The notes beneath the pieces are model-generated. The model worked only from the letters and a program-made list of their open reading frames with translations, was not told the origin of the DNA and searched no databases. From assembly GCA_963674735.2 (NCBI GenBank), contig CAXXQS010000001.1:1856001-1920000 (forward strand): 64,000 nt of DNA, read 5' to 3'. Shown here piece by piece: positions 1 through 64,000 of the stretch. Within the stretch, counting starts at the first letter, position 1. Every line of letters starts with the position of its first letter. Made by a program: the position numbers and the translations under genes. The stretch is from Myxococcota bacterium. GTDB taxonomy: Bacteria; Myxococcota_A; SURF-8.

Positions 1-204
1 GTTCTTAACGATCGCTTGAACACGGCCTTCGAAAGTTTGCGGCGAGGCTTTCTTCTTGGCTCGAATCGAAGATGCACCGTCCGGAGTTCCCAATCCCGAA
101 TCCTCTCCACCGCCAAGACCGGCAAACGGATCATCCTGCGCGTAGCCAATACTCAGACCCAGAGCACAAAGCATAACCAAAGAAAGCAGTAGTACTCGTT
201 TCAT
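1..204 (-). CDS. 5' part of a secreted hypothetical protein (runs off the window edge)
   Basis: Read manually: ATG at 204 after an AAGGAG SD; MKRVLLLSLVMLCALGLSIGYAQDD... is a signal peptide; frame open to base 1. Not in the ORF track because it is truncated. Confidence 0.8.
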   Translation of the reverse strand, partial: MKRVLLLSLVMLCALGLSIGYAQDDPFAGLGGGEDSGLGTPDGASSIRAKKKASPQTFEGRVQAIVKN

Positions 205-269
205 CGTCCCTCTCCTTTATCGTGTTGTTTGAGGCTCTTTTACCTGTTTTCTTTCGATCAACCGAGTTA

Positions 270-830
270 TCAATTACCTGAAAGAATACGAAACTTCTTC
301 ACTTTGATCTGGTTGTTTTTCATCGTGCCGGTCACCCAGGCACGACCACCATTCTCCGCCGCATTTTTCAGCAGCTCCAACACTTTGGAATTTCCCGTCA
401 ACCGGATCAAGTCACCGGCGTCGCGCAGCTTGAGCAAAACAGATTCACCCTGGATCTGTAGCAGGCCGAAATAAGGTTTGACCCCTTTACCGATATCCAG
501 GATTTCAAAGTCGATCACCTCATAATGCTTGTAACCGATCCTGTTTCCCTTGGCGACCGCTTTCACCTTCAACGTAACTTTCTGCAGCCGCTTCAGCTCG
601 TTTTGAAACTCGCCTCCCAAGCTGACTTTGTCACCGCTATCCAGCGTGAACTGGATCACGGGAAAATGCGAAGTACCCACCAGCAAAATCTTTCCCGTCA
701 TTTCCTCGACGACCGGAGCCGCCGGAGCTTCGTCTTTGCCTGCGGGAGCTTTTTCTCCGGCAAAGGCGAAAGAGGCGACCGCCATCAAGAACAAAACGAG
801 AAGCCATGAACTCGAATGTTTCTTGTACAT
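270..830 (-). CDS. Secreted hypothetical protein (186 aa)
   Basis: Signal peptide ending AFA-G, Pro/Ala linker, beta-rich body; 15 bp downstream of the peptidase gene. Confidence 0.75.
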   Translation of the reverse strand: MYKKHSSSWLLVLFLMAVASFAFAGEKAPAGKDEAPAAPVVEEMTGKILLVGTSHFPVIQFTLDSGDKVSLGGEFQNELKRLQKVTLKVKAVAKGNRIGYKHYEVIDFEILDIGKGVKPYFGLLQIQGESVLLKLRDAGDLIRLTGNSKVLELLKNAAENGGRAWVTGTMKNNQIKVKKFRILSGN

Positions 831-845
831 ATCACTTTCCCCTGC

Positions 846-2477
846 TTACTTGATGCGAACGATACCGAATTGGACACCATCCTCCTCCGCTTCGGTATCG
901 ATGAAGACCTCCCCTTCCCCTTCGACCTGAACGCATCCGGCACCCGTCGCGTAGAGCACGCCGTCGTATTCATCCTCGAAAGGCTCACAGTACAACCCCT
1001 CGAAAAGCACATCATCGCCCATGGCGTTGGTGCGGGTACAATTGGTGCAGATACCGATCTGCTGGCCACTTATGGGATCGTCGTAGAGATCCATGTACTG
1101 ATACTTCGGATCGTTGGCGATATCCAAACCATCAAGACTCACGGCCGCCAACCAATCGAAGAAATGATCCTTCCAATCGCTGCCCAAGCTGGTGTTGAGT
1201 GCATCGAAACCGACTTCGTCCGTTTGGATCAAGGACGTCAGGAAGCTCGCGCCACCACCATCGGTCAACGTCGAACCCGACTCGCTGTCGTATTCCACCG
1301 CGCCCTGCTGCTCGAACAGGTAGCGCAGGAACAAAAAGCCCATACCCCGCGCCTCGACGTCGTCACCGCTGAAAGCCAGCGAATAGTCGGGCACCGCGTC
1401 CAGGTAGGCTTTGGCCGTGTCGATATTGTCGATACCGAATCCCGAGGAATCCTCAGCCAGGTGCGCCAGGCTTTCGTTGAGCCACAGCGTTTCATCGCCC
1501 TGGAACTTGACTCGCTTCACCCCGAACATGATCATGTGGAAGTACTCGTGTGCGACGGTTCCGAATACGGAATCCAACGGATTATCGTTATCGGGCACCA
1601 CCACCCACAGAATGTCGGCGTCATTGAGCGCATCCGGAACAAAATCGTTGGGGTTGAACAAGCCCACCGCTCCGGAGTCGTTAACGAGGTGAGTCAGAAC
1701 GATCAGATGCAGGCCATCCTGGTCGCGGTCAGTGTAATCGACACTATCGATCACCGGGCTTCCATAGAGGAAATGATCGCGCGGATAGATCACGTTGTCA
1801 TACCGATCGACGATCTCGTCGATATCGCTTTGGGTAACGCTATCCTCGATATCGACCGCCACCGCAACCGTAGATCCTTTTCCTTTGATTTCGACCGTAA
1901 TATCCGAAATGTTCCCATCGAAATCCATGAATTTCAGGTCGAGCTGACTCAGGCATTCGTCGCCGCGCGCCACTTCCAGATCTCCACATTCTTCCGACTT
2001 CTTCGCACGTAGTCCTCGCCGCTCAAACAAGTCGGGTGTCACCAATCCCTGTTCGAAAATCTCTTTTTCGCGAAGTCGCATCTTGCTGTCCCAAGCAAAC
2101 CGTTTGAGCATCCGGTGGTAGCGACTCTCGGTCATCCAGACCGGCTTCACCTGAGAAAATCCCTGATGTAAGCGCAAACGCGAACTCGGCTCCTCGCCGT
2201 CTTCCGCTTCGTCATCGCCTTCATCGCCGCTATCGGCTTTGTCTTCGGTGGCCGTCAACGTATAACCGGTGCTCGAATCTTCGTCCAAGGTCCACAACGG
2301 AATGATGCGGTAAGCTTCACCACCTTCCTCGAAAGCGAGTTGAATCTGATCTCCCGCTTGAACGATATCGATCGAGGCAGGGACGATTTCGTCTTCCCCC
2401 TCATCGCTGCAGGCGGGTATCACGACAAGGCTGACGGCTAAAAGTAGAATTAGAACGAGTAGCTTGGACTGACACAT
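846..2477 (-). CDS. Lipoprotein zinc metallopeptidase (gluzincin, M30/hyicolysin-like)
   Basis: AHEYFH (HExxH) followed by WLNESLA third-ligand motif; IPAC lipobox-like site; very acidic. Start reassigned to ATG 2477 (TAAGGAG SD) because the track's TTG at 2567 is a -35 box. Confidence 0.75.
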   Translation of the reverse strand: MCQSKLLVLILLLAVSLVVIPACSDEGEDEIVPASIDIVQAGDQIQLAFEEGGEAYRIIPLWTLDEDSSTGYTLTATEDKADSGDEGDDEAEDGEEPSSRLRLHQGFSQVKPVWMTESRYHRMLKRFAWDSKMRLREKEIFEQGLVTPDLFERRGLRAKKSEECGDLEVARGDECLSQLDLKFMDFDGNISDITVEIKGKGSTVAVAVDIEDSVTQSDIDEIVDRYDNVIYPRDHFLYGSPVIDSVDYTDRDQDGLHLIVLTHLVNDSGAVGLFNPNDFVPDALNDADILWVVVPDNDNPLDSVFGTVAHEYFHMIMFGVKRVKFQGDETLWLNESLAHLAEDSSGFGIDNIDTAKAYLDAVPDYSLAFSGDDVEARGMGFLFLRYLFEQQGAVEYDSESGSTLTDGGGASFLTSLIQTDEVGFDALNTSLGSDWKDHFFDWLAAVSLDGLDIANDPKYQYMDLYDDPISGQQIGICTNCTRTNAMGDDVLFEGLYCEPFEDEYDGVLYATGAGCVQVEGEGEVFIDTEAEEDGVQFGIVRIK

Positions 2478-2539
2478 GGTTTTCTCCTTATCATACACGG
2501 GAAACTCCTCCCTCATTCGACTGATATCAAGACTTTTCA

Positions 2540-2567
2540 AGTGTAGCCAACCTTCTGACGATGTCAA
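2540..2567 (-). promoter_or_regulatory. Sigma70-type promoter for the peptidase operon
   Basis: TTGACA-16 bp-TACACT on the minus strand. Confidence 0.55.
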
Positions 2568-2620
2568 GCCGGGTGTTAATCATTCCCAAAAAAAGTCTAA
2601 TGATTACAAAGCCATTAAAG

Positions 2621-2650
2621 TTGACGCCCATCCAGGGGCTCTGCTATGAT
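2621..2650 (+). promoter_or_regulatory. Sigma70-type promoter for the ATPase-AsmA-DUF1318-CHAT operon
   Basis: TTGACG-18 bp-TATGAT with extended TGn -10. Confidence 0.55.
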
Positions 2651-2717
2651 GCCTCCACACTCTCACCATTGGTGAGTAAAGACTAAAACAGAAACGCAAG
2701 GAAGGGAAAACCGCACC

Positions 2718-4565
2718 ATGCAGCGGATTGATAGGATCGGTGTTTTTGCCTTTGTTGCTTGCTGGATTCTCTTGATCCTGATTTCACTAGGCGAGCCGAA
2801 CACAGCACATGCTCAAAGCCAAGACGAAATGGATCTGCTCCAGCAGTTGCAGCCCTACTCGGCCGACGAACTGGATACGCTTCGCTTCCTCTATGAATCG
2901 CTTACACCCGAACAGCTTGAAGCGAAAAAACAGGAGTTGGCCCGTCGTCAACTCGAATTGAATCAACAGCTCAATCATCCGCGAAATCAACAGGAAAATC
3001 GGCGTAAAGCTTTGCAAATCGGCATCCGCCGGATTCATCAGGAACAGGATGCTCTCAACAACCTCGGTAGCCCCAAAATCAATGTGGAACATCTTCTCGA
3101 CCAATACCGTGACTATCTGTTGGTCGGCGGTGGGGCGTTGGTGATGTTGATCTTTTTCGGCTTGCTATCGCTGAGACGCAAACCCGTAGCAACAGTCGAA
3201 ACGCCCGGCCATTCAAACGCAGAATCGAATTCAATTCCCGGTGACTCTGATAGTGGAGAAGGCATCCGAGCCGTGGATGCTGTTTCACCGATTGTCATCG
3301 AGGAATCAAGTTCTGCTCCGAAGCCGGTCTCCGGTATCGCCATTCCGCTTCAGGATTTGCAGTCACATATCGACAATCTCCTGCTTGAGCACCCCAATTC
3401 CTACAACAGCCTGGTCGATCTTCTTTTCCAACAAGCCATCTTCTGGCATTCCAGCGACATCCATATGCAACTATCGGGTGGCTGGTTCGAAGTTAAATTC
3501 CGCATCGATGGCAAACTTTACGACGCTTGCGTACTCGACAAATACCGAGAACGCGAAATCATCAACATCATCAAGGTGATGACCAAGCTGAAAACGTACG
3601 AGCAACGCGCCTCGCAAGAAGGTCGCCTGGAATACGAAATCGAAGGCCGCTGGTATGACTTCAGGGTATCGGTGGTGCCGATCATGAACACCGAAAAGGT
3701 GGTCATCCGTATATTCGGGGATGAAGAAATCACCTATGATATCGACCGGCTGGGCCTCTCGATCGATACAACCGAGAAGTTGAAAACCCTTCTGAATCGC
3801 CGTACCGGCCTGCTGCTGCTGGTCGGGCCCTCCGGTTCCGGCAAAACGACCACGATTTACAGCTCCTTGAATTATGTCAATAAGATCACCGGGGGCGTAA
3901 GCATCATCAGCCTGGAAGATCCGGTTGAACATATTCTGCCGGGCGTCACCCAGGTACAGATCAATCCGGATAAAAATCTGACATTCGAGTCAGGATTCGC
4001 CAACTTGCTGCGTCAGGATCCGGAAGTCCTGATGATTGGCGAGATCCGCGAAACCAACGTCGCGAAACTGGCCATTCAGGCAACGCAGACCGGTCACCTG
4101 GTTATCAGCACCGTTCACAGCCCGACAACCCTCGGCGCAGTCGACCGGATGATGAATCTCGGGGTGGACAGCTACAGCCTGCACAGCCTACTGGTGGGCG
4201 TCTTGTCACAACGACTGGTTCGCAGCGTGTGTGTTCACTGCCTGCAACCCTACGATCCCGACCCGGAACTGGTTAAAAAGGCCATCGCCATCACCGGTTT
4301 GCGTGATATGGAATGGCGCCATGGCGTCGGTTGTGAACAGTGCCTTGGACGCGGTTTCCACGGGCGAATCGTTTTAGATGAACTGCTCGTTTTTTCCAAC
4401 AAAGAACGCGACGCCCTCATGACCATGGAAAACCGGGCCGAACGGCGAAATTTCATGATGGAACGCATCAACCACAGCTTGTGGGCAGACGGTATCGCCA
4501 AAGCGGCGGCCGGATTGACAACACTCGAAGAAGTGTTCACCGTGGTTGACGATAACACCATTTAA
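2718..4565 (+). CDS. GspE/PilB-family secretion ATPase with N-terminal signal peptide, coiled coil and TM helix
   Basis: SDIH, Walker A GPSGSGKTT, Asp box LEDPVE, Walker B LRQDPEVLMIGEIRE, His box TGHLVISTVH, CxxC..CxxC, C-terminal GLTTLEEV; hydrophobic segments at aa ~8-24 and ~133-152. Confidence 0.9.
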   Translation: MQRIDRIGVFAFVACWILLILISLGEPNTAHAQSQDEMDLLQQLQPYSADELDTLRFLYESLTPEQLEAKKQELARRQLELNQQLNHPRNQQENRRKALQIGIRRIHQEQDALNNLGSPKINVEHLLDQYRDYLLVGGGALVMLIFFGLLSLRRKPVATVETPGHSNAESNSIPGDSDSGEGIRAVDAVSPIVIEESSSAPKPVSGIAIPLQDLQSHIDNLLLEHPNSYNSLVDLLFQQAIFWHSSDIHMQLSGGWFEVKFRIDGKLYDACVLDKYREREIINIIKVMTKLKTYEQRASQEGRLEYEIEGRWYDFRVSVVPIMNTEKVVIRIFGDEEITYDIDRLGLSIDTTEKLKTLLNRRTGLLLLVGPSGSGKTTTIYSSLNYVNKITGGVSIISLEDPVEHILPGVTQVQINPDKNLTFESGFANLLRQDPEVLMIGEIRETNVAKLAIQATQTGHLVISTVHSPTTLGAVDRMMNLGVDSYSLHSLLVGVLSQRLVRSVCVHCLQPYDPDPELVKKAIAITGLRDMEWRHGVGCEQCLGRGFHGRIVLDELLVFSNKERDALMTMENRAERRNFMMERINHSLWADGIAKAAAGLTTLEEVFTVVDDNTI

Positions 4566-4621
4566 ACGGCAATAGGAACCGGATGCCGTCCTTTCGGCGG
4601 CAGAGACCGGAGGAGAGTCCC

Positions 4622-7600
4622 GTGACCGATTCCAACGACAATACCCAACCGACTCCGGAATCCAATGTGACCCCATCGTCCGATTTCAAAAGATCGTGGC
4701 CACGTCGTATTCTGAGCGTTCTCTTGCGATTTTTAAAGTGGACCACCATCCTGGTATGTCTTCTGCTCGTTCTTGTCGTCCTGCTACTCGCGTTTTTCCC
4801 GGCCAATTGGGTAAAGGAACCCGCCCTCGATCAAGTGCGCGCCCTGCTCAACCAGGATATCGAGGTTGACGATATCGGATTTTCGGCTTTTTCCGGTCTG
4901 CACTTGCGTTCTGTCCGACTCGGCCCCCCAAAAGGTTACACCAAGGATGTTTTCACCCTGAAGGAGTTGCGGCTCGATTACAGTCTGTGGAGCCTTTTGG
5001 GTGGGGAATTCGTCATTAACGAAGTTTTGATCGATTCGCCGCGCGCCCAAATCGAAACCATCGACGGCAAAATGAACGTTCAGGCCATGCTCGACAACAT
5101 GGCAACCAAAGAAACACCGAAGGAGGAACTCGAGCCCGAACCCGAACCGGAAATCGAGGAACCGGGCGAACCCTCCGATTTCAAAGTGATTCTCAGACGC
5201 TTCGCTCTGCAAAATCTCACGGCTTGGGTGGACGATGGCAATCATGTCATCGACTTCGACCATCTGGATGTCGAAATATCCGGCTTTTATAGCCAGATAG
5301 ACAGCCATTTCGACGTACACGTCGGCATCCAGGGGCAAGAACCGGAAACGGCCAACTTATTGTTCTCACAAAAAGATCCCCTCCCCGTCGAAGCGGAAAT
5401 TCTGTTAGCGTTGGGGATCGATATCGCCGCCGACCAAGTCATCACACCCAAATCCACAGTGGACGTGAATCTGCGCGTGGCCACCCAAAAACTCGAAACC
5501 CAATGGCCACTCGATCCGGTGGATCTAAAAGTGGCGCTCAAAGCCACTGCCGACTTACCGGAAGACACCGCGCAAGTGGAGTCTCTCAACATTCATTTCA
5601 ACGATACCCTGCTACTCGATCTACAGGCCGGACTTGTCGGTTTGATGGAGCAAAAGCAGGTGGCGCTGCTACTTAAAAAACTCGATCTACCGCTCGATTT
5701 GTTCGCCCCTTATGCCAAAGCCTTTGTCAAAGATGTGGACTTCGGAGGCCATATACGAATCGAAAACCTGGATGTCAAAGGCGATGTCCCCAAGCTGTTG
5801 GCCCAAGGCCTGCCGGATCTGAACGGGGTTCTGCTTATCGACGAAGTTTGGGCCGACTATGGCCCGGCCAATGCAAAGTTGAACGGTCTCAACCTCAAAC
5901 TCGATCTACTGACCCGACCCGTGGAAAACGCCAATGGTCTTGAAGAACCGGCACTTTATGCCGGGGGATGGCTCACGCTGAAATCAGCGCGTGTACCGCA
6001 GGCGACGATCCGAAATCTGAGGCTGGATCTCGACACCCGTGCCGATGGTCTCGCTATCGAACAAGCCTTGGCCAAAATCAAGTTGGCGATTCCGACTATT
6101 GAAGTCGACGATCCCGGTATCGGACACGCCGTTCTCGCGTTTTCCACCGACATCGAAGCGGGGGGCAACCTGGCGGATGGACAGTTTACGGTCGATCATG
6201 TGAACGTCAACATCTCCGACACGATCAAGCTGCACGTGGACGCCGATGCCCAATTAAACATGGAAACTCAGGCCATCGATCACTATCGGACCGCCATCCA
6301 ATTGCAACCGATCGACTTCAAAAAAGCGCTGGCGCTTGTCCCCAGCGGTATTCGCAAACAGATACCCAAAATGAAACTCGCTGGTTCGCTTGGACTGGAC
6401 GTCAAATCCGAGGGGCGCATCCCGGCTCAATTTTCGGATCCCATGGCTCTACCGGTCACGCTGGACGCACTGATCACGTTGGCCGACATCAACCTCGACT
6501 ATCCCGACCAGCAACTCACCATCCACAATTTCGGCGGCACACTGCAAGCGAAAGGAAAGCCTGCGGATATGGCGGTCACCGGATTGTGGACACTCGCGCA
6601 ATTGGACAAGCTCGATCAGTTTGCCTCGCTTTCCGGCTTGCGCATCCCACTCGACATCCGTGTGACTCCCGAACAAGCCAAATTGGATATGGGCGTCCAA
6701 ATCGACCAATTGAAGAAGGAAGATCAAGCCGCCAAGATGAACGATCTGGCGCTATCCGTCAGCGCGACAGCAAACGGCAAACTGCTCAAACAGACATTCG
6801 ATAAGCTGGCGGGACAAATCGATCTGACTATCGCGGATATCATCTACGCCAAGGAAGTCACAACTAAAATCCAGGATGAACACATCCGAGTTCGATTCGA
6901 TTACCTGCAAAACCGCAAGACCGTTTCGTTATCCCTCAACCTCGGATTCGAGCAGTTAGAAGCCCCTGAACAGCAGGTTCGCTTGGATGGCTTCGATTTC
7001 ACCATCGATACCGAAGTGCAAGGAGTCGATATTCCTCTGGTTCCCAACCCCGACCAACATGCGGAACTCGTCTGGGTCACGCTGGCCATGGATCTGGCGG
7101 CAATCCACAAAAGCGATATTTTCAAAGAACCACTGACCGGTACCAATTTGCGCTCCAAACTGACCTTGCACGACATGCGCGATGCCGATCTTGAAACTTT
7201 CGCCTTCGCGATACCCACACTTGGCGTTCGGGTCGATATGAGCGGTAAGGTTTGGGGCATTCTTGACAAAAAGCTCCAACCCCCCGATTTTAAGACAAAT
7301 TTCCCGGAATTCGACGTGCAGTTGTTTGCCGGGCTGGATATCTCACCCAAGCGCCGCCTGATCGAAGGAATCGAAGCACAAGGTCTCGCAGGGATTCGCG
7401 CCCGCGCACGTTCCCTACCCGACAACTTCGCCCGCCTGGAAGGCTTCATCGTCGGGGAAAATTTCAGTTTGTGGCAAACATCCAAAGAAGAGCGCGAAAT
7501 CGACGATCCCGATCGAAAAGGAAAAACCATCAAAATTCCGGTGGAATCCCGCCTGCATCTCGATGACTTCGATGCCGACGTCCCGTTGATTCAGATCGTC

Positions 7601-8416
7601 AACCTCGAAACCTTGCTCCCGGTCGAAGCCAAGGGAAACATTTTCGAGGAATCCTCCCGCAACGTGCTTTACGACACCATGCGCACCTACTTAAAACAAC
7701 AGTCGAACTTCCATATAGAAGGTATTACTTTCACACAGAAAATCGACCAAACGAAACGCAAGGTTGAAATCGACGAAATAGCGATGGATATGCTTTATAC
7801 CGATAACACCTTCGCCATCAACCGCCTCTATGTGGATCTGCTGGGAGGTGGCATCTCAGGGTCGCTGCAAGCGCAGATCACGGCCATGCCACCGGCTCCA
7901 TTCGACATGCGTCTGCATTTCGAAAACCAGATCACCGGCGTCAATCTGGCCCGGTTGACCCAAAACGACCCATCCAAAGTAAGCGCCGAAACCGAATTGT
8001 CTTCCCTGGTCAATCTCGATTTCGGTTTACGCGACCTTTACGTGGACGGCCGTATCGATATTACCCGGCTCTCCCTGGCCCAGTTGGACAAAGTTCTGGC
8101 TTTTCTCGATCCAGCCGGAAAAGATCCGAGCGTGCAGCAAAACCGGGCTTTGATCAACAGCTGGTATGTCGACATGATCAACCCGCAGGTCAAGTTGGTC
8201 TCGATGTGGGTGAAGTACGGCAACTTGAATATGGATATTATCATGGACGCCTGGTTCTTCGTTGGCGACATCCTGAACAATACGCTTGAGAAAAGCCGTG
8301 TGCGCCGCCTCAACATCATTCCAATTTTGAAAGCTTTCATCCCAACAGCCGAAACAGACCCGGATTCGACAACCGAAATCGCTCAGTCGGGCTCCGGCGC
8401 GGGCGTGACCCCATAA
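4622..8416 (+). CDS. AsmA-like / YdbH-like bridge-type envelope protein
   Basis: Single N-terminal TM anchor followed by an AsmA-type start (LRLDYSLWSLLGGEFVINEVLIDSP) and ~1200 aa of amphipathic beta strands; adjacent DUF1318 gene. GTG 4622 has a GGAGGAG SD (track start 4583 is in the same frame). Confidence 0.75.
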   Translation: MTDSNDNTQPTPESNVTPSSDFKRSWPRRILSVLLRFLKWTTILVCLLLVLVVLLLAFFPANWVKEPALDQVRALLNQDIEVDDIGFSAFSGLHLRSVRLGPPKGYTKDVFTLKELRLDYSLWSLLGGEFVINEVLIDSPRAQIETIDGKMNVQAMLDNMATKETPKEELEPEPEPEIEEPGEPSDFKVILRRFALQNLTAWVDDGNHVIDFDHLDVEISGFYSQIDSHFDVHVGIQGQEPETANLLFSQKDPLPVEAEILLALGIDIAADQVITPKSTVDVNLRVATQKLETQWPLDPVDLKVALKATADLPEDTAQVESLNIHFNDTLLLDLQAGLVGLMEQKQVALLLKKLDLPLDLFAPYAKAFVKDVDFGGHIRIENLDVKGDVPKLLAQGLPDLNGVLLIDEVWADYGPANAKLNGLNLKLDLLTRPVENANGLEEPALYAGGWLTLKSARVPQATIRNLRLDLDTRADGLAIEQALAKIKLAIPTIEVDDPGIGHAVLAFSTDIEAGGNLADGQFTVDHVNVNISDTIKLHVDADAQLNMETQAIDHYRTAIQLQPIDFKKALALVPSGIRKQIPKMKLAGSLGLDVKSEGRIPAQFSDPMALPVTLDALITLADINLDYPDQQLTIHNFGGTLQAKGKPADMAVTGLWTLAQLDKLDQFASLSGLRIPLDIRVTPEQAKLDMGVQIDQLKKEDQAAKMNDLALSVSATANGKLLKQTFDKLAGQIDLTIADIIYAKEVTTKIQDEHIRVRFDYLQNRKTVSLSLNLGFEQLEAPEQQVRLDGFDFTIDTEVQGVDIPLVPNPDQHAELVWVTLAMDLAAIHKSDIFKEPLTGTNLRSKLTLHDMRDADLETFAFAIPTLGVRVDMSGKVWGILDKKLQPPDFKTNFPEFDVQLFAGLDISPKRRLIEGIEAQGLAGIRARARSLPDNFARLEGFIVGENFSLWQTSKEEREIDDPDRKGKTIKIPVESRLHLDDFDADVPLIQIVNLETLLPVEAKGNIFEESSRNVLYDTMRTYLKQQSNFHIEGITFTQKIDQTKRKVEIDEIAMDMLYTDNTFAINRLYVDLLGGGISGSLQAQITAMPPAPFDMRLHFENQITGVNLARLTQNDPSKVSAETELSSLVNLDFGLRDLYVDGRIDITRLSLAQLDKVLAFLDPAGKDPSVQQNRALINSWYVDMINPQVKLVSMWVKYGNLNMDIIMDAWFFVGDILNNTLEKSRVRRLNIIPILKAFIPTAETDPDSTTEIAQSGSGAGVTP

Positions 8417-8430
8417 ATGGAGGAAAAAGC

Positions 8431-9000
8431 ATGAGCTTGCAGCGGATGACTGTCGTCTTTGTTATCACGGCCATCACCTTGGCCACGTCTGGCTGTATCA
8501 GCCTGAAGATGGTATCGGTCGACGAAATGACCCAACTAGAAAACCAGATCCTGGGATCGTTCGACGAACTGCAGAAAGACATGGTCATGATGGCCTCGGT
8601 GCGCGGGGAAGCCCATGAAAAAGGGAAATTGCCGCCGGCCAAACGAGAAGCATTGATGGCCATGATGAATCGTCAGTTCAACCTGGACGACATCGACGAT
8701 CTCAAAGCTCGCGGAATAGCCGGTGAAGGACGAGACGGCATGCTGGCCTATTTCGATACCGAGCGAACACGAAACGATCCGCAATTCACGCAGCAAGCCA
8801 AGCAGTTGATCAAGCAGGAAAACCAAGATCGGATGATTATTTTGCAACGGGTAATCAATATCAACCCCAACCTGTCCAAGAAAGATCTCCCCGATCTCCA
8901 ACGCATGCTTTACAAGCTGAACGTGGAAAACAGCGCACCCGAAACAAAGATCCAGGACGCGGACGGCAACTGGAGCATCAAACCCCAACCCGTCGAATAA
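8431..9000 (+). CDS. YnbE/YdbL (DUF1318)-like lipoprotein
   Basis: TSGC lipobox, T-x-LENQILG, LKARGIAGEGRDGML, ENQDR and IQDADGNW motifs typical of DUF1318; GGAGG SD. Confidence 0.75.
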   Translation: MSLQRMTVVFVITAITLATSGCISLKMVSVDEMTQLENQILGSFDELQKDMVMMASVRGEAHEKGKLPPAKREALMAMMNRQFNLDDIDDLKARGIAGEGRDGMLAYFDTERTRNDPQFTQQAKQLIKQENQDRMIILQRVININPNLSKKDLPDLQRMLYKLNVENSAPETKIQDADGNWSIKPQPVE

Positions 9001-9009
9001 GGCTTCCCG

Positions 9010-12000
9010 ATGCTTAATTCAAAATACGGATCTGTCTTTCGTCCGGCACTTACCACCTTGCTTCTAACCATCCTGTGCATAAGTTGCAGTGGGAAAGGCG
9101 GAAGTTGGTTCGGTCCCGATACCGTTCTCGACGATTTCACGCTGAAACCGTTCGAAACCGAAATGGGTCACCCCGTGGAACTGACCCGCTTCACCACCGA
9201 CGAAATGGGCGGGCATCTCAGTCCGGACGGACTGTTTCTTGTATACACCAGCAATCAAAAAGGAAATCTGGACATCTGGCTGAAAGACCTCACGACCGGT
9301 ATTCCCGAACAACTAACCGAACATGTGGCCGTCGATACACAACCGACGTTCAGCCCGGACGGCGAAAGTATTGCTTTCATTTCCATGCGTGACGACGTAA
9401 AGGGCGATCTCTACCTGATGGAAATCGGCGACGACCCGATAGCACTTACCGACCGCCAGACCGCCGACGCTTATCCCGTCTTTCACCCGGATGGCGAAAG
9501 CATCATCTTGGCATCCGGGCCGGAAGGTAAAACCCGCATTGTCCAGTTGTTCCTGGACCCGGAAGATCCCGCCAAGCGCATCCGCACTCTAACCGATCCA
9601 GGCGCGACCCAGCCCGCCGTGAGTCCGGATGGAAAGTACCTGGCCTACATCCTGCGCGGGAAAGATCGTATCAACCGGCTCGTCATCCAGCGTTTGTGGG
9701 ATAAACGCAAGCGGATCGTGACCCCGTCAGGCTATCACTGCGGTTTCCCAAGCTTTTCACCCGACGGAAAAAACCTGTATTTCGTCCAGTTCTACTACGC
9801 ACACCCCGACCAGCCGCTCTCGGGCAGCGAAAACGGCGTGATTTTCAGTATTCCTCTCAAGGAAGCCCTGCACGCCTCCGGCGACCGCCTGGTCACCCAA
9901 ACTCATCAAGTCAGTTCGGGGTGTCATACCCATCTATTTCTACAAGCGCATCCCTCGGGTTTGCTCTATACCACTGAAGAAAACGGTAACTTAGATATCT
10001 GGATGGAGTCGTTTGACGGCCGCATCCCGGAATTCGAAACTCCTGAGAAACAACTCGCGTTCGCCTTGGAACTGGAAAATGACTACGACCGCCTGCTCGC
10101 CTTCGAACGACTCAAGCGCTTCCCCGATTCGCTGGAGTATCGGCAAGCCCTTTATAAAAGCGCACAGTTGGAAAACAGGCGAGGTTGGTATTTCAAGCAA
10201 AAACATCACCTGCAAACTTTGCTCGATTTGCCGGATTCCTCGTCCGTCTGGCAAGGTCTCGCCGACGTCGATATGGCGGTGTGGGAAGCCGAAAAGACCC
10301 AAGGTCTGGCCGTTGAAACCGGTATCCGGCTGTCACCTGAAACGGTTCGCACCGCGCTTGAAAAACTGGAGCAACTAGCCGTAGCCGAACAAGCAAACGA
10401 AGGTCGAGTATCCGCCTATATAGCCTTGCGTCGTGGCGACATGCTGCGCCTGATCGATCGCAAACTGGAAGCCATGGCGGCCTATGAACGCGTGCTGCAA
10501 GGATTCCCGCGCCAGCGTGAAGAAGGGGTCCAGGCCAAAATCCGGTTGGGAGAAGTTCTCAGTCGCTTGGAAACGCACGATCTGCAGGTTGGTTACTACC
10601 TCACGGTTTTCGAAAAGTACCCCGAGTTCGAAAAATGGCAACGGCAGACGATCGAAAACATCGTCGACGAACTTCGGCGCGACCTCAAGCGCCAACCCAC
10701 CATCGAAAACCTGCTGAATCCACCGGAATTCGGTGAAAACCGCAAACGGATCCCCGAAGCCCAGCGACAGGAGCAAATTGCAAAAGGGAAATTCCTACTT
10801 GAAGAACACCTGGTAGACCGTCTGCGGCAGGTCATCGACTCGAATCCGGATAAAGCCCTTTTAGGGGCCGTCCTGCAACTGCGCGTCGGCGAAATCTACG
10901 CCAAACACCAACGCCTCGATCTGGCGATCCGCGCCATGAAACGTCTTCTGGATCATTATCCGGATCAACTCGCAGAGGTCACCACCGCCACATTCGCCCT
11001 CGGCCGTCACTCTCTTGAACTTTCCAAGCAGTTGCGCGCCCAGAAGCGCTTCACTGAGGCGGGCAGGTACTACGATGATGCTCTCAGTTATTTCGAGAAT
11101 CTCACGAAAGTTCTTCCGCCCAACCATGAAATGCATCGCCGGGCACAACAACAATTCATCGCCCTGGCTTTGTTGAAAGCCGCTCAGGAAGAGCAGGACG
11201 GCGATATCGAGTTGGCGAAAGCCAGCTACACGCGCATTCTCGCCTTCGACCCCAATGTGGTGCAAGCCCATCGCAAATTGATCGCTTACGGCGTCAAAGA
11301 AGGCCGTTACGACGAATTGGAAGATCGCTACGATGACTTGGTTGATGCCGACGAATCGAGCTTTATCGGGCACTACGGCCTTGGTTATCTCATTACCTTC
11401 CGCGAAGATTTGAGCAAAGGCGACCTAAAAAAAGCCGAGAAAGAACTCCTGTACGCCCTCGGCCTCAATTCACAAAGCCCTTATGTACACATGACGCTCG
11501 GCTGGGTCTACGAAATGCGCGAATTGTATCTGGGCGACTTCACTTCCGGCTGGATCGAAGAAGCCATCGACAGTTACGACAAGGCCTATCGCCTCAACGA
11601 TCGTGGCTCCGATTTGCAAACCGAAGCGGATCTTCTTCTGAATCTGGGAAACGGTTTCTCGCAGTTGGGTAACGCCTGGCATTATGCTCATCGTTTCTAC
11701 ACGGATCGGACTGAGTTGAATGTCGCGTTTCTGAGCGTGAAACGCGAGGCGCTTTACTATCGCAGCTTCGGACGCGCCGCGTTCAATCTAAAGCGCTTTG
11801 AGGAGGCATCCAGTCATTTCGAGCGTTCACTCGAACTGGCTCGCCGCCTCTATTGGGTCGATTTAGAAGCCGAGTTGATTGCCCGGCTGGCTTTGAACTA
11901 TCAGCAACAAGGGGATTACGACACCTCCACCGCCTATTTCGAAAAATCGTTGAAGATCTTCGAATCGGTCAATCAGAAAAATGCACTCGCGGCCCTCAAA

Positions 12001-15000
12001 CGGTCCATCGCCTTGAATTATCTCATGAAAGGCGAACGGAAAACCGCAATGAAAATGTTGGATGAAAGTCTGGAATCGCTGAACCGCCACGGGACACGTT
12101 CTCCGGGCGACTTCATCCGTTTGGCGTTGGCTCCCGATCGCTCTCTAGCCCCACGAGGTTTCGACAAACAACGGGAAGAAGAAGTCAACAATTCCTTGCG
12201 CAATCTGATCCTGGAAGACATGCAGCGGTTTAGCCAGGCGGCAGATCCCCTGCAAAAAAAGCTAGACACGCTGGAAACGATACTCGAAGAAAACGACGGA
12301 ACTTATCCCGATCTGCAGCGAGAGATTTCAACCATCCAGAATCGACAAGCACGTGCCCGCTTCGGCCGTGGAGAATCCATTGAAGCTCTGGATGCCTTCA
12401 AACAAGCCTACCTGCAGCTTGAGCGCATTCAATCCACCGAGCTCGATCCCGAGAGTCCGCAAATCCTGGCCGCCGATACCCCCGAAAAGCTCGACCCGCT
12501 TTTAGCCGAAGCCAGCGATGGTCAGATGATGTACGTCTTCTCGTCGACCGACTTCGAACGGCAGGTCATCAACGCCGTCTCGGCTGCCGAGTTGGTCTTG
12601 CGTCAGATCGCGGAAGAGCGCCCGGCATTGGAGCGCCGCATCCCGGAACTTGTCACACGCCTCGACCGCATGGCGGCTCGTCTGGCAGCAGCCATGCCGG
12701 AAGGTTCCGAGCCGGTAATCCGCCGTGATCTGCTATGGCGCTTTTATAACGCCTTGGGCTTGTTGTCTATGCGCTACGCCGCAAACATCGCAAACGCCCC
12801 CATACTCCCCGGGATGGACGCGGAAACGACGTTCAAACGCATGATGATCGAAGCCGAACACTTCACCAAAGGCTACCATCTGCTGCGACGCATTATAGAA
12901 GAAACCCCCCCGCCGGAAACGCTTGAAGATGCCGAACGGCCCGAGGATGGTGTTCCGTCCTTGATGCGCATCCGCAGCCATGTCCAGGCGCTGGTAAATC
13001 TATCCGAATTCCTTGCCTATTTCGAGGAATCCGGCAACTTGCAAAACCCCGAAACTCGCTCATCCCAAGCTCTCGCACAGGCACTGGACATCTGCCAAAA
13101 ATACGAACTGGGCGAGATTTGCCTAAATGCCCGCATGATCCAGGCGGAACGAAATCGGGACATCAAAGAGGCGGATAGAATCATCAACGCATACCTGCTT
13201 CTACCCGCCGATCTTCTCGGTGATGCCTACAAAAAGGTTTCCGACCCCGCCCGGCGTCGCATTTTTTCAGGCGCGATCGAGTTAGCACTTGAAGCCGATG
13301 ATTACGTCAAAACATGGACTTACGCCGAGCAGGAAAACAGACGCCTGATTCAGGACGAGATCTTCCGAACCCGTTATGGTGCGGCTGCACCCGAGCTTCG
13401 GAAAGCCCTCTCCGACATGGCAGCTATCGCGACATCTTATAGACAGCAGGTGGAGGGGCAATCTTTCTATGAAGCGGATGAAGCACGCCAAATCCGTCTG
13501 AAGAATATCCTTGATTTGAGAAAGGCTTACACCACCGCTTTTTCGAAATTACATGGTCTCTCTCCACGCTTCTATCGCCTCATGACGATCGGTAAGATCG
13601 ACGTTAACGGATCCAAAGACTTGTTGCGCAAAGGCGAATCTATTGTCTCCGTCCTGACGCACCGCGACCGCGTCCATCTGCTGCGGCTCGATTCAGACGG
13701 CGTGTCGGGGCGCCTACTGAAAATGCGACATCATGTCGTGAACCGCCATATCGATCGCTATCTTGATTTCGCCAACCCAGACGCGGATATCCGGAACAAA
13801 GCTCGGACCAAACTTCAGGCTGGACTCGTCAACGAACTATCCGAATTGATCCAGACACAACACCTGCTCTACCTGGATATCGACCGCCTCAATCCACGTC
13901 TTCCCATTCAATCACTGTTGCACCGGGTTGGCCGCAAAAACCTCCAGATCGTCAAGTTCGCCTCCTTGATGGGCTTGCACGAAAGTTATGAAAATCGAAA
14001 TCTTTACAAAAACAGCGGTCTGGTGACACTCGATGTCGTCAACGGCTATCGGGCTTCAGCCGCCCAAACATTGAAAGCCACCGCAAAGGCGACAAAAGGC
14101 TGGGAATTCGCGGTTACTCCGCAATTGACACTCGCCCAGACTATGCCGGTCATTGAGAAAAGCGGCATTATGTTCCTCAACCAACCCCTGGTTTTCGAGG
14201 GACAATCACCCGCCAATATTTGGCTGGATTTCCAGCCGGTGGCACTGGGGATGGGTCATTACTCGTTTGTCGAGAATCTCGATGGTTTGTGGCGTAGCAA
14301 TCTCGTGGTTTTCACCGATATTCGTCATACGAAACGAATCCGGGAAGAACGCCTACTGCTCGAACACTTCATGAATGCCTACCGCGTACCGGGTTTTGCT
14401 GTTTTGGACGCTGAGTTGGCCCCGACTCCCGCCATGGCTCTATGGTTCCAGAACGCGGCCGGTTTATGGCAGAATCATTCACGGGCGGAGGCCCATCATC
14501 TGGCCATATCCAAAACCCAGTTCCAAGCACCTTTCATCCTCGGCGACGGCATCCAGCTTTATGGTTATGCAGGCATGAACGCTGAGCAGGCGATGACCTA
14601 TGCAAAGCAATCCCTGATGCCGACCGTCAAACGGGCCATCGATTTGCAAAAATCGGGTTCCTCGCGTGCCGCCGTCGAACTGTACGAACAGGCTCTGACG
14701 TTCATTGATCACAGTGGCGAGGCGAAGTTCCTCGATAAAGTCCTCGACATGCTGATTTCGCAGTCGGCCAAAATCCAAGATTTCGAACGCGCCATCCGCT
14801 ATCAGAACCGTGTGCTCGAACGTGCGCAGACCGCGTTTGAAGCCGATCCGAAACAGATAGTGGCGCTACTCAACGCCAAAGAGAAACTCGCGGACTATCA
14901 TGCTCAGGCAAAGCAATATCCAATCGCACTGCGTTACAATCAAGAGATTCTCGACACCTTGCTAAAAGCGAGTCGCCGCAGCCTTTGCGCCCCTTATTAC

Positions 15001-17562
15001 AACCAGCGCGGACGTATCAATGAATTTGCCGGCAACTCAAATGAGGCTCTTGCCAACTACGAAACCGCCTATCACATCTATACGGACGCAAAGAATTCCA
15101 AAGGCCGTATCGAACAGGCGACGAATGCCGCTCGGGTGCTGCGCCTGCGTTTGTCGGATTACCGCCGCGCCAAACAATATCTCACCACCGCTCTCAGTTT
15201 GTCGGCCAACGCCGCCCCTCTCAACCGTCTACGCCTGGAACTGGAGCTGGCACGCGTCGAGCAGGCTCAAGGCAATTACCAGACGACCGTCGACCTGACC
15301 CGCAAGCTGGTAAGCGCCACAGAATCGATGAGCGCTCAATTCATGCAACAAGCACGCGGCGTCGCGAAGAATGCCAAACTGAAACCCGATGCCAAACGCG
15401 ATCAACTGATATCACTGAAAAGCCAAATGGATCTGGCAGACAATTTGCGGATCCAAGCTTACCTCGATTGGGTCAACACCCTCTGGCTGCAGGGCGATTA
15501 CGCTCAGGCGTTGTCTTTGCAAAAAGAAGGCTCCGATCTGGCAATCAAAAAGAAAAACCGCCGTTTCCTCATCATGTTCAACAATGTAAAAGGGCTCATC
15601 TACGCCGACCTGGGGAACACCGAGGAAGCCGTTGAAAGTTTGAATGTGTCGCTGGCCATCGCCCGCGAACTCGGCGATCGCGGTGAGCAGGCCAACACAT
15701 ACAACAACCTCGGATCGGCTTACCGCAAGGCAGGCCGTTTTTCCGAAGCTCGCAAGGCGTTTATGGAAGCTATGCGCATCGACCGCAGCATGGCCTTCAA
15801 ACTGGGACTGGCTTACGATTACGCCAACCTCGGCCTCGTACTGGAAAACTTGCAGAAGTTTTCCGAAGCCATCGACAACTTGGAACGCGCCATCGCGATT
15901 TCACGCGAGATCGACAATCCCTTTAATGAAGTGAAATCACTTTTAGCGTTAGGCCGTATTTTCATTGCACGAAAAAAACCGGCGAAAGCAAAGACCTTTC
16001 TTGAAGAGGGCTTGAAAATATCGGAAAAATTGAGTTTGGCCGACTGGGACTGGAAGTTCCATCTCCATTTGGGGCGTCTGGATATGGCTCAAAACGAAAT
16101 CGAATCCGCCCTGGATCACTTCCGTGCAGGTATCGCTACCATCGAACCGCAACCGGCCAGTGTCCGAGCGGCCGCAACCGGCTTGTCGCTTGAAGAAACC
16201 AAGTCCGATCTATACGACGCGGCACTGTCCGCCCTGGCCCGTCTCAACCGTCCGCAGGAAGCATTCCATCTCGCCGAGCGCTACCGTTCCCGCGCCTATC
16301 TCGATCTGGTCGGTGCCGCGAGACCCACATTCGCCAAGGCCGGTGCAGCCGAGTTGCTTTCGCAAGAAATGAATCTGCGGAACGAACTCCGTTCAGCTAC
16401 CAGCGCTCTGCACAAAGCACCCGAATCCGAGAGAGATCGTGCAAAAGCCGACTTGGACACCATGCGCAGCCGCTACGATCAGGTGCTGGTCGATTTGGCG
16501 GCTATCGACCCGGAATTACCCAGCTATGTAACGGTCGACGCCCTTCCCTACTCGCAATTGGCGACCAAGCTCCCTGAAAATGCCGCCGTCCTCAGCTATT
16601 ATCAAACCAACGACCAACTCCTGATCTGGGTCGCCACCCGCACGGACCTTCATTTCGCGACCATACCGATTTCTCGGGAAAACATGGAAAAGAAAGTCGG
16701 TCTGTTCCGTGAAGCCATCGCCCACTTCCACGACACGACTCAAAGCGGAAACGACCTCTACCGAGACGTGATCGATCCCATCATCGAGAAAATCCAGGGA
16801 CAAACAAAGCTGGTGATCGTCCCCCATGGATCGTTGCATTTCATTCCCTTCGCCGCACTTGAACACGAAGATAAATTATTGGCCGATCGGTTTTCCATCC
16901 AATATCTGTCCAGCGTCAACCAATTCCGCTACCTGCGGGAGGGTCCGGCGCTGCCGACCCAAGCACAGCCCTCACGACTCGCCATGGGATGGCCCGTGGA
17001 AGACGGATTTAATGAATTGGGACGCTTGCCGTTTACCCGGCACGAACTGGACGCCTATCGCCAAACCTATCCCCGGGCAACCGTCCTAACCGCCGAAAAA
17101 GCGAGCGAAAAAGCCTTTAAAGCCAAGGCCTCCCAGGCGTCCGTTCTCCATTTGGCGACTCACACGGATTACAACATGATGAACCCACTCGACACTGCGT
17201 TAACCCTGACGGCTGGGGACAAAGAAGATGGTCGGTTGACATTGCACGAGATTCTGGCAATGGGACTCAAAGCCGACCTGGTATCCCTTTCAGCCTGCAA
17301 TACGGCCCTTGGACCCATCACTCAGGGGGATGATATCGTCGGCCTCAATCGGGCTTTCCTCAGCGCAGGGGCCAGGCGTGTTCTCTCCAGCTTATGGCGG
17401 GTTTCCGATCTCGAAACGGCCGTCCTGATGAAACGGTTCTTCCGACACCTGAAAACGCTCCCGCCCGCCGAGGCACTCCAGGCCGCCCAGCACGATGTCC
17501 GCAAACGCTACCCCCATCCGGCTTATTGGGCCGGTTTCAAACTGGAGGGTCGTTTGGATTGA
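9010..17562 (+). CDS. Giant lipoprotein: PD40/TolB-like propeller + TPRs + degenerate CHAT + TPRs + CHAT (caspase-like peptidase)
   Basis: Repeated P-x-FSPDG (PD40) motifs in aa ~60-270; many TPRs; C-terminal CHAT with IVPHGSLHFIPFAAL, HLATH, LSAC, SSLWRVSD, HPAYWAGF; CISC lipobox-like site. Confidence 0.88.
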   Translation: MLNSKYGSVFRPALTTLLLTILCISCSGKGGSWFGPDTVLDDFTLKPFETEMGHPVELTRFTTDEMGGHLSPDGLFLVYTSNQKGNLDIWLKDLTTGIPEQLTEHVAVDTQPTFSPDGESIAFISMRDDVKGDLYLMEIGDDPIALTDRQTADAYPVFHPDGESIILASGPEGKTRIVQLFLDPEDPAKRIRTLTDPGATQPAVSPDGKYLAYILRGKDRINRLVIQRLWDKRKRIVTPSGYHCGFPSFSPDGKNLYFVQFYYAHPDQPLSGSENGVIFSIPLKEALHASGDRLVTQTHQVSSGCHTHLFLQAHPSGLLYTTEENGNLDIWMESFDGRIPEFETPEKQLAFALELENDYDRLLAFERLKRFPDSLEYRQALYKSAQLENRRGWYFKQKHHLQTLLDLPDSSSVWQGLADVDMAVWEAEKTQGLAVETGIRLSPETVRTALEKLEQLAVAEQANEGRVSAYIALRRGDMLRLIDRKLEAMAAYERVLQGFPRQREEGVQAKIRLGEVLSRLETHDLQVGYYLTVFEKYPEFEKWQRQTIENIVDELRRDLKRQPTIENLLNPPEFGENRKRIPEAQRQEQIAKGKFLLEEHLVDRLRQVIDSNPDKALLGAVLQLRVGEIYAKHQRLDLAIRAMKRLLDHYPDQLAEVTTATFALGRHSLELSKQLRAQKRFTEAGRYYDDALSYFENLTKVLPPNHEMHRRAQQQFIALALLKAAQEEQDGDIELAKASYTRILAFDPNVVQAHRKLIAYGVKEGRYDELEDRYDDLVDADESSFIGHYGLGYLITFREDLSKGDLKKAEKELLYALGLNSQSPYVHMTLGWVYEMRELYLGDFTSGWIEEAIDSYDKAYRLNDRGSDLQTEADLLLNLGNGFSQLGNAWHYAHRFYTDRTELNVAFLSVKREALYYRSFGRAAFNLKRFEEASSHFERSLELARRLYWVDLEAELIARLALNYQQQGDYDTSTAYFEKSLKIFESVNQKNALAALKRSIALNYLMKGERKTAMKMLDESLESLNRHGTRSPGDFIRLALAPDRSLAPRGFDKQREEEVNNSLRNLILEDMQRFSQAADPLQKKLDTLETILEENDGTYPDLQREISTIQNRQARARFGRGESIEALDAFKQAYLQLERIQSTELDPESPQILAADTPEKLDPLLAEASDGQMMYVFSSTDFERQVINAVSAAELVLRQIAEERPALERRIPELVTRLDRMAARLAAAMPEGSEPVIRRDLLWRFYNALGLLSMRYAANIANAPILPGMDAETTFKRMMIEAEHFTKGYHLLRRIIEETPPPETLEDAERPEDGVPSLMRIRSHVQALVNLSEFLAYFEESGNLQNPETRSSQALAQALDICQKYELGEICLNARMIQAERNRDIKEADRIINAYLLLPADLLGDAYKKVSDPARRRIFSGAIELALEADDYVKTWTYAEQENRRLIQDEIFRTRYGAAAPELRKALSDMAAIATSYRQQVEGQSFYEADEARQIRLKNILDLRKAYTTAFSKLHGLSPRFYRLMTIGKIDVNGSKDLLRKGESIVSVLTHRDRVHLLRLDSDGVSGRLLKMRHHVVNRHIDRYLDFANPDADIRNKARTKLQAGLVNELSELIQTQHLLYLDIDRLNPRLPIQSLLHRVGRKNLQIVKFASLMGLHESYENRNLYKNSGLVTLDVVNGYRASAAQTLKATAKATKGWEFAVTPQLTLAQTMPVIEKSGIMFLNQPLVFEGQSPANIWLDFQPVALGMGHYSFVENLDGLWRSNLVVFTDIRHTKRIREERLLLEHFMNAYRVPGFAVLDAELAPTPAMALWFQNAAGLWQNHSRAEAHHLAISKTQFQAPFILGDGIQLYGYAGMNAEQAMTYAKQSLMPTVKRAIDLQKSGSSRAAVELYEQALTFIDHSGEAKFLDKVLDMLISQSAKIQDFERAIRYQNRVLERAQTAFEADPKQIVALLNAKEKLADYHAQAKQYPIALRYNQEILDTLLKASRRSLCAPYYNQRGRINEFAGNSNEALANYETAYHIYTDAKNSKGRIEQATNAARVLRLRLSDYRRAKQYLTTALSLSANAAPLNRLRLELELARVEQAQGNYQTTVDLTRKLVSATESMSAQFMQQARGVAKNAKLKPDAKRDQLISLKSQMDLADNLRIQAYLDWVNTLWLQGDYAQALSLQKEGSDLAIKKKNRRFLIMFNNVKGLIYADLGNTEEAVESLNVSLAIARELGDRGEQANTYNNLGSAYRKAGRFSEARKAFMEAMRIDRSMAFKLGLAYDYANLGLVLENLQKFSEAIDNLERAIAISREIDNPFNEVKSLLALGRIFIARKKPAKAKTFLEEGLKISEKLSLADWDWKFHLHLGRLDMAQNEIESALDHFRAGIATIEPQPASVRAAATGLSLEETKSDLYDAALSALARLNRPQEAFHLAERYRSRAYLDLVGAARPTFAKAGAAELLSQEMNLRNELRSATSALHKAPESERDRAKADLDTMRSRYDQVLVDLAAIDPELPSYVTVDALPYSQLATKLPENAAVLSYYQTNDQLLIWVATRTDLHFATIPISRENMEKKVGLFREAIAHFHDTTQSGNDLYRDVIDPIIEKIQGQTKLVIVPHGSLHFIPFAALEHEDKLLADRFSIQYLSSVNQFRYLREGPALPTQAQPSRLAMGWPVEDGFNELGRLPFTRHELDAYRQTYPRATVLTAEKASEKAFKAKASQASVLHLATHTDYNMMNPLDTALTLTAGDKEDGRLTLHEILAMGLKADLVSLSACNTALGPITQGDDIVGLNRAFLSAGARRVLSSLWRVSDLETAVLMKRFFRHLKTLPPAEALQAAQHDVRKRYPHPAYWAGFKLEGRLD

Positions 17563-17583
17563 TTTTTTCAGAATGGCAGAGGT

Positions 17584-19365
17584 TTAGGATTCGCCGAACT
17601 CGCTCCACCCAAAGCGGCTAACGTATTCGCTCCAGACGCCTTCGCAGCCTTCACGCAGACGGCAAGCTTCGCAAGGTGGACCGTAAGTCTTGTCGCGATC
17701 CACCCGCATTTCCCACAGCAGTCCCGAACGCTGGTCCATGGTTCGGATCGTCGAACGGGTTCCCAAGGCTACGGCGGCATCCTGCATCAGACACGGCGGC
17801 AAGCTATCAACCAGGATGTCCACATCATCCAAACAGCCCTCGGCGCTCAACCGCGCAAAGATTTCCTCCAGGGAAGCCGCCACTTCACTGTAACGGGGCA
17901 CCAGCTGTTGAAAATTCTTCAGGGCATTTCCTTTAGGTTCGATGACCCCCAAACCAATCCAGCTGAAATCGTGCCGAATAAACCAACGAATCAGCGAATC
18001 CAACGTGGGAAGGTTGAGCCGATTGATCACCGCTAAAGCCACGGTTTGGATCGGATAGGCGGTTTTCAGGCGATTCAGGTTGTCGATAGCCTTTTGGACA
18101 TCCCGAAAGCTTCCCTCACGCCGCGTCAAACGGTCATGCATGGCGGCGTCGGGACCATGGATCGAGAGCCGGAATTCACTCACACCGTGCTGAATCAGAC
18201 GTTCGCAGGCGGAATACTCGATCAAGCCCGATCCGTTACTTGTCAACGTGACACGCATCGCTCCATAGCGCTTGGCCAAATCGATGTAATCGATCAGAGC
18301 CGGGCTCGTCGTCGGCTCCCCGTAGGATAGAAAAACCCATTCCGGCCGCCTGGCTGCCAACAGCTTTTCGGCTTCTTTCAGGCTCATCGGCTGCCGTGAA
18401 CCCTGCCCCACTTCGTTGCAGAAAATGCAGTTGTTGTTGCAGTGCGTCCCGATGAGCAAAGCCGTGTCAGTTGTCGTATGACACGAAGATGACTCGCCCT
18501 TCCCTTCCTGCACGACGGGTTCGAGTTCATCCGTCCCGTAACGTTCCACATAACGGGTCCAGAGTCCATCACACAACGAATCCCACCTGCAAAGGGAACA
18601 AACAGATCCTTTTTCTTTCTGATGGTGGGGCTTGAACGGCCGTTTTTTCTGAATATCCGTATACTTATCCGCAAATCGCTCATGCTTTTTCAAAAAGCAT
18701 AAGGGAATCCCGCATACGTCCGGGACATGCATATCGAGCCCCAGTTGCTCGCCCACCAATAACGCTTTCTGCAATTCGTCTTGAATGGAGGAAATACGCG
18801 GAATGACCTTCGGATGATTCCAGGCATCGTGGAACGGATTCACGAAACTGAACACGACTTCCAGCCCCGAACCGAAACGTTCCCGCACAAAGCGGACATA
18901 TTCGACGAGTCGCTTGCGGTTCGCTTGGCAAATCACGCAATTTACGGCAACCGTCACTCCCGCATTCAGCAGGTTTTCAATACCGCGAACCGTCAAATCG
19001 AAACTGCCGGGCGTGCGCGTGATGGCGTCGGACAAACGAGCATTGGGCGCATGCAAGGAAACAAAGACCTGGGTCAACCCCGCTTTGACCAGAGTCTCGA
19101 CAACTCGGGGTTGCGCACAACGCATGGCGTTTGTCTGGAGACTGATCCGCCGCTTCCGGCTGCGGGCAAAGGCCAGAATCTTGAGTAAAACCGGCGACAG
19201 AGTGGGTTCGCCACCGGATATCTCAATGATATCTTCCGGCGCGCTTTCGGCGATCTGTCGAAACAGCTCCCCCTCGTCGAGAACGAAATCCTGCTCGTTT
19301 CTTGGATCGACCCCGCAAAACAGGCAGTGCTGGTTGCATTGTTTGACAATCCGAATCAGGGGCAT
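17584..19365 (-). CDS. Tandem two-domain radical SAM protein
   Basis: Two CxxxCxxC motifs (CNQHCLFC, CNNNCIFC), GGEPT/YGEPT, and two C-terminal Cx2Cx5CxG auxiliary motifs. Confidence 0.9.
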   Translation of the reverse strand: MPLIRIVKQCNQHCLFCGVDPRNEQDFVLDEGELFRQIAESAPEDIIEISGGEPTLSPVLLKILAFARSRKRRISLQTNAMRCAQPRVVETLVKAGLTQVFVSLHAPNARLSDAITRTPGSFDLTVRGIENLLNAGVTVAVNCVICQANRKRLVEYVRFVRERFGSGLEVVFSFVNPFHDAWNHPKVIPRISSIQDELQKALLVGEQLGLDMHVPDVCGIPLCFLKKHERFADKYTDIQKKRPFKPHHQKEKGSVCSLCRWDSLCDGLWTRYVERYGTDELEPVVQEGKGESSSCHTTTDTALLIGTHCNNNCIFCNEVGQGSRQPMSLKEAEKLLAARRPEWVFLSYGEPTTSPALIDYIDLAKRYGAMRVTLTSNGSGLIEYSACERLIQHGVSEFRLSIHGPDAAMHDRLTRREGSFRDVQKAIDNLNRLKTAYPIQTVALAVINRLNLPTLDSLIRWFIRHDFSWIGLGVIEPKGNALKNFQQLVPRYSEVAASLEEIFARLSAEGCLDDVDILVDSLPPCLMQDAAVALGTRSTIRTMDQRSGLLWEMRVDRDKTYGPPCEACRLREGCEGVWSEYVSRFGWSEFGES

Positions 19366-19371
19366 AGGACC

Positions 19372-20436
19372 TCAGCTCTTGAGCGCGGCGAATTCTTCAT
19401 CGCCGTACATTTCGATGTAATTGGTCCACGCGCCTCCGCAGACTCCCCGCCAGGTACATCCTTCACAAGCGGCGACAAAGCTTTTCAACTCGTCCATCTT
19501 CAGATCCTGCCAAACGAAACGCTGCCGGCCGGTGCCGTCGGTCAAATGACTTTCCTGATTCCCGAAAGTCGAAACGAAGGTCCGGCGATCGGTATATTCG
19601 CCGATGTATTGATGGCGGCGCGCCACATCGGCAAAAAAGCTTTCGGGAAAGATGCAATACGGAATTTCGCCGAAGGTGAGACGGATCTTGAATTCGCGCT
19701 CGTTCAAATCCACCAGTTCCATCAACTTCGGCATCGCCTCGCGATAGGTCGACACGATTTCTTCGTTGTTGCGCGCCCGACCTTCGGGACGAATGAAGTT
19801 CAAACGGATGTCGTGAATCCCGAGGTGCTTGAATAAGCGTATGAAACGGTCCATCGTGGGCAGGTTCAAGCGGTTGAGAACCGCATTGAGCGAAATAACC
19901 GCATCCACCACCCCCTCTTTTCGCAGATGGGTGATGTTTCGGATGGCCTGCATTTTCCGAATCAAGGCTCCTTTGTGGTTGCACAAGTAGTCCTCGATTG
20001 CCGGATCTTCCGAATGAAGCGAAATACAGTAGCGATTGATGCCCTTCTGGGCGGCCATTCGCGCAAATTCCATATCGGCCAGGCGGAAACCATTGGTATT
20101 GATCGTGATTTCGCGATAGCCCAGGTCCTGTGCCATCCCCAGAGCCTCTTCGATCCAAGGATACAAAGTCGGCTCTCCGCCCAATAAACCAAGCTGCGTC
20201 ACACCCTTTTCCTTGGCGTAAAACGTCAGTTCTTTCTTTAGTTTATCGAGCTTGACCCACCGTTTCTGATCGATACCCGATTCCCCCTGCATGCAGAACA
20301 GACAGCGGTGATTGCAGGCATGACCGAGATTGATGTCGACTCGCTGGCCTTCACCTTTCCGTGACGCTTCAGGTGCATCGATACCTTCTCGACTAGGTGC
20401 CACTTTTACAACTACTCCTTCAGGCTTTGCTCTCAT
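19372..20436 (-). CDS. Radical SAM protein with C-terminal Cx2Cx5C motif
   Basis: CNHRCLFC, GGEPT, TNG, IPYC, CEGCTWRGVCGG. Confidence 0.9.
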   Translation of the reverse strand: MRAKPEGVVVKVAPSREGIDAPEASRKGEGQRVDINLGHACNHRCLFCMQGESGIDQKRWVKLDKLKKELTFYAKEKGVTQLGLLGGEPTLYPWIEEALGMAQDLGYREITINTNGFRLADMEFARMAAQKGINRYCISLHSEDPAIEDYLCNHKGALIRKMQAIRNITHLRKEGVVDAVISLNAVLNRLNLPTMDRFIRLFKHLGIHDIRLNFIRPEGRARNNEEIVSTYREAMPKLMELVDLNEREFKIRLTFGEIPYCIFPESFFADVARRHQYIGEYTDRRTFVSTFGNQESHLTDGTGRQRFVWQDLKMDELKSFVAACEGCTWRGVCGGAWTNYIEMYGDEEFAALKS

Positions 20437-21487
20437 CCATGAAACGAGCTTCCCTCAACCGATCCGGGTGATCGATCCGAGAACCTGCTACCGGTCTGAA
20501 TTCGGCAAATCCACGTCGCCGGACATATTCTTCATGAACGCCTTCGCAAACCGGCTCATAGCGGCAATCCATGCAACCGGGGTGTTTGACTTTATGATGC
20601 CCCTTGGTAACCCAGGTCGCCTGCAAACCAGTGGCGTTATCGGGATTGTCGGATTTCCGTTGCACACGCCGATCCACACTTCCCTCTTCCCAATACAACT
20701 CATCAACATGGGCCTCGTATCCCTGCATCCGACACAGCGGAATATGCCCGACTGTCCAGGGGATCCCGGTTTCCCGCGCGAGATCGAGCGCCACCCTCAA
20801 CGGACCATCCAAAGCTTCGAATGTCGGGACCAGTTGGTCGAATCGTTCACGTCCACCCCCGATGGGGCGCACGAAGGCCCAATATACCCGGCGCGGCTTC
20901 CAACTTGCTTGGAACTCTGCAAGCTGTGGAAGTTCCTTTAGGTTCATCGTCGAGATGACGGAGGTCAAGCTAAATGGAATTGCCAATTCCTGCAGATTCG
21001 CGAGAGCTTTCCGTAGTTGGGTAAAAGCTCCCTGTACCTGAACGGTGCCGTCATGAATCGCGGCCGTTGGACCATGCAGCGAAAGGACGAGGTGGGTTAG
21101 ACCGGCTTTCGATAAAGCCTCGGCATACGTTCGATTCGCCAGCATGCGGCCGTTGGTTGTTAAAAGAACAGGATCGAAACCTGTGCAATTAGCCCAATGC
21201 ACCAAGTCGATGAAATCCCGGCGGATGGTGGGTTCTCCACCGAGAAAAGTGAGATGGCGGGCGCCCGCTTGATACAAGTCCGTGATCTGACGTTTCAGTG
21301 CTTCCGTCTGATCCATCCCGGCTGTCTTCAGGTCGCTCCGATGCTCCTGCTCCGAACAGAAAAGACAACGATTGTTGCAGGCATAGCCCAGGTTGATCTC
21401 GGCACGCCTGGACGAAGCAGGCTTGCGAGGCACCGATGACGGCGTCCCAGTCGTCGATCGACCGTCTTTGTACTGTTCAGTGGCCAA
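20420..21487 (-). CDS. Radical SAM protein with C-terminal Cx2Cx5C motif
   Basis: CNNRCLFC, GGEPT, TTNG, IPLC, CMDCRYEPVCEG. Start placed at TTG 21487 (GGGAG SD, downstream of the predicted promoter). Confidence 0.88.
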   Translation of the reverse strand: MATEQYKDGRSTTGTPSSVPRKPASSRRAEINLGYACNNRCLFCSEQEHRSDLKTAGMDQTEALKRQITDLYQAGARHLTFLGGEPTIRRDFIDLVHWANCTGFDPVLLTTNGRMLANRTYAEALSKAGLTHLVLSLHGPTAAIHDGTVQVQGAFTQLRKALANLQELAIPFSLTSVISTMNLKELPQLAEFQASWKPRRVYWAFVRPIGGGRERFDQLVPTFEALDGPLRVALDLARETGIPWTVGHIPLCRMQGYEAHVDELYWEEGSVDRRVQRKSDNPDNATGLQATWVTKGHHKVKHPGCMDCRYEPVCEGVHEEYVRRRGFAEFRPVAGSRIDHPDRLREARFMDESKA

Positions 21488-21526
21488 GCGATGTAAACTC
21501 CCAATAAACCTAGACCATTTACGATG

Positions 21527-21555
21527 ATCATGACGCTGGCCATGCAAAATGTCAA
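21527..21555 (-). promoter_or_regulatory. Putative promoter of the radical SAM operon
   Basis: TTGACA-17 bp-CATGAT on the minus strand. Confidence 0.45.
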
Positions 21556-21581
21556 GGAAGCAGCGCAATTCCTCAGGGCGC

Positions 21582-21610
21582 TTGCAATCTTCCCATTGTC
21601 ATGCTATATA
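21582..21610 (+). promoter_or_regulatory. Putative promoter of the KamA-like gene
   Basis: TTGCAA-17 bp-TATATA with TGn extension. Confidence 0.45.
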
Positions 21611-21745
21611 AAGATATTGATACGGTCCTCACGGGGGTGTTGGAGGCGCGCCGTCGCTTCTTAGCTCCATTTTGTGCGCGGGTTTTTGCCTCGCCTTCAT
21701 CATCCGCTGCTGCATTTTAGGCGCCACACAATTTGATGTCGTCCG

Positions 21746-21761
21746 ACTTATTGCAATAAGT
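21746..21761. promoter_or_regulatory. Perfect 16-bp palindrome, candidate operator
   Basis: ACTTATTGCAATAAGT is its own reverse complement, is AT-rich in a GC-rich context, and lies 30 bp before the KamA-like start. Confidence 0.45.
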
Positions 21762-21791
21762 ACCGGCCAGGCAGAATTACGGAGGCATGTC

Positions 21792-23639
21792 ATGTTCGAT
21801 AGTCATGCATTTAGTCAGACCAAAGGGCACCATATAAGCCAGCGCTCTGCGCAGAATAACGATTTTGACCATCAATTCGGCATTGAACGCTTTAAAAAAG
21901 TTGGAAAAACACTTCTAAGCTTGCTGAAACCCTGCACGGATCTCGATCAGGCTCGCAACATCATCCACGACTATGCCTACTCTCAAGAGCAACGATTGGA
22001 CGACTACCCGGGGCTATCGGTGGTTCACCGTGCCATTATTCAAGATTGCGTCAATGTTTTCCAGACCTTCATACATGCCGATTCGGAAGCGCGTAGTGGT
22101 TTTAGCGTGGCTCAAGCCCTGTTCGACCTCGCTAAAGGAAAAGAACGCCCCGATCTCCAACTCGGTTTCTATGCTGAAATGATTCAGCTTATTCTTGGCA
22201 CGGAAGGACAGCTCAGCATTCGCCTCTTCGACGATTTCCGTCCCGATCCCGATCTGACCGGCCGCGAAGCGGCGATCAACCGCTCTTACCAGCTCGATCA
22301 GCTTTGGGAACTCGCCGATAATTGGATGTGCCGCTATCGACATGGCCTCGACCCCGACTCGATCCAACGGCGCATCGAACGCCGGGACCACATATTAGAC
22401 ACGTTGGGCGGCAACCTTGACGACTGGAACGACTGGCACTGGCAAGTTCGAAATGTCATCAAAGATCCGAATATCCTCGAAAACCTGATCACGTTACCCG
22501 AGCAAACCCTGAAAACCATTCGGGATGCACGCCGAATCAAACTTCCCTTCGGCGTTACGCCCTTCTATTTGTCCCTGATGGACGATGACGGAGCCTTCGA
22601 TGCGGCCTTGCGGGCGCAAGTGTTTCCACCAGCAGATTACGTGCGCGCCATGCACCAGCACCGGGGCGAAATCGACTACGCCTTCGATTTCATGGGTGAA
22701 CACGATACCTCGCCGATAGACTTGATCACCCGTCGTTATCCCGGCATCGCCATTCTGAAACCCTACAATACCTGTCCGCAGATCTGCGTCTATTGCCAAC
22801 GCAATTGGGAAATCGAAGACGCCATGGCTCCCGGAGCGCTTGCGTCCCCCGAGGAGTTGGATAAAGCCATCAAATGGCTGGCCAAACACCCCGCCGTTCA
22901 TGAAGTCCTGGTAACGGGCGGCGATCCGATGGTTTTAAGCGACGACCGCTTGAAAGACCTGCTTGAACGTCTTTGCGCCATCGATCACATCGAGCGTATC
23001 CGCATCGGAACACGCATGCCGGTCACCCTTCCCCAGCGCTTCACGCCTGAATTGATCAACCTTCTCGGGCAATTCCGCCGTCCCGGATACCGCAGCGTGG
23101 AACTCGTCACCCACGTGCAGCATCCCTACGAAATCAACCCGGATATGGTGACGGCCATCGATCGCTTGAAACGCGCCGGAATCGGCGTTTACAATCAGCT
23201 CGTCTTTACCTTCTACACGTCAAGACGCTTCGAAGCGGCCAGCCTGCGCCGCCTGTTGAGACGAATCGGCGTAGACCCCTACTACACCTTCAACACCAAG
23301 GGTAAAGAAGAAACGGACAGTTACCGCGTGCCCATCGCCCGCCTTCTCCAGGAACAAAAAGAAGAAAGCCGCTTGTTACCCGGTCTGGCCCGCACCGACG
23401 AGGCCGTCTTCAACGTTCCCCGTCTCGGAAAAAACCATCTCCTGGCGCGCCAGCACCGACGCCTGCTGAGCATCGCTCCCAATGGATCCCGCATCTACGA
23501 ATTCCATCCCTGGGAGAAGAATATCGCCAAACAGCAAACCTACGTCGGCCATGATGTTCCGATCGTGAATTACTTGAAGCGCCTACGTGCGTTTGGGGAA
23601 AACACGGAAGATTACAACACGATTTGGTATTATTTCTAG
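21792..23639 (+). CDS. KamA-family (lysine 2,3-aminomutase-like) radical SAM protein, long form
   Basis: WNDWHWQ, ITRRYP, CPQICVYCQR, TGGDP, IRIGTR, NQLV, VPRLGK; ~190-aa N-terminal extension; ATG 21792 with GGAGG SD. Confidence 0.85.
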   Translation: MFDSHAFSQTKGHHISQRSAQNNDFDHQFGIERFKKVGKTLLSLLKPCTDLDQARNIIHDYAYSQEQRLDDYPGLSVVHRAIIQDCVNVFQTFIHADSEARSGFSVAQALFDLAKGKERPDLQLGFYAEMIQLILGTEGQLSIRLFDDFRPDPDLTGREAAINRSYQLDQLWELADNWMCRYRHGLDPDSIQRRIERRDHILDTLGGNLDDWNDWHWQVRNVIKDPNILENLITLPEQTLKTIRDARRIKLPFGVTPFYLSLMDDDGAFDAALRAQVFPPADYVRAMHQHRGEIDYAFDFMGEHDTSPIDLITRRYPGIAILKPYNTCPQICVYCQRNWEIEDAMAPGALASPEELDKAIKWLAKHPAVHEVLVTGGDPMVLSDDRLKDLLERLCAIDHIERIRIGTRMPVTLPQRFTPELINLLGQFRRPGYRSVELVTHVQHPYEINPDMVTAIDRLKRAGIGVYNQLVFTFYTSRRFEAASLRRLLRRIGVDPYYTFNTKGKEETDSYRVPIARLLQEQKEESRLLPGLARTDEAVFNVPRLGKNHLLARQHRRLLSIAPNGSRIYEFHPWEKNIAKQQTYVGHDVPIVNYLKRLRAFGENTEDYNTIWYYF

Positions 23640-23676
23640 AATTGACTTGATGTTTTATTGGCTTCGTTTGATGGAC

Positions 23677-24789
23677 TCACTCCCCCTTTGCGCGCAGAAT
23701 CCCTCGCAGTCCGGGTGTCATGATCGCCCTGATTTCGGCTTGCATATCGTTCGATTTTTTCGAGGGTTGAACCAGATACAGAACGTCGAAATCGTGCCGA
23801 CGCGCCATTTCCAGCCCTTTCTCCACGCCAAGGACCGTCAGCGCCGTAGCCCAGGCATCCGCCCGTGCATTGGCCCACTTCGATCCCGACATGACGACCG
23901 TTACCCCCAGAATGTCGGAAGGTAAAGGACGGCCGGTTCTCGGGTCGAAAATGTGATAGTAAGTGGTCTCTCCAATTTGTATCGGCTGACGATAGTTGCC
24001 ACTGGTTGAATAGGCCACTTCGGAATCAACTCCCAGAGAGCCGTAAATCGCCTCCATATCGAAAGGATGCTGAATCCCTATCTGCCACGTGTTTCCGCTC
24101 TCATTTCGGCCCCAGGTGCGAATCTCGCCACCAATTTGCAGCATGGCATTCTGCACACCCAGGCTTTTTAAGGTCCAGGTCATCCAATCCACCGCATACC
24201 CTTTGGCAAGCCCCCCCAGATCGAACATGGTCCCCGGTTTCTTCAAACGAAGGCTTCGCCCACTTAAAACCACATTCTCCAAACCCACATTTTTCAACGC
24301 AGCCCGGTACTCCTGCTCCGATGGAATGGATTGCCGCTTTTTCGCTTTGGACCAAAGCTGTTTGAGAGGCCAAACGGTCGGATCGAAGGCTCCCTCACTC
24401 GCCGAATATACTTCATGCGCCACATGAAGAGATTCAGACAACTCTCTTGACATCTCTACGTCTTTTTTCTTTCCAAGTCGATTCAACAACCCAACTTCGG
24501 ATGTCGGATCGAAAGCATTGAAGCATCGATCAACTCGCTTGAAAATTTCCTGCAGCTTCAAGCGCACCACATCGGATTCCAGATCCTTCGGCAAAGTCAG
24601 TTTCGCCCGAGCCGGAATTCCATGGAAAACCGACCAGGAATAGTCTACCCAGCGAAGTGTAATCCGCTCGTTCGTTGCTTTTGCATGGGTATCCGCATTG
24701 TCCGTGCCAGAGTTCGAACAAGCGATTAAAGCCACCGCAACGATGAAGACTAAATATTGACAGAATCCGCAGTTCGTGTTTTTCATCAT
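23677..24789 (-). CDS. apbE: FAD:protein FMN transferase (ApbE), lipoprotein
   Basis: GAFDPTV, DLGGLAKGYAVD, IGGEI, STSGNY, YHIFDPRTGRP, ADAWATAL; LIAC lipobox. Exact start uncertain. Confidence 0.9.
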   Translation of the reverse strand: MMKNTNCGFCQYLVFIVAVALIACSNSGTDNADTHAKATNERITLRWVDYSWSVFHGIPARAKLTLPKDLESDVVRLKLQEIFKRVDRCFNAFDPTSEVGLLNRLGKKKDVEMSRELSESLHVAHEVYSASEGAFDPTVWPLKQLWSKAKKRQSIPSEQEYRAALKNVGLENVVLSGRSLRLKKPGTMFDLGGLAKGYAVDWMTWTLKSLGVQNAMLQIGGEIRTWGRNESGNTWQIGIQHPFDMEAIYGSLGVDSEVAYSTSGNYRQPIQIGETTYYHIFDPRTGRPLPSDILGVTVVMSGSKWANARADAWATALTVLGVEKGLEMARRHDFDVLYLVQPSKKSNDMQAEIRAIMTPGLRGILRAKGE

Positions 24790-24827
24790 ACACACCACGC
24801 ATTATCGAAATCTTTGAATCAAACAGC

Positions 24828-25658
24828 GTGTTGGCATCATATGCTACCGGTGCTATAGTATGCCAGTTTTTCCGTTACGCCAACTCGTCCGCCACCTACT
24901 CGGACTCGATAATTGGGAGAGCGAGCATCCAAACCAGCCCTTTTAAACACCGCTGGGATCTGTCCACCACTGAGGCGCGCGAGGTCCAACGTAAACTGGC
25001 AACGGCGGTTGTTTCACAAGGAGACCCTCGCGGTGTCCGTCTGATTGCGGGTGTCGATTTGGCTTTCGACAAAGCCTCCAATCAAGCCATTGCAGCACTG
25101 GTGATGCTTTCATACCCGAATCTCGATATCGTCAATAAATACACGGTAACCCGAACGATTCCCTTCCCTTACGTGCCGGGCCTGCTTTCGTTTAGGGAAG
25201 GCCCCGCGATCATGGATTTATTCGAGTGTTTACCCGACATGCCCGACCTCATCATGTTCGATGGCCAAGGGCTGGCGCATCCCCGCCGATTGGGTATCGC
25301 CTCACACCTGGGTGTCCTCTTGAACATTCCCAGCATCGGGGTCGCCAAATCCCGGTTGATCGGGCAGCCAGCCGCCGAACTGCCGGTCGAAAAAGGCGCA
25401 AGGGTCGATCTCATAGCCCCTGAAGGTGATATTATCGGGCGATTGTTGCGCACGCGCAGCCATGTATCGCCCGTTTACGTGTCTGTCGGACACCGCATCG
25501 GTCTGGATGCGGCTTGTCGCTGGGTCATGAACTGCACGACCGGAACCCGTATCCCGGAACCGACCAAGCAAGCCGACCGACTAGCCGCCAGCACCAAGAG
25601 GATCGTGACTGGCGACACAATGCAAGCAGATCGTAATGGCTGTAAGAAACCGGATTGA
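24828..25658 (+). CDS. nfi: Endonuclease V (start codon uncertain, see findings)
   Basis: AGVDLAF, FPYVPGLLSFREGP, DGQGLAHPRRLGIASHLG, IGVAKS, PVYVSVGH, RIPEP..AD. Confidence 0.93.
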   Translation: MLASYATGAIVCQFFRYANSSATYSDSIIGRASIQTSPFKHRWDLSTTEAREVQRKLATAVVSQGDPRGVRLIAGVDLAFDKASNQAIAALVMLSYPNLDIVNKYTVTRTIPFPYVPGLLSFREGPAIMDLFECLPDMPDLIMFDGQGLAHPRRLGIASHLGVLLNIPSIGVAKSRLIGQPAAELPVEKGARVDLIAPEGDIIGRLLRTRSHVSPVYVSVGHRIGLDAACRWVMNCTTGTRIPEPTKQADRLAASTKRIVTGDTMQADRNGCKKPD

Positions 25659-25674
25659 AAAAGGAGATTTTTGG

Positions 25675-26817
25675 ATGTCTGGAAACAAGTTAGGCGTTCT
25701 AATCATCATCGGGTTGCTTATTTCCACCTTATCGATTTCCAATGCCTCTGCGGAAGAAACGGAATTGACGATCAAAAGCTTCGATGGCTACGCCCTTCAA
25801 GCCAAACTGAATCAGCCCAATCCGACTGTCAGCCACCTGATCATTCCGATTCACGGCTCGGGTCCGCAAAGCATGGATGAAGACTTGACGCCGGTCACGA
25901 AAAACAAGCAACCTAATCCATTCTTCAAAGATTTATCTGAAAGTCTGGCGGCAAAGGGATTCGCCGTTTTGCGGTATAATAAACGATCCTACCAAGTCTC
26001 CCAAGCCATTGCCGCCCAACCCGATTACGTCCAATCCAAGGCCTATAAGGATTTTGCCGCAGCTCCTTTGCGTCACTTCCTTGAAGATGCACTGGCGGTG
26101 GTTCAATTCGCCGCCGACCGCTTTCCAAACGTGAAACTCTACTTACTCGGACACAGCCAGGGGGCTTATATCGCCGTACAGGCCGCCCAGCGTCTTCGTG
26201 ACAGCGGTCACCTGGATGGAGTGGCCCTGATCGGATTCCATCTTTCCACCTTGGATACGCTGGTTTTTGAACAAACGATTTACCGTCCCTTGCATCACTT
26301 CACCAAGCTGGATGCCAATCACGACGAGCGCCTGACCGATACGGAGCTTGCAAACGGCAACCCGATCGGGCACGCCTTGGCCGCGCAAAAGCCGCTCCTG
26401 GATCTGGATGGCGACGGCTGCATTTCCTTATCCGAATTCCAGGCCGGGAATGCATCGAACCTGCTCCTTCGAGATCCAATGGATATCGCTTATCGGCAAG
26501 AAGAGGCGCAGATGGACCGTTTGGCCGCGATCCTGCCGACCCTGACCATGAAAGTCGCTTTTTTACAGGGTTTGTGGGACAATCAAACACCGGCTTACAA
26601 TGCTCAAGCCGTTGAAATCGCGAACAAAGCCGTCTGGAAGAAACCGTATTTCAAGTTCTGGTATTATCCGAAACGCGGCCATGCATTGGACTCACGAGAT
26701 TCCTACAACGACCTCTATTACTCTCCCTTGGATGCCGCGACCAAACAGGATGTCGCACAAAAACTTTCTGATTTCTTTATGGAAAAACCGAGCCAGGAAC
26801 CCGTTAGGCTTCGCTGA
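25675..26817 (+). CDS. Secreted alpha/beta hydrolase with two EF-hand-like loops
   Basis: Signal peptide (ASA-E), HGSGP oxyanion motif, GHSQG nucleophile, WDNQT, GHAL; DANHDERLTDTE and DLDGDGCISLSE loops; AAGGAG SD before ATG 25675. Confidence 0.8.
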   Translation: MSGNKLGVLIIIGLLISTLSISNASAEETELTIKSFDGYALQAKLNQPNPTVSHLIIPIHGSGPQSMDEDLTPVTKNKQPNPFFKDLSESLAAKGFAVLRYNKRSYQVSQAIAAQPDYVQSKAYKDFAAAPLRHFLEDALAVVQFAADRFPNVKLYLLGHSQGAYIAVQAAQRLRDSGHLDGVALIGFHLSTLDTLVFEQTIYRPLHHFTKLDANHDERLTDTELANGNPIGHALAAQKPLLDLDGDGCISLSEFQAGNASNLLLRDPMDIAYRQEEAQMDRLAAILPTLTMKVAFLQGLWDNQTPAYNAQAVEIANKAVWKKPYFKFWYYPKRGHALDSRDSYNDLYYSPLDAATKQDVAQKLSDFFMEKPSQEPVRLR

Positions 26818-26883
26818 ACTTGTCCATTTGGATTTAACGGCGCACACGAAGCCATACGAATAAGACAGGAGTATAACGGCGTT

Positions 26884-27687
26884 ATGACACGCAAAATACG
26901 GTTGAAAATCGAATACGACGGCACCGCCTATGCCGGTTGGCAGATTCAGAAGCAGGGCGAGTCGACCATCCAGCAAAAATTACAGCGTGCACTGCAGATC
27001 GTAACCAAAGTCCCCGGCCATATTCAGTGTGCGGGTCGCACCGATTCGGGCGTTCATGCCGCCGGACAAGTCGCTCATTTCACGACGGATTCTTCGATTC
27101 AAGACTTTCAGTTCCGCGAAGCGCTCAACGCCAACCTACCTCCCGATATCACGATTTTGGAATCACGGGAAGTAGCACCGGAATTCGACGCGCGTCGACA
27201 CGCCCGTGGCAAGATTTACCGCTACCGCATTCTCAACCGCCGGGCCAGAAGCTCGCTTCTCCGCCACTATACCTGGCATATCAAAAACAAATTGGACCTG
27301 CAAGCCATGCAAAAAGCAGCCGGATATCTGCAGGGCGAGCATGATTTCAGTTCCTTCCGGGCCAGCGGCTGCAACGCCAAGCATCCAGTTCGTTACCTCT
27401 ATTTGCTGGATATCCACGCCAACGAAAAAGACCAGATCACCATTGATGTCTTCGGTAGCGCTTTTCTCAAACAGATGGTGCGCAACATCGTCGGCACACT
27501 GACGCAAATTGGCCTCGGTCGACTCACGCCCTCCGATATGAAAGGAATCTTGGATGCCCGTGACCGTAGCGTAGCGGGACAAACAGCCCCCGCCTGCGGA
27601 TTGACCCTGATCAAGGTGTTCTACCCCGACGATCCACCGCCGCCGGACCTACTCAAGCTCATCCCCGAATCGCATCGTGTTTCTTAA
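26884..27687 (+). CDS. truA: tRNA pseudouridine(38-40) synthase
   Basis: YDGTAYAGWQ, AGRTDSGVHA, HDFSSF, FLKQMVRNIVG, TAPACGL. Confidence 0.96.
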   Translation: MTRKIRLKIEYDGTAYAGWQIQKQGESTIQQKLQRALQIVTKVPGHIQCAGRTDSGVHAAGQVAHFTTDSSIQDFQFREALNANLPPDITILESREVAPEFDARRHARGKIYRYRILNRRARSSLLRHYTWHIKNKLDLQAMQKAAGYLQGEHDFSSFRASGCNAKHPVRYLYLLDIHANEKDQITIDVFGSAFLKQMVRNIVGTLTQIGLGRLTPSDMKGILDARDRSVAGQTAPACGLTLIKVFYPDDPPPPDLLKLIPESHRVS

Positions 27688-27725
27688 AAAAGGAAGCGCC
27701 GGATGACCCGACGAATGATTGAAGG

Positions 27726-29546
27726 CTATTCCCGAGTGGCGTTAGACAAAATCTCACGCGTTTTCTTGAGATAGGTTTCCAACTCAACCATTTGCTGAAG
27801 ATCTTCAGACTCGATAGCGGATTTAGCGGTACCGACCACCTTACGAATCCGGTCGAACGCTTTGCGGCTCTCCTCCGATTTGTCGAACTGATCCGCCAGG
27901 TTCGGCATAACGGTCTCGATGTAATAGACCATGGATTCCACATTGGAGCGCACGCGGCTAAGCTGGTCGTCGTATTCTTGTTCCAGAGCATATTCGCGAT
28001 TGTCTTCGATCATACCCTGAATTTCTTTATCGGTCAGATAACTATAAGCGCTCACGGTGATGGACTGCTGTTCTCCGGTATCCATATCCCGTGCGGAGAC
28101 CTTGAGCGTCCCGTCCGCGTCGAGTTCGAAGAAAACTTTAATGCGTGTCTCACCACGCAATGCACGTTTCAGATTCGAAAGCGTAAACTCGCCCAAAACC
28201 GTGTTTTCGGTGGCCGCATCGGCTTCACCCTGCAAGACAACGATTCGGGCCGTTTCCTGATAATCGATTTCGGTGGTGAAGATATGACTCTTCGAAATCG
28301 GAATCGGCGAATCTTTGGAGATGATTTCCTTGAAATAACCGCCCGTTATCGCTATTCCTAGCGGATGCGGCGTGAGATCCAGCAGCAACATGTTCTGCGA
28401 CTTGGACTCCAGCAGCATATTCCCTTGAATCGCAGCACCCAGAGCCACCGCTTCATCGGGATTCAAGCTCTTTTGCGGCGTATTCTGGAAAAACTCGGTT
28501 ACGGCATTCTGAACCATCGGCATACGAGTCTGACCGCCGACCAACAGAATCGTATCGATATCCTCCGCTCTTAACTGAGCATCGCGAAGAGCGCGCGAAC
28601 TGATATCGATGGTTCGCTCCACCAAGTCTTCCACCATCTCTTCAAGGTCGGTACGCGTAAGTTTCTTGTGAAGGTGCAAAGGCTCCTGCTTATCATCGGT
28701 GGAGATAAACGGCAAATTGATTTCCGTTTCGGAAACCGTCGAAAGCGAGATCTTGGCCGTTTCCGCCGCATCCTTCAGGCGTTGGATCGCCATCTTGTCT
28801 TCGCGCAGATCCAACTCGTGTTCCTGATAAAACTCGTCGAGCAACCATTCCATCACGCGACTGTCGAAATCCTCACCGCCAAGGAAGGTATCGCCATTCG
28901 AGGTTACCACCTCATAGACGCCTTCGTTGATTTCGAGGATGGAAATATCGAAGGTACCGCCGCCGAGATCGTACACGACAACTTTCTTATTGATCGATTT
29001 CCCGAATCCATAAGCCAAGGCGGCTGCAGTGGGTTCGTTGATGATACGAATCACGTCCAGCCCGGCGATTGCACCGGCATCTTTGGTTGCCTGACGTTGC
29101 GGATCCTTGAAATAGGCCGGGACGGTAATGACGACTTTCTTGACGGGCTGACCTAAGTGTTCCTCGGCGATTTTGGCCATTTCGGCCAGAATCATCGACT
29201 GAATCTCCGGCACGGAGTAAACCTTGCCATGCAGTTGAACACGAACATCCTTGTGCGGTCCTTCGACCAGTTCAAACGGGCTGGAGATCATGGCCGACTG
29301 CACACTGGGCGAGTCGAAATTACGTCCAACCAGACGTTTGGCCGAGAAAACGGTGTTCGTGGGATTCGTGATGGCCTGACGCTTAGCTGCGTATCCGATC
29401 AGCCGCTTACCGGAAGCGGTGATAGCCACAACGGAAGGCGTAATTTTATAGCCGGACTTATTCGGTATGACAACCGGAACCCCCTCATCGATATATGCGA
29501 CACAGGAGTTTGTCGTCCCCAAATCGATTCCGATTACATTGCTCAT
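27726..29546 (-). CDS. dnaK: Hsp70/DnaK-family chaperone (divergent paralogue)
   Basis: GIDLGTTNS, ITVPAYF, INEPTAAALAYG, DLGGGTFD, LGGEDFD, VGGQTRMP; substrate-binding domain diverged and no disordered C-terminal tail. Confidence 0.85.
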   Translation of the reverse strand: MSNVIGIDLGTTNSCVAYIDEGVPVVIPNKSGYKITPSVVAITASGKRLIGYAAKRQAITNPTNTVFSAKRLVGRNFDSPSVQSAMISSPFELVEGPHKDVRVQLHGKVYSVPEIQSMILAEMAKIAEEHLGQPVKKVVITVPAYFKDPQRQATKDAGAIAGLDVIRIINEPTAAALAYGFGKSINKKVVVYDLGGGTFDISILEINEGVYEVVTSNGDTFLGGEDFDSRVMEWLLDEFYQEHELDLREDKMAIQRLKDAAETAKISLSTVSETEINLPFISTDDKQEPLHLHKKLTRTDLEEMVEDLVERTIDISSRALRDAQLRAEDIDTILLVGGQTRMPMVQNAVTEFFQNTPQKSLNPDEAVALGAAIQGNMLLESKSQNMLLLDLTPHPLGIAITGGYFKEIISKDSPIPISKSHIFTTEIDYQETARIVVLQGEADAATENTVLGEFTLSNLKRALRGETRIKVFFELDADGTLKVSARDMDTGEQQSITVSAYSYLTDKEIQGMIEDNREYALEQEYDDQLSRVRSNVESMVYYIETVMPNLADQFDKSEESRKAFDRIRKVVGTAKSAIESEDLQQMVELETYLKKTREILSNATRE

Positions 29547-29593
29547 CGATAGTCAACCTTACAGGAAGGCAAATTCCGTTAATCCACTGATCC

Positions 29594-30814
29594 TTAAAAC
29601 CACTTTTTGGCTTCTTTGTAGAGGGCTTTTGCCTGGGCGTTTTCGGGATCCCGCTTTAGGACAGCCTCAAACTGTTCAACCGCTTCATTCTTCTTTCGCA
29701 ACTTTAACAGAATCTGCCCCAACAACAAGCGAAATTCCATATCTTGCGGATCACTCTGGACTGCACGTTTAGCGTAGGGAACGGCCTTGTCGAGATCGTT
29801 CTGATCTACGTACATCCTCGCTACCTTGGCGTTGAATTCACTTCCTGACGGATACGTGTCCGCCGCTTTGATATAAGCCTCGAAATAGCCATCCTGGCCG
29901 TAGGACTCTAAAACCGATCCCCGTTGGAACAGCCGTTCAGCCGTCGCTTTGTTGGCAAGATCCTTTACTTGGTCGGCTTTGGCTTTGTAAAGTTCGTTAT
30001 AGGGGTCATAGGTGATGGCCAATTTGAAATTCGTCGATGCAGACAACCAAGCCTGCTTTTCGATATCCGCCATCCCGGCTTCGAAAAACTCACGGCCTTT
30101 CTCGACACGAGCCATCATAGGATTGTGCTTGACGCGGCTCTCTTTTCTTTCCTGATGAATCCGCCGTTTGCGAGCTTCGGGGTCTTCTTCAAGATCCGTT
30201 TCATCAGGCGTCAGTCGCCCCTCTTCGATAAGCTGTTTGCGGTATTCCCGCCGTTCACTCGAATCGGTCAGCGTACTATGGGCTACCCCAAGTGCATTAT
30301 ATATTTTATTGAGTTTACTTTTATAAGATCCCAACTGCTTGCGAAAGTAATTGTCTGGATGAAATCGCCGAGACAATCGAACAAACGCCTTCTTGATCTC
30401 ATCGACGGTGGCCAGAGTTGAAACGTCCAGGAGTTCGTAATAGGTACACTCATCCAACTTACTGTAAAGGAAAAGAATTTCTTTCTTCTCCTCCATCGTG
30501 ATTTCCACATCTTCTTGAATCTCAGCAGGATTGAAAATAAAACCGCCGTAATCTCGCTGAGCTTCCGAAGATTGTTCTTTTGCTTTGTTTTCTTCAGGAT
30601 TGGTGATTAAAAGCACCCCTTGATCAACCAACCGCTTGATGATTGTTGCCGTGGCCTCACGATTGAGAAGACTGACCTGATAGACTTCCTTGACGGTGCT
30701 CTTATTGTGAATCCGAGAGAGAATAAACCCCTCTTGGGCCGTGATGTTCAGCTGTGTAACATCAACCCCCAATCTGATTTGGACAATCGAATCTTCCTGG
30801 ATCATCTTCGACAT
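29594..30814 (-). CDS. J-domain + TPR co-chaperone with an N-terminal winged-helix-like domain
   Basis: YYELLDV..EIKKAF..RRFHPD J-domain with intact HPD; C-terminal TPRs; directly upstream of the DnaK paralogue. Confidence 0.85.
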   Translation of the reverse strand: MSKMIQEDSIVQIRLGVDVTQLNITAQEGFILSRIHNKSTVKEVYQVSLLNREATATIIKRLVDQGVLLITNPEENKAKEQSSEAQRDYGGFIFNPAEIQEDVEITMEEKKEILFLYSKLDECTYYELLDVSTLATVDEIKKAFVRLSRRFHPDNYFRKQLGSYKSKLNKIYNALGVAHSTLTDSSERREYRKQLIEEGRLTPDETDLEEDPEARKRRIHQERKESRVKHNPMMARVEKGREFFEAGMADIEKQAWLSASTNFKLAITYDPYNELYKAKADQVKDLANKATAERLFQRGSVLESYGQDGYFEAYIKAADTYPSGSEFNAKVARMYVDQNDLDKAVPYAKRAVQSDPQDMEFRLLLGQILLKLRKKNEAVEQFEAVLKRDPENAQAKALYKEAKKWF

Positions 30815-30977
30815 GGGTAAAAACGGTCACCCTTCCCAAATACAGCCAAGTTGTTTGTAACTCATCTTGTCTTCCAATAGGTCTCGCGATATTACCCCCA
30901 GCCTACACAAAAGTCAAGGAACCATGAAGGCTTGCCTTGCATCCGACAAGAGGGAATGATAAGCTTTACTCACTATT

Positions 30978-31742
30978 TTGCAAACTCCGCCTTTGCAAGT
31001 ATTGGAATATATGGAAAATAACAAACTCCGCATCGTTCAAAAAAATCAATCTTTCAAGCAAAGAACCGAGCCTCGTGTTTGTTATCGACTTGAAGCCGAC
31101 AATAAAATCAGCTCGGAAAATCGCAGCATCAGTAAGATTGGGGGACTCCCATACTGGCCTGTTTCAGAAGCATGGCCGTTATGTTCCGGTTGCGGCGATC
31201 CTCTGAGCTTCATTGCACAATTACGTAGCGATGACGCCTTTAAAATCTCTCCCACATTTCCGCGTTTTCTTTGTTTTTTCTACTGTTTTCGATGCGCTCC
31301 CTGGTGGGACGTAGCCAATGAAGGTTTTTTGCTGCGCTGGATGTCGATACGGACGGATGTCGAGTTGCTACCGGCCAAAGCAACGCCCCTACCGGCCCCC
31401 AATTCTCCACCCCCGGTTGCGTTAACGACAACTCAATGCTCAGACTATCCCGATCTGCATTTTCTTATGAGTGAACGAAATTATGAAGCGGCATCCGCAC
31501 AAATTGCTTTGGCTCATCAGCCTAATTTGTCGACTTCGAAGTTGGGGGGCTACCCGACCTGGATCCAAAAGCCGGACATCCCGCTCTGTCGCAGTTGTTC
31601 AGCCCCCATGCGATTTCTCGGACAGTTAAATACGGGAAAAGGAGAGTTCCTGCCTGGCTGGGAAACCGGGCGGTTCTATTTCTTCGGTTGCAGCCAATCA
31701 TGCACCACCGACGCACTTTCCATCGTTATGCAGGCAGATTGA
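30978..31742 (+). CDS. DUF1963/YwqG-like protein
   Basis: Two internal repeats SK(I/L)GGxPxW...PLCxxCxxP(L/M)xF(I/L)xQL. Start may be ATG 31011. Confidence 0.7.
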   Translation: MQTPPLQVLEYMENNKLRIVQKNQSFKQRTEPRVCYRLEADNKISSENRSISKIGGLPYWPVSEAWPLCSGCGDPLSFIAQLRSDDAFKISPTFPRFLCFFYCFRCAPWWDVANEGFLLRWMSIRTDVELLPAKATPLPAPNSPPPVALTTTQCSDYPDLHFLMSERNYEAASAQIALAHQPNLSTSKLGGYPTWIQKPDIPLCRSCSAPMRFLGQLNTGKGEFLPGWETGRFYFFGCSQSCTTDALSIVMQAD

Positions 31743-31752
31743 CGGAAACCAC

Positions 31753-34119
31753 TCATTCCCGGTTGTAGCGGTTGTTGATGCGAGAGGTTTGCCCCCCCCG
31801 AATATTGATTTTTCGAACATCATGAATATTGAAATCCGGATTGATGAGCTTCAATTCATGCTGCCCGACCGGCAGCTTGATATTCATGGCCGGTGAATAG
31901 CGACCGGTAAAACGGCCGTTGATATAGATCTTGGCCTGAGGATCGGTGAAAACGGTCAGCCAACCGTAGTTGAGTTTGGTTTCTTTTCGCGAAGGAGATT
32001 CGATCCTCGACTGTCCTTCAGGCAAAAGTTCGACCTCCACTCGTTTTTCGTCTCCAGCAAAAGCCTGAATTTTGAGATTACTCGCCTGATACCCCGCCTT
32101 AACCAATTTGATTTGGTAGTGTTTGCCGCTTTCCAAATCGCTGATCCGGGCCGGTGTCAGATAGGCGGTCTTCTTTCCATCGATCCAAACTTGAGCCCCA
32201 GGCGGCTCGGAAATCACCCGGGCCGACGGAGACAACGGAGATAAAACAAGCGAGGTCGTATGAAACGCTTCTTTTTCGAGAACAACAGACAAAATTTCGT
32301 CTTTATATCCGGTCGCAGTTACTTTTAGCGTGTGTGGCACCCCAGCCTTGACATCCTTGATCACAGTTGGCGTCGGTCCGGGAGCAGGTTTGTTGTTCAG
32401 CCAGACTTCCGCACCGGATGGTTCCGACTGCACCAGTAACACCGCCGGGGCCATGCCCGCCTCGTATAACCCACCGAAGACCTTTTCCTGCCTGTCATTT
32501 TTAATTCGAAACGGGACGCGGTCGGCAAGAAACCCGCTTTTTTCAAAGACGGCCTCATGCTCCCCCACCGGATAATCCACAATCTTGCAGGGGGTAATGC
32601 ATATCTCCTGCCCGTCAACGCGAACAACAGTATCAACACGATTGGCATTGAAAATCACGGTACCGGATTCACCAGGAGTACCCAGAGTGATAATTTTCTC
32701 TTCGACATTTTCCACCAGAAACCAACCGACCAAAATCAACATCGCCAGAAGAACAGTGAGGATGCCGCCCAACAAAGTGGGCGAAATGAATGGACCAATT
32801 TCCTGTTCATCATTGATCAGCGGTTTGTCTTCATTTTCTTCGCTGAAAACCGGCAGAGGACTGCTTTTTTCTTTTGTTCGGGCTAGGCGGGTCGGCTTCT
32901 TTCGGGGCTGAGTGATGGGTTTCGACCCTGTTTTTTGCGATTTCGGAGATTCTTCAACCGGCTTTTTCTCTTCAGCTTTACGCTCTTTTTCCTTCCCTGG
33001 CTTCTTGGCCGGCACCACATCGGAAGCGATTTCGACCGGTTCCTCTATCTCGCTTTTTTCCCGAGGTGCAACACTTTCAGTCCGCAACGAGCGAACCGAA
33101 GCCTGTTCCAGGGCAGCCAAATCGATACCCAGGTGGTTGAAATCGAGCTTTTCAACTTTCTCGACCAACTGGGTAGCACGATCCAAATCCTGCTTGAAAT
33201 TCTCCTTCATCCAAGCAGAAAGAGCATGTTGGGTAAAAATGGTTTCTTGCTTGTAAAGATAGCGCTGCAGGTCGTGCTGCATATCGAGAGCGGAGGCGTA
33301 ACGCTTGTTCATGTCTCGCTCGAGCGCCCTCATCACCATGGCATCCACTTCCGGTGGAATTTGGTCGTTGTAATGGGATGGTGGAGTGATTTCCATCCCG
33401 CGCACCTTTTCCAAGGTGGCAAAGTCGGTGTCTCCGACAAAGAGGCGGCGGGCAGCCAGCATTTCATACAGCACGATACCCACGGAAAACACATCCGAGC
33501 GGCCATCGATCGGTAGACCGCGTACCTGCTCGGGAGACATATATCCGAACTTCCCCTTGAGAATACCCGCCTGCGTCTTTGATATTTTCCGTGCGGCCTT
33601 GGCGATTCCGAAATCGATCAGCTTCACTTCGCCTTCGTGGGACAGCAGAATATTCGGCGGGCTGACGTCGCGGTGAACGATATTGAGCGGCTGTTGCGTT
33701 GCATCCGTTTTGCGATGCGCATAGTCCAGCCCTCCAAGAATTTCAGCGGCAATAAAAAGGGCCATTTCAACAGGCAGCCGTTTGCGTGTTTTCTTTTGCC
33801 GATCGAAAATCGCCCTCAGGTCTTTCCCTTCAACATATTCCAGCGCGATGAAGTAAGCGTCGTTGACAACGCCAAGATCGTAAATCTGTGCAATATTAGC
33901 ATGGTGCAGTTGCCCGGCGATGTTCGCTTCATCGACAAACATCTTGATGAATTCATCATCTTCAGCAACATTCGGCAATACTCGCTTGATCGCCAGAATT
34001 TTTTGAAAACCGGACACTCCGACGGTGATCGCTTTAAAAACCTCGGCCATCCCCCCGACAGAGACCCGGTCGATTAGCAGGTATTTCCCAAAGACTTCCG
34101 GTTGTTCCACGTGCTCCAT
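31753..34119 (-). CDS. Membrane Ser/Thr protein kinase with extracytoplasmic PEGA domains
   Basis: FGKY..GGMAEVF, AIKR, HRDVSPPNIL, DFG, GYMSPE; one TM helix; repeated SEPxGAxVxxDG PEGA units. Confidence 0.93.
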   Translation of the reverse strand: MEHVEQPEVFGKYLLIDRVSVGGMAEVFKAITVGVSGFQKILAIKRVLPNVAEDDEFIKMFVDEANIAGQLHHANIAQIYDLGVVNDAYFIALEYVEGKDLRAIFDRQKKTRKRLPVEMALFIAAEILGGLDYAHRKTDATQQPLNIVHRDVSPPNILLSHEGEVKLIDFGIAKAARKISKTQAGILKGKFGYMSPEQVRGLPIDGRSDVFSVGIVLYEMLAARRLFVGDTDFATLEKVRGMEITPPSHYNDQIPPEVDAMVMRALERDMNKRYASALDMQHDLQRYLYKQETIFTQHALSAWMKENFKQDLDRATQLVEKVEKLDFNHLGIDLAALEQASVRSLRTESVAPREKSEIEEPVEIASDVVPAKKPGKEKERKAEEKKPVEESPKSQKTGSKPITQPRKKPTRLARTKEKSSPLPVFSEENEDKPLINDEQEIGPFISPTLLGGILTVLLAMLILVGWFLVENVEEKIITLGTPGESGTVIFNANRVDTVVRVDGQEICITPCKIVDYPVGEHEAVFEKSGFLADRVPFRIKNDRQEKVFGGLYEAGMAPAVLLVQSEPSGAEVWLNNKPAPGPTPTVIKDVKAGVPHTLKVTATGYKDEILSVVLEKEAFHTTSLVLSPLSPSARVISEPPGAQVWIDGKKTAYLTPARISDLESGKHYQIKLVKAGYQASNLKIQAFAGDEKRVEVELLPEGQSRIESPSRKETKLNYGWLTVFTDPQAKIYINGRFTGRYSPAMNIKLPVGQHELKLINPDFNIHDVRKINIRGGQTSRINNRYNRE

Positions 34120-34390
34120 CCAATATAAAACGCTAGAATTTTCAGGAAGATTAGTTCAAAAACCATTGAAATGTCAAGACATCCGCATCGGAATAAGTGA
34201 AGCCGCTATCTCCTTCGAGACCACCGCTCATTCAAATGCCTGAAATAATGAACCCATTATCGCCCCCTATCGCTTTTTTCGTTAGGATGTTGTAAGATTC
34301 CTTCTTGTTCGTCAATTCGATGATCCCGTTCCCTGAACGGGCGGTTATCAGACGAGACAAGTTGCAGAGAAATAAAAGCGACAAAAGGAT

Positions 34391-36070
34391 GTGATGATGA
34401 AGACGATGGCGTCAAGCTTCGGATGGGTGGGATGGATTGGGATCATGTTGTTCGCCGTCGGCTGCGGTTCGAACGACTCCATCAATCAACCGATGGGCGA
34501 TGCAGACCCCGACCTTGAGACGGTGGAAGATGGCGATCTTCCTCAATCCGACGGCGATAACGAATCCGAATCCGACAACGAAATCGATGCCATTGACGGT
34601 GACGCGGATAATGAACTTTCGGAAGAATCCGACAAAACCGAAACCTCGACAGACGGGGATGAAGACACGTCGACCGACGGCGACCAAGATCCGATCCAAA
34701 CGGACGGCGATGAGAGCGAAATGGAGCTAGAGCAGGAAGACGAGCAGGCAGAAGCCGAAATCGCCGATCAGGAGGACGACACCGAGACGGTTGAGGCAGA
34801 AACCGAAATAGAGGAAGAAGCAACCCTCGTTTGTGACGCGGAAACCGACCCACTCGACGTTTACCATCTGCTTGACGAACCGTATTTCTCCGACCTCACC
34901 TGGAGCTACGAAGGTGAAATTTCGAAACGCTGCGACTCCGACGGATTCATTTTCGCCGGGGCGAGAGGAATGCAAGTCTCGATCGAATTGAAACAGCGCA
35001 CTACCTACATGCCACTCAATGGACGCCTCATTCTAACAGACATCGCCGCAGTGAGCGGTCGCCGTGAGACGGAGATTTACTTCGACCAATCGCTCGAAGG
35101 GCCATCCGGAACCGTCCAGACCAGTTTCACCCTGCCCTATTCCGGCGAATATCTCGTCTTGGTGGCCGGACGCGGCAACGTGCAGACCGGAGCATACACG
35201 CTGGAAACCACCTGCACCGCCAATTGCGGACGCCGTTTCACCCGTCATCCGGTGGTTCTCATGCACGGCATGGCAGGTTTCGACAATGCACTTGGGTTTT
35301 ACGACTACTTTTACGGAGTCGAAGCGGACTTGTGGGATAGGGGCTACAACGTGGATTCCACCGAAGTGGCCATGTTCAACGATTCCGTCTACCGCGCAAA
35401 CGAAGTCGAGCGCCAGCTCATGGAAAAGCTGGAAGACACCGGAGCTCGCAAGCTCAATCTGGTCGTTCACTCGCAAGGCGGACTCGATGCACGCCATTTC
35501 ATCAGCGTGATGGGACATGCCGACGATGTCTCGGTGTTGGCCATGGTCGCCACTCCCAACCGCGGCGTTATTTTAGGCGACATGGTACTGGGAACCGTCA
35601 CCGGCGTCAGCCAGGACGTCATCGCTTCCATCATCGATTTTTTCGGCAACCTGATCGACGCCTCGGATAGCGACATCGTTGCGGCCTTGGGCCAGATTTC
35701 TACCGCGCAGATGGAAAATGAATTCAACCCCGCCCATCCTGACGCCCCAAATGTGGAGTATTGGTCCTGGGCGGGCGTCACCTGCGGATTCTTCGACTTC
35801 GACTGCCGCGACGACCACGGCGGCGAATATGTCGGTGCCGCCCTCTCCCTGACTTATGGCCTGATCAAAAACGGCCCAGAGGAAGAAGGCTACGGTCCCA
35901 ACGACGGCATGGTGCCGCTTTACAGCGCTCAATGGGGCACCTTTATGGGCATCGTCAATGCCGACCATGCCGACGAAATCGGGCAGCTCAAATCGCCTTT
36001 GATCAACGGCTTCGATCACAAACAGCTTTATCGCGACATCGTGTTTAAACTTTATGACGAAGGATTCTAA
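34391..36070 (+). CDS. Lipoprotein triacylglycerol lipase with DGD-rich acidic stalk and PPC-like domain
   Basis: AVGC lipobox; acidic linker; TRHPVVLMHGMAGF, VHSQGG, TPNRG, NDGMVP..SA.WG, ADHAD (Pseudomonas-type lipase motifs). Confidence 0.85.
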   Translation: MMMKTMASSFGWVGWIGIMLFAVGCGSNDSINQPMGDADPDLETVEDGDLPQSDGDNESESDNEIDAIDGDADNELSEESDKTETSTDGDEDTSTDGDQDPIQTDGDESEMELEQEDEQAEAEIADQEDDTETVEAETEIEEEATLVCDAETDPLDVYHLLDEPYFSDLTWSYEGEISKRCDSDGFIFAGARGMQVSIELKQRTTYMPLNGRLILTDIAAVSGRRETEIYFDQSLEGPSGTVQTSFTLPYSGEYLVLVAGRGNVQTGAYTLETTCTANCGRRFTRHPVVLMHGMAGFDNALGFYDYFYGVEADLWDRGYNVDSTEVAMFNDSVYRANEVERQLMEKLEDTGARKLNLVVHSQGGLDARHFISVMGHADDVSVLAMVATPNRGVILGDMVLGTVTGVSQDVIASIIDFFGNLIDASDSDIVAALGQISTAQMENEFNPAHPDAPNVEYWSWAGVTCGFFDFDCRDDHGGEYVGAALSLTYGLIKNGPEEEGYGPNDGMVPLYSAQWGTFMGIVNADHADEIGQLKSPLINGFDHKQLYRDIVFKLYDEGF

Positions 36071-36116
36071 TCGCGCGCCTTGAATCGGACCGTCTAAACC
36101 GGGAGGAACGCCAATC

Positions 36117-37223
36117 ATGCAAGATGGAACCGTTTATTTTGTTCCTTATTCGATTCATAAAGACCCCCGCAATGTGCTGGTGCGCATGCGTGCCGCCTGC
36201 GAGGAAGTCGGAATTGCAACGTTCATCCGTCCGGACGATTTCTGCGCCATCAAAATGCATTTTGGCGAGTTCGGCATCACCAGCTATTTGCGTCCGGCCT
36301 ATCCACGCACCCTGGTCGCCATGCTCAAAGATCTGGGCGCACGTCCCTTCCTCACCGACACCAACACCCTTTACCGGGTGGCGCGACACAATGCGGTCGA
36401 CCATCTAACCACGGCGCATCAGAACGGTTTTTCCTACGGTTCGGTCGGCGCACCACTCATCATCGCCGACGGACTCCATGGTCACGCTCATCAGGAAGTC
36501 GACTACGACGGCAAACACCTGACGAAAATCTCCATCCCCGACGCCATTCACGATGCCGACTCGATGCTGGTGCTCAGCCATTTCACCGCCCATCTGGCCG
36601 CCGGTTTCGGCGCGGCGGTGAAAAACCTGTCCATGGGCTGCTCCAATCCCCAGGGCAAACGGCGCATGCACTGTCACTCCAAACCGACCGTGGACACCGA
36701 CACCTGCACAGCCTGCGGGATGTGTGCCCGCTGGTGCCCCACCGGCGCCATTACCGTGGACGACTACGCCTCCGTTAATGAAGACCTCTGCATGGCCTGC
36801 GGCGAATGCACCGTGGTGTGTCCCGTGCAGGCAGTGAAGATCCCCTGGGACGAAAACTCGTCGATTTTGCAGGAAAAGATGGCCGAACACGCTCATGCGG
36901 TCGTCCAGCAGAAGAAAGATCGGATTTTCTTCGTCAATTGCTTAGTCGATATCACCCCCCACTGCGACTGCATGGAACAAAGCGAACCGGTCTTCAAACC
37001 TGATGTTGGAATCCTGCTCGGAAGCGACCCGGTAGCCGTGGATCAGGCCTGCATCGACTTTGTTTCCGGCAAACTCAATTGGGATGGCCGCCGCTTGACC
37101 GAAGGCGAGCCCGGCGACCCGCTACGGGCGATTTACAAACACATCGACTGGCAGGTTCAACTGGCCTATGCCGAAACAATCGGTCTCGGGTCGCGTAGCT
37201 ACGAGCTTAAATTGATGCGCTGA
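36117..37223 (+). CDS. DUF362 protein with an inserted 2[4Fe-4S] ferredoxin domain
   Basis: AIKMHFGE, PFLTDTNTLY, IIADGL, two CxxCxxCxxxCP motifs, DITPHCDC, SDPVAVDQA. Confidence 0.88.
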   Translation: MQDGTVYFVPYSIHKDPRNVLVRMRAACEEVGIATFIRPDDFCAIKMHFGEFGITSYLRPAYPRTLVAMLKDLGARPFLTDTNTLYRVARHNAVDHLTTAHQNGFSYGSVGAPLIIADGLHGHAHQEVDYDGKHLTKISIPDAIHDADSMLVLSHFTAHLAAGFGAAVKNLSMGCSNPQGKRRMHCHSKPTVDTDTCTACGMCARWCPTGAITVDDYASVNEDLCMACGECTVVCPVQAVKIPWDENSSILQEKMAEHAHAVVQQKKDRIFFVNCLVDITPHCDCMEQSEPVFKPDVGILLGSDPVAVDQACIDFVSGKLNWDGRRLTEGEPGDPLRAIYKHIDWQVQLAYAETIGLGSRSYELKLMR

Positions 37224-37409
37224 GCACCTGGATAACATGCATCACGAGGTTGAAAAACCGGGTGCGAATGGTCTTCTTCAATGACCTTGATCGTGTCGAG
37301 CATCGCCAATCTCCCAGGTTCTGACTGACCTGTGGCCCATCACAAAAGACCGGAGAGCTATCGGGGCCTTTCTTATTTTCACTCAAACGAGAAAGCACCC
37401 CGCACTATT

Positions 37410-40400
37410 TCAAGGTCGATTTTCCTCTTCCTTAGCCGCTTCTATATCCTCATGAATGGTGTCGTCGTGCAACTCGGCCGCGCGCCGTATTAGCGCCTCG
37501 CCGGTTGTCTCCATGCCCACCCAACGCCGCGGAATGTTCACGATGTCGTCGAGAATCGCATAGCTGCAAGGAATCACGAACAAGGTCAAGAAGGTCGCGA
37601 ATGCCAACCCCCAACAGAAACAGATAGCGAGAGGCTGCCAGGTTTCGGTAGACCCACCAAGCCCAAAGGCCATGGGTGTTAGTCCTGCGATAGTGGTGAC
37701 GGTCGTCAACAGAATAGGCCGCATACGGCGCGACCCCGATTCCACAAGCGCTCGCCGCCTCGAAAGCCCCGAGGCACGTCCCTTGTTGATGAAGTCCACC
37801 AACACCAACGAATCGTTCACCACGACCCCCGAGAGCGCAACCACCGAGATGCCCGCCACCAGTGAGAACGTCAGGTTCATCAAAATCAGCCCGATCGCCA
37901 CACCTAAAATGGAGAACGGCACCGTAAACATCACAACCAGCGGTTGACTGAACGACTGGAATTGCGTGCCGAGAATCAGATAAATGAGCACCAAAGCGAC
38001 GATGAAAGCCTGAATCAGCGAAGCGAACGATTTTTGCTGTTCCTCGAATTCCCCACCGAAATCAAGATTGAATCCGGGGAAACGGGTGGAGAAATCGTCG
38101 TACTTTTCGCGCATAACACGGTTGGCCTCATCGGAGTTGATGGTTACCTTGTCGACGTCTGCAGTCACGGTAATGGCACGTTTCCCATCGCGTCGATGGA
38201 TCTGGCTGGCTCCGCGTTCCACCTTGAACTCGCCCAGTTCCGCCAACGGCACGTGGATACCAAGCGAGGTTGAGATCGTGATCCGCTTCAAGTCGTCTAG
38301 ATCATTGCGATCCGCCTCCCGATACAACACACGCACCTTGACTTCATCACCCATTTCATCGCGAAATTTGGTGGCTTCGTAGCCCTCCACCGCCGATCGC
38401 ATAGTCAGGCTGAGGTCGGTCATCGACACCCCGTAGGCCGCCATTTTTACCCGGTCGGGAATAAACTGTACCTCCCGTTTTCCGGGACGATGATCCATTT
38501 TCACATCGGTAATACCCGCCACCGACTTCATTTCTTCCATCACCATATCGGCCAGTTCTCTCAGCCTTTCCAGATTGTCCCCCCGCACCCGGATTTCAAC
38601 CGGTTCCCCAACCGGCGGGCCGCCCTCACCGCGCGTGAAATAGGCCTCCTTCAGTTCGGGAATATTGCGAATCCGCTTACGAATCCTGTTTTTCACTTCA
38701 CTGTTGGAAGGACGGCTGTCTTCATCGGCCAGTTCGAATATTACCATCCCACCTTCGGTGGTCCGCGTCCATTGCTGGTTCTCGATGACCAGACCGGTCA
38801 AAACCTGGTATGAATTCAGTTCCTGCCCCACCATATCCGCCACGCGGCTCTCGATATCCTGCATCACGCGATCGGTCTCTTCAAGCTTGGTGCCGGTGGG
38901 TAACCGCATGATTAAACGTTCGGTGGAGGTCGCTTCCTCGGGAAACATCTCGATGCGCAAAATATTGGCAGCCAGAGCAGTGAAAACCACCGTCGCCACG
39001 AAGGTACCAAACGTCACCAGGTAGCGATGATCGAGGAATTTGTTGATCTGCCAGCGGTAAAGGCGAAGCAGTTTGTCATAGAAACGATCCCCGAAACGAT
39101 CGCCCTTTTTCTTTGGAAGACGCCCAAAATCATTGAGATGCGAGGGCAACACCACCAGCGATTGGATCAACGAACCGATCAATGCCAGTGTCACCACGAT
39201 CGGCAAAACCTGCAAAAACTTGCCGACGATACCCTCCATCATCAGCAGAGGCAAAAAGGCGGCGATCGTTGTCAACACAGCCGCAATGACCGGCCACATG
39301 ACTTGCTCGGTCCCGGCCACGGCCGCCTGAACCGGCGTTTTGCCTTCCTCCATGTGCCGATACACATTTTCGATAATGATGATGGCATCATCCACAACCA
39401 TGCCCAACACGAGAATAAAGGCAAAGAGCGACAAGGTATTGATCGTGCCGCCGGTTGCATCGAGGAAAATAAAGGCGCTCAAAAAGGCGAACGGAATGCC
39501 GATCACAGCCAGAATCGCACTGCGCATGCCGATAATGAGCGTCATCAGAATCGAGACCAGCACCAGCCCGGTCAGAGCGTTGGTCGTCAGCACCGAAATG
39601 CTCTCCACCACGTCCTTCGACTGGTCGTTGCGGATCGACAGATCCACTCCCGGTACTTTTTCGCGATATTGATCGACCACTTCGCGCACCTGCTCGGCCA
39701 CGTCCACGACCGAACCTTCACGCTTCATGAACACGCGGATATAAACCGAAGACTTACCGTTTAGACGTCCAATTATCTCATCGCGCTCAAAGGTGTCCGT
39801 TACCCGGGCCAAATCGGCCACCCGGGCCGATTCGCCTCCGCGTCCGATGCGCACAATCACGCGTCCCACCTGTTCGGGTTCGTCTATCTCCCCCATCGAA
39901 CGAACCAGGAATTCCTCGCGGCCCATTTCGACGCGCCCGGAAGGTAGGTTGATGTTCGCCATCTGAATGGCAGCGGTCAACTCGGTCAAAGAGACCCCGG
40001 CGGTCTCCAGTCGGTCGCGATCGGCTTCCACCCATATTTCACGGTTTAAGATTCCGCTGATATCGATGCTGGCCACATCGGGAATATCCAGCAATTCTTC
40101 TTTCAGCGAATCGGAAATTCGCTTGAGCCCTTCGTTGGAATATTCACCGCCGAGCGCAATAGCCATAATCGGCCAGACGTCTTCGGACGCCAGTTTGAGC
40201 GTAAACATGTTGTCTTGGGCTTCTTGAGGCAGCTCGGGCTTGACCTTGTCGACCTCCGACTTCAGATCCATCACGGCCTGATCGAAGTTGTCCAGGCCCA
40301 CTTCGTACTGGATGAAAAACACGCAGCGTCCCTCGGAAGAGGCCGACTGAATGAAATCAATGTCGGGCAACGACGTGATTTCGTCTTCGATGGGCAAGGT

Positions 40401-40589
40401 GATAAGCTTTTCCACATCTTCCGGCGACGCACCGGGATAAGGCACGATGATGATAACCGAATCGAAGTCCACGGCCGGTGCATTTTCCATCGGCATACGA
40501 TGCAGCGAAAACAGCCCCGCCACCAGAATGGCGATCATCAACATATTGACCAGAACGGTCTGACGCGAGAAAAAGCGCGGTATCGACAT
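37410..40589 (-). CDS. RND-family transporter permease (AcrB-like)
   Basis: YPGASPEDVE, GMVVDDAIIIIEN, RMRPILLT; two large periplasmic loops and ~12 TM helices. Confidence 0.93.
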   Translation of the reverse strand: MSIPRFFSRQTVLVNMLMIAILVAGLFSLHRMPMENAPAVDFDSVIIIVPYPGASPEDVEKLITLPIEDEITSLPDIDFIQSASSEGRCVFFIQYEVGLDNFDQAVMDLKSEVDKVKPELPQEAQDNMFTLKLASEDVWPIMAIALGGEYSNEGLKRISDSLKEELLDIPDVASIDISGILNREIWVEADRDRLETAGVSLTELTAAIQMANINLPSGRVEMGREEFLVRSMGEIDEPEQVGRVIVRIGRGGESARVADLARVTDTFERDEIIGRLNGKSSVYIRVFMKREGSVVDVAEQVREVVDQYREKVPGVDLSIRNDQSKDVVESISVLTTNALTGLVLVSILMTLIIGMRSAILAVIGIPFAFLSAFIFLDATGGTINTLSLFAFILVLGMVVDDAIIIIENVYRHMEEGKTPVQAAVAGTEQVMWPVIAAVLTTIAAFLPLLMMEGIVGKFLQVLPIVVTLALIGSLIQSLVVLPSHLNDFGRLPKKKGDRFGDRFYDKLLRLYRWQINKFLDHRYLVTFGTFVATVVFTALAANILRIEMFPEEATSTERLIMRLPTGTKLEETDRVMQDIESRVADMVGQELNSYQVLTGLVIENQQWTRTTEGGMVIFELADEDSRPSNSEVKNRIRKRIRNIPELKEAYFTRGEGGPPVGEPVEIRVRGDNLERLRELADMVMEEMKSVAGITDVKMDHRPGKREVQFIPDRVKMAAYGVSMTDLSLTMRSAVEGYEATKFRDEMGDEVKVRVLYREADRNDLDDLKRITISTSLGIHVPLAELGEFKVERGASQIHRRDGKRAITVTADVDKVTINSDEANRVMREKYDDFSTRFPGFNLDFGGEFEEQQKSFASLIQAFIVALVLIYLILGTQFQSFSQPLVVMFTVPFSILGVAIGLILMNLTFSLVAGISVVALSGVVVNDSLVLVDFINKGRASGLSRRRALVESGSRRMRPILLTTVTTIAGLTPMAFGLGGSTETWQPLAICFCWGLAFATFLTLFVIPCSYAILDDIVNIPRRWVGMETTGEALIRRAAELHDDTIHEDIEAAKEEENRP

Positions 40590-40598
40590 GCCGTCCCC

Positions 40599-41708
40599 CT
40601 ACTCCACCACCTGGACCTTGGCGCCATCGGTGAGGTTGTTCTGTCCGGTCACCACGATCACCTCTCCGGGATCGATGCCTTTCTCGACCACGACCTCGCG
40701 TCCGGCGGTTTCTCCAAGCGCCACTTCGCGTTCGATTACGCGCTCTCCATCAAGGACATAAAGGTAGTAATGCTCGAAACGTTCGACCAAACTTTCCAAC
40801 GGCAGAAGAATCACCTGGCGTCCGGTCGGCATCATCAGGCGCACACGCGCCACCATCCCGATACGCACCTGTGACGGCGGGTCGCTTAGCACCACCTCCA
40901 CGGGATAGGTCATGGTCGGCTGCAAAGTCTTCACTCCCACGGTTGCCACTTTTCCCAGGAATGTCTTCCCGCCGATGGTCGGAATGGTAACTTGAGCTTC
41001 CATACCGGGAGCAACGATATCGATCGCATCTTCCCCGACACCGATGGCCACTTTCAGGTTTTCCAGATTGACCAGCTGAGCCACGGGCGATCCTTGAGCG
41101 ATGGTATCGCCCAACTTCACCAATTTATTGGCAATTACTCCTTTAAAGGGAGCACGAATCTTGGCTAGGCGCAGTGCGCGTGACGCCTGAGACAAGGTCG
41201 CCTCAGCGCTTTGAACCGCTGCCTGGGCGCTTTGATAGGCCATCTTGACCTGATCGAACATCGAGTCGGAGACATCCCCCAGCTCATGCAATTCCTTCAG
41301 ACGATTGTATTCCGCCTGCGCCTGCTCATACCCGGCTTTAGCCTGTGCCAATCCGGCTTTGGCCATATTGTGCTGGATCGCATACGGTTCCGCATCCACC
41401 GAGGCCAGCACATCACCCTTCGCAAATTTCTTTCCCAATTCAAGGTATTCGGCCACCACGCGTCCCGCCGTTTCGCTCAGCACAGTCACATCTCGATCGG
41501 TTGTGATACTGCCACTAACCTCGACATGGTGGTTCAAATCTTTCAATGCCACCGTTGCCACTCGGACGGGAATGACCTTTTCGGATGAAGCCGCCTCACC
41601 CGACTCGTGGTCACCATCACCCTCCACTGCCGTCTCGCTTGCCTTCTGAGAACACCCACAGATAAGAAGCAGAATTAAAAGCCATCCGACAGTCAGTCGT
41701 TTCCCCAT
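40599..41708 (-). CDS. RND efflux periplasmic adaptor (MFP), lipoprotein
   Basis: ICGC lipobox, alpha-hairpin, IRAPFKG lipoyl motif; adjacent to the permease. ATG 41708 chosen from its SD. Confidence 0.9.
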   Translation of the reverse strand: MGKRLTVGWLLILLLICGCSQKASETAVEGDGDHESGEAASSEKVIPVRVATVALKDLNHHVEVSGSITTDRDVTVLSETAGRVVAEYLELGKKFAKGDVLASVDAEPYAIQHNMAKAGLAQAKAGYEQAQAEYNRLKELHELGDVSDSMFDQVKMAYQSAQAAVQSAEATLSQASRALRLAKIRAPFKGVIANKLVKLGDTIAQGSPVAQLVNLENLKVAIGVGEDAIDIVAPGMEAQVTIPTIGGKTFLGKVATVGVKTLQPTMTYPVEVVLSDPPSQVRIGMVARVRLMMPTGRQVILLPLESLVERFEHYYLYVLDGERVIEREVALGETAGREVVVEKGIDPGEVIVVTGQNNLTDGAKVQVVE

Positions 41709-41845
41709 TTTTCTACCCTCATGTTCCAATCAGTTTGGCTCGCATGATCTAAATTAATGCAAACCCTACCGTAAACAATTTGTTTTCGCAAGATCGGGAA
41801 GACACTGAACTCCACCATACTCATTTTCCCGATTGAGGAACACCC

Positions 41846-42904
41846 TCACGAGTTGAGAATCGCTTGGATAATTTTCTTGTTGGCGCTGGGAAACGGATAA
41901 GAGTCCAAGTCCGACGGGCGCACCCATTTCAGTTCATCCGCTGCGTGTGGAATCGCTTTTCCGGGTTCAGCACGACAGGCAAAAGCCGTCAACGTGATAG
42001 AAAAGTGCGAATAGGTATGGCGCAACGTTATTATTTTCTCGCCGACAATCGCCTTTAAGCCGGTTTCCTCCATGATTTCACGCACGACGGCAACATCGAG
42101 CGTCTCGTCGGGCTTCCGTTTTCCACCGGGGAATTCCCACAAACCACCCAGCATGGATTCCTGCGGTCGCTTGGCGATAAGGATGCGACCTTTCCGGTGA
42201 ATCACGCCTACCGCGATTTCATAATGCGGAGTCGGTGCTTTGGTTGTTTTTACCGGCAATTCCTCCACCCGGTCTTCACCATTGGCAACGCAGTCTTTGC
42301 GCAGAGGACACGCCGAACAATCCGGTTTCGTCGGACGGCAGATCAACGCCCCAAGTTCCATCATCGCCTGATTGAAATCTCCAGGTGAAGTCTCCTTTAT
42401 GAACGGGCGCAAGCGATCCCGTATTTTATTGCGCACGATCGGGCGCCGGATATCGTCGGCTATCCCCCAAAAACGTGTGAAAACACGCAGCACATTGCCA
42501 TCCACCACCGGTTCGGATAGACCAAAGGCAATACTCCCCACCGCCGCCGCCGTATAAGGCCCGAAACCCGGCAGGGAACGTAGCTCGTCGAATGTCTCGG
42601 GCATTTCGCCATTCCGGTCATGAATGATCTGTCGGGCCGCTTTATGCAGATTACGGGCACGGGAGTAATAGCCCAACCCTTCCCACTGTTTGAGAACCGG
42701 CTGGAGGTCCGCCGCCGCCAGATCGTTAACCGTTGGAAATGAGGCTAGAAATCGCCGAAAGTACGGAATGACAGTGTCCACCTGGGTTTGTTGCAACATG
42801 ACTTCGCTAAGCCATATCAAATAAGGATCGCTCGTCCGTCGCCAGGGAAGATCCCGCCGGAACGACCGATACCAAGCCAGCAACCGTTTGACCCATGTTG
42901 TCAT
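41846..42904 (-). CDS. mutY: A/G-specific adenine glycosylase with C-terminal Nudix domain
   Basis: RDLPWR, SEVMLQQT, WEGLGYYSRARNL, LPGFGPYTA, VDGNV, Cx6Cx2Cx5C cluster. Confidence 0.96.
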   Translation of the reverse strand: MTTWVKRLLAWYRSFRRDLPWRRTSDPYLIWLSEVMLQQTQVDTVIPYFRRFLASFPTVNDLAAADLQPVLKQWEGLGYYSRARNLHKAARQIIHDRNGEMPETFDELRSLPGFGPYTAAAVGSIAFGLSEPVVDGNVLRVFTRFWGIADDIRRPIVRNKIRDRLRPFIKETSPGDFNQAMMELGALICRPTKPDCSACPLRKDCVANGEDRVEELPVKTTKAPTPHYEIAVGVIHRKGRILIAKRPQESMLGGLWEFPGGKRKPDETLDVAVVREIMEETGLKAIVGEKIITLRHTYSHFSITLTAFACRAEPGKAIPHAADELKWVRPSDLDSYPFPSANKKIIQAILNS

Positions 42905-42924
42905 CCGTTATCCTTTCGCGAAAC

Positions 42925-42953
42925 AGACTAGTTGCGAACGAATGGGCTGTCAA
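42925..42953 (-). promoter_or_regulatory. Putative mutY promoter
   Basis: TTGACA-17 bp-TAGTCT on the minus strand. Confidence 0.5.
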
Positions 42954-42990
42954 TGCGGGATTGAAGAATAGCGGCAATGCATCGGCAATC

Positions 42991-43019
42991 TTGACAGGCG
43001 AGCAGCGAATGAGTAGGTT
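42991..43019 (+). promoter_or_regulatory. Putative fumC promoter
   Basis: TTGACA-17 bp-TAGGTT. Confidence 0.5.
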
Positions 43020-43058
43020 GATTCACGTCGAGTCAACCTGCAACCAAGGAGACAAATC

Positions 43059-44468
43059 ATGAGCGATCAGTCGGCCCTGCGGATGGAAAGGGACACCATG
43101 GGCGAAGTGCCCATTCCGGTCAACAAGTTGTGGGGAGCCAACACCGAACGTGCGCGCGTGAATCTTCCGATCGCCGATCGTCCCATGCCCAAAGGGATGC
43201 TGCGCGCCCTGGCTCGCATCAAAGCCGCCGTCGCGCTGGCCGCCTCCGAAGCTGGCGATCTTCCACAAGAGATCACCGACGCCATCGTGGCCGCCACGAA
43301 AGAAGTCGCCGACGGCAAACACTGGGAACATTTTCCCCTCGACGTTTTCCAAACCGGCTCGGGCACCTCATCCAACATGAATGTCAATGAGGTCGTGGCA
43401 AATCTGGCCAATCTCGCGCTGGGAGGTCAAGTGGGAGACTACAAGCCGGTCCACCCCAACGATCATGTGAACTTCGGCCAGAGCTCCAACGACACCATTC
43501 CTTCGGCCCTTCATCTCGCGGCACTCGATGCGCTGGAACACGAGCTGCTCCCCAAGCTTACCGATTTGATCGAGGCTTGGGATAAAAAAGCGGTGAAATA
43601 TGAACAGGTCGTCAAAACCGGCCGCACCCATCTTCAAGATGCCCTGCCGATTACTTTCGGGCACGTTTTCCGCAGCTATTCCTGCTCCTTGTCGACCCTC
43701 AAAACAAGCCTGGAAGAAACCCTGCACCGTTTGGCGCTGATTCCACTGGGCGGGACCGCCGTCGGAACCGGCTTTCAAGCTCCGGTGGGATTACCGCAAG
43801 CCGCCTGTGTCAAGCTTTCGGAAATGCTGGGGCGTAAAATCACGGCAGCGAAAGACCCGCTGACTCTGATGGCCGGACGCCCGGTGGTTACCGACACCAT
43901 GGGACGCGTCGCCGCACTGGCAGCCGAATTACAGCGCATCGCCAACGATATCCGCATGATGGCGTCGGGACCGCGTTTGGGCTATGGTGAATTGACCATC
44001 CCGTCGCTGCAACCGGGTTCGAGCATCATGCCGGGCAAAGTCAACCCGGTCGTTTGCGAATCGATGATCCAGGTTGGGTTAGCCATCGCCGGTCATAATA
44101 CGACGGTGCAAGCAGCCGCGACCTGGGGCCAATTCGAACTGAACGTCACCCTGCCGGTCACGGCCGAAGCTCTGGTCGGTTCCATCGAAATGCTCGCCAA
44201 CGCCTGCGACGTCTTCCGCAGTAAACTCGTGGAAGATATGGAGGTACGTATCGACGACGTAGGCCGCGACTTATCGCAAAGCCTGGCGCTGGCAACGGCT
44301 CTCATCTCCAAGATCGGCTATGCCGAAGCAGCCAAAGTCGCTTACAAAGCCCATAACGACGGGGTCACGGTAGCCGAAGTCGTCGTAACGATGGGGATTC
44401 TCAAGCCGGAAGAAGTCGACCATTGGCTCGACCCCACCAAGCTGGTCAAAGCGGGCCGCTTAACCTGA
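43059..44468 (+). CDS. fumC: Class II fumarate hydratase (fumarase/aspartase family)
   Basis: FQTGSGTSSNMNVNEV, HPNDHVN, KTGRTHLQDA, GSSIMPGKVNP signature. Confidence 0.9.
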   Translation: MSDQSALRMERDTMGEVPIPVNKLWGANTERARVNLPIADRPMPKGMLRALARIKAAVALAASEAGDLPQEITDAIVAATKEVADGKHWEHFPLDVFQTGSGTSSNMNVNEVVANLANLALGGQVGDYKPVHPNDHVNFGQSSNDTIPSALHLAALDALEHELLPKLTDLIEAWDKKAVKYEQVVKTGRTHLQDALPITFGHVFRSYSCSLSTLKTSLEETLHRLALIPLGGTAVGTGFQAPVGLPQAACVKLSEMLGRKITAAKDPLTLMAGRPVVTDTMGRVAALAAELQRIANDIRMMASGPRLGYGELTIPSLQPGSSIMPGKVNPVVCESMIQVGLAIAGHNTTVQAAATWGQFELNVTLPVTAEALVGSIEMLANACDVFRSKLVEDMEVRIDDVGRDLSQSLALATALISKIGYAEAAKVAYKAHNDGVTVAEVVVTMGILKPEEVDHWLDPTKLVKAGRLT

Positions 44469-44496
44469 AGTCTCCAAACAGGTCGTCTCACTCAAT

Positions 44497-44530
44497 GCCG
44501 CGACCGCTCAAGGTCGCGGTTTTTTTCTTT
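44497..44530 (+). terminator. Rho-independent terminator after fumC
   Basis: GCCGCGACC-loop-GGTCGCGGT followed by a T-run. Confidence 0.85.
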
Positions 44531-44627
44531 GAAGTAAGTGATTGCTTGAATTCATGGGATTCTGAAATTATCGGCTAAAGTTACAGTACGCGATTCCAAA
44601 GTAACAATTCCTCCCCGAAGTTCTTTT

Positions 44628-44809
44628 GGGTGCATCACAGGATATTGCCATTTTCGAGCACCTTCAAGTCCGCTCCTCCCGAGTGTTGCCCGTCGGGCAT
44701 AGTATCGAGGGATCGGGTCTGAAAACCGCGTGGTTCGATACCATTTGCTCCGCCAATCACTCACCATGAGCGGTTTTCACGGTCAATCGCCATATCTTGT
44801 GATGCACCC
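44628..44809. mobile_element. 182-bp MITE with 18-bp TIRs and a 9-bp target-site duplication
   Basis: GGGTGCATCACAGGATAT ... ATATCTTGTGATGCACCC (1 mismatch), flanked on both sides by AGTTCTTTT (44619-44627 and 44810-44818); no coding capacity. Confidence 0.85.
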
Positions 44810-44909
44810 AGTTCTTTTTTTGCGAAAGCCGGATATTTGCGATTTAGCTCCGAGTAGGCTAATATGCTTGCGTTTTCTCACATGACAAACCCACACGATG
44901 AGGGCATCC

Positions 44910-46499
44910 ATGACCGCAACTCGGACCGCGCTGATCATCGGGGCCGGCCCCGCCGGACTCACCGCCGCCTATGAACTTCTGAAACGTAGCGACATCAAGC
45001 CAATCGTGATCGAAGCGACGGAACACATCGGCGGCATCTCGCGCACCGCCCGTTACAAGGGAAATCACATCGACTTGGGTGGCCACCGTTTTTTCTCAAA
45101 ATCCGACCGCGTCATGGACTGGTGGCTCGAACACATGCCCATGCAAGGCGCCCCCGCCATCGATGACCGTGAGCTTGGACGAGAGATCCCGCTAAGCGAC
45201 AAGTCGGATGCTCCCGACCCCGAGAAAAGCAACCTTGTCATGCTTTTTCGCAACCGGCTTTCACGAATATACTATCTGCGTAAGTTCTTCGACTATCCCG
45301 TTTCGCTGAATGTGAAAACGGTTTTGAATCTCGGTCCGCTGCGTATCGGCCGCATTGGAATGAGCTATTTGAAAGCCCGTGCGCTTCCGATCCGAAACGA
45401 AAAAAACCTGGAAGATTTTTTCATCAACCGTTTCGGACGCGAGCTGTATCTCACCTTTTTTAAAGACTACACCGAAAAAGTGTGGGGCGTCTCCTGTACC
45501 GACATCCAACCCGAATGGGGTGCGCAACGAATCAAAGGTCTTTCCATCACAAAAGCCCTGCTGCACGCCGCCAAACAGCTCGTCGCACGCGACACGGACA
45601 TCAGCCAAAAAGACGTGGAAACCAGCCTGATTGAACGCTTCCTGTATCCCAAATATGGGCCCGGCCAGATGTGGGAAACGGTCGCCGATAAAGTCCGTTC
45701 ACTCGGCGGCGATGTCCATATGAATCAAGAAGCTGTGAAACTTGACCTTTCCGACAAAAACATACAATCCGTCACCACACGCAATACCGTAACCGGAGAA
45801 ACGACCCAATACGAAGCCGATTTCGTTTTCTCCACCATGGCCGTCAAAGACCTGATTGAGTCTATCGAAGGTCAAATCCCCGACAAAGTCCGCACAATCA
45901 GCAGCGGCCTCTCCTATCGTGACTTTATGACGGTAGGCTTGCTGTTGAATCGGTTGAAAATCCGTAATGAGACCGCGATTAAAACGGTCGGCAACCTGGT
46001 TCCCGACAATTGGATTTACATCCAGGAACGTGAAGTGAAATTGGGACGCCTCCAGGTTTTCAACAATTGGAGCCCCTACCTGGTTGCCGATTCCGGCAAG
46101 GTTTGGATCGGGCTTGAGTATTTCTGTACCGAAGGAGATGAGCTATGGAGCATGGCCGACGATAAGATGAAGGCTTTTGCAATCAAGGAACTGGCCTCCA
46201 TCGACATCATCGATCCGGCGGAGGTACTCGACGGGGTGGTGATTCGCCAGAAAAAAACCTATCCGGGCTATTTCGGCAGCTACGACCAATTCGATACCGT
46301 ACGCGCCTTCACGGATAGCATCTCCAACCTGTTCCTGGTCGGCCGAAACGGCATGCACCGCTATAACAACCAAGACCACTCCATGTTGACCGCCATGACC
46401 GCCGTCGACAATATTTTGGTGGGCCAAACCGATAAAAGCAATATCTGGGATGTCAACACCGAACAGGAATACCACGAAACCAACGACGAAACCAGCTAA
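44910..46499 (+). CDS. FAD-dependent oxidoreductase (amine oxidase / protoporphyrinogen oxidase / UGM-like fold)
   Basis: [50 protein letters not shown]. Confidence 0.85.
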
Positions 46500-46512
46500 G
46501 GTCCAAAGCGAT

Positions 46513-46693
46513 AGGGCGTTTCAATTCTGATTTAGTCTCGAATCATCTTCGATTGATGATGGGTGGCACGGGCTAAACCGTCAGGTTTGCCCGTGAAAAC
46601 AGCATGGGCAAGCCAAAGGCTTGGCCCATGGCACCCCGTAAGCCGAATTATATTGGGTGGAAAACGGTGAAAAGCTTAGAATTGAAACGCCCT
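46513..46693. mobile_element. 181-bp MITE-like repeat, copy 1, containing an inverted REP-like doublet
   Basis: Perfect 16-bp TIR AGGGCGTTTCAATTCT / AGAATTGAAACGCCCT; internal hairpins at 46561-46595 and 46603-46636; second copy at 52645-52825. Confidence 0.85.
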
Positions 46694-46735
46694 GCCGAAG
46701 CGACCGACTCAACCATTATCGCATACCGCCAAATG

Positions 46736-46765
46736 AAAAACGGGCCGTCACATAACGACCCGTTT
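46736..46765 (-). terminator. Intrinsic terminator after the FHA-ATPase-like gene (possibly bidirectional)
   Basis: AAACGGGTCGT-loop-ACGGCCCGTTTTT on the minus strand. Confidence 0.65.
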
Positions 46766-46790
46766 GCATTTTATCTAACAATGCTGAGTG

Positions 46791-48560
46791 TTACAGTTTG
46801 ACGAACTCGCCTTCGAGCTTATCGGCGGTATCCGTCTTCACATCGAAGCGAAAACGCTCGGTAAGCTTCCAGTTTCCGTCCGCTTCACTCACTTCAGCCA
46901 AGCTCACCAATCTCCGTTTGCTGTTGGCGAAACGTTTGACCACCGCCACGAGATCCACATTCGCTCCGATCAACTCCTTGGCCAAGCGATGCGCATCATC
47001 ACCGGCGTATGCCAGAGCCATGCGCTCGAAGCGTTTCAGGCCATCTTCCGCGCTCGATCCGAAGACGGAGAAGATCGAGCCCGCCATTCCACCATTGAGA
47101 GCGAACAGAAGTTCCATCGCGGCATCCTCACGAACATCCAGGGCCACGATGCGGTCGACGTTCAGGCGCGGCAGATGCTGCAGCAATTCTGCCGTACCGA
47201 TCTCCAGGTCGGCATCCAAAAACTCACCGGCGCCGCCTTCAAGCGTCAGTTGATCTTCGTGCGGCAAAGCCAGACCACGCCCGGCATTCAGCAGCGCCAA
47301 ACGAGCGCGCAGCGGAATTTCCGACGCGATCGCGGTCAACAGATCCAGGCGATCGCCGTCGTTCAAGCCGACGATGGCAACGGTTTTGTTCGACACCATC
47401 GCCTCGCGCAGAGCATCGGCGATATCCTGGTCGATCGATTCCTCGACAAGCAGACTATCTACGCTAGCTCCGGCACTCACGGGCTTGGTAATGCGCAAGG
47501 CGGTTCCTTTAACCGAGAACGGGTACAACACACCCGAAACACCAAAGCCATCCGGTGTCTGGATATCGAAAATGCCATGTTCTTCTTCGACATGGATGCC
47601 CGCCGAATGCAGGATCCGCGAGAGAATATAGAACAACGACTCTTCACAAGAGAAGCTTTCCCCTGCTACTTCTTTCACACCATTGCGGAACAGCACGATG
47701 CTGTCGGGCCCGTTGATGAAAATCTCCTCGACATCTTCTTCAAAAAGATATTGCTCGATCGGACCGAAGCCGAGCAGTTCCTCAATAATGGTTTCTCTCA
47801 AAATATCTTTCTTCTCGTCGGAAGTCTGCTCATCGAGTGTTTCTGCAATCAGGCCTTCCAACTTCTCTTTGACGGCATCGACAAGTTCCTGATTATCGAG
47901 ACGATAGGTCAGGAAAAGATCTTCATCGCCAAACTCATCCAAATCGAGTGCATCGCGGAAGATCTGATAGCGGGCTTCGGCAAAAAGGTCGAGATCCGTC
48001 ACTTCGGCTTGTTGCTCGATGGTCTGCCGGGCGGGTTCGTCCTCATCTTCGATCGGATCCGGAATCAATTCCATCGGTTCTCCCGGCAGCGGCGGCATGG
48101 AAGCCGCTTCGTCCATGGGCTCGGGAGTGGCTTCGGCGGCCTCAGCAGGCTGCTCATCCTCCTGCGGCGTCACATCCGACGAGGACGGCAGAGGGGGCGG
48201 AACGGGTTTGGCTTCGGTCGCAGCATCGACGGCCGGTTGGCTTGCATCCTTGGGTTTCGCCTGATCGTCGGCAAGCAGGAAGGTAAGCGAGAAATCGCCG
48301 ACATAAATTTTGTCACCGCTCTTCAAGGACTTGGGGGCACTCACGCGCTTGCCGTTGACAAACGTGCCATTCGTCGATTTGCGGTCGATCACAAAGTGCC
48401 GTCCCTCGCGAAAGACGATACGCGAATGCTGCTTGGATACATTGCTGACTTTGAGCGGAATATCGGAACTGGAGAGCCGCCCCACGGTTACTTCAGGCTT
48501 GTCGAAGTCCAGATATTTGGGCTCCACACCTTCCGATTGCAGAATAATGGTAAACATCAA
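46791..48560 (-). CDS. FHA domain + degenerate CpaF/TadA-like ATPase fold
   Basis: FHA motifs VTVGR, NVSKQH, STNGTFVNG; CpaF N-domain ELLGFGPIE..DVEEIFINGP; Walker A/B and His-box residues substituted. Confidence 0.82.
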   Translation of the reverse strand: MMFTIILQSEGVEPKYLDFDKPEVTVGRLSSSDIPLKVSNVSKQHSRIVFREGRHFVIDRKSTNGTFVNGKRVSAPKSLKSGDKIYVGDFSLTFLLADDQAKPKDASQPAVDAATEAKPVPPPLPSSSDVTPQEDEQPAEAAEATPEPMDEAASMPPLPGEPMELIPDPIEDEDEPARQTIEQQAEVTDLDLFAEARYQIFRDALDLDEFGDEDLFLTYRLDNQELVDAVKEKLEGLIAETLDEQTSDEKKDILRETIIEELLGFGPIEQYLFEEDVEEIFINGPDSIVLFRNGVKEVAGESFSCEESLFYILSRILHSAGIHVEEEHGIFDIQTPDGFGVSGVLYPFSVKGTALRITKPVSAGASVDSLLVEESIDQDIADALREAMVSNKTVAIVGLNDGDRLDLLTAIASEIPLRARLALLNAGRGLALPHEDQLTLEGGAGEFLDADLEIGTAELLQHLPRLNVDRIVALDVREDAAMELLFALNGGMAGSIFSVFGSSAEDGLKRFERMALAYAGDDAHRLAKELIGANVDLVAVVKRFANSKRRLVSLAEVSEADGNWKLTERFRFDVKTDTADKLEGEFVKL

Positions 48561-48684
48561 TCTCTCCTTGCCTGAATCGCCTTAGCCTAAGATAAGGTTA
48601 ACCCCCTGATTTCACGTAGAATCGGCTTATTTTTTAACGAATTTTTTCAAAGCCGTCAAGTTCTTTTCCTTTAAAGGTCCAGAA

Positions 48685-48969
48685 TCAAGGCATGGAAGAG
48701 AGGTATGACTGCGCCCAATCGGCGACCTGCCCAACGGTCTGGCGTAACTCATCTCCGAACTGATGCACGGTCACCCAAGCCATAACGACGGCGACAAAAA
48801 CACCGAAAGCCTTCTTCACCCGAACGCCTGACGACAGGCTGACGGACTCGCGCTTGATCCGCACAACAGGCTCGGCCCCCTTCGTCTTTCTTGCCTTGGT
48901 CGGCTTCCTCTCACTCATGCGACTGTCCGCCTCTAACCCACCGATGGGGTTCAACGAGTCATTGGCCAT
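48685..48969 (-). CDS. Small hypothetical membrane protein
   Basis: From MANDSLNP: basic N-terminal half and one hydrophobic helix (AFGVFVAVVMAWVTV); fills an otherwise empty gap. Confidence 0.5.
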   Translation of the reverse strand: MANDSLNPIGGLEADSRMSERKPTKARKTKGAEPVVRIKRESVSLSSGVRVKKAFGVFVAVVMAWVTVHQFGDELRQTVGQVADWAQSYLSSMP

Positions 48970-49147
48970 GGAATCGCCATGGATTTTACCATAATGCGTG
49001 AACACATCGCAACTGAATCCACCTTGCGCCAAACAAGCCGAGACCCGATATTCTCTATTTAGTGGGAACAAACCCCCGAATTCCCTTGCACGCCCATGGT
49101 TTTCATTATAAAAGTTCCTGATTATCAACCTTTGGCGAAAGCGGATT

Positions 49148-49891
49148 ATGCTTGTACTGATCACCAATGATGACGGATACCTTGCCCCCGGTATTCAAAG
49201 CCTGATCGCAGCCATGGAACCCGACCACGAAGTCTGGATGGTCGCTCCCGACCGTGAACAAAGTGGGTCTTCGCATAAACTGACGCTTTCGCAGCCCCTT
49301 CGAATCGTGAAACTGGACGAACGTCGCTACAGCGTCGATGGAACGCCGACCGACACGGTTTACATGGCGGTTCACCATCTCATGCCGCGTCGGCCCGACC
49401 TCGTGCTGTCCGGCATCAATCGCGGTCCGAACCTGGGCGACGACGTCACCTACTCCGGTACGGTAGCGGCCGCAATGGAGGGCACCGTCCTCGGTATTCC
49501 TTCCATCGCTCTGTCTTTGGCCGGTTTTTCCAACCTGGATTACACCGCCAGTTGCCAGGCAGCACTCCAAGTGGTGGATTGGGTCGTTCGAGATGGGCTG
49601 CCTGCCGGAACCCTGCTGAATGTCAACATTCCGGTGGAGGCGAAGTCCGACGACCTCAAGCTGCGTATAACCAAACTGGGTAAACGAAACTACGGCCAGT
49701 ATGTCATCGAGCGCAAAGATCCGCGAGGACGCTCCTATTTCTGGATCGGCGGCGACGCGCAGGGGTCCGTCCCCATGAACGGCAGCGATATCGACGCCGT
49801 AGCGGCGGGCTTCGTCACCGTGACACCGCTTTCGATCGATCTGACCGACACGGCCACCCTATCCAAGCTGAAACACTGGGAAACACTCTGA
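49148..49891 (+). CDS. surE: 5'/3'-nucleotidase SurE
   Basis: LITNDDG, VAPDREQSG, GTPTD, SGINRGPNLG, YSGTVAAA, LNVNIP. Confidence 0.96.
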   Translation: MLVLITNDDGYLAPGIQSLIAAMEPDHEVWMVAPDREQSGSSHKLTLSQPLRIVKLDERRYSVDGTPTDTVYMAVHHLMPRRPDLVLSGINRGPNLGDDVTYSGTVAAAMEGTVLGIPSIALSLAGFSNLDYTASCQAALQVVDWVVRDGLPAGTLLNVNIPVEAKSDDLKLRITKLGKRNYGQYVIERKDPRGRSYFWIGGDAQGSVPMNGSDIDAVAAGFVTVTPLSIDLTDTATLSKLKHWETL

Positions 49892-49925
49892 TTCCAAGCG
49901 GATCTCGTTAAATGAAAGGACTTCG

Positions 49926-50534
49926 ATGGGACTGTACAAAAAAGTGATGGGTTGGGTTCGCGCCTTGTACGACTGGGTTTTGCATTGGGCCGATACCAAG
50001 TATGGAACGCCCGCCCTGATCACCCTATCCTTCGCCGAATCGTCCTTCTTCCCGATTCCGCCCGATCCGCTCCTGATGGCCTTGGCTCTCGGAAACCGAA
50101 GCAAAGCCTTGCGTTTCGCTTTTTATTGCACAAGCGCCTCCGTAGTCGGTGGAATTCTCGGCTATTACATCGGTTTCGGCCTTTTCGAAACCGTGGGCCG
50201 CTCCATCATCGAATTTTATAATGCTTGGGAAATCTACGAACGGTTATCCGGGATCTTCAGGGAAAACAGCTTCATCGCCGTGATGATCGCCGCCATCACC
50301 CCAATCCCTTACAAAGTCTTCACCATCACCGCCGGTGTCGCGCAATCCGACCTGCTGACTTTCCTTGCCGCATCGGTGCTGGGACGTGGCTTACGCTTCG
50401 GCCTGGAAGGAGTACTGATCTATCGTTTCGGCGATCCGATTAAGAACTGGATCGATAAATATTTCGAATTACTGGCGATTCTATTCGCTATCCTCTTGAT
50501 CCTGGGCTTTGTTGTGATAAAATATATGATCTAG
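49926..50534 (+). CDS. YqaA/DedA (VTT) family membrane protein
   Basis: SFAESSFFPIPPD, ASVVGG, TPIPYKVFTITAG, GRGLRF. Confidence 0.88.
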   Translation: MGLYKKVMGWVRALYDWVLHWADTKYGTPALITLSFAESSFFPIPPDPLLMALALGNRSKALRFAFYCTSASVVGGILGYYIGFGLFETVGRSIIEFYNAWEIYERLSGIFRENSFIAVMIAAITPIPYKVFTITAGVAQSDLLTFLAASVLGRGLRFGLEGVLIYRFGDPIKNWIDKYFELLAILFAILLILGFVVIKYMI

Positions 50535-50556
50535 GAATCGAGATGAAAGCGAAACG

Positions 50557-51261
50557 TTGCCCACTCTACGCACCGGACTTCGGATCACCCTTGTTTTTTT
50601 AATCGGCTGTTTTCTGGCTTCCGGTTGCCATACCGCTTTTGGTATTTATCACACGGTTAAAAAAGGGGAGACGCTTTATCAGATTTCGAGAACCTACGAC
50701 GTATCGGTCAAAACGCTCAAAGAAGTCAACTATCTACGCAACGAAAACGAGATCAAACCCGGAAACCAGATTTTCATTCCAGGGGCCGACCGCCCCAAGT
50801 CGACGGAAAAAGTTCGGAAAGCTGCCTCTCTGGAACGGCGTCCTCCCGGTCGAAAAACTCCCACCGGCCGCAGTTCCACGACCCAACGCAAAGTCACACT
50901 GCGCTGGCCCGTTGATGGCGTTTTAACGTCGGGATTCGGCCCCCGAAAAGGACGCATGCATAGTGGCATCGATATCGCCGCTCCCATCGGCACCCCCATC
51001 GTCGCCGCCGCCGCCGGCGAAGTGATCTACAGCGACAACAAGCAGCGTGGTTATGGAAACATGATCATCATTCGGCACAGCGAAAATCTTGTAACCATCT
51101 ACGCACACAATAAAATCAATCTCGTTCAAGAACACGATACCGTTCGCCGGGGTGAAGTCATCGCGCGCGTGGGACGCACCGGGCGCGCAACCGGTCCGCA
51201 CGTCCATTTCGAAGTCCGTAAAAACCGCAAAGCGGTCGACCCGTTGCTGTATCTTCCATAG
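50557..51261 (+). CDS. nlpD: LysM-M23 lipoprotein (NlpD-like)
   Basis: LASGC lipobox, LysM HTVKKGETL, M23 motifs HSGIDI, YAH, TGPHVHFEV; downstream of surE. Confidence 0.8.
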   Translation: MPTLRTGLRITLVFLIGCFLASGCHTAFGIYHTVKKGETLYQISRTYDVSVKTLKEVNYLRNENEIKPGNQIFIPGADRPKSTEKVRKAASLERRPPGRKTPTGRSSTTQRKVTLRWPVDGVLTSGFGPRKGRMHSGIDIAAPIGTPIVAAAAGEVIYSDNKQRGYGNMIIIRHSENLVTIYAHNKINLVQEHDTVRRGEVIARVGRTGRATGPHVHFEVRKNRKAVDPLLYLP

Positions 51262-51354
51262 AAGATTTGCGCTAACTTGTTTTTTTCTCTTGACAAATCG
51301 TTCTCTCCAGGGTATTGGCATGCGCTATGTGAGTGCTCGATATGGGTGATCTAA

Positions 51355-51432
51355 GCCCCCATAGCTCAGCTGGATAGAGCACAGGATTCCTAATCCTGGT
51401 TTGCGCAGGTTCGAGTCCTGCTGGGGGCACCA
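51355..51432 (+). tRNA. tRNA-Arg (anticodon CCT)
   Basis: Acceptor stem GCCCCCA/TGGGGGC + ACCA, D-arm GCTC/GAGC, anticodon arm CAGGA-TTCCTAA-TCCTG, T-arm GCAGG-TTCGAGT-CCTGC. Confidence 0.95.
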
Positions 51433-51515
51433 TTCACTTTGAGCCAATATTGTTGTGTAACGAGACGACTGAGACCGAAACCAAGGATTTCGTTTCTCGG
51501 ATACAAACAAAAAAG

Positions 51516-51544
51516 TTGACAACATTCAAGTAATTACATAGAAT
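51516..51544 (+). promoter_or_regulatory. ihfB promoter with an overlapping IHF-site-like sequence
   Basis: TTGACA-17 bp-TAGAAT; the spacer contains ATTCAAGTAATTA (one mismatch to WATCAANNNNTTR). Confidence 0.6.
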
Positions 51545-51582
51545 CCGGACATTCCTTCAGTTATCTTATGAGGAGGCGGTCG

Positions 51583-51867
51583 ATGAATAAGTCGGAGCTG
51601 ATCGAACAGCTTGCCGGTAAAGCGAATATCACGAAGAAAAAGTCCGAGCTGGTGGTCAATCTGATATTCAATTCGATGGCAGACGCTCTCGCCGAGGGCG
51701 AACGAATCGAAATTCGCGGTTTTGGTAGCCTGGTTAACAAGCACTACGGTGCCTATTCCGGCCGTAACCCCCGCACTGGCGAAGTCATCCAGGTTCCCGA
51801 GAAACGCCTCCCCTTCTTCAAAGTGGGAAAAGAGCTGCGTGAACGGGTCGATGGTGAAGACGACTAA
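51583..51867 (+). CDS. ihfB: Integration host factor beta subunit
   Basis: MNKSELI, GERIEIRGFGS, GRNPRTGE, PFFKVGKELRERV; AGGAGG SD. Confidence 0.9.
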   Translation: MNKSELIEQLAGKANITKKKSELVVNLIFNSMADALAEGERIEIRGFGSLVNKHYGAYSGRNPRTGEVIQVPEKRLPFFKVGKELRERVDGEDD

Positions 51868-51939
51868 GTCAGCCCATAGTCTGTTACTCCCGTAAACGAT
51901 TCACGGGTTAAACTGCGGCCTTACCAAGGACTCTATCAG

Positions 51940-52605
51940 ATGGCGAAGTTCTATCTTTGCTTTTTGTTTTTTCTGTCCTTTCTGTTCTCATCCTGTAGTC
52001 ATACACCGATGAACACCGAGGAAGCGCGGGCCTATCTGCTGGATGCGCAACAGCACATCGAGCGGATCCGTGAAAACAATCGCCATCGTTATGCGCGCGA
52101 ACTGGAGAAGTCCGAACGCATGCTGACCGCACGGCAGACCCAGGCTCCACTCGCTGATCTCAACGCCCTGAAAAAACAAGCCACGATTTACGGTCGCGTG
52201 ATTGTCGCGGCTATGCTGCGGTATCAAGTCGATCTGGAACTCCTGGCCTATAGCGAAAGTGTCCAGAACGATGTCCGGGAAGCATTGAAAATACTTCGTA
52301 ATGCTTCACTGCCGCGCCCGGAGAATTTATCCGCCTACCTGACCGAGACGGAGCTGGCCGAGTTTGAAACCGAAACAGCAGATATGCGGTCCCGCAGCCG
52401 ACAGCGCCTTGAATTCTGGACAAAAGAGCGCACGAAATGGCAAAAGGCTTGGGATTCCGGTAGCACGGACTACGTTCCGCCACCGCACCAACCCGACGTG
52501 TTTCGTTTCAACTACGACGACGGCCGCAAGCTAAGACAACGCTTACGGATGAAAACATCACCTGCCTCGCCTTCACAAAAAAATCCGCCACCCGCAACAA
52601 ACTGA
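51940..52605 (+). CDS. Hypothetical helical lipoprotein
   Basis: LFSSC lipobox-like signal, AAGGA SD, helical/coiled-coil body. Confidence 0.65.
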   Translation: MAKFYLCFLFFLSFLFSSCSHTPMNTEEARAYLLDAQQHIERIRENNRHRYARELEKSERMLTARQTQAPLADLNALKKQATIYGRVIVAAMLRYQVDLELLAYSESVQNDVREALKILRNASLPRPENLSAYLTETELAEFETETADMRSRSRQRLEFWTKERTKWQKAWDSGSTDYVPPPHQPDVFRFNYDDGRKLRQRLRMKTSPASPSQKNPPPATN

Positions 52606-52644
52606 ACCCTCCTTCTTCTTTCCGAAATTTCCGTCCGGACCGCT

Positions 52645-52825
52645 AGGGCGATTCAATTCTAAGCTTTTCACCGTTTTCCACCCACTATAATTTGGTTTAC
52701 GGGGTGCCATGGGCCAAGCCTTTGGCTTGCCCATGCTGTTTTCACGGGCAAACCTGACGGTTTAGCCCGTGCCACCCATCACCAATCGAAGATTATTCGA
52801 GACTCAATCAGAATTGAAATACCCC
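52645..52825. mobile_element. 181-bp MITE-like repeat, copy 2 (inverted relative to copy 1)
   Basis: Reverse complement of 46513-46693 with about 10 substitutions by manual alignment, 4 of them in the TIRs. Confidence 0.85.
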
Positions 52826-52843
52826 ACCGCGACGCCAAGTACC

Positions 52844-52872
52844 TTGACTTCCTTCCCGCTTTTACCTACACT
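52844..52872 (+). promoter_or_regulatory. Putative miaB promoter
   Basis: TTGACT-17 bp-TACACT. Confidence 0.55.
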
Positions 52873-52895
52873 CGCCCCTCTTCAGGAGGTGCCCC

Positions 52896-54239
52896 TTGCC
52901 CAAACGCAAACTACATATCATCACCCATGGCTGTCAAATGAACCAGTACGACTCGCGCCGCATGCGAGAGCGATTGGCCGATGGCTGGACCGATGCCGCA
53001 ACGGCGGAAGATGCCGACTGCATCATCATCAATACCTGCTCGGTGCGTGAAAAACCGCAGAAAAAAGTATTATCCGAATTGTCCCGCCTCAAACCCCTCA
53101 AAAAGGATCGACCGGACCTGATCCTGGCGGTGGCGGGCTGCGTCGCGCAACAGGAAAGAGAGCATCTGCTCGATCTTGTGCCCTACTTGGATCTGGTGGT
53201 CGGCCCCGATCGCCTGTCCGAACTCCCGGAATTGATTGCGCGCGTCCAGTCGGGAAAACGTATCGTCCGCACCGGCTTCGAACCGGATGGGTTTACGCTG
53301 GACACCCTGGCTCCCCATCCGAGTCTGGGTCAAAACGGCCAGGTCAGCGCCTTCGTCGCCGTACAAAAAGGATGCGACCACTTCTGCACGTATTGCATCG
53401 TTCCCCACGTGCGCGGCCGCGAGAAAAGCCGTCCCCTCAACGAAGTAACCGAAGAAATTCGCTCCTACGCCGCCGTCGGTATCAAAGAAATCACGCTGCT
53501 TGGGCAAAACATCAACAGTTACGGAAACGACTTTCCCCAAGGCCCTGATTTCGTGGATCTTCTGGCGGCATCCGCCGAAATCGACGGCATCGAGCGCCTG
53601 CGCTTCGTCACCTCTCATCCCGCCGCAATGACCGACCGCCACATTGACGCCATGGCGGATATCCCCAAGATCTGCCCTTACCTGCATCTGCCGATTCAGG
53701 CTGGATCGGATCGTATTCTGAGCGCCATGAAACGTGGATATACTTGCGCGGAATATTTAAACATAATCCGCCGTCTAAAGGAAAGAACGCCGAATCTGGC
53801 GCTGTCGGGAGACATCATCGTTGGTTTCCCGGGAGAAACGGAAGCGGATTTTCAGGAAACGCTTAGAGTCCTAGAAACGGTCCGGTACGATTCGTTGTTT
53901 TCTTTCGTTTATTCGGTCCGTCCCGGTACGAAAGCGGCTAATTTGCCGGATGACGTTTCACGAGAAGCAAAACTTGAGAGACTTGCGAGGCTTCAGACAT
54001 TGCAAAAAGAGATCACACGCGAGGCCAATCTACACATGGTCGGAAGCATCCAGGAGGTTCTGTTGGAACAGGTCAGCAAAAGAAGCCCTTTGGATTTGAG
54101 TGGACGCACTCCCTGCAACAAAGTCGTCAACGTCAAAGCGGATAAAAGGCTGCTTGGATCAACCGTGCCGGTTGAAATCTCTGCCGCCTACCAAAATTCC
54201 CTGCGTGGCACCATCATCGAGAAACAACTTGGGAGATAG
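52896..54239 (+). CDS. miaB: tRNA methylthiotransferase MiaB
   Basis: GCQMN, NTCSVREK, GCVAQ, GCDHFCTYCIVP, LLGQNINSY, RFVTSHP, DIIVGFPGET, C-terminal TRAM domain; TTG start with AGGAGG SD. Confidence 0.95.
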   Translation: MPKRKLHIITHGCQMNQYDSRRMRERLADGWTDAATAEDADCIIINTCSVREKPQKKVLSELSRLKPLKKDRPDLILAVAGCVAQQEREHLLDLVPYLDLVVGPDRLSELPELIARVQSGKRIVRTGFEPDGFTLDTLAPHPSLGQNGQVSAFVAVQKGCDHFCTYCIVPHVRGREKSRPLNEVTEEIRSYAAVGIKEITLLGQNINSYGNDFPQGPDFVDLLAASAEIDGIERLRFVTSHPAAMTDRHIDAMADIPKICPYLHLPIQAGSDRILSAMKRGYTCAEYLNIIRRLKERTPNLALSGDIIVGFPGETEADFQETLRVLETVRYDSLFSFVYSVRPGTKAANLPDDVSREAKLERLARLQTLQKEITREANLHMVGSIQEVLLEQVSKRSPLDLSGRTPCNKVVNVKADKRLLGSTVPVEISAAYQNSLRGTIIEKQLGR

Positions 54240-54241
54240 TC

Positions 54242-54745
54242 ATGGCGGCTGGAAAAGAAATGCGATTGGTATCGTTGGATTTGGAATTGACCCGCCAGAT
54301 GCCGACTGCGGTCTTATGCGGCGTGGAAAGCGGACAAACCTTGCCGCTTTGGATCGAATACGACACCGTCGATTTTCTCATGGATGCCATGCAAGACAGC
54401 AATTCCGGTGAAGAAGGCGTTATCAAAACCTTGCTGGCAGCGATTGCCGCCCTTGAAGGTCAAATCGATCACATCGAATTGACCGGGGATGAAGCGGAAA
54501 ATTATTCGGCTCATGTCATTTTATCGCATAACAACGAACAGTTAAAAACCGTGTCGGCCCCCATCGGCCTGGCGCTGGCCTTGGCAATACGCACGAAACG
54601 ACCGATTTTCGCGGATGAAACCATTCTGCCCGAAATCTGCACCCTCGACACTCATGCCCAATCCGGCGGGAAAACAATCGACGATCGTGCTTCGGAAGGC
54701 TTCTCGCCTCTGATTGGATTATCGGACGACAAATACAAAATGTAA
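54242..54745 (+). CDS. DUF151/bifunctional-nuclease-like protein (degenerate)
   Basis: LPLWI, ALALAIR..PIF..E pattern and C-terminal KYKM; directly after miaB; lacks the usual RPxTHDL and D.RPSD motifs. Confidence 0.65.
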   Translation: MAAGKEMRLVSLDLELTRQMPTAVLCGVESGQTLPLWIEYDTVDFLMDAMQDSNSGEEGVIKTLLAAIAALEGQIDHIELTGDEAENYSAHVILSHNNEQLKTVSAPIGLALALAIRTKRPIFADETILPEICTLDTHAQSGGKTIDDRASEGFSPLIGLSDDKYKM

Positions 54746-54912
54746 TCCCCGGGAATTCTCCATTCTGCTTGCAAACCGGTGGCGTTCCATCCCTAATATG
54801 ATATAATTCGAATCGTTATCTCCAGCCCTTTTCATTAACCAGGGTTGTTCTTCCTGACCTGGAGCGAAGGATATTCCTCCGCTCAGATAGCCATTACGGC
54901 CTGGGAGGCATT

Positions 54913-56514
54913 ATGCAGGCGATCATCCATGCATTCGGAACCGAGAATCAAAAACGACAGAAAGCACTGGCGATTCAGCTGTTTTCATCGGCCATGCTTA
55001 CAATCTTCGTGATATTTGGAGCCATAGCTTGCTCCAGTGACGATGACGACGGTCTTACCGACTCCGATGCACCCACCGACGGCGATCAATCGCCCATCGT
55101 GACAGACCATGAATTTCCAACAACTGACGGCGACACGACCCCGGATGGCGATAGCGAGGAGGGAGACTTGGACGTATCGGAAACGGAATCCGATGTGGAT
55201 CAGGATCTGGAATTTGCGGATGGCGATCTCGACGGCGAGCAGTCGGAAACGTTCGAGTACGAGAATGAATACAGCGATTTCGCCCCCGACGGCGATTTCG
55301 AGTGGGAGATTCCGGGAGGCGACGAAGACCCGACCGATATCGGCGAACAAGCCGCCGATGAGCTGGTACTGCCTTTCGATAACCGCGAAGTCATGGAGTT
55401 GACCCCTTTTTGCGCCTGGACTTACCAGGTCGAAAATGCAGCAGAATCACGTGCGGGGCAAGTCGCCACCGCCGTTTGCCTAAGCGACCCGCTCGGTAGC
55501 GATGAATTGTACCGCCACGACGGCGAGAACGCCTTGGCCAATCCGCCGCTACGCAGTTCCTTCGCACTTGCCAATGAAAACATGGGCTGGGCCGTTTATC
55601 GTCCTTTCAACGCCGATGGTCGAATCGACCATGACAGCCAAGTCGTATTTCGACGAGAGGAAAAGCTGAATACCGGTAAAATCGAGGTCGCTTACTTCAG
55701 CGCCGATATCCCGGCAATCGACAATTGCCGCTTTGTGCAGACCGCCGCTCTGCCCGTTCAGTCGGACGAAAAGGACGACCAGGTCGATTTTCTGGCGGCC
55801 TATGTATGGGAATATGACGACGAGAACGCCTACCTCGTCACCCGCCCCTACCGGGCCATAACCGGGCCCGAAAACGACGCCTCCATCACCGCTCTCGCGG
55901 ACCCGACCTATATCACCCTGAATTATGGGTTTCGACAAGCATCGCAAGTACGCATTGTCAATCACGCCAACCAGGTGTGGTTGAATGCCGGGGACTCCCT
56001 GCACGCACTCAGCTCCAGCGGCGAATATTTGAACAGTCACCGTCTCAACCTGATCCTCGACGACGATTCACGTTTCGATCTCATCGATTTCGCCATTTCT
56101 TCAGACGGCGTCTACATCAGCACGCTGACGCAAGTCGAGTTTACCAATGGCTCTCTCGAAACGGTATGGACTCTCCAACCTGCCGCCACCCCGCATCAGG
56201 TAACCAAGCTTTGGCGTTTCGGATATGAATACAATGCCTACCGCACCGCTTTCAGCGCCGACAGCCGCTATGCCATGGTGGCCAACGGCGACCCGAATAC
56301 GTACGACGACCTGTATGTTATCGACCTCGACCGCAGCCCGTTAAGCGTTCAGGCCACCAACCAGCCCGTTTGGGGACGTCCGCTTTCCTTTGACGACCCC
56401 TCACGACTCTTGCTGGCCTTTCCGATTTCAAGCGATCTGTTCCGCTCCGTGGATCTTCGAATCGATTCCGTTGCATTCAGTACGTTGCTCGACCGGTCCT
56501 TCAACCTGGAATAG
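54913..56514 (+). CDS. Hypothetical lipoprotein with DGD-rich acidic stalk and beta-rich (propeller-like) body
   Basis: AIAC lipobox, ~110-aa acidic linker with repeated DGD, GGGAGG SD. Confidence 0.75.
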   Translation: MQAIIHAFGTENQKRQKALAIQLFSSAMLTIFVIFGAIACSSDDDDGLTDSDAPTDGDQSPIVTDHEFPTTDGDTTPDGDSEEGDLDVSETESDVDQDLEFADGDLDGEQSETFEYENEYSDFAPDGDFEWEIPGGDEDPTDIGEQAADELVLPFDNREVMELTPFCAWTYQVENAAESRAGQVATAVCLSDPLGSDELYRHDGENALANPPLRSSFALANENMGWAVYRPFNADGRIDHDSQVVFRREEKLNTGKIEVAYFSADIPAIDNCRFVQTAALPVQSDEKDDQVDFLAAYVWEYDDENAYLVTRPYRAITGPENDASITALADPTYITLNYGFRQASQVRIVNHANQVWLNAGDSLHALSSSGEYLNSHRLNLILDDDSRFDLIDFAISSDGVYISTLTQVEFTNGSLETVWTLQPAATPHQVTKLWRFGYEYNAYRTAFSADSRYAMVANGDPNTYDDLYVIDLDRSPLSVQATNQPVWGRPLSFDDPSRLLLAFPISSDLFRSVDLRIDSVAFSTLLDRSFNLE

Positions 56515-56522
56515 CAAAACCC

Positions 56523-57326
56523 ATGTCCGTTTCTCTTGCAAACGAAATATCCGCCGCTTCTTCGGACAGCGAAGACACGATCATCCGCTTCGATCGGGTA
56601 TCGAAATCCTTCGGGGACAAACTGGTCCTATCGGAGGTCAGTTGCGATATCCGGCGAAATAAAATCACGGTGATTGTGGGGCCATCCGGCGTTGGAAAGT
56701 CGGTCTTCATCAAACATTTGGTGGGATTGATCAAGCCTGATTCCGGGCAGGTGCTGGTCGATGGCATCGATGTGACGGGGCTCAAACGACGCGAATTATT
56801 CGCGTTGCGTAAACGCTTCGGCATGATGTTTCAAGACGGAGCCTTGTTCGATTCGATGACCGTCGGGGAGAACGTCGCGTTTCCGCTCACGCAGCACACC
56901 GACCTCTCCCGCCCCAAGATGAAAGCGATTGTGGCCGACAAACTGCGTTCGGTGGGGTTGCCCGGTATCGAAGCCCTCTATCCCTCGGAACTCTCTGGAG
57001 GTATGCGAAAACGGGTGGGTTTCGCGCGCGCGATTGTGATGGAACCGGAAATCGTTCTGTTCGACGAACCCAATTCGGGGCTCGATCCGGTGATGGCCGA
57101 TGCCATCGACAGCCTGATTTTGAACATGCAACGCGAACTGGGCATCACCTTCCTGGTCATCTCCCACGACATCGCCTCCACGCGCCGGATTGCGGATTAC
57201 GTCGGCATGTTGTACGACTCACGCCTGATCGCCTTTGGTGAACGCGAGGCCGTCTTCGGCTCCGACGACCCTATCCTGCAGCAGTTTTTCGCTCGCTGCG
57301 CCGATGGACCCATCCAAGTGGTGTAA
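56523..57326 (+). CDS. MlaF/Ttg2A-type ABC transporter ATP-binding protein
   Basis: GPSGVGKS, FQDGALFDSMTVGENVAFPL, PSELSGGMRKRV, DEPNSGLDP, SHD. Confidence 0.88.
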   Translation: MSVSLANEISAASSDSEDTIIRFDRVSKSFGDKLVLSEVSCDIRRNKITVIVGPSGVGKSVFIKHLVGLIKPDSGQVLVDGIDVTGLKRRELFALRKRFGMMFQDGALFDSMTVGENVAFPLTQHTDLSRPKMKAIVADKLRSVGLPGIEALYPSELSGGMRKRVGFARAIVMEPEIVLFDEPNSGLDPVMADAIDSLILNMQRELGITFLVISHDIASTRRIADYVGMLYDSRLIAFGEREAVFGSDDPILQQFFARCADGPIQVV

Positions 57327-57400
57327 GGACGGCTTGCAAGCATTCCCACTCCGGATTTTCCTTCGATCGTATTTGGAAGAAATCACCGTTTGGCGATCGA

Positions 57401-58228
57401 TCACACCCAGCTGTTGGTCATCACTTCGCCGATGCCGCCGCCACCGGGAACGATGTAGTGAATGTCCGTCAATCCGCGTTCCTCATCCCAACGTTCGCCG
57501 GGTTTGGTCGCCAAAACATCCGGTGCGGACAAGCCCCGGTCGAGTCGAATGGCGTAGATGATCACATCGGGATGGTTGGTGGTCAGGTTTTTCAAATATT
57601 CAGGCGTCACGATCAGGTGCATGGCTACAGTCTTCTGGGGTTGCCCCGCCCCGACCTGCTTGTAGGTGTCGAGCGTCTGCACGATGGAGGAACCGGTGGC
57701 TCCCATGGGATCGGGCAGAAGCAGGATGCGCCCGTCGAGCGCACCGCCGATTTTGGAGCTGGAAACATTCGCGCCGGTGACATGCTGCTGTTCGTCGGTG
57801 GCGCGGGCGACAAAGAAGCAGTCCAGACGCACCCCGGCCGGATTGACCAGCAGATTGAGTTGATCGTACACCACCTGGGAGGGCAGGATCCCGGCGCGCG
57901 CCACCTGCGCCACGGCCACCTTCACCTCGGAATCGAGGTTGTGTCCACGATAGACTCCGTGCTCGGTGCTGGCGATCATGCGGCTGGGAATCTCGACGTT
58001 CTGACTCGGGAATTCGGCGTTGACCGCAATCTTCAACAAGTCGATATAGAGTTCGGTAAAGAGGCGATTGGCATCGGGTTGGGCGGTCTTTTCCGCGCAC
58101 ACCTTGGCTAAAAGCGTCATCAGCACCGGCGTCGAAACGATATGCACGTTCGGCCCGTAAGCATGTTCCACTTCGGGAACCTGATAAGGCAGATTCCGGT
58201 ACTGGCAGTCGACACTTTTTCCCATCAT
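57401..58228 (-). CDS. upp: Uracil phosphoribosyltransferase (long variant)
   Basis: VARAG, PRPP-binding LLPDPMGATGSS, YIVPGGGGIGE; ATG 58228 or 58225 after a GGAGG SD. Confidence 0.82.
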   Translation of the reverse strand: MMGKSVDCQYRNLPYQVPEVEHAYGPNVHIVSTPVLMTLLAKVCAEKTAQPDANRLFTELYIDLLKIAVNAEFPSQNVEIPSRMIASTEHGVYRGHNLDSEVKVAVAQVARAGILPSQVVYDQLNLLVNPAGVRLDCFFVARATDEQQHVTGANVSSSKIGGALDGRILLLPDPMGATGSSIVQTLDTYKQVGAGQPQKTVAMHLIVTPEYLKNLTTNHPDVIIYAIRLDRGLSAPDVLATKPGERWDEERGLTDIHYIVPGGGGIGEVMTNSWV

Positions 58229-58480
58229 TTCCTCCATGTGCTGAACCCCGACAACTCCTGCTTCCGTCGCAGACAGTAAACGACAAAGCGCCCGATTCCG
58301 CAAGCCTTTTCATGCTCCATGCCGCCCCGACACTGAATCGCGGAGGCAAACGGATTGTCGAAAGTGGAACGGCAATCTCGGCTTCAGCTTTTTTCGAGAT
58401 AAACTTGAAACATGTCGTTGCTTTGAATAGTGTAAACCGACGAATCGACATCTTACCCGAATCCATGTATGGGAGTCGCG

Positions 58481-60025
58481 ATGCTGATCCTACAACGACC
58501 GCTGATACTATTTCTGTTCTCGGTTCTGACGGCGATCTTGTCTGCCGCTTGCGGTGACGACTCGTCCATGCCTGACGGCGATCTCGACGGGGAAACGGCG
58601 AACGGCGAGTCCGACATACCCGATAGCGACGCAGACAGCCCAGGCGAGGAGAGCCCCGACGGTGACCTCGACGCCCCGGAAGGCGAAGAAGGTGAAGCAG
58701 ACACACTGCGCGTGTTCTACACCGAAGACGGCTTTATCCGCGACCGCGACGGACGGGCCATCATCCTGCGCGCCATCGCCTTTCCTTCCAAAGACCTGGA
58801 TTACTGGTCCGAACAGCCGCCCGACCAGGATGAGACCGATCTCGCCTTTATCGCCGAATCGGGCTTCAACGCCATTCGCCTTGGCATCAACTGGTCCCGT
58901 ATCGAACCCGAACGCGATCAGTACGACGAAAGCTATCTCGATCTGGTGGCGCGTCACGCACGTCTGGCGGCGGACCAGGGGCTTTACATCTTCATCGACA
59001 TGCATCAGGATCTTTACGGCGTGGGATTCGGTCTTGAAGGCGCGCCCTACTGGACCTGCGACGAGGCGTATTACGAATCGTTCGAGCCCATCGAGCCGTG
59101 GTTTTTCAACTATTTTTCGGAAGAAGTCAAAGCCTGCTTCGACGGGTTCTGGGAAAGCGAGGAATTGCAGCGCCACCAGCGAAACGCCGCCGCCGCACTG
59201 GCCTCGCGCCTGACCGACAACGCGTACATTCTGGGTTTCGATACTTTCAACGAACCGCTGCCGGGGAACATGAGTTGGGACGATTTCGGCCGCGACGCCC
59301 TGTGGCCTTTCCAGGAGCGTTTTTTCGAGGCTCTAAACGCCGCCCTGCCGGGACGCATGGTCTTTTTCGAACCGGCGGTCACCTTCTCCGCTACCCTCTC
59401 GACCACTATGACGGGACCGCAGGGAGGCTTTCCGGCTGTTTTTGCGCCGCATTATTACAACCAGTCGGTCGAAAACGATTGGCTGTGGGACGGCGATCCC
59501 ACTTCCGACCGGGCCGCCATCGACGCCATCGCCGCCGAGGCCGAGCGCATGAACGTTCCCTGGGTGCTGGGGGAAATGGGGGGAGATCGACGCACGACCA
59601 ACCTCGACGACTACCTGATGTCGCTGTATGCCATGATCGACGAAAAGATGGCCAACAGCGCCATCTGGATTTTCTCGAAGGGTACCAAGGGCTTCGGGCT
59701 TTACGATTCGGAAAAACAGGACTGGACCGAGCACGCCTCGGCTTATTTGCGTCCCGCCCCTTCGGCGGTGGCAGGCACCCCGCAGCATTTCGCCTGGAAT
59801 TACGACAGCTTGACCTTCACGCTGACCTGGGATGAAAAGCCCGGTATCGGCGACACGGAAATCCTGATTCCCAAATGGATGCGCGAGGCGGGGCTGACCC
59901 TCACCGTCGACGGCTCCCCCGCCATACCGGAATACTCCGAGCATCACCGCCTGATCGTTCCCGCAGGCGACGCAGCCGTCACCCGCTCGCTGGAAATCAT
60001 CGTGAAGGAGGAGGATGGGGGGTAG
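58481..60025 (+). CDS. GH5 endoglycoceramidase-like glycoside hydrolase, lipoprotein
   Basis: SAAC lipobox; GFNAIRL..WSRIEP, DMHQD, FNEP (acid/base), APHYY, LGEMG (nucleophile), RP.P.AVAGTP C-terminal domain. Confidence 0.88.
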   Translation: MLILQRPLILFLFSVLTAILSAACGDDSSMPDGDLDGETANGESDIPDSDADSPGEESPDGDLDAPEGEEGEADTLRVFYTEDGFIRDRDGRAIILRAIAFPSKDLDYWSEQPPDQDETDLAFIAESGFNAIRLGINWSRIEPERDQYDESYLDLVARHARLAADQGLYIFIDMHQDLYGVGFGLEGAPYWTCDEAYYESFEPIEPWFFNYFSEEVKACFDGFWESEELQRHQRNAAAALASRLTDNAYILGFDTFNEPLPGNMSWDDFGRDALWPFQERFFEALNAALPGRMVFFEPAVTFSATLSTTMTGPQGGFPAVFAPHYYNQSVENDWLWDGDPTSDRAAIDAIAAEAERMNVPWVLGEMGGDRRTTNLDDYLMSLYAMIDEKMANSAIWIFSKGTKGFGLYDSEKQDWTEHASAYLRPAPSAVAGTPQHFAWNYDSLTFTLTWDEKPGIGDTEILIPKWMREAGLTLTVDGSPAIPEYSEHHRLIVPAGDAAVTRSLEIIVKEEDGG

Positions 60026-60067
60026 GAAGTGGGAAAAGGCAGAATTTGTTTTAGTGTCGGTGCAGTA

Positions 60068-61816
60068 TTATCCACGATGGCCACTAGATTCTGCCACTTT
60101 TTCGGGTGCACAATAGTACCGATGCTTGGTTTTGCCCCAAGTTGGGATCATTTCCCTTATGGTTTGTTTTTGTTCCTCTCCCAGATTATCTGCAGGCTGT
60201 TGCAAACGCTGATTTTTAATCCGGCGTATCTTCAACACATGACAAATATAACGAATGAGGGCAACAATATTGGCAGATAGGTTTATCAAGAAAGAATAAA
60301 GCGGACCGATCATAAGCAGAGTCCTAATAATAAAGCCCCAAACTTGGTCCGGGCCATACACTGCCCGTATGGAAATTGCTTTTACTACCAGGCGCTCAAC
60401 CAACAGCAATAGTATCAGCACCATAATTGCAGGATGAAGTATCTTTCCAGACCAACCCAATGCAATAAAGTCGGATAAAGGCATGAATGACAACAAATAG
60501 AGAGATAGAATCAAGCTGGAAATGTTTATATTACCTACAAGCATCATTTTTCTGTCCCGATACAGCGTGTACTTGGTCGCGAAATCTCCTTGCCAACTTT
60601 TTAGAAAATCCTTTGCCACACTTCGTTCTATACCTGGAAACATGGATTGATACACAACTCCCATCACCCATCGAGATTTTTGCCATATCGCTTCACGGAG
60701 TGTCTGCGGAAAGTATTCTCTGGTCGCAATATATGCATGGCCACTGCCTCTTTGGTTCCAGAAACAATGGGAAACCCCTTCTCTATGCAACTTGAGGGCG
60801 ATTTCGTAGTCTTCCGTCAGATGATATGGATTGAACAGCATGCCATCCGACCTATCATCCAAGAGCTTCTTCAAAGCTGAGCGTGCAATACCTGTTCCGA
60901 CACCGGCAGAAGGAACCAATCCTCCAATTCGCCACCTTGAAACAAGGTCTTTGGTGTGCGCTTCTGCAAACTCTTCCAAATATACGGCCGAAACTAGGTA
61001 ATGATGGACTTTCTTAAGTATCGTTGCGGAAACATGATTAACTCGCATCAGCATTGAAGAAACACGTCCCCTGATAAATAGGTCTTTTTCATTTTCAGAG
61101 ACAAACGAATTCTGCATATTTGACCAGTCGTCTCGCTCCGGCCAAAACGCCTGAGGGAGGGCAAACACGGGAGTCTGAACGAATTCGTAATGTTGCCTCG
61201 TCATCAATTCGTTGAATAGTTTTAGTTCCTCAGGATGAATAACATCTTCTGCATCATGTAAGACCATTATCGAAAACTTTAAGTCATTATCACCTTTAAG
61301 CGAACTGGAATTCTCATAGTCTTCTATATAGCGATAGATCTGATTCAAGTTGTCGGCTTTGCTTGTCGGGCCTCTATTTAAGCCAATAACCATGTGAACT
61401 TCCGGATAACAACCTTCGATTTGAGCTTCGGGCCGTTTTTTGCGATCCATCTCTTGCATATCCTTCAAATTCTGAATCACCCGCCTTACCTCTTTTTGCG
61501 TTTCCCTGTCATTTGGATAGAGACCCACAAAGATATGATAATTGGAATACTGTATAGATTTGATATTATTAATCAACATATCACCAATCACCGCAGCCTC
61601 ATGCCAGACCGGTACCAAGATGGCGATCGTCTGCTCGGCAAGGGCTTGATGACTATCACTGCCAGATCGCAGCTTTTTGTCGTTTTTTCTTTTCAGGATG
61701 TAATGAGTAAAAACGATATCGATAAGCAAATCATCAATTCCATTCAGCAAAGCCGTACTGACAATCAGAATTGAAAGAATAATAACAATCTCATCCGACT
61801 CTCCGCCAATCATCAA
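60068..61816 (-). CDS. NfrB-like family 2 glycosyltransferase
   Basis: VPVWHE, FVGLYPND, GPTSKADNLN, HDAEDVIHP, EFAEAHTKDL, VPSAGVG, LTEDY, TREYFP, QKSRW, C-terminal WGKT.H; N- and C-terminal TM helices; AT-rich. Confidence 0.85.
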   Translation of the reverse strand: MMIGGESDEIVIILSILIVSTALLNGIDDLLIDIVFTHYILKRKNDKKLRSGSDSHQALAEQTIAILVPVWHEAAVIGDMLINNIKSIQYSNYHIFVGLYPNDRETQKEVRRVIQNLKDMQEMDRKKRPEAQIEGCYPEVHMVIGLNRGPTSKADNLNQIYRYIEDYENSSSLKGDNDLKFSIMVLHDAEDVIHPEELKLFNELMTRQHYEFVQTPVFALPQAFWPERDDWSNMQNSFVSENEKDLFIRGRVSSMLMRVNHVSATILKKVHHYLVSAVYLEEFAEAHTKDLVSRWRIGGLVPSAGVGTGIARSALKKLLDDRSDGMLFNPYHLTEDYEIALKLHREGVSHCFWNQRGSGHAYIATREYFPQTLREAIWQKSRWVMGVVYQSMFPGIERSVAKDFLKSWQGDFATKYTLYRDRKMMLVGNINISSLILSLYLLSFMPLSDFIALGWSGKILHPAIMVLILLLLVERLVVKAISIRAVYGPDQVWGFIIRTLLMIGPLYSFLINLSANIVALIRYICHVLKIRRIKNQRLQQPADNLGEEQKQTIREMIPTWGKTKHRYYCAPEKVAESSGHRG

Positions 61817-63742
61817 CTATTGCCTTATGTCATATCTACATTGTTTCGATCCATTGGAATCTAGGAGCACTTGTGCGCATTTCCTTCTTTTCTCGGTCTT
61901 ACGGTAATCCTCTGTATCCGAGCGTTTAAACACATCAGCGCCAAGTGCCTTTCGATAATAATCCAATGCCTTCTGCAGCATAGTCTTATCCCTACTGCTC
62001 AAGTATAATTCGTGATACAATAGGCCAAGGTTCGCTTGCACCCGGGCTAGATCTAGTACGTCACCTTCTTTCTGGTGATGGGCTTCAATAATTTGGTAAG
62101 CATCAAGGGCATTTTCCAAGTTTTCAATTTTTTCCGTTTTTTCGGTTAATGCACGCGCAAGGTGATGATGGGAAATCGCCAAATTCAGGACCGTCGCTAT
62201 ATAAGAGTGATAATTGTACTTTTCCAAGTGATCAGCAGCTAAAGCAGCCTTGTAAGCTTTTCCGGCTTTCAACATATCTTGAATAATTGCGCTAGCTTTT
62301 TCGGGATCTGCTTCAGCTTTTCTTCTCTCGGCTCGTATTGAGTATGCAACCCCAATATTAATCTGGTTGTGCACATGCGGAATGGGGTCTTCATTCAACG
62401 TTAAAGTTTCGAGCGCTTTTTCATAGCAGTCAATGGCTTCACTGAAATGATCCTCATTTTGGGTGACATAATAATAATTCTGGTAAACCATCCCCTTGAC
62501 AATATTCAAAATTCCATAATCAAGAGGAAAATCATTCAACCTGACACCAGAACATTCGCCTAACGTTTTCAGCGCCACCTGTAGAAGTTTATACTTCTTC
62601 GCATGATCATTTTCAAGCTTACTCAACTGGGTATAGCAAACCGCGAGATATGATCGTATTCTGATATGCTCGAGTCGATGCTCTTCTTCTGACAGAATAT
62701 CCTCGGCTCGTTCAAAGCACTCGATGGTCTCATTTAATAGGTCATTTTTTCGTTTTGTACTTGAATCCGGGATAATAAGAAACAAGCGCTGAAGAGTTCG
62801 CCCTTTGTAAACCTGTACTGTGGCATATTCTTTCGGGTAATTTTGCCTGGTTAAGATTTTGAGTGCTTCATCGTGGAGGCTAATAGCTTTTTGAACTTCT
62901 TCCGGATCACGGTTTAATTGTCCCAGTATTCCGGTTGCTCTGCCTAGGTATGTACGGGTGATTTCTGTTTCTTTGATTTGTGAGTCCTGATCCGTCTTTC
63001 CAATCAGAAGAAGTGCTTTTTCATGATGGAAATAGGACTTTTCAGCAAGGGAAGATTGGTTTTGGGCCTCCGTTAACAAATAGTAGGCTTTCCCGATGGA
63101 ATTATGTATCCTTATTTCATCAGCTACAGCTAAACCAACATTTTTCATTTTCAACGCACGCTTGTAGTGCCTAATGGCTTCATTCGCATAATTGATTCTG
63201 GCGCGTAAGTTTGCACGAAATAAGTAAGCATCCCCTAGCATACGCTCACATTGATATTTGGTTTTATCTTTTACCGCTTCTTGACCGGCAATCGATTTGA
63301 TAAGATGAATGGCTTTGCTAAGATGAAGTTCACTGTTTTCCAATGAAGCTAGCTTAATCAAGCATTCTGCTTGGTGAATACAAATTTCATTGTGAAGCCG
63401 ATCACTTTCATCGGATAGGATACATGCTTCTTTTAGTTTTCTTTTCTGGGTACCTATTAGGGATAATTGTTCATTAATCGTTTCAACTTTTTGTTTTTCC
63501 GTAAGATAGATTTCGTTTGTTTCATCCAAACGACATTCTATTTTAGCCACCTGCTTGTCGATCATTTCCAGTTGAATATTATTATCCTTATATTTCTTAA
63601 AAGGGTTGGTAATAAAGTATGCGACAAAAAAACAACCGAGAGCGCCAGCTGCCGCCATCAAAGCTTTCGTAAACAATTTGTTTATTCTTCCTAGCGCCTT
63701 ATCACTTTGATTGGCTTCTTTGGGCTGATCGCTTTCCGTCAT
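61817..63742 (-). CDS. Membrane-anchored TPR-repeat protein
   Basis: N-terminal TM helix and coiled coil, then long-loop TPRs (A..Y..AL...N(L/I)G..Y); its stop abuts the GT2 start; AT-rich. Confidence 0.8.
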   Translation of the reverse strand: MTESDQPKEANQSDKALGRINKLFTKALMAAAGALGCFFVAYFITNPFKKYKDNNIQLEMIDKQVAKIECRLDETNEIYLTEKQKVETINEQLSLIGTQKRKLKEACILSDESDRLHNEICIHQAECLIKLASLENSELHLSKAIHLIKSIAGQEAVKDKTKYQCERMLGDAYLFRANLRARINYANEAIRHYKRALKMKNVGLAVADEIRIHNSIGKAYYLLTEAQNQSSLAEKSYFHHEKALLLIGKTDQDSQIKETEITRTYLGRATGILGQLNRDPEEVQKAISLHDEALKILTRQNYPKEYATVQVYKGRTLQRLFLIIPDSSTKRKNDLLNETIECFERAEDILSEEEHRLEHIRIRSYLAVCYTQLSKLENDHAKKYKLLQVALKTLGECSGVRLNDFPLDYGILNIVKGMVYQNYYYVTQNEDHFSEAIDCYEKALETLTLNEDPIPHVHNQINIGVAYSIRAERRKAEADPEKASAIIQDMLKAGKAYKAALAADHLEKYNYHSYIATVLNLAISHHHLARALTEKTEKIENLENALDAYQIIEAHHQKEGDVLDLARVQANLGLLYHELYLSSRDKTMLQKALDYYRKALGADVFKRSDTEDYRKTEKRRKCAQVLLDSNGSKQCRYDIRQ

Positions 63743-63867
63743 AACTGAATCCCTTCTTACTACCGCCGAATAGGAAACTACCCCAAGTTTTTTTATTCAG
63801 AAATATTGTAGGCTTATTCTTCAAGTATAACATAAGTCCTTATTATGTATACTTTAATTTTAGACAC

Positions 63868-63896
63868 AAAAAAACCCGACTCCTTGCGAAGCCGGG
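63868..63896 (-). terminator. Rho-independent terminator of the gene entering from the right edge
   Basis: CCCGGCT-loop-AGTCGGG followed by T7 on the minus strand. Confidence 0.8.
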
Positions 63897-63917
63897 CGGG
63901 GAAAGAGGCGGGATTGC

Positions 63918-64000
63918 TTATGGGTCGAGGCGCCAGCGTTGGGCGGCCTCGGGGGTAAAGGTCGGCAGGTCGGGACGACGGTAGGCGCGATACGGGGCCT
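63918..64000 (-). CDS. 3' end of a gene extending beyond the window
   Basis: GC-rich open frame ...APYRAYRRPDLPTFTPEAAQRWRLDP* ending just before a terminator. Confidence 0.5.
   Translation of the reverse strand, partial: APYRAYRRPDLPTFTPEAAQRWRLDP

Follow-up and report, generated by a model that had tools for sequence, protein, structure and literature searches.

Does a run of four closely spaced genes encode a single machine that spans the cell envelope, and does that machine carry its own motor? The question was raised by positions 2718–17562 of the 64-kb stretch of DNA analysed here (the window), where ORF calls gave four co-directional genes, all on the + strand, for which a preliminary description had proposed one system made up of an ATPase, an AsmA-type bridge, a lipoprotein and a giant protease. 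The features of the locus are as follows.

2621–2650, + strand: sigma-70-like promoter consensus match (TTGACG-18-TATGAT, with TG), upstream of the ATPase gene
2718–4565, + strand: membrane-anchored GspE/PilB-type ATPase, 615 aa (Pfam T2SSE, E 3.4e-94)
4583–8416, + strand: AsmA-like protein, 1277 aa (Pfam AsmA and DUF748 at the N-terminus)
8431–9000, + strand: YdbL-like (DUF1318) lipoprotein, 189 aa (Pfam DUF1318, lipobox Cys22)
9010–17562, + strand: giant PD40-TPR-CHAT protein, 2850 aa, probable lipoprotein (Pfam PD40, TPR families and CHAT)

Gene arrangement and surroundings

The proposed arrangement of four co-directional, closely spaced genes without an intervening terminator held, with intergenic gaps of 17, 14 and 9 bp in gene order and no terminator-like site in any of the three gaps. 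A search for sequencing runs covering positions 2600–9100 listed three, all from the same study and none recorded as RNA. The identical gene order recurs in relatives at 28–60% protein identity while the flanking genes differ, which argues that the arrangement reflects more than chance. Among the nine loci compared, the genes upstream (including a 573-aa ORF) persisted only in genome G003, and no locus retained the radical-SAM genes found downstream; the flanking genes were thus ruled out as parts of the system. As regards the single predicted promoter, the site at 2621–2650 matches 10 of 12 consensus positions, but promoter-like sites were no commoner across the region (9 found) than in shuffled sequences (9.8 expected), and it is therefore regarded as a consensus match only. 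Envelope signals, which had been claimed for all four products, were assessed by a Kyte-Doolittle hydrophobicity scan and by inspection of the protein sequences; hydrophobic segments, a transmembrane (TM) segment and the lipobox cysteine Cys22 were recognised, but the lipobox of the giant protein is non-canonical in the window. As described earlier, the ATPase gene has no platform, pilin or secretin gene nearby: no secretin or pilin/pseudopilin gene was present among the window ORFs scanned, and a GspF/PilC platform gene is absent from the 64-kb window, with all six T2SSF domain matches of the genome (three genes) located elsewhere.

A conserved three-gene envelope module

A survey with a profile of the lipoprotein recovered 60 loci, and in 21 of them the lipoprotein gene is immediately preceded by an AsmA-like gene. 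The PD40-TPR-CHAT gene follows directly downstream in 19 of these 21 AsmA-context loci, while one of the remaining two stops at a contig edge and the other has no giant gene nearby. The titles of the records carrying the triad place them in the Myxococcota or Bradymonadia, Nitrospira and Sumerlaeota. The lipoprotein is single-copy in the genome; within the window's order, each of the 10 genomes has one orthologue of it, and orthologues of the AsmA-like protein were found in the other nine. In one of these genomes (G007) the giant gene is not adjacent, and a separate contig carries a CHAT open frame of 2736 aa. The AsmA-like protein, the DUF1318 lipoprotein and the PD40-TPR-CHAT protein thus constitute a conserved three-gene envelope module, in agreement with the mention, in the preliminary description, of such triads in other genomes.

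The AsmA-like protein starts with a cytoplasmic tail of some 55 aa and a single TM segment (residues 56–74), after which comes a long all-beta region with a predicted periplasmic location. The Pfam AsmA family matched residues 50–176 (44.4 bits, cut-off 29.8), and Pfam coverage (AsmA, DUF748) is limited to the N-terminus. An AlphaFold2 model of residues 560–1277 (mean pLDDT 83.7) consists of an uninterrupted run of approximately 35 long strands. Searches with this model using Foldseek and VIA-align gave only weak or generic beta-sheet matches (ApoB100, LPD-3, LptD, porins), most of them at an rmsd of at least 8 Å, with no TamB or YhdP entry among them, and a profile of the AsmA alignment gave one chance-level match in PDB sequences (E 0.76). 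The protein is 1277 aa long here and 1165–1785 aa among relatives. Tails of 30–55 aa are present in Myxococcota-labelled orthologues both with and without the ATPase, and the cytoplasmic tail was consequently rejected as an ATPase-specific feature. Two TamB-family genes are located elsewhere in the genome, which suggests that the AsmA-like protein described here is an extra, possibly specialised, paralogue.

The lipoprotein comprises the lipobox cysteine at position 22, a short segment (residues 23–31), a helix (residues 32–56) and a YdbL-like DUF1318 domain at approximately residues 69–184. The Pfam DUF1318 family matched with 31.7 bits (cut-off 27) and was also matched by 40 of 42 relatives, and Cys22 is invariant in all 42 aligned sequences. 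The AlphaFold2 model of the lipoprotein (pLDDT 90) had E. coli YdbL (28oj) as its top Foldseek match in the PDB (E 4.8e-4, TM-score on the target 0.84), with a superposition rmsd of 2.3 Å over 96 columns, and the lipoprotein profile also retrieved YdbL from PDB sequences at E 0.01, so that by predicted fold and by profile the C-terminal half of the lipoprotein is YdbL-like. The YnbE family (Pfam PF13617) was matched by none of the 42 lipoproteins at E up to 1, nor anywhere in the genome at E up to 0.1. Of the YnbE/YdbL lipoprotein proposed earlier only the YdbL part was thus confirmed, and a YnbE-YdbL fusion by homology was rejected and is retained only as an architectural analogy.

The nearest known counterpart is the E. 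coli YdbH-YnbE bridge, in which YdbL binds the YnbE helix (PMC11126948; bioRxiv 10.64898/2026.03.16.712125). Both loci have a gene for an inner membrane-anchored AsmA-family protein directly upstream of that for a small lipoprotein and encode a DUF1318/YdbL domain, and the layout of lipid anchor, short segment and helix resembles that of YnbE as described in PMC11126948. In the locus described here, however, the lipoprotein and the YdbL-like domain form one chain lacking a YnbE-family match, and this combination of an anchor, a strand-plus-helix and a YdbL-like domain suggests that the lipoprotein may perform the tasks of both YnbE and YdbL. In PMC11126948 YdbH is presented as a short AsmA-type protein of 869 aa needing an extender, whereas the AsmA-like protein here, with 1277 aa, is of the size of YhdP or TamB, and a strand-stacking extender may therefore be unnecessary. 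The triad also adds the giant PD40-TPR-CHAT gene downstream, and in one order the ATPase gene upstream, whereas the E. coli ydbH operon contains neither a protease nor an ATPase gene.

The giant protein carries, besides PD40 repeats and many TPR families, a CHAT domain at residues 2578–2847 (208.7 bits, cut-off 24, E 1.6e-61), which is the sole CHAT match in the genome. The earlier assignment as a caspase-like CHAT protease was confirmed at the domain level, and all 14 aligned giants (14/14) share the predicted catalytic His and Cys. Its N-terminus is hydrophobic and ends in ...CISC-SG, a non-canonical lipobox; orthologues in Myxococcota-labelled records show clearer lipoboxes, but those in Nitrospira- and Sumerlaeota-labelled records have an ordinary signal peptide without a lipobox. 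The outer membrane anchoring proposed earlier thus agrees with the former records and not with the latter, and is not universal. The giant of the window is probably an exported protein and a probable lipoprotein, with an intact predicted caspase-like site. The N-terminal PD40 repeats matched the NCBIfam TolB model with 97.9 bits (cut-off 343); the giant shares with TolB the repeat type and, by prediction, export to the periplasm, but the score is far under the cut-off and no Tol-Pal genes are adjacent. Other TPR-CHAT proteases (Csx29/Craspase, separase) likewise have a CHAT domain with a His-Cys dyad behind a TPR array, as does the Myxococcus xanthus anti-sigma factor DdvA, the TPR-CHAT domain of which is described as periplasmic (PMC11506125), a location outside the cytoplasm that is also predicted for the giant. 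Unlike DdvA, the giant lacks both a transmembrane anti-sigma module and an accompanying sigma factor gene, and it differs from DdvA and the other TPR-CHAT proteins by the additional TolB-like PD40 propeller at its N-terminus, by its size (approximately three times larger, at 2850 aa) and by its genetic association with AsmA-like and YdbL-like genes rather than with defence genes.

A membrane-tethered ATPase linked to the module in one order

The ATPase matched Pfam T2SSE over residues 231–607 (316 bits, cut-off 24.9), and this core contains the motifs GPSGSGKTT (at 370), LEDPVE (399), VLMIGEIR (437), TVHS (465), CVHC (505) and CEQC (539), which we take to be the Walker A, Asp box, Walker B, His box and tetracysteine motifs. 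The nucleotide-binding and tetracysteine motifs are conserved in five orthologues. Scores with the NCBIfam GspE (350.1 bits) and PilB (318.9 bits) models were far under the respective equivalog cut-offs of 630.25 and 675.65, and the protein is by domain and motifs a member of the T2SSE superfamily that falls outside GspE proper and PilB proper. Preceding the core are a hydrophobic segment at residues 7–25 (a signal or first TM segment), a helical stretch of approximately 105 aa which is predicted to be periplasmic and carries a conserved L..LN..LN motif, a second hydrophobic or TM segment at residues 134–152, and a linker of approximately 75 aa with poor conservation. This architecture is kept in the five aligned orthologues, and the layout with two hydrophobic segments in all six database representatives of the clade. 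Residues 1–230 matched no Pfam family, contain no N1/MshEN-type domain and gave no usable match in a protein-database search. The ATPase therefore has in common with GspE and PilB the T2SSE core, Walker A and B motifs, Asp and His boxes and tetracysteine, but differs in having two hydrophobic segments around the predicted periplasmic helical domain, in lacking N1/MshEN, and in the absence of GspF/PilC, GspL, pseudopilin and secretin genes nearby. The genome encodes eight further T2SSE-family matches and three platform genes.

Membership of the ATPase clade was defined by bit-score separation together with shared architecture, with orthologues scoring 370–652 bits versus approximately 245 bits for paralogues from the same genomes. 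Within the window's own order, the ATPase gene adjoins the triad in six of 10 genomes (G000, G001, G003, G004, G006 and G009), in which the order ATPase-AsmA-lipoprotein-CHAT covers two families at an ATPase identity of 36–53%; the copy in G009 is interrupted by two TGA stops. An intact orthologue in G008 is located about 0.9 Mb from the triad, next to an IS110 transposase gene, and no orthologue above the paralogue background was found in G002 and G005 (86% and 79% complete) or in G007, where the best match was rejected because it is a conventional GspE encoded ahead of GspF and GspG genes. Outside the order, none of five triad genomes checked contained an orthologue (best score 257 bits, at paralogue level), and the ATPase thus appears dispensable for the triad at large; it is also not adjacent in 18 of the 21 AsmA-context loci. 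Conversely, all seven genomes found with the ATPase clade also have the triad. The clade is rare, with six cluster representatives among 1.84 billion, and a search of genome contigs for related loci with the ATPase alone gave 59 pattern matches, none of which was confirmed. The link between the ATPase and the triad is therefore narrow, being confined to one lineage among the genomes checked and not a general part of the system. The gene-neighbourhood comparison suggested in the preliminary description hence gave a divided outcome, as the triad recurs in records labelled with several phyla but, in the genomes checked, the ATPase is linked to it only within the window's order, and the proposed place of the ATPase in the machine is favoured by adjacency in 6/10 genomes of that order and disfavoured by the unlinked copy in one, the lack of detection in three and the result of 0/5 outside the order.

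Possible function and competing readings

We propose that the triad makes up an intermembrane bridge, a variant of the YdbH/YnbE/YdbL type to which a protease has been added as partner, and that the ATPase was recruited in one lineage, a reading to which we assign a probability of roughly 0.5. In such a bridge, the AsmA-like protein would use its single helix as inner membrane anchor and span the periplasm with a long beta-groove, with the lipoprotein placed at the outer membrane end. The giant, exported and in Myxococcota lipid-anchored, would act as a periplasmic or outer membrane-side scaffold, and its caspase-like site may cleave a component of the bridge or a client, thus allowing proteolytic control of assembly or turnover. 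Judging from the protein families, the cargo would most likely be lipid, or the lipid moiety of lipoproteins. A lipid context is also seen among the 60 loci of the lipoprotein survey, 36 of which have the lipoprotein gene directly after a beta-ketoacyl synthase gene. In the window's order the module would then have gained a dedicated GspE-like ATPase of the hexameric type, held at the inner membrane via its two hydrophobic segments and most likely co-transcribed with the triad. The ATPase would most likely act at the inner membrane end of the bridge, in the loading or extraction of cargo or in the control of assembly. Since the motor is joined through a long linker of poor conservation, a tethering or regulatory role seems likelier than rigid transmission of force.

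The restricted distribution of the ATPase also fits a different reading, in which the triad is the functional unit and the ATPase an orphan membrane-tethered GspE-like enzyme with a role of its own, for example as partner of a distant platform protein or as a signalling ATPase, merely inherited alongside the triad in one lineage. We consider this possible, if somewhat doubtful. It would explain why the triad occurs without the ATPase in all five genomes outside the order and without an adjacent copy in most AsmA-context loci, why the intact G008 orthologue lies far from the triad and the G009 copy contains stops, and why no orthologue was detected in G002, G005 and G007, and the other T2SSE-family and platform genes of the genome could offer such an enzyme its context. 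Yet adjacency and orientation were kept over two families at 36–53% identity when the flanks were not, the gap to the AsmA-like gene is only 17 bp in the window and contains no terminator-like site, every genome found with the clade also carries the triad, and the N1/MshEN-type domain for the known partners is lacking. A further reading takes up the precedent of a GspE-driven system using an AsmA-like protein, since GspN is reported to be needed for type II secretion system (T2SS)-dependent surface display of lipoproteins (PMC12802150). A dedicated lipoprotein-export route of this kind would have the groove shield the acyl chains and the ATPase power extraction from the inner membrane, with the giant and/or the small lipoprotein carried to the outer membrane or the cell surface, and the giant would be cargo rather than regulator. 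T2SS operons with gspN, as presented in PMC12802150, likewise encode a secretion-type ATPase together with an AsmA-like protein and lipoproteins; the ATPase here is of the GspE/PilB type, both products encoded downstream of the AsmA-like gene have a lipobox in Myxococcota-labelled records, and the N-terminus of the AsmA-like protein weakly matches the Leptospira GspN model (TIGR04411, 29.7 bits). This score is, however, under the cut-off of 50 and confined to the generic AsmA N-terminus, the GspN model has 280 positions whereas the AsmA-like protein is approximately five times longer, and the secretin, pseudopilin and platform genes of a T2SS are not in the window. With the triad being kept where the giants have ordinary signal peptides (Nitrospira- and Sumerlaeota-labelled records), and the ATPase missing from most triads, we regard such an export route as distinctly unlikely.

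The CHAT domain brings in yet another reading, that of an envelope-surveillance or conflict system in which the PD40-TPR region senses a cue in the periplasm (damage to the envelope, for instance, or an invading protein) and the CHAT domain then cleaves a target, as proposed for the TPR-CHAT domain of DdvA, with the AsmA-like protein being either that target or a membrane-perturbing effector. The pairing of a CHAT protease with TPR sensors is typical of conflict systems in prokaryotes, M. xanthus provides a periplasmic example (PMC11506125), the His/Cys dyad is intact, and the NCBIfam Csx29 model weakly matches the CHAT domain (51 bits, cut-off 300). On the other hand, PADLOC matched only a generic TPR model, on the giant, when given the four proteins; no sigma/anti-sigma gene, nuclease or mobile element is located beside the locus in the window; and the partners of the giant belong to lipid-bridge families. 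The system is moreover single-copy and present in 10/10 genomes of the order, with the giant gene adjacent or (in G007) on another contig, which resembles vertical housekeeping inheritance rather than that of a defence island, and we consider surveillance very improbable.

If the bridge reading with a recruited ATPase is taken further, the locus could represent the first AsmA-like bridge with its own cytoplasmic motor, a hexameric ATPase anchored in the inner membrane and extending into the periplasm, which would power or gate the passage of lipid or lipoprotein while the giant protease builds, prunes or dismantles the outer membrane end, although we judge this extension unlikely. To our knowledge, the energy source of transport over AsmA-like bridges is an open question, and a motorised bridge, if real, would readily explain how AsmA-type transport to the outer membrane is powered. 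The rare membrane-tethered ATPase, genetically linked to a bridge gene in one lineage, is a concrete candidate for such energy coupling. The passage of phospholipids to the outer membrane via AsmA-like bridges is described as poorly understood (bioRxiv 10.64898/2026.03.16.712125; PMC13119328), and the locus provides an AsmA-like protein with conserved partners, including a probably exported caspase-like protease, an association for which no publication was found in the literature searched. The lipid-anchored YdbL-like domain bears on the mode of action of YdbL-type proteins. All carriers found are uncultured genomes, which limits immediate experiments. The predicted export of the giant would add the periplasm of several phyla to the known settings of CHAT proteases, beyond cytoplasmic defence.

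Gene order and recurrence of the triad

The preliminary description had proposed that four genes encode one trans-envelope machine. Its co-directional arrangement with short gaps was confirmed, as the four ORFs are all located on the plus strand with gaps of 17, 14 and 9 bp, and a hydropathy scan together with the sequences showed the envelope-targeting signal that had been claimed for each product:

2718-4565, +, ATPase (GspE/PilB-type; 615 aa; Pfam T2SSE)
4583-8416, +, AsmA-like protein (1277 aa; Pfam AsmA, DUF748)
8431-9000, +, DUF1318 (YdbL-like) lipoprotein (189 aa; Pfam DUF1318)
9010-17562, +, PD40-TPR-CHAT giant (2850 aa; Pfam PD40, TPR, CHAT)

No terminator-like site was found in the three intergenic gaps, and a promoter-like site is present at 2621-2650, with promoter-like sites in the region being no commoner than in shuffled sequences.

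The conserved unit, a putative machine, is the triad formed by the last three genes. The window's own order is represented by only 10 genomes in the collection used (G000, the window's genome, to G009), each of which has one lipoprotein orthologue, and the AsmA-like protein was matched in the nine others. The order AsmA-like, lipoprotein, giant was detected with tblastn on fetched regions of G001, G003, G004, G005, G006, G008 and G009, while G007 keeps the AsmA-like and lipoprotein genes linked and has a CHAT frame of 2736 aa on a separate contig. A lipoprotein profile search of the species-level genome collection gave at least 60 loci, all from metagenome-assembled genomes; as one peptide pattern alone seeded the search, counts are lower bounds, and related genomes within them are not independent samples. 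Sorting by context, with extra queries from distant loci, placed an AsmA-like gene directly upstream of the lipoprotein gene in 21 loci, a beta-ketoacyl synthase gene in 36 and neither in three. The PD40-TPR-CHAT gene directly follows in 19/21 AsmA-context loci (of the two exceptions, one ends 4 bases past the lipoprotein gene and the other is G007), and thus the triad, which the preliminary description had mentioned for other genomes, does recur. Record titles of AsmA-context loci were Myxococcota, Myxococcales or Bradymonadia, Nitrospira, and Sumerlaeota, and four distant upstream proteins gave weak N-terminal AsmA, YhdP or DUF748 matches in Pfam. At two Nitrospira-labelled loci (L065:18382-19877 and L069:18338-19800) the giant is followed by co-directional genes for a bacterial SH3-domain protein and an M48 peptidase.

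The synthase neighbourhood is the second conserved context of the lipoprotein family, and is tied to lipid synthesis. All 36 loci carry Nitrospinota-type titles, no AsmA-like or CHAT gene was found near the lipoprotein gene in any of them, and Pfam confirmed ketoacyl-synthase domains in two of the neighbouring proteins. In these records (L027-L081, 36/60), for example at L064:8684-10570, the lipoprotein gene comes directly after the FabF-like synthase gene.

In the literature searched, outside subscription journals, neither the triad nor the membrane-anchored ATPase clade was found described. Within it, any two of AsmA, CHAT and DUF1318 occurred together only in work on DdvA, DUF1318 by itself led only to unrelated work, none of the papers listed for CHAT or caspase-like proteins mentioned an AsmA-like protein, and none of those listed for periplasmic TPR-CHAT lipoproteins dealt with the triad.

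Products of the triad

The lipobox residue Cys22 of the lipoprotein is invariant in an alignment of 42 relatives, as is the segment just past it (V30, T34, L36, E37, Q39, L41 and G42). In the AlphaFold2 model (pLDDT 90), the signal helix and the Cys are joined by a short linker to a helix at 32-56, behind which comes a helical domain that contains two small hairpins. The sole significant Foldseek match in the PDB was the E. coli YdbL crystal structure 28oj (E 4.8e-4, TM 0.84 on target, rmsd 2.3 Å over 96 columns), and a PDB sequence profile search returned YdbL alone (E 0.01). The YdbL half of the original YnbE/YdbL assignment is thus upheld by both DUF1318 and structure, whereas the YnbE half is not, with a YnbE-family match in 0/42 relatives and none in the genome. 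According to two reports (PMC11126948; bioRxiv 10.64898/2026.03.16.712125), E. coli YnbE is a small outer membrane lipoprotein of one strand and a C-terminal helix, which extends the YdbH groove and has its helix bound by YdbL. Here, in contrast, lipid anchor, short segment, helix and YdbL-like domain are in one chain, and by analogy this suggests that the lipoprotein may combine the roles of YnbE and YdbL.

The AsmA-like protein has one transmembrane segment at 56-74 (hydropathy scan), and its Pfam matches, AsmA (44.4 bits, cut-off 29.8) and DUF748, are restricted to the N-terminus. In the model of residues 560-1277 (pLDDT 83.7), about 35 long strands succeed one another without a break and a few helices lie at the C-terminal end, as would be expected of a repeating beta-groove, and structure searches with this model gave weak or generic matches only (ApoB100, LPD-3, LptD and porins). 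Two TamB-family genes are located elsewhere in the genome (G000:C1:1038000-1039070 and G000:C2:486057-487097, open frames of 1359 and 1389 aa), making the AsmA-like protein an additional paralogue and giving the genome at least three AsmA-superfamily proteins.

Besides PD40 repeats and many TPR families, the giant carries CHAT at its C-terminus (E 1.6e-61). No other protein of the genome gave a CHAT match, and PADLOC recognised the giant only with a generic TPR model. The catalytic His and Cys of CHAT are invariant in 14/14 aligned giants. The hydrophobic N-terminus of the window's giant closes in a Cys, and in Myxococcota-labelled giants the signal region closes with a small residue and then Cys, making these probable lipoproteins as judged from sequence. 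Ordinary signal peptides are present instead in the Nitrospira- and Sumerlaeota-labelled giants, which means that all are exported but some lack a predicted lipid anchor; the proposed outer membrane anchoring would therefore apply to the Myxococcota-labelled records and is not universal. The one studied precedent for a periplasmic TPR-CHAT protein is the M. xanthus anti-sigma factor DdvA (PMC11506125).

A membrane-anchored ATPase beside the triad

T2SSE covers residues 231-607 of the ATPase (E 3.4e-94), its catalytic motifs are intact, and the NCBIfam equivalog cut-offs are far out of reach (GspE 350 vs 630, PilB 319 vs 676). Hydrophobic segments were detected at 7-25 and 134-152. In five orthologues with the same layout, two hydrophobic segments enclose about 100 helical residues bearing an L..LN..LN motif, and a variable linker leads on to the ATPase core. 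As described previously, no platform gene is present in the 64 kb, the three of the genome all being elsewhere.

Across the order, orthologues scored 370-652 bits and paralogues about 245 bits. The orthologue adjoins the triad in G000, G001, G003, G004, G006 and G009, with the G009 gene being spread over two reading frames and interrupted by 2 TGA stops. This damaged copy (L019:15252-17061, minus strand; G009:C10:39446-40276 region) is a pseudogene or else an artefact of assembly. G008 has an intact orthologue with this layout, separated from the triad by about 0.9 Mb and lying next to rpoBC and an IS110 transposase gene, which suggests that it was moved by rearrangement; this two-TM protein of 682 aa is encoded convergently with rpoC, in a region that includes L083:8294-10342 (minus) and 12011-12964 (plus). 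The best G007 match was ruled out as an ordinary GspE encoded with GspF and GspG. No orthologue above background was found in G002 and G005 (86% and 79% complete), nor in five triad genomes outside the order (best 257 bits). The architecture was present in only 6 of 1.84 billion cluster representatives (P0008-P0011, P0025 and P0026), followed in rank by 1000-aa double-ATPase proteins and ordinary PilB/GspE-like proteins. Fourteen proteins ranking just under the orthologues (P0012-P0024 and P0027, about 1000 aa) are without hydrophobic segments. HMMER aligned two or three stretches of each to the ATPase query, and the Walker A pattern occurred twice in 9/14 and once in 5/14.

The ATPase is thus a rare addition, in one lineage only. 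Its adjacency to the triad across two families, the short gap to the AsmA-like gene and its confinement to triad genomes argue that ATPase and triad are functionally linked there, while its absence elsewhere and unlinked position in G008 indicate that the triad is independent of the ATPase, which can work from afar. The single machine first envisaged is partly supported, with linkage of all four genes in six genomes of the order, and the ATPase is not a general feature of the triad. Given the long, variable linker, the ATPase more probably tethers or regulates than transmits force rigidly. The closest precedent for pairing a GspE-type motor with an AsmA-like protein is the type II secretion system with the AsmA-like GspN, through which lipoproteins are moved (PMC12802150), and by this precedent triad and ATPase could form a lipoprotein-export route. 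This reading, which we consider unlikely, is weakened by the Nitrospira- and Sumerlaeota-labelled giants, as these are not lipoproteins.

Flanks of the block

Conservation does not extend to the flanks of the window's block, and the upstream ORFs, on which no Pfam family was found, are kept in G003 only. Two long upstream ORFs overlap on opposite strands (816-2012, plus; 846-2567, minus), with G003 matches of 40% for the plus-strand and 56% for the minus-strand ORF (573 aa), and the latter is the likelier real gene. The 3′ neighbour is convergent and one of four radical-SAM genes (Pfam), which were found beside the block in 0/9 compared loci. These four genes (17584-26817; three on the minus and one on the plus strand) are followed by genes for ApbE, endonuclease V and an alpha/beta hydrolase with an EF-hand match.
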